A DNA stretch of 64,000 bases, taken from the NCBI RefSeq assembly GCF_002113885.1, contig NW_018408770.1, forward strand, positions 308,281 to 372,280. The letters are read 5' to 3'. The translations under genes and the position numbers were made by a program. Below are positions 1 to 64,000 of the stretch, piece after piece. Below the pieces are notes generated by a model. The model saw only the letters and a list, made by a program, of their open reading frames with translations. It was not told the DNA's origin and made no database searches. Positions within the stretch are counted from its first letter, which is position 1, and each line of letters begins with the position of its first letter. This DNA is from Mizuhopecten yessoensis (Eukaryota).

Positions 1-960
1 CATGATAGAGGGAGGGCACAGTCACGGTAGATAGGGGATATGGGCATTGTACAAGATATGGACATGGTACAGACTGATCTTAACCATGATAGAGAGAGGG
101 CACAGTCACGGTAGATAGGGGATATGGGCATTGTACAAGATATGGACATGGTACAGAGTGATCACAACCATGATAGAGAGAGGGCACAGTCACGGTAGAT
201 AGGGGATATGGGCATTGTACAAGATATGTACATGGTACAGGGTGGACACAACCATGATAGAGGGAGGGAAGGGTCATGGTAGATAGGGGATATGGGCATT
301 GTACAAGATATGGACATGGTACAGGGTGGACACAACCATGGTAGAGGGAGGTAAGGGTCATGGTAGATAAATTATATGGACATGGTACAGAGTTGACACA
401 ACCATGATAGAGGGAGGGCACAGTCACGGTAGATAGGGGATATGGGCATTGTACAAGATATGTACATGGTACAGGGTGGACACAACCATGGTAGAGGGAG
501 GTAAGGGTCATGGTAGATAAATTATATGGACATGGTACAGAGTTGACACAACCATGGTAGAGGGAGGGCACAGTCACGGTAGATAGGGGATATGGGCATT
601 GTACAAGATATGGACATGGTACAGAGTGATCTCAACCATGATAGAGGGAAGGCACAGTCATGGTAGATATAAGATATGGGCATGGCACAGAACGGACTCA
701 ACCATGGTACAGGGAGGACACATTCATGGTAGATAGGGGATATGGGCATTGTACAAGATATGGACATGGTACAGAGTGATCTCAACCATGATAGAGGGAG
801 GGCACAGTCATGGTAGATAGAAGATATGGGCATGGCACAGAGTGGACTCAACCATGGTACAGGGAGGGCACAGTCATGGTAGATAGCGGATACATGAGCA
901 TTGTACAGAGTAGACTCAACCATGGTAGAGGGAGGACAACATCGTAGAAGACAGACCTTA
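1..960. repeat. Minisatellite, 84-bp unit (four related ~21-bp CATG subunits, with ~65-bp variants), in EIF2B2 intron 4
   Basis: CATGATAGAG recurs at 1, 85, 169, 253 and onward. The array decays toward the exon 4 donor at 998. Confidence 0.9.
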
Positions 961-998
961 ACCATAGAGTTATGACACACCAATGTTAGAGGACTTAC

Positions 999-2407
999 AT
1001 GAAGGGACTCCTGTGGATCTCCCTCCTCAGACTTCCCTGCACATGCACTACAATGAGACACATTCACAGTCAGTTCCTGACTAGGCTTCATTGGCATTAC
1101 ATTTACTTTTAACAAAAATGACTCAATGACACAAATATTTTAGTTTCAACATTTTAACAAAAATTAAATTATCTATCATATGAATAGTGATAAAAAATCA
1201 GGTAAACTTAATATTTGATGAATAATTATGAAGAAGCAAAACAGACCCAATTAAAGAAAGTGAAACGCCTCAGAAAGGATTTTTTTCATGCTATTTCTTT
1301 ATTTTCCCAACCTGTAACTTCCCAGCAGCTTTTCATATTCCTTCAATTCAGGCGGTATATATTATAGGAGAAACTGAGAAAGTCAGCAGGCAAACCTGGC
1401 ATATTCCTCCCGTACAAGCTTAAGGACTCGTCGCACCATGTTACCCACAGCTGTTTCTGACGGTTGTGACATCATCATCTTCCTGCCATCCTCTTTCAGA
1501 ACCTCCATCACATCCCTGATTTAATGGTATACAGATCTCAAATAATTGTGGTCAGTACAGATAGGTGAAAAAGAACTGGACAAACTCACAATTATGACCA
1601 TATGCATAGTATTTGGATGGGAACTTTTTAGATTATTCATCTTTGACTATTCCATGATTTGAATAAATGCTTGACATTTCTACTTCTTTCTGCAATCCAC
1701 ATCAAATTAACATCATTATATCAGAGAAGAGAGCAATCTATCCATTCATAACACTAGTATTATGTGACGGATGTTTCAGTGTTGAGAATATTATACAAGT
1801 GTGGCAGATTTTAATTGTACATAGGATTATGGTTGCCTTTTAGCTTCAAACTAGTGGGAATTTACCCTTTAACTCAGTATTAGAGCATCCGACTAGGTTG
1901 GGGGGCGGTGGAAACACACTATTCTCTTTCCTGTTACACATATATGCATGTAGCTGATGCGCATGACTTTTAAAATGTACATGATTGAACTTACTTTGCA
2001 GTTTGCCATTTCCGTTGTGCTATGATTTTCCTCAGCAAGCAAACAGTCTTCAAGGCAACATAATAAGAACTTTGGCTGGTTCTGCAGAAACCAAATTTAC
2101 ATGTACATAAATATTGTTTTAACAATTTTGTGCAAACAAAGTAGTATGTACTAACCTCTACTAAACATACTTATCGCATAATATAATACAGTATCTATAA
2201 TGGCACTGGAGCAGTATATTATTACCGGGTATGTGGTTATTGTTTCCTATGGGCTGTTACCTGTGCTGCATGACACCACAATATGGTCACCGTATATAAT
2301 GCTACCAGTCAGTGTACAAATACTGATATTTACCCCTGTTTCAATTCACTAATGAAACTCTCTATCTCTTCTTTCAAGTCGTCTTTCTTGTCACTTTCAC
2401 TGGGCAT
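999..2407 (-). CDS. EIF2B2: Translation initiation factor eIF2B subunit beta, exons 1-4 (partial, continues past left edge)
   Basis: Minus-strand exons 2334-2407, 1995-2081, 1396-1515 and 999-1047, all GT-AG with consistent phase. They translate to [110 protein letters not shown], matching the eIF2B-beta N-terminus ([22 protein letters not shown], QESLH). Confidence 0.93.
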
Positions 2408-2565
2408 CTTAAATTATAAGTTTCTGTCTGCAATCTGAGGCAATCCCTTCTAACCGGAAGTAGAAATCCCCGATTTCAACCAATAAGAAAACGTCTTTTC
2501 TGCGGGATCGCAAGATGGATGCGCCCATGAAGTCAACATCGCACAACGTGTGAAACTGAAAAGTA
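2408..2565. promoter_or_regulatory. Compact bidirectional promoter of EIF2B2 and SETD9
   Basis: Divergent ATGs at 2407(-) and 2566(+). ETS-like CCGGAAG at 2454-2460, CCAAT at 2480-2484, YY1-like AAGATGG at 2512-2518. Confidence 0.7.
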
Positions 2566-5500
2566 ATGTTTTTTAAGACTATTCGAAACAAATGGAAACA
2601 GTATAAGTTCCGGTTTATACCGTGGATTGCTCTTAATCTAAAAGACAGGTAGAGTATATTTTTGACAGGTATTTCTTTGTATGTAGCAGCGTCCTTGGTT
2701 GCCCTGTTCTGGCTACGAAGTAGCGCGTGTCGTCTGCTAATTTCTGACAGGAACCATGTATACAAAACACAGACATAAAGTCTCAATTGAAAATGTTATC
2801 TAGATACTAGTGGTTTTGTTTCAGTCCCAGCCATCTGGGTCATTGCATTTTCCTTTCCTATTAAATCTGTTGTCAGACAATGGACAGAGTCAATCATAAA
2901 TGCCTTGATGTGCCATGTTCAAAACCCCCTGAATATGCCTGTTGTAGTTACAATTTTAATAATAACCACAATTAAAATTATATGTACCTTAACAAACTAA
3001 GCCCCTGAGTGTCACTTGGGTAATTTAGCTGAGAGAGCATACATGTAATTTAACTTCACAAGGCCTTTAGCTTTTCAAGTATATTCCCACACTTTTTAAA
3101 AATATGAAAGGATCATTTCAAGTATAATAGGATATTATTGAGACATTATGACTAGCTAGGTCTTAAAAAAACAAATTGTGGGAGGGTAGGTTGTTCACTT
3201 CTCACGTTTGTATTACTTTGTTAAGTATAATTGTTGTTTATGATTTAGAGACAGGGCTCTGTTACTTTCTGTGTTATTCACCCTTATGTAGGGTAGGGCT
3301 TTTCGTTCAGTGTAGGATTCCTGGCGATCAGCTGCTACGATACCGGTGTTTACACTTTTGAGACGGCCGGAAGTGGGTGATAGTAATAACAGGAATAGGT
3401 TCCCGCTCCTTGCTCATGATCACATGCTTTTAGATGGTGGGGCTGGGTTCAAGATTAACAGTTGATCACTCATCTTCGAGGCTATTTGGTGGGGGGAGCA
3501 GGGTATATAAAACAGCGGGTCCGGGCGGGGATCAGTGTCTTGACAGGGTCGGTGAGCCGACCCACTTCTCCTGGTGAGGAGAACATTACCGCCTCATGCG
3601 CTGTAAACAGTGCAAAACATGGGCCGAGGTGCTGCTAACAGTACCAATACCGTAGGACTACATGAAGTTATCGTTCCTGGGATATATAGAGTGCTATAGG
3701 AACTACAGTACATGTATTAAGGGATAGTCAGGGGCTTCGGGCTTAGGCATCGATACATGGTGATTCGCTGTAGATCTATAGGGAGCTAGGAGCACATGGT
3801 CATAGTCTACTGGTAGTACTGTTACTAGGATAGGCCATTACTCTACATACATAGGGATCAGGTTTCTTAACATTAGCTGTCATTGTTTGGCACTAATGCT
3901 ATGCTTTGTATTTGTTAAACTTGTTGTACATATTCATTCCGTCTTGTTAATAAACAGTTACTTGTATTTTAAACACCTTGTTGAGTTATTGAATCAATTG
4001 GTTGTATTACCACTACATCCAGTGTTTGAACCTGTAGTGAAAACAGGTCTGTAACCTGACGAAAGAGGCGAGGTCTAGAGAGGACTGCAGGGGAAGTTGT
4101 CGACTCGTTACCATTGCTAAAAACTATACGATCACGAAACGGATTTCACGGAGTGACAACGGATGCAAAACCCTCTCCAGACCTCCACCTATTACAAAAT
4201 AAACAATATAATAGACGTAATGATAAATAAATTATATCTCTGAATCCTTGTTATATTTTATATTTCAACGTCAATAAATATTCAAAAAGTTGAGTCAAGA
4301 TTTTAAATTGAAAACATACCTGTATAACATTACCATCTAATTTTTTTCAGGAGTGTGAGATCAGTTGCTCCCAGTGAAAAAGATAAACTATTTAACGACT
4401 CACAAGTAGAACAATTTCTCTTGCACTTTTTTGAAAATCTTGAAAAAGTAAGACAATCAAATGCTCAGACCTCAGATGATGGCGATTTGTGGAAACCTCA
4501 GAAACTCACCAAGGAAGAACAGTACCTACAACACAGAAATAACTTAAGAATGATGGAGGATTGTGTTGGCTTCATTGTAGAAAGAAAGCAAAGTTTGATA
4601 CCTGGAGGTGGAACAGGTGTGTTTGTGACAAAGGGTCAAGTACCAAAAGGAACAGTGGTGTCCATGTACCCTGGCACTTTGTACAGGCTTGGGGAACCTA
4701 TCCTGTTACAGAGCCTGGCTAACCCATTCATATTTCGCTGTATTGATGCTGTCCTAATTGATGGAAATGATAAGAATATTTCTAAATCCATTTATATGTG
4801 AGTATAACTGAAGTACGACAATTTAGCCTGCACCTTTTAATATTTATAATTTTAGATAATGTACGTCTGTTTATATCCTTAAGTCATAAAATTGTTTTTA
4901 CTTTGAAGGTTATGTCTGTTCATTGAAGGTCATGTTTGTATATTAAAGGTCATGTTTGTACATTAAGGTCATGTTTGTTGATTGAAAGTCATATTTGTGC
5001 ATTGAAGGTCATATTTGTGCATTAAAGGTCATGTTTGTACACTGAAGGTCATTTTTTTTTACATTTATGGTTACATTTGTACATTGAAGGTTATATTTGT
5101 ACTTTGAAGGTCATGTTTGTACATTGACGGTCATGTTTTTTACATTGGAGGTCATGTTTATACATTGAAGGTCATGTTTGTACATTGAAGGTCATGTTTG
5201 TACATTGAAGGTTATGTTTATACATTGCTGGTCATGTTTTTACATTGAAGGTCATATTTGTAAATTTAAGGTTATATTTGTACATGAAAGGTCATGTTTT
5301 TACATTCAAGGTCATGTTTGTACATTCAAGGTCATGTTTATATATTGAAGGTCATGTTTATATATTGAAGGTCATGTTTGTACAATAAAGATAATGTTAT
5401 TACATGGAAGGTCATATTTGTTCATTGAAGGTCATGTTTGTACATTGAAGATCATGTGGTCAGCGAGACAGACATGGACCTTACTTGACCTGTGACCTGT

Positions 5501-6324
5501 CCTGGGTTACACAATATCCCATCAATCCATTGGCTGTTGGACAGTATGTGAACAACCAATCAAAACGTAAGTACAAGCAAAACAGTTACAGCAGAACCTT
5601 CTTTCTCTGGGCATATAGTTTCTAAAGTCAAAATTAAAAATTAGGAACAACAATTTTCTTATATTACATTGTTAAGGTGACAGATGATTGTTCAATGAAG
5701 CATATATGATAAATCTATTATTAAAATAAATGTTGAATAATAAGAAGTGTTTAATTGGATTTTCCATGAGATTAACTGATTCAAAGATGGATGATATATA
5801 AGTATTGAGCTTAAATGAACAAACAAGCTTTGTTGATGTAGAAATTTGTTCTTGAATATATTTTGTTGATGATATATTTTGTTAATCTTTGAACTAATAT
5901 ATATATAACTGGCAGCTAGATTGAAAACAATTATTTGTTGGTAGTGTTTCCAGCTAATGTGGCCTACCAGGAGTTTGACATCCCTCTGCAGTTTCCCTTC
6001 CACTTAAGGAAATATATCCCTAACATCAACTATAGTTCATCTATACAGGAGATTTCAGGACAGCACAGGTGAGCTTCAAGTTGAGTAATCATATGTTATG
6101 TGATATTGTATTCGGCAAAGAAATGCAGGAAAAATTGCACGTGTTCATTAGATATTGCATTAACAGTATCTAACACAAGCAGTTTTTAAACATTTCATTT
6201 ATGTCCATCAAAACTTTGTTTTATTTTATCTTCCAGGCAGACAAGAGTTGTGGTTCTTGTGTCACTGAGGACGATTGAAGAAGGGGAAGAACTCTTCTCA
6301 AGTTATTTTACTGTTGTACATTGA
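2566..6324 (+). CDS. SETD9: SET domain-containing protein 9 (about 285 aa, 5 exons)
   Basis: Exons 2566-2648 (MFFKTIRNKWKQYKFRFIPWIALNL), 4351-4797 (GVFVTKGQVPKGTVVSMYPG, NPFIFRCIDAVLIDGNDK), 5451-5566 (NPLAVGQYVNN), 5945-6068 (ANVAYQEFD) and 6237-6324 (VVLVSLRTIEEGEELFSSYFTVVH*). Phases are consistent, and AATAAA lies at 6342-6347. Confidence 0.95.
3177..4113 (+). mobile_element. Probable solo LTR in SETD9 intron 1
   Basis: GC-richer ~940-bp block starting TGTGGG and ending GTTACCA. TATA-like TATATAAAA near 3504 and AATAAA near 3949 are in U3-R-U5 order. The TSD is ambiguous (ATTG at 3175-3178 and 4113-4116). Confidence 0.4.
4893..5457 (+). repeat. 20-bp minisatellite (about 28 copies) made of the SETD9 exon 3 acceptor junction
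   Basis: Unit TTTGTACATTGAAG|GTCATG. The last copy is the real acceptor, TTTGTACATTGAAG|ATCATGTGG, at 5450/5451. Confidence 0.92.
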
Positions 6325-6454
6325 TAGTGTGTTATGACTGAAATAAAAAAAAATACATATATTTGTGAATTCACTTATTTCTATTAACACCTGAAATGTG
6401 AATCTATTTTAAGGATGAGTCTGATTATATGTAAAATTTAATGTTCGGTATGTA

Positions 6455-6707
6455 TCACAAGGACCTGAGGATTTATTACAGCTATATTTGGACCTAAACT
6501 AAGGCGTTCAGAGTAACTTTACATGTTTTAGGGGTTTAGCTTGACTTTCGGTAAAATGCCACCCCAATGCTTATATACGAGCGTAAATGAGCATTGGGTT
6601 GGCATTTTTACTGAAAGTCGATCTAAAACCCTAAAATACAAACAATTACTCCCAACACCTTAGTTTAGGTCCAAATATAGCTGTAACCAATTCTCAGGTC
6701 CCTGTTG
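6455..6707. mobile_element. Foldback MITE (whole element is an imperfect palindrome), TA flanks
   Basis: ACAAGGACCTGAG..TTACAGCTATATTTGGACCTAAACTAAGG is mirrored by CCTTAGTTTAGGTCCAAATATAGCTGTAA..CTCAGGTCCCTGT. TA at 6453-6454 and 6708-6709. Confidence 0.85.
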
Positions 6708-7519
6708 TATGTAGGTATTGGGAGATATCACGTTTTATTCTCAAATAATCCACATCATAGTGACTCAAACATTCTGTTCTGAGTCTGGTTTCTTTTGTTA
6801 TTTAGAACACATTCGTAACATGAGATCATTATACAATACACGATTTGTACTTTCACTTCAAATACATTTATATGACCTATCCTAAATTAGGGTTTTGTCC
6901 TTAGCCTCTGTATTTTATCATTTTCTCTGTTACCGCTAATTTTCCGAATTTTTGTAAACTTAAATATGGTCATTATTTTATTGCTATTATCGATTAAAAG
7001 TAACTAAATAAAATACGGAGAGTGTATTATATGTGGTAATCTTAGCTCGTTTTGATACGTGTATAAGTCCCATCTCCATAAAAGTAAGCTGTTCTGGGGC
7101 CATAATATTTCTACTTGGGGATGCAGGACTTGTCTACTTCAAATATAGTATATATGATGTGCCTTCCTCAGCGACACGCGTACATAAATAGGTTCCACCT
7201 TTTAGTTGACCCTGATAGGTAAAGTTGTTTGACTTTAAAGACAGCTTAAGTACGGACTTGCGCTTGATCCAAAACCGCATTTTATAACTGTGATACTTTC
7301 ATTGTTGTTACACGCTGTTCGGTTTTGTCTGATTTGAATGTCTGTGTCGAAACCAATGACGGATTACGAAAACGCAAGGAAAAGTGGGCACATACCGTGC
7401 TGTATGTTATCAAGTAAAATATGTGAGGGCGAGAAAAGGAAGGTACTGAACTGGAAAATTCATCAATACTCGTAAGGAAGATATATGACATTTTTAAATC
7501 TTTGTTCGTGCAATCTTAA

Positions 7520-8120
7520 AAATATATGTACATTTCCTCAGCAGGTTTAAACATATTCTATTGCCAAAAAAATGCAAAAGGATTGGGTACAAGTTACATG
7601 AACATTATTAACGCCCTTTCCTCAGCAAGTTCCTCTATAAGCATTACAAGAAGAAATTGCGTTCATTTTTTGGCTCTTATTTTTCGTTTTATTGCTCCAG
7701 AAATAGTTGTCATACATAAGTTTTAGTTCTTAGTGCTGCTTACTTTCTTTTGTGTAATCTTTCTGTTTTATGCTGTACACTCCTAATTATTGTTTCATAA
7801 ATGTTTGTTTGTTGTTTTAGATTATGCTATATTAGCATGTATTCTGTCAATTTTTAGTTTTCGGCATATTGGCATATATGTACATTAGACTGAAACGTCT
7901 CTTAAATTAATATACATGCTGCATGAGCTTTATGTTTGCATGACCTTTAATCTCCGTGCTATTTTACTTTTTATTCAACTTTATGTGATGCATGCTACCT
8001 TTGTGATATTTTGTTGTTTCTATTAATTTTTATTTTTATATAGTCGTAAGGTTAGCTCTTCTGAGCTAAAGTTGCATTGTTACAAACATGACTCTAACTA
8101 AGAATTCTTGTATCTTGTAT
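7520..8120 (+). mobile_element. Possible degenerate LINE (CR1/L2-like) 3' end
   Basis: T-rich 3' UTR-like tract, hairpin TTAGCTC..GAGCTAA at 8072-8089, and a short tandem tail TCTTGTATCTTGTAT. Confidence 0.35.
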
Positions 8121-9669
8121 GGGGCTATGAACGTAATTTGATCACTGTCATTTCAAGCTTCCCTCTTCCGCCTCGATTAACCCTAAAAGCAAACACTTGA
8201 TGACGTTAGGCTGTTCCAGAAATCTCGTTTGCACTGATGACACAGAGACTTCAATGTCGAAAATATAAAGGAATACCTACGCGAAGATCAATAATAGCAA
8301 TGACATTTAGAATGTAAATATATGTACTGCATTTATGTTCATGCCCTTAGCCCTTTTGCATACATATTCCTTGAAACCCGCTAAGCTAAGGGCTCCGTGG
8401 AATATATACATGTAACCGATTTGCGATCATTACGGCATGGACATTGAAATATGCCATTCAAACCTCATATAACATTATCTCTCTAAACGTTCATGGAGCT
8501 ATAATGCCAACGTAATAGTGCACATTATGACGTATGCCTGCAGAGCTGTGTCATTCTTATAGACTGTACATGCCATATCAACAAAGTGCCGTGCTTAATT
8601 TGAATAATCTTTTTCAACGTTCTTGTAGATAAAACACAACACTTTCTTCTCTGTTTCATATTTTTGTTCCATTTGACTACAGAAATCGATAAAATGTATT
8701 TACATCGAAAATTCATGTATTTTTTTCTCTCACTTGCAACATGCTGACTAGAGTTTTCTCATGATCTCCATTCAGTGGCTCTATTTTATTTAAAAACGTG
8801 ATATCCATTAATATGTTTAAATCCCACTCTCGATTTATATGTACATATATTTAATCATATTCGAGTTGCCTATTCTAGTATAAACATTGGGATCTCGCGT
8901 TGACAGCTCGGTATTACCACAGTATTGAGAGGTGGTAGCGGGCGCGATAACACGAGAAAATACTTCTGCCTGGCTACCAAGCTTATCTCTTCTGGTGTAT
9001 CCTTTATCCCTAGTGGTTAGGAAGACATATTTATACCTGGACAAGATAGCTCGGGGATCATCGCAGCAGGTGTGGCACAGGTGTGTATAAAACATATTAA
9101 TTATAATCCAGTTATTTTTTGTAAAAATGGAACAACAGGTTTCATTATATTGCTGTGTTGCATTCGGAACACTATACTATACTGAGAGAACTGATGGTAC
9201 ATGCAGTTATTCTGGTTTAAATTCTCGTACAAGTTTCTCAAGGGGTAACACTCACTGATAACACCATCGTAGGTAGTTAACCACCATCGTTGGTGGCATT
9301 ACAGAGGCGTGGCAAAGTACGTTACCAAATCCGGTCGGTAAAGTCCGAAATTCCCCTTTTTATATACAGCTATTTAATATACTTTAGAAATATTCGTTAA
9401 ATGTCAATTGATTTGTGTCCAGGTCTCGTCCAGTAATTACTCAACGACATAAAACCCAGTAGTGTTACATGAGGCGTATATCAGTATGACATTGTTGCTA
9501 GCACGTGCGGTTGGGCGGCATTTCAAAGAACTGAACATTATTATCGATTGTATCACAAAATTTGAACACCCATTACTGGTAGCAGTAGAAAGGATGAACA
9601 CTATTATTTGTTCATCACAAATGCTTGCTGGCACCACAAAGGTTGAGCATCATCAATGGCGTCATGTAA

Positions 9670-10680
9670 ATTGGTGGCATCGTAAAGGCATCAAGGTTAT
9701 GTTTATGACAACACACAGGCATAACCCCGCCATTGGTGGCATCGTAAAGGCATCAACGTTATGTTTATGACAGCACATAGGCATTACTCCGCCATTGGTG
9801 GCATCGTTAAGGCATCAAGGTTATGTTTATGACAACACACAGGCATAACCCCGCCATTGGTGGCATCGTAAATGCATCAAAGTTATTTTTATGACAGCAC
9901 ACAGGCATAACCCCGCCATTGGTGGCATCGTAAATGCATCAAAGTTATGTTTATGACACCACACAGGCATAACCCCGCCATTGGTGGCATCGTAAAGGCA
10001 TCAAAGCTATGTTTATGACAGCACACAGGCATAACCCCGCCATTGGTGGCATCGTAAATGCATCAAAGTTATGTTTATGACACCACACAGGCATTACCCC
10101 GCCATTGGGGGCATCGTAAAGGCATCAAAGTTATGTTTATAACAGCACACAGGCATTACCCCGTCATTGGTTGCATCGAAAAGGCATCAAAGTTATGTTT
10201 ATGACAGTACACAGGCATTACCCCGCCATTGGTGGCATCGGTAAGGCATCAAAGTTATGTTTATGACAGTACACAGGCATTACCCCGCCATTGGTGGCAT
10301 CGTTAAGGCATCAAGGTTATGTTTATGACAGCACACAGGCATTACCCCGACATTGGTGGCATCGTAAAGGCATCAAGGTTATGTTTATGGCAACACACAG
10401 GCATAACCCCGCCATTGGTGGCATCGTAAATGCATCAAAGTTATTTTTATGACAGCACACAGGCATAACCCCGCCATTGGTGGCATCGTAAATGCATCAA
10501 AGTTATTTTTATGACAGCACACAGGCATAACCCCGCCATTGGTGGCATCGTAAAGGCATCAAAGTTATGTTTATGTCAGCACACAGGCATTACCCCGTCA
10601 TTGGTGGCCTCGTAAAGGCATCAAAGTTATGTTTATGACAGCACACAGGCATTACCCCGTCATTGGTGGCATCACAAAGG
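9670..10680. repeat. 62-bp minisatellite, about 16 copies
   Basis: Unit CATTGGTGGCATCGTAAAGGCATCAAAGTTATGTTTATGACAGCACACAGGCATTACCCCGC, period 62 (9731 to 9793). Confidence 0.95.
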
Positions 10681-11948
10681 GTTGAATACCAGCATTGATT
10701 GCATCAGACAGCTGCACATATTCATTCAGCATCTAAATCATATGTAGTACCATGTTATTAGTTTACGGAATCGTCTGCCGGTATATATTTAGAATCGCCT
10801 GTTTAACCACGAATAATGATTTTATTACAGTGTTATGTTTGTCCTATTAGAACGGCACAATACTATAAATATAAAATAAGCAAACTCAGATGAGAAGAAT
10901 ACTGGCGGTTAACTCCACGCTCACATTCACGATTTTAGAAATCTTAATTTTTCTGTGTTTTGTTCTTTAAATGAGAAGATACTGTTGATAAAGGGGGGGG
11001 GGGGGGGGGGAATATTGTGTTTATGTCTGAATCTGAACCGAAACGCCATATGTCTCTTCATTCTTGTAATTTTCTTTAGAAATAGCATTAAATTATTAAA
11101 TACACATGTACCACACTTTGGTACGGATAAATTGGTTGAATACCAAAGGTCAGTGGCATATGGATAATGCGAGCTCAATGGAGTACCGCTTCGTTTTGTT
11201 GCAGATCTGGTTATGTGAAAACTTGAATGATATTGATGATTGTAAAGTTTGTGTATGTAATCTGATTATGATAATACGGGCATCATTAAATGTGACAGAG
11301 TGAGTCGGTACAGCACTGAGCCACACAGGTATGCATGGCAAATAGTTATGTAGTCCGAACTTCTTTTTCATATACAATGAACTCCAGAATTTTTTCGTTA
11401 AAGGTCAATTGCTTTTTTGTCCAGATCTCATCCAGAAACCAAGGCCCAGTAGTGTTACATAAGGCGTTTACTATACCCAATACCAGTAATACAGCTACAA
11501 ATAATTTACCTTTGTAACGTGATATTATATCCGAAGTAAAAGTGGTCTTTGTTTATATAACAAGTCCCCACCGTAATACACACATTTGATAATTTCATTC
11601 TGGTTAATTGCTTGAATGTTACCATACAGGAAATAGCTTTACTTTTTTCATTAATTTTAAAACGTTATCGTCACAAACATTTGGCGTGTATAGCACTGCC
11701 ACTGGAAGAATACACTTCTTGTATTTGTTCACGTACGAATTATGAATATTCCTGTGACGTCATTATAGCTTTAATTGCAATTTCAACACACCATTATGCT
11801 ATTCCGTTTTTTTCATCTTTTAAAAGTTAAAAGTGACTGATATGCACTTATTTATTGAATGGGATTTAAATGCGACTTGTTGACACACCTGAATGGTTTC
11901 AGGGACATGTAATTGTATGTGTTGTAAAACAGTAATATCTAGAATTGT

Positions 11949-12312
11949 TTATGATCTTTATAACTGCTGCAGTTACCTGGCAAAGTTACAACTCGTGTTT
12001 ATAATTTGGAAAAGACAAAAATAAACCGCAGGCTCAATTTTGATCCCCACAATTGCTGAAATTGAAACTATCCAATTAGTCCTATTCTTTGGTCGCCATT
12101 CTTTTCAATGGAAGACGTAATCTTTGGTTATGATCTTTATAACTGCTGCAGTTACCTGGCAAAGTTACAACTCGTGTTTATAATTTGGAAAAGACAAAAA
12201 TAAACCGCAGGCTCAATTTTGATCCCCACAATTGCTGAAATTGAAACTATCCAATTAGTCCTATTCTTTGGTCGCCATTCTTTTCAATGGAAGACGTAAT
12301 CTTTGGTTATGA
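11949..12312. repeat. Perfect 179-bp tandem duplication
   Basis: ATGATCTTTATAACTGCTGCAG.. starts at 11951 and again at 12130, with TTATGA microhomology at the junctions. Confidence 0.92.
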
Positions 12313-12849
12313 GGGGTCGTTTATAAACAGATAATGCACACAAGTATTGACCGTACAACAAATACTTGCACTTAAGTGCTCTTCGTTTGTATTTATATAC
12401 ACTAGTCTTAATATGTACACACGAGCTGGCCATAAAGGTAGGAGTATCATCGATATATTCTCTTTATCATTCACGGTTTAGTTGGAGAAGTATATATAAT
12501 ATCATAGGTATAACCTTTAATCACAAGTTTGTGCACTTTTTAAATTCAATTGAAATTGATATAAAAGAGAAAAACAAATTATGTATGAAATACGTTATTA
12601 TGAAGAGTAAATAACTAGTTTATAATCAGTGTAGACAGAGCGTGTTACTGTTACAACAGTGCTTTTCATTTGAAGTGTTTCCCCGGACGATAACCGAGTG
12701 TAATCAAAGAAACACACAAATCAAATAGGGTTCAGCGGGTGTGTATTTGTTCACCATGCTGACCCTAACTATACCCCAGTACAACACAGGAAGTCTGTAA
12801 ATCGTACATTCATGAGAGCGTCGGGTTACCAATCGGGTCACTCTACTAC

Positions 12850-13660
12850 GCGAACATCCGGTTGAGAAAACAGATAACCTTTCGAAAGAGCATGTATCGT
12901 AAGAGCGACTGTCCCTAAGAGATATATTCCGATGTAAGAACGGATGTCCCTCCGAGAGAACATCCGGTTTAAGAACGAGTGTCCCAGACAATATCCGGTG
13001 TAGGAAAAAAATACCTCGCGATTGGACTTCTAGGTTAGACGGGCTGTCCCTCCGGGAGATAGTCCTATTTGAGCACGGATGTCCTTCCGAGAGATGGTCC
13101 TATTTAAGCACGGATGTTCCTCCGAGAGAACACCCGGTGCACGAACGGGTTACATTTTCGAAGACATTACCGGTGTAAGAACGGCCCTCCCTCCGGGAGA
13201 TAACCAGGTATAAGAAATATTGTCTCTCCCTGAGAACATCCGGCGTATGAACGGGTTTAAATATGAAGAAATACCCGATGTAATAACGTACTATCTTTAG
13301 GGGAGACATCCAGTGTTATAGAATGAGTTTCCCGCCTAAAGAACATCTGTTGAAAGAACGATTGTCTTTCCGAGAGATAATCCGATGTAAAAACGGCTCT
13401 CCTTCCGAGAGAATTGGATGTCCTTCCGAGAGAACTTCCGATGTAAGAACGATTGTCCGAGAGACCCGTCGGTAGTAAAAAGCTACCTTGAGAATGTACG
13501 AACACTTACACCTACGGAGGAACATCCGTTGTGACCGGTTCGGTTATCCGGTGTTAGAACGACGGTTCGAGAAAACACCCAAACAAGAACATTTATTCTC
13601 TCAGAGGAAATATTAGAATACGTGTCCTGCTGAACGAACATCCGTTATAGAAATGAATGC
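12850..13660. repeat. Highly degenerate ~33-35-bp tandem array
   Basis: Approximate consensus ATCCGGTGTAAGAACGGATGTCCCTCCGAGAGAAC recurs roughly 20 times with heavy divergence. Confidence 0.7.
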
Positions 13661-13934
13661 TCCCAAAAAAGAGCATGCCCGTCCAAGACAATCTATGTAA
13701 AAAAGTGCGTCATCTGGTATATCATCGATTGTATACATATACAAAAAGGTTTGTATATGCTACGTCAATTATCGCAACATAACGTTAAAAGCTAGGACTT
13801 TTCTGGTAGGTCAATGTATAGATTGTAAACCATGGTGTGTGGTGCGTACCTAGTCGTTGACTAATGACCAAATACGTTTGCATTGCGAACTCTGTCATTA
13901 AACGATTTTTCAGTAAAACAGACAACCTCAGGGA

Positions 13935-14555
13935 ATCCGGAATACCCCCTCAATACCCCTTAAACGTGTGACTCCAGAATACCCCATCAATACGCCTCAA
14001 ACATGTGACTCCGGTATACCCCCTTAAACATGTGACTCCGGAAAACCCTCTCAAACATTTGACTTCGGAATATCCCTCAAACATGTGACTCCGGAATACC
14101 CCCTCAATACCCCTCAAACACGTGACTGCGTAATACCCCCTCAATACTCCTCAAAAACGTGACTGAGGAATACCCCATGCCCCTCAAACATGTGACTCCG
14201 GAATAACCCAACAATACCCCTAAAACATGTGACTCCGGAATACCCCCTCAAACATGTGACTCCGGAATACCCCTCAAACATGTGATTCCGGAATACCCCC
14301 TCAATACCCCTCAAACATGTGACTGAGGAATACATCCATGCCCTTCAAACAGATGACTCAAAAATACCCCTTCATTACCCTTCAAACATGTGACTCCGGA
14401 ATACCCCATCAATACCCCTCAAACATGTGACTCCGGAATACCCCCTCAAACATGTGACTCCGGAATACCCCCTCAAACATGCGACTCCGGAATACCCCCT
14501 CAATACCCCTCAAACATGTGACTGAGGAATACCCCCATGTCCCTCAAACATGTGC
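13935..14555. repeat. ~28-bp minisatellite with 11-bp sub-duplications
   Basis: Unit AATACCCCCTCAAACATGTGACTCCGG with interspersed AATACCCCCTC. Confidence 0.9.
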
Positions 14556-14978
14556 AAATTGTTTACAATATAAGTAAAAAGGTTCATATACATGGGGATA
14601 CACTACTCGCTGTTTTAAAGTTCGCCGAAAAATCATTGTTATAGTTAGCATTGTTAGAAATGAACCCCACCTGTATCATTAAAGTACTGTTATTATGGTA
14701 ATGTGATGGGTTTAAATCACCCCAGGTTTATACATACTGTGACATACCACTTAGCCGTCGCTTGGTCACAGCCTCGCATGGGATGTGGGACTCGGTATGT
14801 GTCCATGTATAGCCTATATTGTACACTGGTAGACAAAGTACCTTCGGGGAGTGACGAGGACGTTCTATACAAAATACTGACGTAAGTATAATCTATCTTG
14901 TCTGGATGCAACGTGTAAATACTGAACATGGTATGACCATTGTGGGTTGGGTACTTTGTCATAACATTAGTTTGCGTA

Positions 14979-17900
14979 ACATTGGGGTCGTAGAACATTG
15001 GTTTGTGTGGCCTAGAACATTGGTTTGTGTGGCCTAGAACATTGGTGTGTGTGGCCGTACGTAGAACATTTGCGTGTGTGGCCGTAGAACATTGGTTTGT
15101 GTGGCCGTACGTAGAACATTGGTTTGTGTGGCCGTACGTAGAACATTGGTTTGTGTGGCCGTACGTAAAACATTGGTTTGTGTGGTCGTAGAACATGCGT
15201 TTGTGTGGCCTAGTACATTGGTTTGTGTGGCCGTACGTAGAACATTGGTTTGTGTGGCCGTACGTAGAACAATGGTTTGTGTGGCCGTATAACATTGGTT
15301 TGTGTGACCTTAGAACATTGGTTTGTGTGACCGTAGAGCATTGGTTTGTGTGACCGTATAACATTGGTGTGTGTGGCAGTAGAACATTGGTTTGTGTGAC
15401 CGTATAACACTGGTTTGTGTGGCCGTAAAACATTGGTTTGTGTGGTCGTATAACATTGGTTTGTGTGGCCGTACGTAGATTATTGAGGTCTGTGGCCGTC
15501 CGTACAACATTGGTTTGTGTGGTCGTAGAACATTGGTTTGTGTGTTCGTAGAACATTGGTTTGTGTGGCAGTAGAACATTGGTTTGTGTGGTCGTATAAC
15601 ATTGGTTTGTGTGGCCGTACGTAGATTATTGAGGTGTGTGGCCGTACGTACAACATTGGTTTGTGTGGTCGTAGAACATTGGTTTGTGTGGCCGTAGAAC
15701 ATGGGTTTGTGTGACCGTATAACATTGGTTTGTGTCGCCGTAGAACATTGGTTTGTGTGGCCGTAGAACATTGGTTTGTGTGCCCGTAGAACATTGGTTT
15801 GTGGGGTCGTATAACATTGGTTTGTGTGACCGTATAAGACTGGTTTGTGTGGCCGTAGAACATTGGTGTGTTTGACCGTAGAACATTGGTTTGTGTGGTC
15901 GTATAACATTGGTTTGTGTGGCCGTACGTAGATTATTGGTGTGTGTGGCCGTACGTACAACATTGGTTTGTGTGGTCGTAGAACATTCGTTTGTGTGACC
16001 GTATAACATTGGTTTGTGTCGTCGTAGAACATTCGTTTGTGTGGTCGTAGAACATTGGTTTATGTGGCCGTAGAGCATGGGTTTGTGTCGCCGTAGAACA
16101 TTCGTTTGTGTACCCGTAGAACATTGGTTTGTGTGGCCTAGTACATTGGTGTGTGTTGCCGTAGAACATTGGTGTGTGTGGCCGTAGAACATTGGTGTGT
16201 TTGACCGTAGAACATTGGTTTGTGTGGCCGTAGAACATAGGTTTGTGTGGCCGTAGAACATTGGTTTGTGTGACCGTATAACATTGGTGTGTGTGACCGT
16301 AGAACATTGGTTTGTGTGACCGTAGAACATTGGTTTGTGTGACCGTATAACATTGGTGTGTGTGACCGTAGAACATTGGTTTGTGTGACCGTAGAACATT
16401 GGTTTGTGTGACCGTAGAACATTGGTTTGTGTGACCGTAGAACATTGGTTTGTGTGACCGTAGAACATTGGTTTGTGTGACCGTATAACATTGGTTTGTG
16501 TGGCCGTAGAACATTGGTTTGTGTGGCCTGAAACAATGGTTTGTGTAGCCGTAGAACATTGATTTGTTTTACCGTAGAACATAGGTTTGTGTGGTCGTAG
16601 AACATGGGTTTGTGTGGCCTAGTACATTGGTTTGTGTGGTCGTACGTAGAACATTGGTTTGTGTGGCCGTAGAACATTGGTTTGGGTGACCGTATAACAT
16701 TGGTTTGTGTGGCAGGACGTAGATTATTGGTGTGTGTGGCCGTGCGTAGAACATTGGTTTGTGTGGTCGTAGAACATGAGTTTGTGTGGCCGTAGAACAT
16801 GGGTTTGTGTGGTCGTACGTAGAACATTGGTTTGTGTGGCCGTACAACATTGGTGTGTGTGGCCTAGTTTATTGGTTTGTGTGGCCTGAAACATTGGTGT
16901 GTGTGGCCGTAGAACATTGGTGTGTGTGACCGTATAACATTGGTTTGTGTCGCCGGACGTAGATTATTGGTGTGTGTGGCCGTGCGTAGAACATTGGTTT
17001 GTGTGGTCGTAGAACATTGGTTTGTGTGGCCGTATAACATTGGTTTGTGTGGCCGGACGTAGATTATTGGTGTGTGTGGCCGTACGTAGAACATTGGTTT
17101 GTGTCGCCGTAGAACATTCGTTTGTGTGGTCGTAGAACATTGGTTTATGTGGCCGTAGAGCATGGGTTTGTGTCGCCATATCACATGGGTTTGTGTAGCC
17201 GTAGAACATTGGTTTGTGTGACCTAGTACATTGGTGTGTGTGGCCGTAGAACATCGGTGTGTGTGGCCGTAGAACATTGGTTTGTGTGGCCGTAGAACAT
17301 TGGTGTGTGTGGCCTAGTTTATTGGTTTGTGTGGCCTGAAACATTGGTGTGTGTGGCCGTAGAACATTGGTGTGTGTGGCCGTAGAACATTGGTTTGTGT
17401 GGCCTTAGAACATTGGTTTGTGTGGCCTGAAACGTTGGTGTGTGTGGCCGTAGAACATTTGTTTGTGTGACCGTAGAACATTGGTTTGAGTGCCCTGAAA
17501 CAATGGTTTGTGTAGCCGTAGAAGGTTTGTGTGGTCGTATAACATTGGTTTGTGTGGCCGTAGAACATTGGTGTGTGTGGCCGTAGATTATTGGTTTGTG
17601 TGGCCTTAGAACATTGGTTTGTGTGGCCGTAGAACATTGGTTTGGGTGGCCTGAAACAATGGTTTGTGTAGCCGTAGAACATTGGTTTGTTTTACCGTAG
17701 AACATGGGTTTGTGTGGTCGTAGAACATCTGTTTGTGTGGCCTAGAACATTGGTGTGTTTGACCGTAGAACATTGCTTTGTGTGGCCGTAGAACATTGGT
17801 TTGTGTGCCATTAGAACATTGGTTTGTGTGGCCTGAAACAATGGTTTGTTTTGCCGTAGAACATTGGTTTGTTTTACCGTAGGACATGGGTTTGTGTGGT

Positions 17901-19525
17901 CGTAGAACATCTGTTTGTGTGGCCTAGAACATTGGTGTCGTATAACACTGGTTTGTGTGGCCGTAGAACATTGGTTTGTGGGACAGTAGAACATTGGTTT
18001 GTGTGGCCTGAAACGTTGGTGTGTGTGGCCGTAGAACATTGGTTTGTGGGACAGTAGAACATTGGTTTGTGTGGCCTGAAACAATGGCTTGTGTAGCCGT
18101 AGAACATTGGTTTGGTTTACCGTAGAACATTGGTTTGTGTGGTCGTAGAACATGGGTTTGTGTGGCCTAGTATATTGGTTTGTGTGGTCGTACGTAGAAC
18201 ATTGGTTTGTGTGGTCGTAGAACATGAGTTTGTGTGGCCGTAGAACATGGGTTTGTGTAGCCGTAGAACATGGGTTTGTGTGGCCGTAGAACATTAGTTT
18301 GTGTGGCCGTAGAACATTGGTTTGTGTGGCCGTAGAACATTGGTTGGTGTGGCCTGAAACAATGGTTTGTGTATCCGTAGAACATTGGTTTGTTTTACCG
18401 TAGGACATGGGTTTGTGTGGTCGTAGAACATCTGTTTGTGTGGCCTAGAACATTGGTGTGTTTGGCCGTAGAACATTGGTTTGTGTGGCCTGAAACATTG
18501 GTGTGTGTGGCCGTAGAACATTGGTTTGTGTGACATTAGAACATTGGTTTGTGTGGCCTGAAACAATGGTTTGTGTAGCCGTAGAACATTGGTTTGTTTT
18601 ACCGTAGAACATTGGTTTGTGTGGTCGTAGAACATGAGTTTGTGTGGCCGTAGAACATGGGTTTGTGTGGTCGTACGTAGAACATTGGTTTGTGTGGTCG
18701 TACGTAGAACATTGGTTTGTGTGGTCGTAGAACATGGGTTTGTGTGGCCTAGTATATTGGTTTGTGTGGTCGTACGTAGAACATTGGTTTGTGTGGTCGT
18801 AGAACATTGGTTTGTGTGGCCGTAGAACATGGGTTTGTGTGGCCGTAGAACATTAGTTTGTGTGGCCGTAGAACATGGGTTTGTGTAGCCGTAGAACATG
18901 GGTTTGTGTGGCCGTAGAACATCGGTTTGTGTGCCGTAGAACATTGGTTTGTGTGGCCTGAAACATTGGTGTGTGTGGCCGTAGAACATTGTTTTGTTTT
19001 ACCGTAGAACGTTGGTTTGTGTGGCCTAGAACATTGGTGTGTTTGACCGTAGAACATTGGTTTGGGTGGTCGTAGAACATTGGTGTGTGTGGCCGTGGAA
19101 CATTGGTTTGTGTTGCCTGAAACAATGGTTTGTGTAGCCGTAGAACATTGGTTTGTTTTACCGTAGAACATTAGTTTGTGTGGCCGTAGAACATGGATTT
19201 GTGTAGCCGTAGAACATGGGTTTGTGTGGCCATAGAACATTGATTTGTGTGGCCGTAGAACATGGGTTTGTGTGGCCGTAGAACATTAGTTTGTGTGGCC
19301 GTAGAACATGGGTTTGTGTGACCGTAGAACATGGGTTTGTGTGGCCATAGAACATTAGTTCGTGTGGCCGTAGAACATGGGTTTGTGTGGCTGTAGAACA
19401 TTGGTGTGTGTGGCCGTAGCACATTGGTTTGTGTGGTCGTAGAACATTGGTGTGTGTGGCCTAGTACATTGGTTTGTGTGGCCGTAGAACATTGGTGTGT
19501 GTGGCCGTAGAATATTGTTTTGTGT
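14979..19525. repeat. 23-bp satellite, about 4.5 kb (roughly 190 copies)
   Basis: Unit GGCCGTAGAACATTGGTTTGTGT with indel variants. It produces the many HTNQCST/HKPMFYG ORFs. Confidence 0.97.
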
Positions 19526-22500
19526 TGTTGGTACTTTGTCATTGACCATTAGTTTGTGTATTTATGCTTAGTCATATATCATTGTTTTTTGTAGTCGGTT
19601 CCCAGTTACATTTAACTATGGAATTGTGTAAAAGATTCTTTGTCAAAGATCATTAATTTTGTATAGCCCATATATTTTAAGCCTTTGTCCGTGTTTTCTC
19701 TGACCCAAAAGTAAAAATTTGAAATGAAGTCAACTGTTAAAATTGCATAAATAATTTCATAAATTAACCGACACCTTTCCTATTCAGTAAGTTGTACACC
19801 TGTAAAATTCACACCTAGCGATATTGTGAGATGTACCAGACATGTTTGGAGACTAGATCTTAGATCTCCTCAAGAAAGTGCGGAGAATCGACCCTTATCC
19901 CCAGTAGGAGGTATATACAGCTATGTCATGGTCCACCTACCCGACTGATCGATATCAATATCACACATGATCGGCTTTATTGAACAGTTGTGCCTCACCA
20001 CGAGGTTGGTTACGTCACGAAATGATAACCACGGCATTATAGGAGGTAACTCCCCACGACATACTGCTGGATACCCGTATACTAAGTAGGTAAGTTTCCC
20101 CCGTAATATATTAAGTATTCGGATGTGTTTTCGATAAAAGTTTTACGTATTAGTAATCGTATCTAAACAATACTTTTCCTCTCCTTTTTAGTTGTTGTAA
20201 TGTGCTGCCTACCGACACTTTAAGCGATACACTTGTAAATCTGTGTTCTTATGAGAGACCTAGAACAACAACGGAAGATATTTACACGTGAATTAATCAG
20301 ATTAGTATTGTCACGGAAACCCTGGCAATCTTTAGAGCTATGCATTTTCTGGTTGGTAGTTCCAGGAAGTGTCGAAGACTTATGTGTGGTTGTTTGTGTA
20401 GCTAGGGATGTATATCAAAACGTTTATATCCAGGTGTATACGGCTATATCAATATTTTGCCGGATGTCCTGGAGAGTCTAGTGTTAACGTAATCTTTGTG
20501 ATTTTTTTAATTTGATTCAATGATTTGGCACAGTCCCAGCGTGCACACGGTGATTTAGTTAGATTATTTTATATGCTGTTCACTTCATCAACATTTACAT
20601 TGATTTAATAAAGGCCGTCTCTGTTTGTTTGTAGTAACCTACGATGGCAGTGCACTTGTACGTCGGGCTGATGGATTATGTTATTCACACATTGACATTT
20701 TGTAAACATCGAGTTATTACAAGTTTAGTGTATGTCGATAGCTTGACCGCAGAGGCCCGTGTATGTTGGTACTCAGAACACATTTTGGAACCATGCAATG
20801 CACAATACCAAAAAAAGCGCCGCTAACGTAGTATACTCGTTATACCCTGTGCAGTCAGGGAAGATCAGGCCTACTGTAGCCTACGGTATGGTCGTGGGAG
20901 GCAACTAATGTGTCCCCGTCCCCAGCAGAATCGTGAGTTCTCGTCTGCGCTTAGGGACAGCTATATACCATTCTATGTTATCGTATGAGACGACCAATAC
21001 TGGCGCCGGTGGTAGAATTGGGTGGGTGGGTGTTGATTTGTCGTCTGTTTAGGGGACCAATATTGATATGTTACACGAGATCTCTAGTATTGAGTCATAT
21101 CCGAGACACGTGGTCTTTAGTATCGCTCTTCTGCTAAGGTGACATATCGGGGAAAGTTTTATAGACCTGACGATATTGTATGAGGCGACTAATGTGGGGC
21201 ATGTAAAGTCTGGATCCGTCTATCCGAGATACGAGCTATCCAGTGCTGAGTCTATACGAAACATCAGACCTCCAGTCATTTTTTATTTTATTTTTTCAAA
21301 ACACAATTCATGAGAAACAGGAAACAAACACAATGCTGATGGAACTTATTTATTACATATCATGTGAAACATTATTTTTTTAATATCTCGATACATGGCT
21401 AATACCGAAGAAATAAAACCCGATCGATAGCCTAAACTTTCACCAAACCTCACACCTAGTACTGAATAGATTTATAGCGGTTTTTGCTGTGTAAACAATT
21501 ATTTTAATTAGTTCTAGATCTACCAAATTGAGCATATTAGGGGAAAATACTGTCTTAATTCAGTTGTTAAATGACTATACAGCCTTTCTATTTAGTATAG
21601 GAGTTGTATCCAAATACCCAGCTGGACAGTGGGTATGAACTCGTTTGAAGTTACTGTGATAATACATCTACCAGTGGTACACAAACATTATTTACTTGGC
21701 GACACGGGATTTCAGATGTACGATTTGTAATCCAGTCCCATTAAAAATAATCAAAGATACCACATTCCTGTGATCTACTTATATTTTCTAAACATACATA
21801 AAAGCATGCGAATTTCTATAACTTTCGGCTTACACGTTATCAATCTTCAGTCCAAATTTAATGCTCCCACGACTGTACCCGGGCTATTTCTTCCTCCACA
21901 AAGAAGAGTTCCTGTTGTATTGTGTATAGATATAACCGGTGCCGTACAGACCATTCATACCTACTTTTAGCACTAAGCATGATGGATACTGATTGCCTAT
22001 TGATTAGTGTTTCTATAAAACCGTATTCCGTCGGTGTGACAAATCCTCTTAAGTTAGCTGTTCTGCCAATCCACAACCTTTTCTTCCTCCACGCTGTGAA
22101 GAGTTCCAGTATGATTAAGGATTGTATCCAATTCGATGTATTGATTCCACACACAAGTTAACTGATTAGCATAATTTCTTTTCGATTATTTCGTTATTGA
22201 AACGTATTTGTGACCAAAATATTCCCGGAGTATCAGCAGTGCGCCCAGTGGGAAGCTATAGTTATCAGCCATTCACAATAGTTTGTGACGTATGGCCCGC
22301 AAGAACTGGAATGCCCTCCTTACAAATCAAGTTTTATAGAATATTCAATAACAAACATGCATTGCAGCATATGGTTTTAGAGATAAAAGTTATCTCATAG
22401 CTAATAAATTACATGGATTTCAGAATCGTTATGGGAACTGGATATTGCTATGAAATCAAGGTGACCTTCAGAGAAGTCGGATTCTGTGAAGAGTTCCTAA

Positions 22501-22598
22501 TTGTACAACTAATCTCACGACGTACAGAAACGTTATAGTGTAAAATAGAATGCCTGAAAATATGGTGTATTCTACCTCGCTCAATTTCATCAAACTAT

Positions 22599-22763
22599 CC
22601 AGAAGGAGCTGAGAATGTGTTACAGCTATATTTGGACCTTAACTAGGATCATTGGTTGGCATTTTTACCGAAAGTTGCTCTTAACCCCTAAAACGTTTAA
22701 ACTCTGAAAACTTTAGTTTAGGACTATAGCCTAAAAGCTGTAATAAATCTCAGGTCCCTGTGG
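22599..22763. mobile_element. Internally deleted copy of the 6455-6707 MITE family
   Basis: Shares TTACAGCTATATTTGGACCT, TTGGCATTTTTACCGAAAG and the terminus CTCAGGTCCCTGTGG. Confidence 0.8.
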
Positions 22764-24699
22764 AAATATCCATCTCTCTACGGTTTTTTTGTTTGTTTTT
22801 CATTTGACTCTTACCGCTGAGCACGTCGAAACTAAGAAATATTTTATTTACATTGAATATGAAAATATATCTCAATTAAAAGCTGCTGAAACTTTAAAAT
22901 TTTCCCTCGTACGTTGTAGACAGTCTGGTATTGGTTCTGTCGTGTCCTAACGTGGATAAGTCAGTCTACACACAATGGACGTTCATTAATGAAACAATAA
23001 CACAACATCACCAGTTAACTTACTAACTAATTCCCTATGTTAGCCAGCACCTACTTAGTGTGACCAGTCCGGTGACATTGACACACTAACGTATACACCT
23101 GTACATGTACAGAGTATACTGAATCTGATGTATGTGGGGATAAATCTGACCCATACCCGGTTTATTCCGCCACAAATTTGCACAGAACCATTTAGAATTA
23201 ACAATAACATCCAAAACCGTAGATTACAACATCGTCAATGATTCCAAGTTGTGGACTATCCATGACAACTTCGAGAACACAAAAAACATATGTAGAAACC
23301 TAACTTGAGCCTTTATGGTACAAAAAGTCATATTTTGAAATCTAAAGCATCTCTTAAGAATGTCAAGAACTACCTTCAGAATCCAAAAACCCAAAATGAG
23401 AATAATGTGATGTATGTAAGTGATCTTGTATGGATCTTACTGGTCTTACTGATTTGTGTGAATGGACAATATACATCTGATAAAACTACTACAAAGAAGG
23501 TAAATACGATCATGTTTGAACATTTTATTGGAAAAAATAGTACTCCAAGGAAGTGTGTACATCGACTTCAACACAGCAACAGTTTTCCTGGACAGCAAAT
23601 AGAGCTCAAACTTGTTTGTGCATTAACTTCAGCAACTTCTCAAAGGCCTTGCAGAATACCGGCAATATATCTTAAAGTTGTTTGCACAATGAACACATTT
23701 TTCTATTAATTGCTTAAAAGGTCCACATCAAGTCATTTCAATCTGAGGGGCGACGTAATATACTCGAAAATGAACCCGAAAATAGAAAAAAAAATCGGTC
23801 AAAATGTGTGGTTTACAGTAACCAGCAGTAACAAGGCTTTAAATACCCAGCAGTCATATACAGTGTATTATTCAGTCAATATATACAATAAAATGTTAAT
23901 TGTCGTTTTAATGTCTTGTGTTTAAAGTTTATGATAGTATAGCGGTTACAGACACGTGATCGTTACTCCTGGTGCTGATATAGGGGTATTGTCTGATGTT
24001 GTATACAATTATATCCCGTCTGGATCACTGGGCAGACACACTGTATCAGGTTTCAGCAAGTAAGTAGACCTGCATAACGGTTGTTTACCTTATTGAAATT
24101 TTACAAGTTGTGAATTCAAGGGCAAATTCAAGTCTTGTGCGAATAGGTAACGAGAGCTTGACGACTTAACACCCATCCTCCCCTAGTGGTTGTGTCAGCG
24201 CACGTTTTGAATAATGAGATAATACAGTTGCTGTTTGACTCGCCTGGCGAAGTTCAGCAACGTGCTCGCCTGCTCAACGATTATTAAATGAATGCTCGTT
24301 TGGCTAATGTTTGATTGGCGAGCAATAGGTGTGCAATAAAAATAATGTACCTTAACAAATATACCTGGCGTTGGAAGCAACCTTGAACTACTCACCTGTC
24401 TTATGAGACAATAAATATGTACCGTGACATTTATTTGACTTTTGAGAAACTTAAATTGCATAGTTATACACTAACCTGGCTTATAAATATCCCGTTAAAA
24501 AATAACCATTTTCTGGGACACATTAACAAAGCAGTAATAAACTCACATGGCTAATGAGACACTATATAAATGAACCGTAACAACATTGTCTGGTTTTTGA
24601 GATACCTTAAATGGTAAGTTTTAATTCAACAGGCTTATGAGACATTATAAATGTACCGTAACACAGTCACTAGGCTTATGAGCCACTTAAAATGCATAT

Positions 24700-24756
24700 T
24701 GGTGAACCTAACGGACGACGGACGCCGCGATACGTCCTCCGGACCAAGTGAGCTAA
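24700..24756 (-). mobile_element. Helentron-associated (HINE/pearl-like) terminal fragment
   Basis: Minus strand reads TTAGCTCACTTGGTCCGGAGGAC..GGCGTCCGTCGTCCGT, i.e. terminal motif, hairpin and CGTC microsatellite. Confidence 0.5.
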
Positions 24757-26749
24757 TACATGTAGTGTAACAAATTTACCTGAATTTTGAGACACCCTAA
24801 AAATAAGATGTGGCGAACAGAACATCCTATAAGTACTGTGGCTAGACAATGTGATGGGTATAAGTACCTATAAGTACTGTGGCTAGACGATGTGATGGGA
24901 ACACGTACCCGGTACCAATATTGTTTCCAATGATTGCGGGATTTATTGTGTTGCAGTACTTCAGTGTATTTGTTTAGAGTGAGTAATATCAATCATGGGC
25001 GTGAATTTAAATCTAACCCGAAGTTATCGCTTTGTTATAATCTTTTGAACACTCCTACCCATACATCAATCATTACTGTTTACTTTTTATTTGAAAGTAT
25101 TCGTATACAAAGAGAAGACCGCAGTAAAGTAAATAGACAAACACACATGCGATGAGCAAACATTGATACATATGCCCCACGTGGTTCCATATGTACTATC
25201 TAATACAGAACTTTTACGTATTAACGGTGAAAGTCCTGCGATAAGTCTCAAACGAATATGGAAAAAGCTTTAGATGTTAAAATATGCTGTTTCTTTGTTT
25301 GATATGAAGGTCGAGATTTTTGGTTTGGTCACTAGAGGGCGCTGTGGTTTTGTTGTCGCTACCCGAGTCATCGCATTACTTGGATTCGATTTCGATATAC
25401 ATGGCGGGTGTCAGAGATGAAGCAGAAGACGCTTACACTTCCGGAACACCTGGTCTTATTCGCAATGTACTTTTCAGGGGTCTCAATGTAAATCTTTACC
25501 TTGATCCTATTTTGCCCTGGTTTTATTGATTTTGGTTTCAAATTGTGGTTTTGTTGACACTTCGGTATTATCTTGTTATTTTTCGTGGAAGTCCGCTAAA
25601 TAGGGCGAATACGGTACAAAAAAAATCGATTAGGACATGCAAACGACTTATAACAAACCAATTTTCTTGCTAATAAAGCCTTTTCACCAATGGAGAGTCT
25701 TTTTCATGGGCGAATTCAGAGCCGTGAGCGGCGAAGCAAGGAACAGTAGCACCAGGTTTTTAGTTGAAATTCTGCAAGTATAAGATCATCACGTAACCGT
25801 TTCCATGCTGAATTTTGTGCTCAAACATTCTAGTAACTCGCGGACAATGGTAGTAGGGATCTGTGCCACACCCCTATAGGGTCCAACATTGTCGCACGGA
25901 AGTCACGACGAGCTTTGTCTTGTACGTTTTTCACATACTTCGGATTGAAGTACATGTATTTCCTTCGGATATTCAACTAGCCGAGCTAAGCCGATCTCTG
26001 GTTTTGAAAACAATACGGAAACCTACCTATCTGTGACATTGTACTACGTGCGGTAATTGTAAAGTACACATGGACTTGTTTACAAGCGAGACCGTGTTAC
26101 TGGTAAACAATGGTATGACCCCTCAGGGACCTGCCAGGCTGATTGTTGTGCAGATTAAATCCAAACACAATGAAGATGTTCTCGATACTCCACATGGTGG
26201 TACTGTCTTATCTTTAAATACCGAATGTTTGTGCGACTCGTCAACAAACCCAAACCCACAGTCAGACTTCAGTGACGCTCCGCCGCAGACAGCCTTCGTT
26301 CAGGACTTATTTAGGAGCGTGCGCCTTTAAGGACGTCGAACATTGGAAGCCAGCCTAGAGAACATTACATCTGTATCGATGAGCGAGTGCCGAGAGGGAC
26401 AGCTGTTTATCTTTGGGATGTGAATAGGGAAACCACATCTATTATACATACACCGATCACAATTAATCATTTAGGGGAAAATATTTAATTCGGGAAAGGA
26501 AAACGTGAGTATTTCGTTCTGAATTGTGAAAAAAAATCATTATAGATTTATGTTATATATTGATTGAGCTCGTGCAATCACAGGTAAACGCTCGTGTATA
26601 GATGGCTGGAGGTCAAACAGACACGCAATTAATTCATGAATGGAATGATCAAGGTTACTGGATTTATTGAAATGAAAAGGTAAGACATGCCACATGAAAG
26701 GGAAAAAACACATCAAAGGAATCGGAAATTACTAGTGCTGTAGTACTGT

Positions 26750-26793
26750 CAACTTCGCGAGCCAAGGGTGTTCACCCTTGGCTCGCGAAGTTG
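26750..26793. mobile_element. 44-bp TIR-only mini-transposon with 9-bp TSD
   Basis: CAACTTCGCGAGCCAAGGGTG-TT-CACCCTTGGCTCGCGAAGTTG has perfect 21-bp arms. TAGTACTGT occurs at 26741-26749 and 26794-26802. Confidence 0.85.
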
Positions 26794-27862
26794 TAGTACT
26801 GTATATATAATTACATGACTGACAGCAACACTCGTTTGACCTGCTAAACGCTATCCGTATAACATTATCAATACTCAATACTTCATTTGTCGAAAATGTT
26901 ATTTATAGCATTCCTTCTCTTTTAATTTTGAAATGATTTTAAATATTGTTTCTGTAGTCAGAGATGTTTAGGGGGTATCTATTTGTCTACTTACTCTGAT
27001 AAAACGTGTCCATATTATCCGTCTGTCCATCCATTTGTCCACTAAAAGTTGTACTTGTAAGAGCACCCATAAACTACTTATTGCTGGATATCACTTTATA
27101 TATAATTCCTCGATGTATGAACGCATAGGGTTCTGCCTAAAATGGCTATATTTCACATATAGATGTTGAGTCGTAAACCTGACGGGAGGTCAAATGATTG
27201 TTATGTTGGAAGCTTGCTGTACAAACGAATATAGCTGGTCCCGTAAGTCAGATTTTATGCTCTAACCCAATTTCTTATTACAGTGAAAAATGTATGGAAA
27301 AAAATATTCAATGATCTGGAAGAATTTGGGAGAGTCTTAGGGCTTAATACCATTTTCGGTGTTTACACTTTACTTTTTGACCGTGTAACACAAGTTTAAA
27401 CCAGCTGCAAGAAAGACGGTTTGAGCACAGAATCCACACTTGAGCACGATACCGGTTTCATGCCCTGGATTCCTATAATTTTATATACTTAAGACAAAAA
27501 TGTGGCAGACATGAGACTGTTTGTGTGTTTATCGTGCAGAGAGAAATGTAGTGATGACGTCAAAATGTGAAAACATTGTAAAATGTATACAAAATTCTTT
27601 ACAGGTTGTGTATTGGCATTATGTGGATAGATCTTTCGTACCACAACACATATATACGTGTATAAGAAATAAATTTACTGGAAAGTCGTAATAACGCAAA
27701 GAAAACACGTAAATTACGCAAACAAACACGTAATAACACGAAAAAACTTTCGTTCTTGGTAAGACCACGTTACGGACAACTATTACTGTCTATAGTAACC
27801 TGTGTTGGGATATGTCTACCCCAGTGTCCTAATTAAGTGACCAGTGTAGGGGAGATCAGGTC

Positions 27863-27976
27863 AACTATTGGTTCAAACGTCTCTCGTCTGAGTGGATAGA
27901 TCGGTTGTACCAAACTATTGGTACGGACGTCTCTCGTCTGAGTGGATTGGTCGGTTGTACCAAACTATTGGTACGG
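27863..27976. repeat. 50-bp tandem duplication
   Basis: ACGTCTCTCGTCTGAGTGGA..TCGGTTGTACCAAACTATTGGTACGG occurs twice (CAAACTATTG at 27911 and 27961). Confidence 0.85.
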
Positions 27977-29311
27977 CCGCTTCTAAACTGTCGACCAGAT
28001 TAAACCAGACTATTGGGTAAATCGATGTGTCCCTATGTAGACTCATACTTTTAACCAATAAATCTGTCACAAGTGATATATCACAGGTACGAAATGAAAA
28101 CGAATCTGACAACATTAAATGTGATGACAATACACGGACACTCACCTGTATATATATATTACACCTTTTGATGCCCAGCTACCCAGAACATCAGTCTGTA
28201 TTGCTCTATACACCGACCTAGGTAACCATGAAATTGAGTATGTACAGGAAATTTAATATGAATTGATCATTGCAGTAACCTAGTTTGTGTGGCATTTTAT
28301 CGTCATTGGAGTTTGATGACAGTCCTGTCCATATACCTATGATCTTCGCGTGCATGACAGGTCCGGATCGTATACCCGTGGAATGTGATTGGAAATGTTT
28401 TATCGAAAGCATTAGTTTTATGCAACGGTTTCCATTAGTTAATTGTTTCATATCATTTGTTAAAAGTTTCGTGCTGTTTTCAAATATCTTTTTTACATGT
28501 ACAACTAAATTATGGATGCTCACAAGAACGTGAATTATAGCTGTCCGTCCGTCCGTCATGTCTTTTGCCCCAACAATGGGCTCTTAAACGATTAAACTTG
28601 TTCAAATGTAATTATTAAATTACAGCCTTTCAAACAAATAAAGCTTAGTTGGAACATGATATGAGCGAAACTGTTGAATACAATTAATGAATATGCACAG
28701 CGTATAGTGTTCTGTAGTTTTTGCCTTACTTGTAATATGGGATGTGCCATTGTCATTTGTTCAAACATGTAACATTTTTTTTATGTGAACCACAACTTCT
28801 ACAAATGTATCAGGTTGGCGCCATTTTATGTTTAAGTTGGCAACATTCCATCGATGCCAATGTGATGTATTGATGGTCTGTCTAAATACCGGAACCGTTG
28901 TCGGAACTTTGATCCGTAACTAATCGGATAAAGTCCAAATATAGCCGAATTTACAAAGCCGTCCAACTGTTGTTTTGACTAAACAGGTACAAATATGGCT
29001 GATCAATATCTATTATTAGCAGTGTATTGTGTTTTGGCGTAAATATGACTCGGTATTGTTAAATTTTGTAACTGACACAATGAATGATATATGTGTTTAC
29101 CTTCTGTATATAAATCATCGGTATTTACTCCTATTGTTAAACTATGACCGGATTATGACATCACCTGTACCGTGTCTGGGATTAATGGAGATTTACACTG
29201 TATTTATTTTAAGGATCCCTGTCCCACTTCAGGCAAACTACGTTTGTAGTATTTCATACGTAAGTAACCTCCCCTTAATTTCACTTTAGATTTACCTTTA
29301 GTTGGAACTAT

Positions 29312-29535
29312 GCCTGTCAGGTAGCTTTGTTGGTTAGAGAAACTGCATTGTGATCAGAAGTCCAGGGTTCGACTCCTGGCCCTGAAATCACGAAACGATC
29401 TAAGTCTAAAATTGTTTTAAGTTTTAATCTGGTATGACGTGTCGTCATAAAAATTGACGTCATACGTGATTGGCTTAGCAAAAACTATTATTGCTCCATG
29501 ATCCCGGAGCCAGGTCTGGCCCAGTTGCATTTTCA
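29312..29535 (+). mobile_element. tRNA-derived repeat interrupted by a small CCTGG..CCAGG MITE (about 29375-29514)
   Basis: A-box-like GTAGCTTTGTTGGTTAGAG and B-box GGGTTCGACTCC, with the host sequence resuming as TCTGGCCCAGTTGCATTTTC. The insert has imperfect TIRs CCTGGCCCTGAAATCACG / CATGATCCCGGAGCCAGG. Confidence 0.5.
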
Positions 29536-30053
29536 TTCTGAGAACGCTATTGTTGTTGTTTTCATCGTCATTGCCTTATCATACAAGTCCCAAAAGAAAG
29601 GGCTTCTTTATTTATTAAAACTATCAGTCATAACGGTATTCATGTTTACAGTTATTGACAGTGGTATGTACGGGGATCCTTCAAACGATTCAATGACTTA
29701 AATGGCTTCATCAGCACATGGCGAGTTCGGATTAATTTGTCTTTTTCTCAATTTTATTTTGTGTAGAAATCGTTTTCGTGCTGCGCGGATTGTACAGATC
29801 CTAATGAATCGGACAGTATTTGCTCCAAACCGTTTGCAGACTTTTGGATATGTTTACAGATGGGGAACAAGAGAAATTAATGTGCAAGTAAACAACAAAA
29901 ACTGGTATATAATATAAACTGGGACTGGGAATGTAAAAGGTCTAAGGTTAACACATTTTTTTCTCATTACAGGTAGAGGTATATGATACAGACGGAAGAC
30001 AGACTCGTTACAGACAGCGGTATACGTAACGGACGGAGGACAGATATACAGTC

Positions 30054-30665
30054 ATGTCCAAACTGACAGTGGAGGCGTTGGAACAGCACCACGAGACTAA
30101 CACACGTACCAGGCGTCTGTCCGTCTTCAATAAAGATGGGTCGGACAGCACGGGGCTCAATGTAACGGGGCCAAACCTGCGTCGGCTCTCCCGGCCTGAT
30201 CACAGACTCAGCGTACAGTACGGTTACACAGGTAGGCGGCCGTCCCAGGTCTCAAGGACAAGCATCTCTGGGTCGGTGGGGCCAAAACACATTGGAATAC
30301 CAATCAAACTACAGAACACATACAGACTCGAACCTCTTCCCAAAGAGAAGTTCGACCCGTCAAAAGTAAATACCATTATGTATAACGTCCTGGAATCTTA
30401 CCTTGATGGTGAGAAATACGACCCTAAAATGTGTTCAAATCTCGCTCAGAACCTCACAGACGTTATAAAGAATCGCGTGAAGGAGCTTGGTTATGTGCGC
30501 TACAAACTTGTCTGCAACGTCATAATTGGTGAAAACTCCGCGCAGGGCATGCGCGTAGCCAGTCGCTGTCTCTGGGACGACAGTACAGACAGTTACGCGC
30601 AAGCAAGTTACTCCAAGGGACAGATCTACGCCGTGGCCACTGTGTATGCAACCTATTTTGATTAG
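30054..30665 (+). CDS. Tctex-1 domain dynein light chain (TCTEX1D/DYNLT5-like), 203 aa, single coding exon
   Basis: LQNTYRLEP..F, YDPKMCSNLAQNLTDVIKNRVKELGYVRYKLVCNVIIGE, ASRCLWDDSTDSYAQASY and YAVATVYATYFD are Tctex-1 family signatures. The acceptor TTTTTTCTCATTACAG at ~29972 implies upstream non-coding exon(s). Confidence 0.92.
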   Translation: MSKLTVEALEQHHETNTRTRRLSVFNKDGSDSTGLNVTGPNLRRLSRPDHRLSVQYGYTGRRPSQVSRTSISGSVGPKHIGIPIKLQNTYRLEPLPKEKFDPSKVNTIMYNVLESYLDGEKYDPKMCSNLAQNLTDVIKNRVKELGYVRYKLVCNVIIGENSAQGMRVASRCLWDDSTDSYAQASYSKGQIYAVATVYATYFD

Positions 30666-32725
30666 TGATTTTGTTTTATTTACGTATTACAACATATTAA
30701 AATATATGGTGCGATGGTCAGCGTACTTGAACAGAAACGTATCTGAAAGAGGAAATGGCTGTGTCACACCGGGTCATAGGTCAAGTTCAAACACAAGTAT
30801 ATTCCAAACAAGTAGATAATGCTCTCTAAAATTAAGAAATGTTACAACTGAGCAGAGACAGTTTTTCATCGACCATATGTTTGAAAAGTTTGGCCGAGTG
30901 GGACTTGAAAGTCACGTGAATGTTCGACGTAGGTCTTGCTCAATTTTGTTGAGGCATATAAAGACAAAGTTGTAGCCTAAGTGATGTTCAGAGGAAACAA
31001 GTTCAGCACATTTTAGAACTAACTGGTTCAATTTTTATTGAGCAAGGACGGCAAACAAATCCACAAAAAGGAAAAAGCAAATCACTTTATTTATCAAACA
31101 ACAGATTTATATACGTTTCATTGAAAAGCTCCATCATTAATCTACAAATACCAGTCCATTGTAGCTGTAACGCCACAAATCTGGTCCAAATGCAGTTATC
31201 GGCTCCGTTCCTATACAATAAACTGTATCGATAAGTCGAGATAGTAACATCACTAAGTAAATATATTAGAACACATTCCAGCTTCTCCTGGAAATTGTAG
31301 GTTAGAAACTTTTTACAGGCCGCATGGGTATTAACGATTGTTCCTTCAGCTTTGTCAAAGAAAACGTTTGTGTAGTGTTCCATTACGTACATGGTTCTGT
31401 GCCCATGGGATGCTATCTCACCTTAAGGGTATATGCCACCTTACTGTTAACAAATCTCCGTTACAATAGACTTCCACGCTAAAGCTATTGATTTATGAAT
31501 TAACCATAATGGATTCATTGATAAAAAGGAAGCAGTTCTGAATTGTAAATTTCTGAGATATTGCCACTTAAAATTCCCTTTCATCATAATGAGCTATTAC
31601 ATATGACAGGTATAATGTGTAAGATGGTCTATATACTTAAATTAATAGTTAGTTCATTTTTGTATAATGTGATATCTGTATTGAAATTCCGTCCAAATTA
31701 AACTATTGTTGTAACCTGATATGTTATGTGTGTTGTTTTGTGATTGAACTAAGGTACAATACATGCCTTTTTAAAAATATTTTTATACCTGTATGTCAAG
31801 GACATCTTTTATATACCTGTATGCCCCTCACTGACATCAGTCATTTACACAAAACTAACTGGCAGGGGGAGAGGGTGGCAGTAAATATGGACTGGGAAGA
31901 TCAATAAGGAAATGTGTTTGTGACAAAAATAGTTTCTAATGAGAACCTTTGTAATAAATGACCCACACAAATAGTCACACATGAAGTGTATTGAATTTAG
32001 GTTTTCATATATAAATTAGGCCCCAGCTTCAAAATTCAGACAAAATAGGAATAAAACTTATAACTGTTCTAAGACTAAACCTTGTAAGTCACATGTTTAC
32101 TGCAACAATGGCTGCAAATAAGTGTCATGTTGAAGTAAGCGACCGTGAATAAGTTTCATATATGTAGTCAACATTGCATATAACAAGTTATATCTCACCT
32201 GTTCCAACTTTGATGGTCAGCAGCAAATTATGATTTGAGAATCGAGTAAAACACAAGGCCTTAGACTTCACGATCAACTGAAGTATTGCCAGACTAAATG
32301 AATTTGGACTTTGATAAAGATGTACTGCCCAAGATGTATGGAAGTGCAGGCTTAATTGACCTACAACATATTACACAAAGCTGAACGTAAAAAATGATTG
32401 ATGAGTATCATGTAAGAGTCACAGGACCAGATAAAGGAGGCTACATTCAGTATCTGATGGATTGGAATGAAGAAGCTAAGATGAAACTCTAGTCCGTTTG
32501 AGAGCTAATTGTAGAAACTTGACACCATTGCTACCAGAAAAGTGACACACAGGTCCTGCCTGCCAGAATCTCTATCTTGGGCCTGACACCAACCACCTAT
32601 GGAAACAGTTTATAATGACTATCCAAGTTAAGTCAAATAAGATTTGTCTAGTCCTGAAAATGGGGTACTGGACACTACCACACAAATATACATAGTGTCC
32701 ATAGAGATTGCAATATTTATAATTA

Positions 32726-32880
32726 CCTGGGCCATTTTCGTTAAAACGGTTAAACCAGTCGGATCACAGGGACCTAGTAATCTGATGCTGCTTTCAGGCG
32801 AGCCTTGACAAAGCCTTGCAACGCCTGCATAAACCTATTATACCCAAAATTGTTAAATTTATAAACGAACAGGCCCCTGG
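32726..32880. mobile_element. MITE with TA flanks
   Basis: TA|CCTGGGCCATTTTCGTT ... AACGAACAGGCCCCTGG|TA imperfect TIRs. Confidence 0.6.
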
Positions 32881-34349
32881 TATACATTTTTTTCTCACAT
32901 GTCACAAGATTTATGATAAAAAATCACTAAAGCAAAATATTTCAATAATATTTATTTTTCAATTTAAGTTAAAGATACCAAAGAAAGGACAATTAAAGCA
33001 AGGACGCACATTTACTCTATGGTAAAGCATTCAGTCATTTTAGTTGGGGAGACACATTGAGTATAGTCACTTTGTTCAGGGGAAGTAACTCCACACATTT
33101 TACAACAGATGGTATTTTCTCGTTTACGTGCGGAAAGTTCTCGATTGATTATACAATATGTTACAGCATATGTTACATATGACACTTTGATCAGGGGAGA
33201 CAATTAGACAAACACACATGACAAACAGTTAGTTGAAAATTACACTGAGATTGACAATGACATAGCATGCATACAATGTACATTCGTTGTTAAATAAATA
33301 TCAAATATGATTTTAATGTCCTCATTAGGATTCTAGAAAAAGTTAACGAAATTAGAAACCATTAACAATTCACAGTTCAAAAACCATGATAGTACAAATT
33401 TGGTCAATTAAACAGTTCAAAACAAGTCACATAAAATATTGCCACTTTAAATAATCTAAAATGCAGTTAATTTGAATACATCTATTTATCATTACCCACT
33501 GAAAATGCAGTAAATATTGAGATTTGTTTTTTGCTGGTCTGTGTATTACTGCATCAGAGTAAATTAAAAACCGACACATTGCCCTGGTTCTATTGGGCAC
33601 CTTATTACTTATAACATAATTTGACGTCAAATGTACTGTGGTCGTTGACTCCGACAGAAATAGCCCTAATACTTGAGTACATTTTACTGTGGTCGTTGAC
33701 CCAGAAATAGCCCCAATACTTCAGAACATGTAACTGTGGTCATTGACTCACAAACTTTTATATTACAGTAAATCAGTAAAGCATCATGAAGCAAAAGATA
33801 AATTGTTTCATCAGCCTTAAAGATAAATAAATACTTGCATTATTATTGCAAAAATATATCTTGCATTGTAAAATGCATAGAAATAAAGGACATTGTTATT
33901 TGTACTTAAAATAATTAACAGCTTGGTAAACAATGAAACCTGATTTCCCAAGCAAAATCTAACACTTCATTAGCCCTAAATAATAATAAGTAAAACAATT
34001 TATCATAAACTTGTGAAAAGTGAAAGAAACTTAGATGATGTCATTCATGAACATAGTCTTGAATAGTTAGTACGAAGGTCCTGCTTCTATTTGTATGTTT
34101 TAAAAATTCAATTCATAAAAAAAACATTTCATTAATTTCAAAGAGCTTCAATTCATTTGTTCAAAAAAATACAACTCTTATATTCAAATTATCACAATTT
34201 CAAATATATACATATATCAAAATCACCACGATTCATGTACACAAGATGTTTCTCAATTTTACGACTAAGACACCATAGCAGTGTTGATACAGCAGTCCCT
34301 TTCACACCTTCAAGTTGTCCTAGACATTATACATCTAAACTCCATCTCG

Positions 34350-37300
34350 TCATAACTCGTCGTTGGTAGCTGTATTATCACCTTTTAATGTTTCCAACAC
34401 TGCCTTCATGCTTTTAACAACTGAAAAAGAAACATTCACTATAAGCGTTAGCATTCAACAAAACTACTGCAATGAGTAAGTGTTCAATTTAATAAGAAAC
34501 CCTAATTGAGCACCAGCGTTTATCATATATAGAAACCCTAGTTGAGCACCAGCGTTTATCATATATAGAAACCCTAGTTGAGCACCAGCGTTTATCATAT
34601 ATAGAAACCCTTATTGAGCACCAGCGTTTATCATATATAGAAACCCTAGTTGAGCACCAGCGTTTATCATATATAGAAACCCTAATTGAGCACCAGCGTT
34701 TATCATATATAGAAACCCTTATTGAGCACCAGCGTTTATCATATATAGAAACCCTAGTTGAGCACCAGCGTTTATCATATATAGAAACCCTAATTGAGCA
34801 CCAGCGTTTATCATATATAGAAACCCTTATTGAGCACCAGCGTTTATCATATATAGAAACCCTAGTTGAGCACCAGCGTTTATCATATATAGAAACCCTA
34901 ATTGAGCACCAGCGTTTATCATATATAGAAACCCTTATTGAGCACCAGCGTTTATCATATATAGAAACCCTAGTTGAGCACCAGCGTTTATCATATATAG
35001 AAACCCTAATTGAGCACCAGCGTTTATCATATATAGAAACCCTTATTGAGCACCAGCGTTTATCATATATAGAAACCCTAGTTGAGCACCAGCGTTTATC
35101 ATATATAGAAACCCTAATTGAGCACCAGCGTTTATCATATATAGAAACCCTTATTGAGCACCAGCGTTTATCATATATAGAAACCCTAATTGAGCACCAG
35201 CGTTTATCATATATAGAAACCCTAATTGAGCACCAGCGTTTATCATATATAGAAACCCTTATTGAGCACCAGCGTTTATCATATATAGAAACCCTAATTG
35301 AGCACCAGCGTTTATCATATATAGAAACCCTAATTGAGCACCAGCGTTTATCATATATAGAAACCCTTATTGAGCACCAGCGTTTATCATATATAGAAAC
35401 CCTAATTGAGCACCAGCGTTTATCATATATAGAAACCCTTATTGAGCACCAGCGTTTATCATATATAGAAACCCTAGTTGAGCACCAGCGTTTATCATAT
35501 ATAGAAACCCTAATTGAGCACCAGCGTTTATCATATATAGAAACTCTAATTGAGCACAAGCGTTTATCATATATAGAAACCCTTATTGAGCACCAGCGTT
35601 TATCATATATAGAAACCCTAATTGAGCACCAGCGTTTATCATATATAGAAACCCTTATTGAGCACCAGCGTTTATCATATATAGAAACCCTAATTGAGCA
35701 CCAGCGTTTATCATATATAGAAACCCTAATTGAGCACCAGCGTTTATCATATATAGAAACCCTAATTGAGCACCAGCGTTTATCATATATAGAAACCCTA
35801 ATTGAGCACCAGCGTTTATCATATATAGAAACCCTTATTGAGCACCAGCGTTTATCATATATAGAAACCCTAATTGAGCACCAGCGTTTATCATATATAG
35901 AAACCCTTATTGAGCACCAGCGTTTATCATATATAGAAACCCTAATTGAGCACCAGCGTTTATCATATATAGAAACCCTAATTGAGCACCAGCGTTTATC
36001 ATATATAGAAACCCTAATTGAGCACCAGCGTTTATCATATATAGAAACCCTAATTGAGCACCAGCGTTTATCATATATAGAAACCCTAATTGAGCACCAG
36101 CGTTTATCATATATAGAAACTCTAATTGAGCACAAGCGTTTATCATATATAGAAACCCTTATTGAGCACCAGCGTTTATCATATATAGAAACCCTAGTTG
36201 AGCACCAGCGTTTATCATATATAGAAACCCTAGTTGAGCACCAGCGTTTATCATATATAGAAACTCTAATTGAGCACAAGCGTTTATCATATATAGAAAC
36301 CTTTATTGAGCACCAGCGTTTATCATATAAAGAAACCCTAGTTGAGCACCAGCGTTTATCATATATGGAAATACTTGTTGAGCACCAACGTTTATCATAT
36401 TTAGAAACTCTAATTGAGCACCAGCGTTTATCATATATAGAAACTCTAATTGAGCACCAGCGTTTATCATATATAGAAACTCTAATTGAGCACCAGCGTT
36501 TATCATTTATAGAAACTCTAATCGAGCACCCGCTTTTATCATATATAGAAACTCTTATTGAGCACCAGCATTTATCATATATAGAAACCCTAATTGAGCA
36601 CCAGTGTTTATCATATATAGAAACTCTAATTGAGCACCAGCGTTTATCATATATAGAAACCCTAATTGAGCACCAGCTTTTATCATAAAAAGAAACCCTA
36701 GTTGAGCACCAGCGTTTATCATACATAGAAACCCTTATTGAGCACCAGCGTTTATCATATATAGAAAACCATGTTGAGTACCAGTGTTCATCTTAAAACC
36801 AGTGTTAAACATTACCAGGAACACTATTTGGACATACTTACATGCATCACTAAAAACACATACATTGATTATAGGTTAGTAAGAGATCACATTTCAGTCA
36901 TGTTCAAATTGCAAGCGTTTTGCTTTTGATACACAGATCTTCCCTACAACCATTCAAACATATATCGAGAATATATCATGACAAAAATGAACTATGGAGG
37001 CTCTGTTCACGACACTTTGAAGATGATACAAGTAGACCAGTTTGTCTATTGTTGACATCAAAAGGATCTAGCAGCAGCATAGTGGTAAAATTGACCAGCT
37101 CTGAAGTTGGGTGCCACTCTACAAGAGATAATCCTGGAGGGGGCCATGAGGTCATGACTCCTTCATGTTCCAATTTTTGAATTTTACATGGAATGACCCC
37201 TCTTAATTTTGATATTGACCAAAAATTGCTGAAATGGCCCACTGCTCTCAAATTCCATGATTTCCCCTGCTCCTCATAATTTTCAAAGGACACGTGTCAG

Positions 37301-40300
37301 CCTAAACATTGGTCAGCTTTTCATTACTGAAACCAATCAAATAGCTAACAGCGTGCTGTCAGTTTTGATATGGCATATTTAAAGATGCATTTCAGTGTAT
37401 TGTTATATATATATACTTACTGTGGTCAGGACTGTAGTAGTAATACTTATACTGGCTATTACCATCCTTATTGTAATGGTCATTTAATACCTCCCCATTG
37501 TTATCTGAAACACAATGTCAGAAATTAGATAGTATTTAAATGTAAGCCAACTGTCTATATATTTATCTATATTTTTAAGAAAACAAGTCAAAATGCCAAT
37601 GATCTGCCACTGCCTGACAACACCTACCATAGCCTAGTAGGCTAATTTAATATACTGTTCATTACATATACATCACAGACACCAAAACTAACTGTGTCAC
37701 CTTCATTTCCTGTACTCATTCCTGAGTACAAAGTGTATGCATAACTTATATGCACATTGTTAAAAGATATTTAATTTTTATTCTTAGTCACAAATCTCTG
37801 CATCATTGCGCCATTTAACGAGTGGAACAAGGGAGATAAATCTGTTTAAAGATATTTCATACAATTTCATATCTGTGTAAACACTGATCATGACCGTTTA
37901 AGACTTACCTAAGAAAAAGATTCTTGGAATGTATCCCCCATCAGGTGTAAATTTAGAGTCACTCGGTTCCTCATCATCCTATAGTTAGATAATTGATCAT
38001 ATCAACAGGTGTTCTAATACTCTGTTGGTCTCAAAACAAACAAATATATAGAAAATAATATTCTAAAGGTCTACCATTAGTTATTTTTGGTTTTACTGAA
38101 CTGTAATCATATACAGGTAAGTTTGAATCGGAAAAGATAAGAAAAAAGAAAATATCTTTTTTTTTTTACAAAAAGGTTATTAACTTGCTAAAACCATACA
38201 TATGAATGCATGTCATGAAACAGAAAAAACTACTCACCTCAGTATTGACCATAACAAACTCTTTACTAAGCTCCTTAATAGCTGTCGATTCTTCAACTTT
38301 TGGTTTTAAGGCTACAACAGAAATGGAAACATTACGTTTACATTAGTTTGTTCACGAAAAGGTATTTACAAAATTTCTCCTATTAACTGTTATCACAAAT
38401 ATGTTAATAAATCTGAAGCAACTTGATAATATAATATCCAATTAATGAGATGGGGATAATAAAAAAGGTTGTCACTTCCTGACATTTTCACTGTATGATC
38501 TAAATGACCTTTACCTGAAGAAATTACTCTAGACAAAGGTGATTGATTCTGCCGTGTCTAGTCTGCACTTAAAATTCTCATTTCACTCAGGGAAAATAGC
38601 CCGGTTCTATTTCAGATGATTATTTAAACCAAATATTGATGTCACTGTAACAGAGCATTGCAGTGATCTAGAAAGGTCGTTGTGGGGTCAAGCACAGTCT
38701 GGTGCCAAAATAAAGTAAACAGACAGGATTAACTCAATAAGCATAAATATAATATAGATTATGAAAACTGTGATCACTTGTCAAGAATCGAGTTCTCTGA
38801 TGACTTGGTATAACTTGAGACACAGTGAAGCCACAATAATCCAGTGATCTTTGTTCGCAGCATGATTACTGAGAATTTTTTTTACAGAAAAAGCGTATGC
38901 TGTTGCCTCAAACACTGGCTGGATAGTGTGACACCTGGACTATTGATAGCTGGATTAATGAGGCTAAACTCTTTATCATTGATACAATCTTCTTACATTT
39001 GCAAGCTCCACACCAGCTTTTGTGTATGATCAGCATCATAGGTTTGTTTCTGTAAAATAACGAGAGAGAAAAATGTATAAGTATATGACATAACAATGAT
39101 ATTTACCAGGTATACTGAAAAAATTCTTAGAAATTCAAGCAAACCATGATTTAACAAATGTGTTATCAGTCTGCAATGTTGATGAGCTGATCAAAAAAAT
39201 AAATAGCTCTAACAATATTATTTAGCTTGAACTTAGTAAAAAGGAACCCCTCACATTTGTCACCTCATAAGTTGCTATAAAATCTGCAGGGACTACAAAC
39301 TAACATTGCCCTTATAGCTGCCTAAGGATTTTTTAATCACACCTATATATACAACTGAACTATGTTACACGTAACTGCTTTAGATCTGTAGTTGTTTGAT
39401 CAAAAATCTCTTTGGCTTGTTAGTCTTTGTGCGTCCTCCCACATACTTAAATGATCACACCTTCGTAAACAAGTTCTCTGAGTTGGTTTTTATCATTTGG
39501 AATAAAGCTGAATGGCTTAATCTGCAGTTTTCTGATACTGTCTTCATATCTACTCATTATCAATTTAACATTCTAAGCTCTCTAATCCCCTATTGTCCCT
39601 TCCATCCAATATTTTACATCTGGACCAACCCTAATTTGGATGCTTTATAGTCGCCAACACTTACTCTGTCTTTGCTTGAGTCAGTCCATCATCTAGTTTC
39701 ACCCAGGCTATGCCATCTCCCCATCCTGCAAAATAAACACCATGACAAGTATGAATGTTAATGGGACAGTAAAATATATTGCCCTAAACAAGAAGTGGTA
39801 AACTCGTAAACAACACACCAGTTAATATTGACAAAACAACATCCCTCCTCTAATACATCCGATACGTTATAGGGACAATTATGTGAAGTAAAAAAATATA
39901 CATAACGTAGTCACAAAATTTTTCATGATTCTATATATAGTTTGATACTCCTTATAAACAATTCATGTCGAGAAATTGACAAGAGACAATGTTTTCTTGG
40001 CATTTTTAAATCCTTAACTATACAGCCGTACGTTTTAGCTGCAGCTGAATTTCTAGCTAACAAAAATGCCTTTCCAGCCGAGGAGGGAAGGTAACTTCTC
40101 GCTTTATTCACCTAGCCTCTCTGGAATACAAGTACATGCATTTATTCTGAATCAAAATCATCTTCCAACATCATCTTAACCTCAAACATCGTTATAAATG
40201 ATCGAGTGATCTATTGTTATGATACTTTCTGCGGTTTGAAATCCTCCATGCGACACCCTCTCAGAGTGTGCATGTTCTAATTAATCCTGTTTGTTTTTTA

Positions 40301-41946
40301 TTCAAATCCAAATATGAACAGAAATATCTGATTAGAGGTATATATTATAATACTTGAATTTCTTACTTGCGATGTAATGTGTAAATTCAAGAATGTGTTA
40401 TGTGTGAACTCAGACTCGTAACTGGCACTGTGTTGTCGTTCGACAGCGTAGTGCTGTACATGTTTATTTCTCACTGAAAGACCGGGATATTGCGCTATTT
40501 CAGTCGGTAGCTATTTTATCACCAGCTTTCTCAAAAGATGAAACTGACCACACTGGACGTTGGTGTCAGGTCAGGTCATTATCAACTACAAAAACGTTCG
40601 TTAGGAGATATATTTTCAGTATCGGCTCAATTTTCAGGTTGTGACTTTCCTAAATAGCCCCTTTAAGGGAATACAGATAACTGCAATATGAATTTTATCT
40701 ACGAACATGATATACTAGCTTTATTTATCAGATAAGTCGAAATAGGTTTCCTTGATTTGTCTCTGTGCAGGTGTTTCTTGTTAATGTGAACTTGTTCCAT
40801 CATGTATGACGTCAAATAAAAATGATGAAAGTTGATATTTTTATGATTTTATAATGATATAAATCTGCTTCATCTTGCAAATGTATTAAAATACACTAGT
40901 ATATAATACTAGTATATGTATTCAAAATAAGCTGTAGATGTCACCAAGCAAATACTGTATTTTTATTAACAAAGAATAAGACATCTGTTACTAGAAAAGA
41001 GGCAACATGTGTTTGACACATACTTGAATATAGATTTATTGAGAAACATCAACTTAGTGTTGTATGGTTTAGTAGTTATGCCCTTGATGAGACCATGCTC
41101 ATATTTATATACTGCAGGTTTATCCTTGTAAATTTATAAAATAGAAGTGGTAGAAAACACATGACGGGAATGCAAGAAAATACAAATTTCAATGGGTTCA
41201 GTTGGCTTTTTTGAACTTGAGTACATGTGCATCACTTGTTCCATTCATATTTCAATTTCTATAATATTGAAGCATTCTTTTTGAAGAACACAATAAAAAA
41301 GGCTTAATGATTGCAGTATATGAAGATATTTTAAATGTACGGTACCTCTCCAGCCTCTCATAGAAAAATATATACGAATATATACATAGCAAGACGCTTT
41401 CAAATTTCATTATCCTTCAATTAAAGAGCAGTGCAATTCGACATCTAGAGAATGTTTTTTCCTTCTTTTTTTTTAAATTTACAGTACACATGTTGGGTTT
41501 CAAGAACCCTTACATTATAACAGTTAATTATTTAATTATTGGTTAATCGACATTTATTTTATACAACTCCGGCAAACCGGCGTAATTTTAGCTGATTTTG
41601 ACGTCCTCCCAAAACTAGGCAAAATATCTTCGTTTAACGCGGATCATTATCTGTGCTAACCACTTTCAAACGGCCGCGAAAACAGCCAAGTTGTATGTAT
41701 AATGACCGGCATCGACAAATGAGGCTGTTTGACCAGCGGCACTGATCTGTGCCTGTGGGGTATCACTCCGGTTATCACTTTTTACAAAATCAATGGACTA
41801 CACATTTACAATATCGAAGACAAGCATTAACGCAAGTATAACAAAAAAATAAATTGGCTCATACCTCTGGCAAGTTCGTTTGAAAACACCAAGGAAATGT
41901 GGCATGTGAACAGCATCCACGCAAGCAAATTCATCTTGTCCGCCAT
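34350..41946 (-). CDS. TXNDC12: Thioredoxin domain-containing protein 12 (ERp18/ERp19), 164 aa, 7 exons
   Basis: Exons 41865-41946 (signal peptide ..NELARG), 39665-39725 (WGDGIAW), 38997-39049 (KPMMLIIHKSWCGACK), 38238-38311 (LKPK..FVMVN), 37909-37978 (DEEP..PDGGYIPRIFFL), 37421-37504 (YKYYY) and 34350-34420 (..ATNDEL*). Total 495 nt, with a CGAC active site and a KDEL-like NDEL. Confidence 0.95.
34494..36790. repeat. 36-bp minisatellite (about 63 copies) in TXNDC12 intron 6
   Basis: Unit AGAAACCCTAATTGAGCACCAGCGTTTATCATATAT, nearly identical copies. It explains the 745-aa SIYDKRWCSIRV ORF. Confidence 0.97.
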
Positions 41947-42307
41947 GGTGTTGTCGTCACTCGTGATGTCGCGTGCATCATTTCAAAAATTTGTATTTTA
42001 AATTAAATAAATGAAATAAACTATGTATTTTGAAACCATTATGTCAATTAAATACCAAAATTACGATATAAAGGAATATCTAACTGAAAATAATAATTCT
42101 GGTAATAAATTTCGTTTAAAAAACTTTTGAGGTTATCACAGTAAAACAGTAAATACATTTTAAGAAATACATTTTACCCTTGATCGTCTTCAAATAATTA
42201 TTTAACATTACATCAAGTCGTGTTATATACCTATTATGATTTATTTAAAAATTATATATTTTAAAATCCATATTTACTGCCGAACTTCAAACACATGGGT
42301 CAACATC
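41947..42307. promoter_or_regulatory. Bidirectional promoter of TXNDC12 and MTREX
   Basis: Divergent ATGs at 41946(-) and 42308(+), 361 bp apart, with an AT-rich core. Confidence 0.65.
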
Positions 42308-45300
42308 ATGGCAGACGCCTTTGGTGATGATCTTTTCAATGTGTTTGAAGAGAAAACAGAGGTAGCCGCGCCTGACAGTGACACTAAAGAGCCTGTCAAA
42401 GAAACCACAGATTCAAATACGACCGACGCTCAGAGGTAATGATAATATTCTGACCTCAGTTTCCTTCTTATTCGTTTGAAATTTTCAAAGAAATAACAGC
42501 GTCAGTTCAACAAAAAGTGAAACCACAGCCATACATTTTGTAATTGCCTCATCTGTATATGGATAAAACGGTTAAGATATTAATACAGATATAATATTTA
42601 TGAACATTATGTTAATAATTGTTCTAAATGTTTCCAAAAATCACCATAACTGACAAGACGGTGTTAATACTGTTATGTTTTCTTTCAAGATTGGCTCTAC
42701 CTGGGCATGGTAATTTTTGTCCATTCAGGCCCAATATTCCCTCAAAAGAGGGAGAGTTCCTTTTGAGGGATTATTCCAAGCATACGGCATAGTTAAAAGC
42801 AGCATGTTGATTTCAAATATGTTAATTCTGTGGCAGATTATAATTACCACTGTCCAAATCCAACCATCATCCCAGGTTTGGTTATCGTCTGGTATATCCG
42901 CACTGCCATTTTATCAAGCTGTACGTCGTACCTACATTACCTGCTTGATACTACACAAGGATATTTTAGACATTTGGTCATTGTCTGTGAACTAACATGA
43001 AAATTAGTAATTACCAGAAGTTTGACAGGAAATCTTTTGAATTATAAAAACTCATATAGAATCATAAATAGATGTGCAATTTTGCTTTATTCACTTTTTA
43101 TCGTACTCAAAAAGAACCTATCTCTAAAAAAACTGATATATTTCATTCCTGACCCAGTCTTTTATGAAGTCTATTGAATGTACGAGAGCAAGTTAACCCG
43201 ACAAGGTTTTTAGGTACACTCAAATGTCATGCTGGCTGTTCATAGGACACTGCTCCCTTTTAGCCTAGGATCTGCTTTAGTCATGATCCCACTTGTCTGC
43301 AAATCCAACCTGCATCTAAGATGTTGCCCTATCTAAGTTAGGATGTTGCCCCAAATCATGCAACACAAGTTTTAGTATCGTATGCAAATGAAGTCACACC
43401 TTATCGCCACTGACAAGGTGCGAAGGCAACATTCTTATATGATACTGAATACAGTGGGGTGGAGATCCAACGTCCAGTCAACAGTAGTTTCCATAAAGAT
43501 CAGTGAAATTCAGCATATCCCAGTTGATGGATTCTTTAAAATAGGATTCACAAGTCCGGCCATAGAAGTATTTTATCAATAATGAGAAGAGATGACCATG
43601 GGATGTCAGCAAGTTTAATCCAGTGTTTACATGTCATCAGAACAACGTACAATTTTTAAAACATCCGGTGCCCTGCTTAGATTCAACCAATAACAACTTG
43701 TTGTATTGACAACTTGTCTCGAAATAACAAGAAAAGCATTTTTCGTGCTAGCCACCATGGAGAATTTCTTTCTATTGTATTGGTGTTGTTTTTCTTTGAA
43801 CTCTGAATCAAATTCAAGGCACGGAAACCTGATCGATGGCTACTTCTGGCAGGTGAAATTTGTTGACAAATGTTTGTTGGTATTTAAAAAAAAAGAAGGT
43901 TTTAATTGGTCATTTTGCTTCCATTATTTGATTGTACACATGTTTTATGTTTTTCACAGTCCTCAGTAATTTCAACTGTTTTCTGTTGATATGAGTATGA
44001 AGTCAATGTTGCTTCTTAAGGGTGCAATAACACATGACACGAGGATATACCCTTGCCAAGCATTCACCCATTAGTATTGGTACTTGAAACAAGGGTTGGT
44101 CACAGGCAACACTATAACTGGAGAAGAGAAAAATGCACAGCCAGAAAGGGATTCAATCCATGGACCCCCTGAACTCTTAGACAGATTATCTACCAATTGA
44201 GCTGGGTACCTGGTTGCCATCGATAGACCCAAGTCCAGTTTTCCTGCCCCCAATTGCATGATCGTAAGAGGCGACTAAATTTGGGACCTTATCTCTTCTC
44301 TCCTTTCTAAATAACTTTCCTCTTCCTAATGTCTCCCTTGACAATGCCTCACTTTGGGCCATTTGTTGAGCGTTCGCCCATGTGAGGAAGGCTTTGGGTT
44401 CTGTCCCCTGGCCGAGACATACCCAAGTCTTTAAAAATGGTAGTTTCTACTCCTGCTTAACGCTCAGCAAATTAGGAGTGGGACAACTGGTTCACCCGTT
44501 TTCAGTATAATGTGACCGGGTGGGGCGTCCTGCTGGGTGTCTTCGGCAGTATGTTTCAGTGAGGTAGCACTATAGCACTATATAGGCATCAGTTACGCGC
44601 TATCACAAGGAGACAAACACGAACATATCGCAGCCTCCCAAAATACACACACATTCACTACACGCATGCATCCTGCACACAGGGGAGGCCGTCCTTAAAT
44701 GACCTTAGCTGTTAATAGGACTTAAACAAAATCAAACAAACAAACAAACCAACAAAAGTCCAGTTCTACTACACATAGGCCAGTAATACAGTTGCTTTCA
44801 TAACTTTGCATTAGAGAGAATTTCCTTTTAACTCGATTGGTAGAGTGGTAAACTGGTAAGCTGGGGGTTGCTAGGGTTCGATATGCAGTGAAAGCATATA
44901 ACTCCCTTCCTGTCTCAAATGATTTGATGGCTGTCCTTGTGTTGAGAGCTAGAATCTAGGTTTTGGTGTTTGAGGACACAATGCATTTAAAATAAGGGGA
45001 GTAGTGCAGCAGGTTTTTATTGTAAATAAGATGATGGTCACATTCTAGCTTCAGTGTAGTGGAAACTTTACAAGTCAGGTGGAAAAGCAGCAGACAGGAA
45101 AGCTAGGGGGTGTTTGTTTGGAGCACACTAGTATCTTCCTACTGCAATACAAGTAATCAAAGTAAAAATGCCTTCACAGTGGAATTTAGGTTGTAACTGT
45201 TTTATAACAACTTTTGCTGTGACACATACTCATGAAGAGTAGGTTTAGATACATTGACTCTTGTCAAGACTCAACTAATTATATTGGTTGATAAACTTGA

Positions 45301-48300
45301 CACTCACCATTTTGTCAAATGGTGGTCTGGATGTTTCTTGTTATACTTAAACTCTGAACAGATGACTGAAAATTAATTCCATTAGGAATTATCTCCAACC
45401 CACCATAGTCCCTAAGCAGGGCCTCTTTAGGGATTAAACCCTCTAAGTATCTTGGGGTTCTTTCCAGCATAGTAGTTAGTACTTCTCAGATATGATTTTA
45501 GTCAAATGTATGAGTTTCCTGTCTCAATGACTTAGTGTTATCATAACATATCTCTTATTGTCTCCATCAGAATGACGATATAGACTGTTTCTAGCATTGT
45601 TCTGAATTTGCCTCTGCCAGGATGTTTTTATTGACGGAAATATTCAAATTTGTTCATGAACACTGAAGATCTCAACATTGATATAATCTGTTCAATTATA
45701 CATAGATCTCTCTTACTATCATGCAAAAGACAAATATGTAATGAAAGAAACATGACTTTGTATCCCTTTTATAGAACTGATGATCTACTAAAGAGCATTG
45801 TGGGTAAAAGATCGGCAGAAAACAACGACGATAATGAAGACAATCCGACAAAGAAAGCCAAGGCCATTCCACAAGACTTGGGGTAAATATCACATCATGA
45901 TTGTAATGCCGGTCATTTGACAACATCAGTTCATGTACTTGGTAAATTTAACAGACTGAATGCTACCATACTACAGTCAAACTTTGTTATTATGAATGCA
46001 GATATATCTCAGATACACAATTTATTTTTAAATTAGTAATAATTTGAAGTTATACATTTTTTTGTTCAAATCTTTGATTAAAAACAAAACTTTTTAATAC
46101 ATGCATAGCAAAACGGTGCAATAAATAACACCCTTGTTATAAGTTCATTCACTATTTCATTTATTTACCGTCTCCCAGAGTGTCGGAGTAGACTGGTTAA
46201 TCTTCAATATGCTTTGTCCCACAGGGTTGGAATTTCTAATATACTGTCACACAGCGTCCGAGGAGACAAGTTGATATAATATGTTGTCTTACAGGTGTCA
46301 GGTTGTTTCGGTAACAAGTCGTTTCAGGACTTTTCTTGGGTCGTTTGGGACATGTCAAAAGTCGTTTTGGGATTATTATTTTTTTAAGTTTAAACAATCG
46401 ATTGGATAAAAGTTATTACAACTTATCATAGCATTTTTCCGTCATACAATATATACATTTACCATTATATGATTTTTATAAAACATGAATAAATATATAT
46501 AATATTCACACAGACACATATACACAACATAAAAACATCGTTCAAAATATATTGCTGGATTTAATGAATTGATGCACATGTCTAAAATATATTCTACGTG
46601 TTTCATGTTTTTACTTTCGTGAAATTTGATTTCAATATAGCAATAATAAAATGCTTAAAACAATTTTAGACACAATGTTAACTTATTCGTCTCTTAATGT
46701 CAATAATGGAGAATATAGTGAATTGAAAACATATAACACGTATTACAATATCAAATATCAACCTATTAATAACGAAAGAAATTGAATGTTGAATTTCATA
46801 AGTTCCTCTAGATCTGTATTTAATAATGAGATTAGTTTCACCAGGTAACAACACACTGTCAATCGGGTAAATGTTGGTACATGTAGGTATCCCCTCAAGC
46901 ACTAGCAATCTGTTAACATTAATGACCCTAAGCATGGGTAAGTTGTGACACAGGTCATAGTCTGAAACCATACTTGTGTATTTACAGGACTTTTTATGAA
47001 ATGGAAGCGAAATGTAATTTATAAATGAAAATTGTAGATGTCCCGAAACGACTTGATTAAGTCCCGAAACATCTTGTGTCATGTCCCAAAACGACTTTGG
47101 GACTCGCGAAACAACTTCGGGACCCCCCAAACGACTTGTTACCGAAACGACTAGCATTTGTCTTACATGGATGTTAGATTAGACAGGTGTCGCTGTAATG
47201 TGTTCCTTAGATTTTTGAAACTGACCTAACACGATCAAAGATAAATACAACCAAACCAAGAAAGTGATACCATCAAATAGATGATTCTCCTTTTCAAATT
47301 GACAATCATGTTGTAAATCTTTGTATATTACAGGCAGACAGATGTTATGCCCAGGATTCAAGTCCATAAAGTAGACACTGTGGAAGCCTGTCAACATGAG
47401 GTGAGGTCAAACTCGTTGGTTTGAGACGTCAACTGACTATTGGTCAGTTTTGTCCTTGTTAAAATGTTATCGTAAAAGTGACCAAATGTGTAATGCACAG
47501 AAAATATTGTAAATAGAAGTGTCACAATACAGGAAAATCAGATCACTATTTACATTTGCTTTGTAAGAAAATAAAAGAAACCCTTTGTCCAAGTACCGTA
47601 TGTGACCTTCGCTGATGGATGGTTGCTGGTCCATTTTTTTAATACAAACATTGTTTCAATGTATACTCTATAAATGTAGATCTATAAGTAAATATCTGTT
47701 TAAGGTTTTAATTCTGTTGTTAGGTTGCCATACCACCAGAAGCGGAGTTTGCTCCCCTGAAGGCTGTATCAGCCAAACCTGCCAAGGAGTATCCTTTTAT
47801 CTTGGATCCGTTCCAAAAGGAGGCTCTGCTATGCCTGGAAAACAACCAATCAGTGCTGGTGTCTGCACATACGTCTGCTGGCAAGACTGTTGTCGCTGTG
47901 TGAGTACTCCACTTGAAAAAAATTGACCTGGAATTATCTTGTGAGCACTCCCTGAATAAGTTTTGTAATAAAAGGGCATATATTTTATGCAATATTGATT
48001 AAATTCTTTGCAATATTCATGTTTTGTTTAATTAATGTATTAAATAGGCAAACAGTAAAATTTGCTATCTTTCTGGTCCAGAAAAATATGGTCCAAGTAC
48101 AATGTGTTGTATCACCAATTTAAACAACTTTCAAGACTGAGTTCATAAGGAAAACATTCAAGAGGATAAAGAGTTCGGACAAAGTTGTCTAAGTTAGGAC
48201 TTCCTGTTAACTAGGTTCTAATATCTATGATTTGTGCTTTACAAGTTTATGTATCTTTAAGCTCTGTACTTGTTCTTGAACTCCAATTAAGTTGCCATGT

Positions 48301-51300
48301 CTTTTCATTCACATTAAAATTTATTCAATTTATTCATTTATTTTAAAATTTATATATATATGGACCTAGCCTTACAAGATATGTTTCCCAGATGTATTTC
48401 TAAAAGGATAATAAAATTAAAAAGAAAGAAAAAAATATGACTGACTTTAAAATACGATGTTACATAATGTTTTAGGTACGCCATAGCCATGTCACTGCGG
48501 GACAAACAACGTGTGATCTACACCACTCCCATCAAGGCCCTCAGTAACCAGAAATACCGGGAGCTGTTTGAGGAGTTTCAGGATGTGGGGCTCATGACTG
48601 GTGATGTCACAATTAATCCCACTGCTAGCTGTCTCGTCATGACAACAGAGGTAAAACTATGTCACAATCAGCCCATCATCGAAATGTCTTGTCGTGACAA
48701 CAGGTATCCTCACACAAGGAACTGTGGGATACAAGTTCAGGGAAATGTCATCTTTCTCAAACATTTCCCTCTCCTGGTACACAAAGTGCCTATTAGCTTA
48801 TGCCAAGGTGTGGTATCCGTAGTCTGTGTCTAGTTGTTTTCTTGCTATAAAATTGACATACATTCAAGGCCATATGGGTCAGACTTAAACATGTTAAATA
48901 ATTTGGCTTGTAGAAAGTGAAAAAATACTCCAAATAAATTACCTTGACTCACATTCCTTGTTACATGAATCAAATGTGATTTCGACAAACTTCTATTAAA
49001 GACAAGTTTATGGTTCAAATGAATGACACGTTTATTGTTCAAAAGAATGTAAAGTTAAAGTATAACTAGTATAATCTGATAATTTGCTGATATTAGTGTT
49101 TCAGCTTAAAATATATCTATTTCATTATTATTTAAAAATGGATAAACAATACAGACACCGTAGACCTCTTATTTAATATTTCTTGAGATTTATTAAAGAT
49201 GTGCTGTGACTTGAGTGTGTGTCATTGTGTACTTATGTTGATTCCTGCCTGGTTACTCTACAGATTCTACGGAGTATGTTGTACAGAGGTTCAGAGATCA
49301 TGAGGGAAGTTGGCTGGGTCGTATTTGATGAAATTCATTATATGCGTGATAAAGGTAAGTTGTGATAAATACCCTTCTCTGATGCTGTGTTGTAAATCCT
49401 ACATATATAAATATAACAATGATAAATATAAGTGAAAGATAACAATGATAAATGTAAGTGAAAGATAACAATGATAGATATAAGTGAAAGCAACTGAATA
49501 CAGATTTTAATTGTGAGGATGGTTACATTGGAAAGGACTGAGGTAGTAAAAAGACTGGAGCAATTATTTTCAAATTTCTAAGAATTCCAATGTATATTAT
49601 TTTTTTGAATATAGTATTGTGGAGATACTGGGAGTGAACAATTTCACTTGCACTTATTTGGGGTGAAATGCCATTCATCCCCATTCCCTTCTTTGTTCCT
49701 AACATTTACTGGTATACCAGTAAGTACAAACAATAACATTTTGTGTAGATTTATAGTACTGACACTGTATTATATTTGATATACCTGGTATTCCCTGATG
49801 TTTTACCAGAGAGGGGTGTGGTCTGGGAGGAGACGATCATCCTACTTCCTGATAACGTCCATTATGTGTTCCTGTCAGCTACTATCCCTAACGCTCGCCA
49901 GTTTGCTGAGTGGATCTGTCATCTGCACAAACAGGTAACTTTGCCCACTCTGACATACTACTGGTATGTCATAAGCCATCAGCGGGCACCAGACAGTAGA
50001 TATAATGTTTTTGGCTCACTTGTCATAGGCACTTTGGTGATGGAGCTGTATCTGGTATCCATCCATTGTCAACCTATCTCTTAACAACTGTAGGAACCTG
50101 TCTGTATACCCATTAGACCATGTTTTTTAGAGCTCGCATGATTGCTCATTTGAGCTATTGCCCTCTGTCTTCGTTCTTCGTCGTGCACTAACAATTGAAC
50201 ATCAGTGTTCCCATTCACGCTGAAATGTGCGTCATTCATGCATGTTCTAAATAAATCCCGTACAAATTTGACTACCTTAGGTGACATGCACACGTCGAAA
50301 TTTGTGTGTCTCGCATTCCAAATATTCTCAAAATATTCTTATGTTCCACCTCTACAAAATGTTATTTACAAAAGAAGAGAAACTAATCGAAGTCAAATAT
50401 GAAAGTTGTGGGGTTTGCCCAATTTTCTCAGCAGGTAGTCTCGCTCATCAAAACGCTTTAATATGTAAATTGTTAGGGCCCACTTGCCTGGATGGTAAAG
50501 TGCTTTGACGACTCAGAAGAATACACAAACAAATTGCCGAAGCAAACGACGCAGCAATTTTTTCACTTCCCGAGACATTTTCGACTTCTCCTTAAGAATG
50601 TTTCAAGCTATTGACTCCAAACTTGGTACAATTGTTTCATATGAGGTCCAGAACAAGTGTTCTTACTTTCGGTGCCGATAAAAAAATTCAAGTTGGACAT
50701 CCTGGCCTCTGATTGGCCGAGACATTTTTGGACTTCTTCTCTCAGGAATGACTGCATCGAATGACTCTGTGTATATTAGATAATTACAAATCTTGTGCTT
50801 TATACTCAATGGTGTGCCATTCGAGATGTGGAGATGTATATAATAGTAATACATTATATGAAATTTAATTCAGTTCTCAACTTTTTTGAACTCTTGTGAG
50901 TATTAAGGCCCTTTGGCCTCTTGTTAGACTATACTGAGCACATTTGGAGGAATCACATTGAATATTTTTCTCTTTCATTACAATTTTTTTTTCTAAAGAG
51001 TGTTAGCTTGTGTTTAGAATTCACGTATCTTAGATAAATGAAACCAAAGCCAAGAAAGTATCTGAAGTATGAAGTATAATCCAATGTCTGAGCTTGCCAT
51101 TTTGTCTCATTACAGCCCTGTCATGTGGTGTATACAGAATACAGACCTACCCCACTACAACACTACATTTTTCCATCTGGAGGTGACGGCATACATCTTG
51201 TTGTGGATGAAAATGTAAGTATGCAATGGAAATAACTTTATGTTATTCTCAAAATTGTGGTATAGTCGAAGCTGTATAGGATCAGACTCGAGACTTATGT

Positions 51301-54300
51301 TTTTGTAATACTTGTGTGAGTCTGTTATACATACTGCAGAACTATGGATGTTAACTTTAACTAAAAACCTAACTTAAACAATAACTTGAAATAAATATCA
51401 CACCAAAAAGTAATAACGCAATGCATTTAGTCATTGTATACTTGTATATCATAAAACCTCTGTGAACTATTTGTTTGTAGGGTGAATTTCGAGAAGAGAA
51501 CTTTAACACAGCCATGTCTGTGTTACGTGACTCAGGTGATGCGTCCAAGGGGGATAAATGGGGACGACGAGGTGGAGCAAAAGGTGTGTACAGCGAAATG
51601 AGAATTGTGGTCTTTGGGAAATATGCTGATTATGATGAATCATATGATAGAAGTTTTAAAAATATGAAACCCTATAAATCCTTCAAAAATTATTTTCCGA
51701 TTACAATGCAGATTATTTATATTTTATAAACCTAGTCCTAAAGATCTAGTGAGCTAATTATTGTGGTATGGTATAGTGCCTGTATTAATGCGACATTAGT
51801 CAACAACTTTTTATTTTAAAGTCTAAAACAACATGTGGTCGAAAAAGGCTGGAAAATAAAAGTAATATTATACAACATTTATATAGCGCCCTATATAATT
51901 TGTAAAATTACTCTAAAGGGCTTTACAACATATGGATAATAGTATTAGTTATAATTGTGAAACAAAAACAAAGGCTTACAATCACTTTTATACATTAATC
52001 AAGCAGATAATCAAAGACATTTCAAAGATATTAAACTTGGTGCATCCTTTAAGCAAGGGGATTCTGTGTTGTAAAAGTGAAATAGATTTCGAAAAGTTTT
52101 TCCATGTGTATGTCTGAAGAGATTTTCACCAAATTTGGTGTGAATCATTGTAAAGCTAAGAAGTTTGAATGTTGTATATAAATAAAGGGTATGGAGGTAG
52201 AGGGGATGGGCCCATTAAGAGGAAAGTGGGGCAAATTATTGAATTGCTTCTCCTTTGGTATTATTAGAAATTATAACTTTATAACTTCAATATTTCATAA
52301 GATACAAATATCTTTATTTTCAGGCAACGAATCAAACTGCTTTAAGATTGTGAAGATGATAATGGAGAGGAGCTTTGCCCCTGTGATTGTGTTTAGTTTC
52401 AGTAAAAAAGATTGTGAGGCCTATGCCATGCAGATGGCAAAGCTAGACTTCAATACAGGTAAGCTCTGTGTGTTAAAACAGAATTATACATATGTTGTTA
52501 GGTGGAAGGAAACTTAAAGGAGGATTATTAAACTATCCTTCCTAAGTTATAGAAGGAGTATCAATTGATTAAAAAATGTATTGAGTTGAAGAACTCTTCA
52601 TATATCATTTGTTTGATGTTAATGCTAATATTAAATCTAACAAGTGTTACATATATTGTTGGTAAGTGGTAATTTCTTTTGCTATTTTATGTTTAAAATT
52701 GAATAAAAAGAATCCTGACTGGCTGTTACACTTTAGGGAATTAAATTTCTTTTTATACATCTGTTGTTCAACTTTAATTGTGAAAAAACTGTTTACATGG
52801 TGATTAAATATCTTGATGATGTTTCAGAGGAAGAAAAAACGTTAGTAGAAGAGGTCTTCAACAATGCGATAGACAACTTGTCTGACGATGACAAAAAATT
52901 ACCACAGGTACGTTGTTGACTATTTTCATAGCTGATTAAAATTGCTTTGAATATTGACTGTAAATTGGTTCATTAAAATTGTTTTAGTGGATAATTTTTG
53001 AATGCCCGAGTTAAAAGGTCATTTAATACTAGTGAAATGAAAAATTTAAATCAATAAATCATGAAAATGTAAAATATAAGAGATTAAATATGACATCATT
53101 GTTGATTTGTGTTTTTATGGTTTCATTCATGAGTTTTCTCCCCTTTGTCACTTTTAGGTGGAACATGTGCTGCCACTACTGAGGAAAGGTGTGGGCATCC
53201 ATCACTCTGGTCTACTGCCCCTGCTCAAGGAAACCATAGAGATCCTCTTCTCAGAAGGACTCATTAAGGTACCGGTTGTCTATGTGTGTTGTGGCATGTT
53301 TCGTTTTTGTTACAGGAAATTATTTTTTTAGTATATATGTTAATGGAAGAAATTAGAAATGTTATGAAAGGGGTATAATACTGGATCTGTTTTGATACAG
53401 GGGCGGGGGTATCATGCAGGTTTTTGGGATGTGAAATATTGAAAGGACTGGTATGAGTACAAGATTTGAAGGTACAGATTCCATCTCTGGTATCTGGAGA
53501 AAAGTTGTCGGAATTCTAAACAGGGTCTAAAATAGTTGTATAGATATTGTTAATTTTGCAGCAGGTTTTGGTAAAATTATTGCTTATCTACTTCTTGATT
53601 TGTGTTATGATTTTATGTGAACTAAATAAAAATGAAAAAAATAGTAAGAGAGACCTTCGGTAAGTTGCCGAGTTAAATCAAAATCTCATAACAGCTACAA
53701 GATAAAAGTCTATGAGCTGTGGCAATGTAATAAACAAAATGTGTTCAATAAAATAGTTATCTTACTATTTCAGGCACTCTTTGCTACAGAGACGTTTGCT
53801 ATGGGGCTCAACATGCCAGCCAGGACGGTACTGTTCACTAGTGCAAGGAAATTTGATGGGAAAGATTTCCGATGGGTGTGTATCATGCTGATCAGTTGTT
53901 GAGTAGATATACTATAAACAATAAAACATAATTAACAGGAACATAAAGATCTAAAATATTCTCATGCTTGATACTGTTGGAGCCTCCTTATTGAAAATGA
54001 GGGACAGTTACATAATACATGGCTTTAACTGTTGATTCATATGATTTGAAAGAAACATCAACACTTTTATTTCTGACAGGAAGGAAAAGATTGTGTAAAA
54101 CAGTGCAAAAGTAATAAGTAACTTTCTGTGGTAGGTAACTTCGGGAGAGTACATCCAGATGAGTGGTCGTGCTGGACGAAGAGGCATTGATGACCGTGGA
54201 ATTGTCATTCTGATGGTTGACGAAAAGATGAGTCCTCAAGCAGGGAAAACTATTGTTAAGGTAACTGTTCACTCGCTTGCCTGTTTGCTGCCCAGGAGGG

Positions 54301-57300
54301 GTTATACTTAGGGTTTAGCAGGAAGAGGGGCCCACTGGGTTAGTTGAATTTGTATGCCACTTGGCTCAACCAGCCCCATATCAGAATTGTAGCTGACGAG
54401 GTCCAGAAGATATTATTTTAATAATGAATGTACATGACGCGTCAGTTTCGTTTAATACTGTATGTTTTTACAAGGCCTGGCTGTCACTGTTACATTATTA
54501 TTTATATGTGTATAAAGGGCCTGGCTGTCACTGTTACATTATTATTTATATGTGTATAAAGGGCCTGGCTGACCCCCTGAACTCTGCCTTCCACTTGACC
54601 TACAACATGGTGCTGAACCTGCTGCGAGTGGAGGAGATCAATCCGGAGTACATGCTGGAGCGATCCTTCTATCAATTCCAGAACTACGCAGCTATTCCCG
54701 ATCTATGTGAAAGTAAGTATAGATCTAGCAACCACCTCTTGTAAATATTTGGTCCCTTAAGAGTTGCCATATTGAATATAATCCTGAAGTGTATTTCTGT
54801 GGTACTACTATGCACACTTGCCAATTCTTCCTATTTTGTAAGGAGACTTCTGACTTTATTTTGGAAATCAGCAGAATTACCTTCATCTTTATTTTTGCTC
54901 AAGTTCTATTATTTCTTAGGGGAAAACGTATAGCTTAAGCAATGACAATGTACTTTAATATTCTGTCAAATCGTCACTACAATTTCTGTCTAGACTTTGT
55001 TTTTAGTATGGGGTACTATATTGAGACAAATCGTTTATTTTGTCAGAATTAAAGAAGTTGGAGGAGGACTATGCTAACGTAGAGGTTCCAAATGAGGACC
55101 AGGTCGGACCCTACTTTAAAATAAGACAACAGTTGGACAACCTCGGCAAGGAGCTTCTACTGTATATACAGAAACCACAGTACTTACTGCCCTTCTTACA
55201 ACCAGGCAGGGTTATCAAGGTAAATCTTCAACCTGGCAGGGTTATCCAGGTAAATCTTACAACCTGGCAGGGTTATCCAGGTTAATCTTACAACCAGGCA
55301 GGGTTATCAAAGTAAATCCTACAACCTGGCAGGGTTATCAAGGTAAATCTTACAACCAGGTATGGTTATCAATGTAAATCTTACAACCAGGCAGTGTTAT
55401 CAAGGTAAATCTTACAACCAGGTATGGTTATCAAGGTAAATCTTACAACCAGGCATGGTTATCAAGGTAAATCTTACAACCAGGCATGGTTATCAAGGTA
55501 AATCTTACAACCAGGCAGGGTTATCAAGGTAAATCTTACAACCTGGCAAGGCTATCAAGGTAAATCTTACAACCTGGCAAGGTTATCAAGGTAAATCTTA
55601 CAACCTGGAAGGGTTATCAAGGTAAATCTTACAACATTGGAGGTTTATCAAAGTAAATCTTTAATCAGGCAGGGTTATCAAACAACCAGGCAGGGTAATC
55701 AAGGTAAACCTTTCAACCAGGTATGGTTATCAAGGTAAATCTTACAACCAGGCAGGTTTATCCAGGTATATCTTACAACCTGGCAAGTTTATCAAGGTAA
55801 ATCTTACAACCAGGCAGGGTTATCAAGGTAAATCTTACAACCTGGCAGGGTTATCAAGGTAAATCTTACAACCAGGCAGGTTTATCAAGGTAAATCTTAC
55901 AACCAGGCAAGGCTATCAAGGTAAATCTTACAACCTGGCAAGGCTATCAAGGTAAATCTTACAACCTGGAAGGGTTATCAAGGTAAATCTTACAACATTG
56001 GAGGTTTATCAAAGTAAATCTTTAACCAGGCAGGGTTATCAAACAACCAGGCAGGGTAATCAAGGTAAACCTTTCAACCAGGTATGGTTATCAAGGTAAA
56101 TCTTACAACCAGGCAGGTTTATCCAGGTATATCTTACAACCAGGCAGGGTTATCAAGGTAAATCTTACAACCTGACAGGGTTATCAAGGTAAATCTTACA
56201 ACCAGGCAGGTTTATCAAGGTATATCTTACAACCTGGCAAGTTTATCCAGGTATATCTTACAACCTGGCAAGTTTATCCAGGTAATTCTTACAACCTGGC
56301 AGGGTTATCAAGGTAAAAGCTACAGCCTGGCAGGGTTATCAAGGTAAATTGTACAACCTAGCAGGGTTATCAAGGTAAATCTTACAACATTGGTGGTTTA
56401 TCAAAGTAAATCTTTAACCAGGCAGCGTTATCAAACAACCAGGCAGGGTTATCAAGGTAAATCTTTCAACCAGGTATGGTTATCAAGGTAAATCTTACAA
56501 CCAGGCAGGTTTATCCAGGTATATCTTACAAACTGGCAGGGTTATCCAGGTAAATCATACAACCAGGCAGGTTTATCCAGTTAAATCTTACAACCAGGCA
56601 GGGTTATCCAGTTAAATCTTACAACCAGGCAGGTTTATCCAGTTAAATCTTACAACCAGGCAGGTTTATCCAGGTAAATCTAACAACCAGGCAGGTTTAT
56701 CCAGGTAAATCTTACAACCAGGCAGGTTTATCAAGGTAAATCTTACAACCAGACAGGTTTATCCAGTTAAATCTTACAACCAGGCAGGTTTATCAAGGTA
56801 AATCTTACAACCAGGCAGGTTTATCAAGGTAAATCTAACAACCAGACAAGTTTATTGAGGTAAATCTTACAACCAGGCAGGTTTATTCAGGTAAATCTTA
56901 CAACCAGGCAGGTTTATCAAGGTAAATCTAACAACCAGGCAGGTTTATCCAGGTAAATCTTACAACCAGGTAGGGTTATCAAGGCAAATCTTACAACCAG
57001 GTAGGGTTATCAAGGCAAATCTTACAGCCAGGTAGGGTTATCAAGACAACTCAATATCTGGTACCTTCTGTCTTTCTCATGACATTGTTTCATAATTATT
57101 ATATACATGTTTAAATTAGTAAATTGTTCATCGTTAACTACCTGTATGCGATTCAAATGAATACTTTTCAAAACATACACAACAAAACTAGCAGATAAGT
57201 GAAATGTTGACCAGATGACAGAATCATTCTGCATCACTGATTCTGTGTATTTTTAAATGATATAACTCAGATAATTTTTGAGGTTTTTCCCGAAATACAT

Positions 57301-60300
57301 CTTCATGTTGTAAAAAACCCAATTTGTAAGAAAGGCAAAGGCAAACTTATATACAAAACACATCTATAAAATCTCTGTCCTGTTTTACAGCAATTTTACC
57401 CCTACTCTAGAATTAACCTGTATATTTTTAAGGTGAAAAATGGAGAGCATGACTTTGGCTGGGGAGTACTTGTCAACCTACAGAAAAAGTCAAACCAGAA
57501 GAAGGTAAGATATATTCCATATTCCATCCATATTTATATCTATGGACTGTCAACCAAAAATGTAAGGGGAGACAACCATGTATTGTATTTGTAATATTTA
57601 ATGGCAGATGCCCTCAGTAACATGCTTTTAAAAGGGAGGACAGTTCAAAGAATACTATTATAAAATACAGTTAAACAATAAAAAAAACCTGCATCACTTC
57701 TGATACGCAATATAGTGCAGAATTTATATTCCTCTATCATTAGTCTAAGGATATGGATTGTGTATGTTGGAAAAAAAAGACATTAAATAAAAAATAAAGT
57801 TAGTATATATTTGCTAGGTATTTTATCCTTATATTTTCCTTTATCTGACAAAACTTGTACATTTAATTGATGACAGGTAAATTGTTCTGTTCCTACTTAC
57901 CGACTAGATATCATTGGTTAACAAATACCAATCCCACTCAAAAGATCCATTTTCATTTCCTTTCCACTTAGAGTATGTGGACAACTGAGACCTGAGTCCG
58001 CATTTCAATACTAGACTGTATGCTATGTATGATCAAACATTGTGTTTATAGTCAGTAGAGGTGGCAGACGCAGTGTATGTGGCCGAGGTCTTACTGAACC
58101 TGACCAAGGATAGTGCCCGCTCACGTAATATAGCCTCTATAAAACCGTGTTCCTCAGGCACGCGCGGTGAAATGCAGGTATGAACAATATGTTACAAATT
58201 CATATTTTTTTTGAAATTCACAGCTTTTTATTCTTATCTTCAATGACTAGAAAGAAATAATTACAATACTAAAGGAATGGCATTAGCACCAATATTTCAT
58301 CATAAAAATGTGATTTTAATCTTGTCTTTTAACAGGACACACTGAATAAATCGAGTTCTATGGAAACCAGATCTATACTTCAGTAATTGTTGATATATGT
58401 GTGAACCGTAAATCCAGCTATTGTGTGGGTGGGGTAGGGTGAGGGTTATGATACTGGGTTTTTCAGTTAAGATGGTTTTTACAGTATATTGCTATGGTAT
58501 CGAACAAATCGGACATAACGCCCACCAAAAAATGGTCAGATAGGTCAGAGAATCTTTAGTTAGTGAGTGTTTACTCTTTGATTTCAGTCCATGTTTTATG
58601 TGGTTTTATGGTTTGTTTTGTTGAGGTTGTTCCCGTGGTAACCAGTCTGATCCAGGCAGTCAGTGCTGTGAGACTGTACATCCCCCAGGACCTTCGTCCA
58701 CCTGACAACAGACAGAGTGTGTCAAAGTCTCTCCAGGAAGTGGAGAAGAGGTTCCCCGATGGTGTGCCACTTCTCGACCCCGTAGAGGACATGGGCATCA
58801 GGGAGAAAGGTCTCAAGGAGATTGTCAAGGTCAGTTGCTGGATAAATTCCCTTTATGTGGCCATGAGACAGTTTATCTTATCTAGTATTGGTATTCCTAA
58901 AATAGATCACGTCAGAATCTTTTACTCTAAAAGATCCTTATGCTAATTTTGTAATGGCAAATAGCTGACAGTAAAATGTGTAAAGGAAAACTGTTATTGG
59001 CATAGAGTAAAATGTGTTTTATAATTAAATGATATAGATATTTTATGCAATATACTTTATTCATCATCAGAAAATTGAGGCATTTGAGCACAGAATGTAC
59101 TCCCACCCACTACACAAAGACCCCAATCTGGAGGAATACTACAAGGATTACGAAAAGAAAGCTAAGGTAGGTTTGTTACGCAGACCCCACCTAGAGTTGT
59201 TCTACCATAGTACCAGTGGTAGATTGGGGTAGAATACTACAAATATCCCCACCTAGAGTGGTTCTACCATAGTACCAGTGGTATATTGGGGTAGAATACT
59301 ACAAACATCCCCACCTAGAGTGGGTCTACCATAGTACCAGTGGTATATTGGGGTAGAATACTAAAAACATCCCCACCTAGAGTGGTTCTCCCATAGTTCC
59401 AGTGGTAGATTGGGGTGGAATTCTACAAACATCCCTACCTAGTGGTTCTACCATAGTACCAATAGTACCAGTGGTAGATTGGGTTAGAATACTACAAACA
59501 TCACTATCTAGTGTGGTTCTACCATAGTACCAGAGTAAGATTGGGGTAGAATACTACAAATATCCCCACCTAGAGTGGTTCTACCATAGTACCAGTTGTA
59601 GATTGGGGTAGAATACTACGAACATCCCCACCTTGAGTGGTTCTACCATAGTACCAATAGTACCAGTGGTAGATTGGGGATACTACAAATATCCCCACCT
59701 AGGGTGGTTCTACCATAGTACCAGAGTAAGATTGGGGTAGAATACTACAAATATCCCCCCCTAGAGTGGTTCTTCCATAGTACCAGTGGTAGATTGGGGC
59801 AGAATACTACAAACATCCCTACCCAGAGTGGTTCTACCATAGTACTAGTGGTATATTGGGGTAGAATACTACAACCATCCCTACCCAGAGCGGTTCTACC
59901 ATAGTACCAGTGTAAGATTGGGGTAGAATACTACAAACAGCCCTACCTAGAGTTGTTCTACCAAAGTACCAGTGGTAGATTGGGGGAGAATACTACAAAT
60001 ATCCCCACCTAGAGTGGTTCTACCATAGTACCAGTGGTAGATTGGGTTAGAATACTACAAACATCCCTATCTAGTGTGGTTCTACCATAGTACCAGTGGT
60101 AGATTGGGGTGGAATACTACAAACATCCCTACCTAGAGTGGTTCTACCATAGTACCAGTGGTAGATTGGGGTAGAATACTACAAACATCCCTACCTAGAG
60201 TGGTTCTACCATAGTACCAGTGGTAGATTGGGGTAGAATACTACAAACATCCCTACCTAGAGTGGTTCTACCATAGTACCAGTGGTAGATTGGGGTAGAA

Positions 60301-63300
60301 TACTACAAACATCCCTACCTAGAGTGGTTCTACCATAGTACCAGTGGTAGATTGGGGTAGAATACTACAAACATCCCTACCTAGAGTGGTTCTACCATAG
60401 TACCAGTGGTAGATTGGGGTAGAATACTACAAACATCCCTACCTAGAGTGGTTCTACCATAGTACCAGTGGTAGATTGGGGTAGAATACTACAAACATCC
60501 CTACCTAGAGTGGTTCTACCATAGTACCAGTGGTAGATTGGGGTAGAATACTACAAACATCCCTACCTAGAGTGGTTCTACCATAGTACCAGTGGTAGAT
60601 TGGGGTAGAATACTACAAACATCCCTACCTAGAGTGGTTCTACCATAGTACCAGTGGTAGATTGGGGTAGAATACTACAAACATCCCTACCTAGAGTGGT
60701 TCTACCATAGTACCAGTGGTAGATTGGGGTAGAATACTACAAACATCCCTACCTAGAGTGGTTCTACCATAGTACCAGTGGTAGATTGGGGTAGAATACT
60801 ACAAACATCCCTACCTAGAGTGGTTCTACCATAGTACCAGTGGTAGATTGGGGTAGAATACTACAAACATCCCTACCTAGAGTGGTTCTACCATAGTACC
60901 AGTGGTAGATTGGGGTGGAATACTACAAACATCCCTACCTAGAGTGGTTCTACCATAGTACCAGTTGTAGATTGGGGTGGAATACTACAAACATCCCTAT
61001 CTAGTGTGGTTCTACCATAGTACCAGTGGTAGATTGGGGTAGAATACTACAAACATCCCCACCTAGAGTGGTTCTCCCATAGTACCAGTGGTAGATTGGG
61101 GTGGAATACTACAAACTACCCCACCTAGAGTGGTTCTACCATAGTACCAGTGGTAGATTGGGGTGGAATACTACAAATATCCCTACCTACAGTGGTTCTA
61201 CCATAGTACCAGTGGTATATTGGGATAGAATACTACAAACATCCCTACCTAGAGTGGTTCTACCATTGTCCCAGTGGTAGATTGGGGTGGAATACTACGA
61301 ACATCCCTACCTAGAGTGGTTCTACAATAGTCCCAGTGGTAGATTGGGGTGGAATACTACAAGCATCCCTACCTAGAGTGGTTCTACCAAAGTACCAGTG
61401 GTAGATTGGGGTGGAATACTTCAAACATCCCCGCCTTGAGTGGTTCTACCATAGTACCAGTGGTATATTGGGATAGAATACTACAAACATCCCTACCTAG
61501 AGTGGTTCTACCATAGTACCAGTGGTAGATTGGGGTGGAATACTTCAAACATCCCCACCTTGAGTGGTTCTACCATAGTACCAGTGGTAGATTGGGGTGG
61601 AATACTTCAAACATCCCCACCTTGAGCGGTTCTACCATAGTACCAGTGGGAGATTGGGGTAAAATACTACAAACATCCCTACCTAGAGTGGTTCTACAAT
61701 AGTACCAGTGGTAGATTGGGGTGGAATACTTCAAACATCCCTACCTAGAGTGGTTCTACCATAGTACCAGTGGTATATTGGGATAGAATACTACAAACAT
61801 CCCCACCTAGAGTGGTTCTACCATTTTACCAGTGGTAGATTGGGGTAGAATACTACAAACATCCCTACCCAGAGTGGTTCTACCATAGTACCAGTGGTAG
61901 ATTGGGGTAAAATACTACAAACATCCCTACCTAGAGTGGTTCTACCATAGTACCAGTGGGAGATTGGGGTAGAATACTACAAATATCCCCACCTAGAGTG
62001 GTTCTACCATTTTACCAGTGGTAGATTGGGGTAGAATACTACAAACATCCCCACCTAGAGAAGTACTTCCACAAGTATAAACGAAGTGTATCGTACTATT
62101 CTGAGTATTAGGGGAAGTTCAATGAATGCTGTTATACAAAAGTACCACCTAGAGTACTACCCTGAGTATGAGAGGGCAAAGGTAGGTTGTTAGAAAGGGA
62201 CATCAATCTCATTGTCCATACTTTAATTACCTGTATGATCAGGAAGTTTTGGGATTCAAACTTTGGGTCATATCATTCAGAGAACAGAACAACATTGGCC
62301 CTGTTGTTCAAGTCTTTTTCTCAAGAACTATAAATGTTAAACATCATCATACTTGATTTATAGCAAGAGGAGGTAGATTCAAGGTTGTCCAAATCTAATG
62401 GGAAGGGTCATGCATTGTTGAACAAAGAGTCATTTGGGACACTTACAGCATAGCCGAATCAACATCGAGTTGTGGACAACTCATACATATTCCACACCTT
62501 TGTGTACATACGCTTCACTGGTCATTTGTCTGATGAAGGTGATGGAGTACATATCGTACTAGTCACTGAAACGTCGCATAGAAACACTTATTGGTTGTGT
62601 TACAAGAATCTTTTCATAAGTCATACATTGAATAGGACCATGGAAGGTGTCCGATTTCAACATAGCTTATGTCCTGGAATTCTTTCCTCTTTAGTGCAAG
62701 ATCATAAATACTTCATTTAGTCAAATCTTACCTGTGTACACAAAATACATGAAAATCTCTGAAACTTAAAAAAGTGATTTAACATTGTTTGATGAAAGCT
62801 TACTGTGTCGACAGGTAGGGAATGATGTGAAGGCCGTTAAGTTGGAGCTAAAGAAGAAGAAGTCGTTACTGCAGATGGATGAATTAAAGTGCCGCAAGCG
62901 GGTCTTACGGCGCCTTGGTTACTGTACTGCCTCTGATGTCATAGAACTAAAGGGCAGGGTGGCTTGTGAGATCAGCAGGTAAGATTCTACTATTCTTTCT
63001 TATTTTTGAAATTTATCATTTAAATATTGTTTTCAATCTCAGATATTTTCTTTGATCAAGTCATTCTTGTTTTAATGTTGTATGATTAGAAAATGATATG
63101 AAGGTTTTATGTTACCGTGCCCATTTATGAAAGAAATAGAATATGATGAAATGGGTAGAATTTTTCAAAGATTTAAAAACGAAATTTCAAATTTCACAAG
63201 AAGATAATGAATACAAATTACTTTATTGAAATGTTGTTGGCATCTAATATAAATTTGACATTAGATATAGAACTAGTTTGAGGACTTGTGAGGGATGTTT

Positions 63301-63491
63301 TTCTTACATGTATGTGTACCTGTTATAGTGGGGATGAGCTCCTGCTTACCGAACTTCTCTTTAACGGTGTGTTCAATGATCTGACAACCCAACAGACCTG
63401 TGCTCTCATGAGCTGTTTTGTCTTTGAGGAAAAATCCAATGAGATGCCCAAACTGACGGAGGCCTTATCTGGGCCGCTCAGAATCATGCAG
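42308..63491 (+). CDS. MTREX: Exosome RNA helicase MTR4 (SKIV2L2), exons 1-22 (partial, continues past right edge)
   Basis: Exons 42308-42435, 45775-45882, 47334-47400, 47724-47899, 48476-48650, 49264-49354, 49810-49934, 51116-51214, 51481-51583, 52324-52458, 52828-52907, 53158-53268, 53774-53875, 54135-54260, 54562-54712, 55047-55219, 57433-57504, 58052-58177, 58626-58829, 59071-59166, 62815-62978, 63329-63491. Motifs [57 protein letters not shown], arch/KOW DFGWG and [11 protein letters not shown]. Confidence 0.97.
44040..44230 (-). mobile_element. tRNA-related repeat (host of the SINE insertion)
   Basis: Minus strand AGCTCAATTGGTAGA..GGATTGAATCCC..TGCATTTTTCTCTTCTCCAGTTATA, related to the 29312 and 44830 copies. 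Confidence 0.5.
44241..44755 (+). mobile_element. tRNA-derived SINE (mollusc Meta-domain-like) with (AAAC)n tail and 10-bp TSD
   Basis: TSD AAGTCCAGTT at 44231-44240 and 44756-44765. Degenerate tRNA head at ~44355-44415, and tail GCTGTTAATAGGACTTAAACAAAATCAAACAAACAAACAAAC. Confidence 0.8.
46294..47158. mobile_element. Non-autonomous DNA transposon (MULE/foldback-like) with 9-10-bp TSD
   Basis: Left end GTTTCGGTAACAAGTCGTTT and right end AAACGACTTGTTACCGAAAC, with repeated subterminal GTCGTTT/AAACGAC motifs. TGTCTTACA at 46285-46293 and 47159-47167. Confidence 0.85.
50123..50925 (+). mobile_element. Helentron-associated element (HINE/pearl-like)
   Basis: Starts in a T-run with AGCTCGC..GAGCTATTG..CGTCGT, has a satellite-like core (TTTCGACTTCTCC..AAACTTGGTACA..GGCCTCTGATTGGCCGAGAC), and ends with the hairpin AGGCCCTTTGGCCTCTTGTT. 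Confidence 0.65.
51865..52130 (-). mobile_element. L2/CR1-like LINE 3' tail fragment
   Basis: Minus strand TGTAAAGCCCTTTAGAG..GGGCGCTATATAAATG stem-loop tail typical of L2 3' ends. Confidence 0.5.
54472..54571 (+). repeat. 44-bp tandem repeat spanning the MTREX exon 15 acceptor
   Basis: AAG|(G)GCCTGGCTG occurs at 54474, 54517 and 54561, with identical TCACTGTTACATTATTATTTATATGTGTATAAAG between. Confidence 0.9.
55193..57045 (+). repeat. 31-bp minisatellite (about 60 copies) made of MTREX exon 16 end plus donor
   Basis: Unit CAACCAGGCAGGGTTATCAAG|GTAAATCTTA. The first copy is coding (QPGRVIK) with the true donor at 55219/55220. Confidence 0.95.
59180..62062 (+). repeat. 62-bp hairpin-rich minisatellite (about 46 copies) in MTREX intron 20
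   Basis: Unit AAACATCCCTACCTAGAGTGGTTCTACCATAGTACCAGTGGTAGATTGGGGTAGAATACTAC. Copies are identical across ~60120-60900. Confidence 0.97.
62525..62580 (+). ncRNA. Minimal type I hammerhead ribozyme motif of a Penelope-like element relic
   Basis: CTGATGA at 62530-62536, stem II GGTGAT/GTCACT with an inner AGTAC/GTACT helix, GAAAC at 62568-62572, GTC at 62573-62575, and short stem I TGT/GCA. An upstream decayed frame [11 protein letters not shown] resembles a GIY-YIG C-terminus. Confidence 0.6.
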
Positions 63492-64000
63492 GTAATAATA
63501 AGTTTTGTAAGAAATATCGGACAATACTGAAGTTTTTTCTGAGATAGAGGTTTATTTAATAGAAAATTGAACTATTGTGCCAATTTGACAAGCAAAATAT
63601 AGGAGTAGAAGCTCTTTTTTCAGGACACACAAATTACATAGGTATGCAAAATATACAAATGACTGATGCACAAATTACATGGGGTTTTACGGTACATATT
63701 TAGAAAAAAAAATGATCAAGTTAATTTTCAAAAAATAGAGTTAGGGATGATGTTCTAATAAGTTGTGGAAATTACTACCGACTGGATTGCTCAAATCAGG
63801 CCTTAATTTCACCAATGTTTCTTAATTAATTTCCTAACTGAATATTTTTTTTTTAAAAGCATCACTGAAGTTAAAGGAAAATTCCTTCCCTTAAGATTGT
63901 TTCTTATCTTCGATAATGCTATACATAAGTCAAGAAACATTTGTGACACTGGGGATCCTGATAGTCTTTCCAACTCCACTCTAAGCATAACTGGTATACT

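What the first reader, a model, noticed from the sequence alone, without database searches (positions are those of the whole stretch)
4893..5457. SETD9 exon 3 acceptor copied about 28 times, most decoys being AG|GT sites
Most decoys read ..TTGAAG|GTCATG, whereas the true site reads ..TTGAAG|ATCATG. They are therefore an acceptor followed directly by GT, the architecture of recursive splice points. Decoys 20 or 40 nt upstream frameshift, and the frame-preserving 60-nt extension reads into CAT-TGA, a stop, so mis-selection should yield NMD substrates. The true site has no better polypyrimidine tract than the decoys.
Basis: partly seen in the sequence, partly recalled or inferred. Interest (0 to 1): 0.7.

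Follow-up and report, generated by a model that had tools for sequence, protein, structure and literature searches.

The report
Scallop SETD9 splice-acceptor "mirage" minisatellite
In a scallop SETD9 gene, a 20-base piece spanning the end of an intron and the start of the next exon is repeated 27 extra times; the RNA seen joins mostly at the last, real copy, with one likely slip to the copy next to it, so this is likely a tolerated repeat of a kind known from lancelets and not a stepwise-splicing device.

Summary
The array is real: 28 units of 20 nt (13 intron + 7 exon bases). Of 27 decoys, 23 keep AG and 22 read AG|GT; use of any gives a premature stop. It is a 'mirage' minisatellite, described in amphioxus, with human donor-side analogues (F7, ABCA7). 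This scan noted the type before (33 notes, 11 or more genomes, two donor arrays in this genome).

Recursive splicing is unlikely. After a first splice the regenerated donor would be TAT|GTCATG, weaker than all 25 real donors in the window, and the intron is 653 nt. The GT is likely the wobble base of an ancestral Lys codon plus Ser TCA; other scallops have Lys there.

RNA: contigs of 5 runs and 5 raw reads join 4797 to 5451. Two more raw reads, probably one fragment, start exactly at the -20 decoy. Depth arithmetic indicates exon 2 was spliced to it, so some leak probably occurs, as with ABCA7; the rate is unknown.

A rough survey found boundary-spanning arrays at 18 of 301 donor edges and 3 of 288 acceptor edges. 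Ordinary kind, modest interest.

The parts
2566..2648 (+). SETD9 first coding exon (ATG 2566, donor CAG|GTAGAG)
   Evidence: tblastn, spliced fit, joint in RNA contigs of 3 runs
4351..4797 (+). SETD9 exon 2; ends in phase 2 with ...TAT AT
4798..4803 (+). Intron 2 donor TAT|GTGAGT (weak exonic part, strong intronic part)
   Evidence: RNA loose ends at 4797; score 5.9
4850..4892 (+). Two possible older, degenerate units (TAG|ATAATG at 4856, AAG|TCATAA at 4884); tentative
   Evidence: read from the sequence; acceptor scores 5.6 and 3.3
4893..5457 (+). 20-nt minisatellite, 28 units, each 13 intron + 7 exon bases of the intron 2/exon 3 boundary; 27 decoys (23 AG, 22 AG|GT)
   Evidence: unit found only here
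4907..4908 (+). AG of the 5'-most decoy, best-scoring acceptor of the array (8.8); likely keeps the original upstream intron context
   Evidence: score; origin inferred
5389..5390 (+). AG of the -60 decoy, AAG|ATAATG: in frame, immediate TAA
5421..5425 (+). Predicted branch point TTCAT (A5424, -27 from exon 3), made by a variant of the second-last unit; too close to the -20 AG to serve it
   Evidence: motif scan; not unique, 12 of 23 AG decoys also have a YTNAY so placed; untested
5429..5430 (+). AG of the -20 decoy; two raw reads start exactly at 5431; use shifts the frame, stop ends at 5488
   Evidence: (junction inferred from depth)
5449..5450 (+). True acceptor AAG|ATCATG
   Evidence: 5 raw reads and contigs of 5 runs
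5451..5566 (+). SETD9 exon 3, 116 nt
5945..6068 (+). SETD9 exon 4
   Evidence: (start)
6237..6321 (+). SETD9 last coding exon (coding part)

Best explanation
The array is a tandem expansion of SETD9's own intron 2/exon 3 boundary (a 'mirage' minisatellite) that is likely tolerated clutter: the RNA seen joins exon 2 mostly to the last copy, likely because only that copy carries the whole exon and lies nearest the exon 3 donor, with a likely low-level slip to the adjacent copy that would be degraded by NMD. Shown: local origin of the unit, main junction 4797-5451, premature stops for every decoy. Inferred: (1) origin by slippage or unequal crossing-over, as for the many other minisatellites here; (2) selection by exon definition, since both flanking introns exceed 250 nt and each decoy has only 7 exon bases, possibly helped by a branch point at A5424; (3) the decoy G is the older third base of a Lys codon (AA|G TCA) or a change in the founder copy, so AG|GT is incidental; (4) the -20 slip, from one probable fragment.
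For: Same anatomy as the BflGb6 acceptor mirage, where splicing is undisturbed. Unit unique to the locus; copies differ from consensus by 0-7 of 20 bases with no higher-order period. The same window has two more in MTR4: donor 55194-57045 (61 copies) and acceptor 54474-54571 (2 copies). Survey: 18 of 301 donor and 3 of 288 acceptor edges spanned by an array. RNA: contigs of 5 runs from 5 studies (word depth 3.6-68.8) and 5 raw reads show 4797-5451; no read lay in 5371-5430. The junction residue is R or K in 208 of 211 homologues with the motif, and K in the three other scallops. With long flanking introns the bias to the upstream 3' site is reduced (PMC9225289 section 9). One-unit retention at about 2%, independent of length, is known for ABCA7.
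Against: 2 of 7 junction-edge raw reads in X23 start at the -20 decoy; if that share is typical (1 of about 5 fragments, 95% interval 0.5-72%) the array is not neutral. Exon definition only reduces the upstream preference in the human data, and decoys at 4909-5048 are within 250 nt of the donor, the first with the best score; why they stay unused is inferred, not shown. No acceptor array with exon bases and 8 or more copies turned up among 288 edges, a hint that such arrays are costly. The Gs of AG|GT vary in 1 of 27 copies each, against 6-11 of 27 at the other five G/C positions, though controls make this unremarkable. RNA depth is low and contigs drop rare forms.
Confidence: 0.8

Rival explanations
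1. Functional unproductive splicing: the decoys, above all the -20 one, divert a sizeable, regulated or length-dependent share of SETD9 transcripts into NMD and so set gene dose.
For: Two reads at the -20 decoy among 7; one also reaches the exon 3/4 junction, so it is further spliced RNA. All 23 decoys give stops at least 71 nt before the next junction. ABCA7 VNTR length changes splicing of a neighbouring exon.
Against: Probably a single fragment from one run; contigs of 5 runs show only the true junction; no other rung seen. In ABCA7 the one-unit retention did not depend on length. Stops are expected from any AT-rich 20-mer.
Confidence: 0.09
2. Recursive (ratchet) splicing: exon 2 is joined to a decoy AG, the exposed GT is re-used as donor, and the intron is removed in steps.
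For: 22 of 27 decoys are AG|GT. The -20 product could be an intermediate. Recursive splicing also occurs, as a minor stochastic mode, in human introns under 1 kb.
Against: Regenerated donors score -0.3 to -4.0, below all 25 real donors (3.7-12.5), and lack both -1G and +5G. Weak ratchet donors are not re-used in fly alleles; the RS-exon is kept. From the -20, -40 and -60 sites the remaining intron would be 60 nt or less. Recursive sites have strong 3' motifs and lie in long introns; these are AAG acceptors in a 653-nt intron. About half of AGG and GGT positions in control arrays are as invariant.
Confidence: 0.04
3. Incipient intron gain or micro-exon source: a decoy AG and a later decoy AAG|GT define a small exon inside the array (the model drawn for mirages in PMC3087553).
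For: In its native AAG context the decoy donor scores 4.9, above 2 of 25 real donors. Five in-frame, stop-free cassettes of 39-120 nt are possible. Units at 5171 and 5191 are identical to 5431-5450, so the '+20' reads could be a 20-nt micro-exon.
Against: No contig or read shows such a cassette; an insertion would fall in the conserved IY(K/R)SC stretch; the adjacent-acceptor reading of the +20 reads needs one splice, not two.
Confidence: 0.04
4. The array is wholly silent, and the two reads at 5431 are a library artefact (template switch on the shared GT) or come from a variant allele.
For: Only 2 nt of microhomology are needed; the letters before 5431 were not printed; there is no DNA from the same animal.
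Against: The break falls exactly at a canonical GT..AG pair, and the 150-nt read model reproduces all 20 depth bins checked in both orientation classes, both median loose lengths and the exon 2 end bin (0.57 = 48/84).
Confidence: 0.03

Closest known systems
Amphioxus 'mirage' minisatellites: globins BflGb6 (acceptor) and BflGb9, Adh3, troponin C, PGBD5 (PMC3087553 and PMC3902484, passages read; Canestro et al. 2002 seen only as a reference)
   Same: Tandem copies of an intron/exon boundary, many keeping AG or GT; unit 10-72 nt in Adh3; terminal copy is the real exon; normal mRNA made.
   Different: A bivalve; 28 copies against 3-6 in BflGb6; only 7 exon bases per unit; decoys differ from the live site at +1, giving AG|GT; probable use of the adjacent decoy in one fragment. 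Length polymorphism not tested.
Human ABCA7 intron 18 25-bp VNTR (PMC5954066, passages and section 21 read)
   Same: Unit contains the splice site; retention of one unit shifts the frame and the product is NMD-sensitive (about 2%, independent of length).
   Different: Donor side; ABCA7 has a shown length effect on skipping of the next exon and on disease risk; no such data here.
Human F7 intron 7 37-bp VNTR (PMC1557585, abstract and outline read)
   Same: First unit spans the exon/intron boundary; identical pseudo-sites are functional but normally silent; the exon-attached site wins.
   Different: Donor side, explained by 5'-3' scanning; here the chosen site is the last one transcribed, so scanning order cannot be the reason.
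Recursive splice sites / ratchet points of Drosophila and human (PMC6110457, PMC8605326, PMC10156609, passages read)
   Same: AG immediately followed by GT inside an intron.
   Different: Those are single, conserved, strong sites, mostly in long introns, with a strong regenerated donor; here 22 weak copies 20 nt apart in a 653-nt intron with a very poor regenerated donor.

Membership tests
Mirage minisatellite | Tandem unit spans a real exon/intron boundary of the host gene | tested here: met
   13 intron + 7 exon bases; junction shown in RNA
Mirage minisatellite | Unit derived locally, not a dispersed repeat | tested here: met
   4 genome matches, all in the array
Mirage minisatellite | Many but not all copies keep the splice dinucleotide | tested here: met
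   23 of 27 keep AG
Mirage minisatellite | Normal mRNA still made through the authentic site | tested here: met
   contigs of 5 runs and 5 raw reads; a probable minor -20 form besides
Mirage minisatellite | Length instability between alleles or cells | not tested
   no DNA runs of other animals were laid; one assembly only
Recursive splice site | AG|GT core inside an intron | tested here: met
   22 of 27 decoys
Recursive splice site | Strong donor regenerated after the first step | tested here: not met
   -0.3 to -4.0 against 3.7-12.5; lacks -1G and +5G (matrix from only 24 introns)
Recursive splice site | Strong YAG acceptor, typically in a long intron | tested here: not met
   AAG acceptors, 653-nt intron; short-intron exceptions exist
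Recursive splice site | Selective conservation of the site | tested here: inconclusive
   low variation at the two Gs, but about half of control AGG/GGT positions are as invariant; no orthologous intron DNA available
Recursive splice site | Lariats or nascent intermediates using the internal GT | not testable with these tools
   no lariat or nascent RNA data; the -20 reads show only a first-step-like product

The most novel reading that the evidence does not exclude
Acceptor mirages are the costly kind: they are several times rarer than donor mirages in this genome, and this long one leaks a large share (tens of percent before NMD) of SETD9 mRNA to the adjacent decoy, so array length and single-base variants in the last units act as a heritable dial on SETD9 dose and give a natural test of how the last of many equal 3' splice sites is chosen.
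Probability: 0.1. Interest if true: 0.55.

Novelty: new member of a known kind. Interest (0 to 1): 0.27.

Why it matters
As it stands it is one more case showing that splice-site-spanning minisatellites are common in marine invertebrates; my searches (listings only) found no paper on them in bivalves. It is a compact natural test of 3' splice-site choice: 23 equal or better acceptors are transcribed before the real one, so first-come scanning cannot explain the result. Measurable leak to the adjacent copy and the donor/acceptor imbalance would say how much such repeats cost and whether intronic repeat length can tune gene dose in a farmed species.

Tried and rejected
Recursive splicing: rejected on regenerated donor strength, spacing and intron size. 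Selection on AG|GT: seemed present but disappeared against control arrays (of 114 arrays with 8 or more copies, this one and near-invariant ones were left out; 53% of 163 AGG and 50% of 181 GGT positions were as invariant). A unique branch point as the discriminator: A5424 fits, but 12 of 23 AG decoys also have a well-placed YTNAY and only 14 of 25 real introns have one. RNA structure: the true acceptor is not more open than the decoys (0.32 against 0.31-0.61). Purine-rich enhancer density is not higher in exon 3 than in the array. Higher-order periodicity: none. Dispersed repeat or transposon origin: rejected. The loose 'array end near exon edge' count was only weakly above random (18 of 273 against 10.8 +/- 3.2, p = 0.028), so I relied on by-eye classes. 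The run search listed no holder on record as RNA; the lays supplied the evidence. In one search the X11 contig ends at 4797, but its onward letters were not shown, so it is not counted. Pfam did not recognise exons 2 or 3 alone and P0243 only weakly. Canestro 2002 and Zhuo 2007 are not held. No supplements were read; Additional file 4 of PMC3087553 would show the BflGb6 decoys.

Full report
What is there. The window comes from a 988-Mb animal genome. The gene is SETD9; its exons match P0243, labelled Mizuhopecten yessoensis, at 99-100%. A spliced fit gives introns 2649-4350, 4798-5450, 5567-5944 and 6069-6236. Most of the 653-nt intron 2 is a 20-nt minisatellite (4893-5457, 28.1 copies, 81% matches) whose last unit runs 7 bases into exon 3. 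Of 27 decoys, 23 keep AG, 22 as AG|GT and one (-60) as AG|AT. A 28-base piece of the array matches 4 places in the genome, all inside it, so the unit was copied from this boundary. Copies differ from the consensus by 0-7 of 20 bases with no higher-order period.

Are the decoys plausible acceptors? Yes. On a matrix from the window's 24 other introns (a small set; one tied MTR4 junction was set by hand) the true site scores 2.4 and 19 of 23 AG decoys score at least that; the 5'-most decoy is best at 8.8. Every decoy would give a stop 71-600 nt before the end of exon 3, with two junctions downstream, which meets the 50-55 nt NMD rule (recalled, from mammals).

What RNA shows. Contigs of 5 runs from 5 studies (X10, X12, X8, X7, X14; RNA by the tool's guess) join 4797 to 5451; a sixth (X11) ends at 4797 with its onward letters not shown. 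In the one raw-read run (X23, 19% read), 11 reads lay on 5371-5670: 5 join exon 2 to 5451, none lies in 5371-5430, and 2 start exactly at 5431, the -20 decoy. Their upstream letters were under the listing threshold. A model of 150-nt reads reproduces all 20 depth bins checked in both orientation classes and both median loose lengths. It gives one of the two reads 77 nt of exon 2, and the exon 2 end bin is 0.57 = (46+2)/84, as expected if that read continues with GT, while the other class is 1.52 = (46+46+36)/84. I therefore infer an exon 2-5431 junction, probably from one fragment. The rate is unconstrained (1 of about 5 fragments, 0.5-72%). A 20-nt micro-exon, a variant allele or a template switch are not excluded.

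Recursive splicing. After a first step the new donor is exon 2's end plus the decoy's start, TAT|GTCATG. Such donors score -0.3 to -4.0 against 3.7-12.5 for real ones, and lack both -1G and +5G, unlike all 25 real donors. Fly ratchet points with weakened donors are not re-used (PMC8605326 passages); recursive sites are strong and lie mainly in long introns (PMC6110457 passages), though a minor stochastic mode occurs in short human introns (PMC10156609 passages). The two Gs vary little among copies (1 of 27 each, against 6-11 at other G/C positions), but about half of the same contexts in control arrays are as invariant. The GT has a plain source. The intron splits a codon that is Arg or Lys in 208 of 211 homologues with the motif (217 examined, 6 without it) and Lys in three other scallops, followed by Ser. 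Exon +1 was thus an A/G wobble base before TCA. The decoys likely keep an older G, or a founder copy gained it; here the codon is AT|A, Ile.

Why the last copy wins (inferred). Each decoy has only 7 exon bases, and both flanking introns exceed 250 nt. In human data long flanking introns reduce the preference for the upstream 3' site, and sites closest across the exon are favoured (PMC9225289 section 9). A variant in the second-last unit makes a TTCAT with A5424 at -27, too near the -20 AG to serve it, but 12 of 23 decoys have a similar motif. Folding and purine-rich motif density do not separate the true site.

Context. MTR4 in the same window has a 61-copy donor array and a 2-copy acceptor array. 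I surveyed exon edges of kinase domains (273 edges, 59 loci, one duplicate locus dropped) and myosin heads (316 edges, 38 loci). By eye, arrays spanned 11 of 143 and 7 of 158 donor edges, and 1 of 130 and 2 of 158 acceptor edges, all three acceptor cases with 2 copies. Three more arrays (7-27 copies) repeat the acceptor end without exon bases. Fisher p is 0.001, or 0.02 with those three. Edges are approximate, some are not splice sites, paralogues are not independent and assembly gaps may hide arrays, so these are rough rates.

Known kin. Tandem copies of exon/intron boundaries are the 'mirages' of amphioxus; BflGb6 is an acceptor case, and splicing is reported undisturbed (PMC3087553 passages; PMC3902484 passages). 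Human F7 (abstract) and ABCA7 (passages and section 21) are donor-side analogues; ABCA7 retains one unit at about 2%, NMD-sensitive and independent of length. Searches listed no paper on this in bivalves. Earlier scan notes report the type in 11 or more genomes and twice at donors in this one; I had reached the reading before looking and treat them as leads only.

Verdict. A real, ordinary acceptor mirage; new member of a known kind. Tolerated clutter with a small leak 0.80; regulatory NMD dial 0.09; recursion 0.04; micro-exon source 0.04; wholly silent with artefact reads 0.03. Interest 0.27.

Noticed in passing
window 55194-57045 (+): MTR4/MTREX donor mirage: 31-nt unit, about 61 copies, spanning the donor AAG|GTAAAT at 55219.
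   Followed up: partly
window 54474-54571 (+): MTR4 acceptor duplicated once (44-nt unit, 2.2 copies, AAG|GGCCTG at 54562); an AAG acceptor like the SETD9 one.
   Followed up: partly
window 59185-62060 (+): 62-nt x 46 array that starts 15-19 nt after an MTR4 donor without including it.
   Followed up: no
window 4796-4797 and 5451: The junction codon is Ile where 208 of 211 SETD9 homologues have Arg or Lys; RNA confirms the bases.
   Followed up: partly
L072 (+) 3158-3482; L069 (-) 5056-5430; L088 (-) 6073-7809 (strand coordinates): In three kinase donor mirages the exon-attached copy looks worse than the decoys (GG or CT in place of GT, or a non-conserved last exon base); could be assembly error, a null allele or copy mis-ordering.
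   Followed up: no
kinase and myosin loci L036-L133: Donor-spanning arrays (18 of 301 edges) outnumber acceptor-spanning ones (3 of 288); several more arrays begin or end within 20 nt of a splice site.
   Followed up: partly
window 5378-5417 (+): The units carrying the -60 and -40 acceptors are among the more decayed (4 of 20 changes each) while the last two are near consensus; weak, post hoc hint of selection against nearby decoys.
   Followed up: no
window 30030-30665 (+): Open frame with a Tctex-1 domain (Pfam PF03645, E 3.6e-31).
   Followed up: partly
window 3177-4169: SETD9 intron 1 holds a multi-copy repeat that recruits many divergent contigs.
   Followed up: no
window 1-938, 9670-10680, 13939-14554, 14989-19525, 34495-36792: Further large minisatellites (units 23-150 nt); host genes not identified; the 36-nt array is open in one frame on each strand for over 700 codons, likely by chance of its unit.
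   Followed up: no
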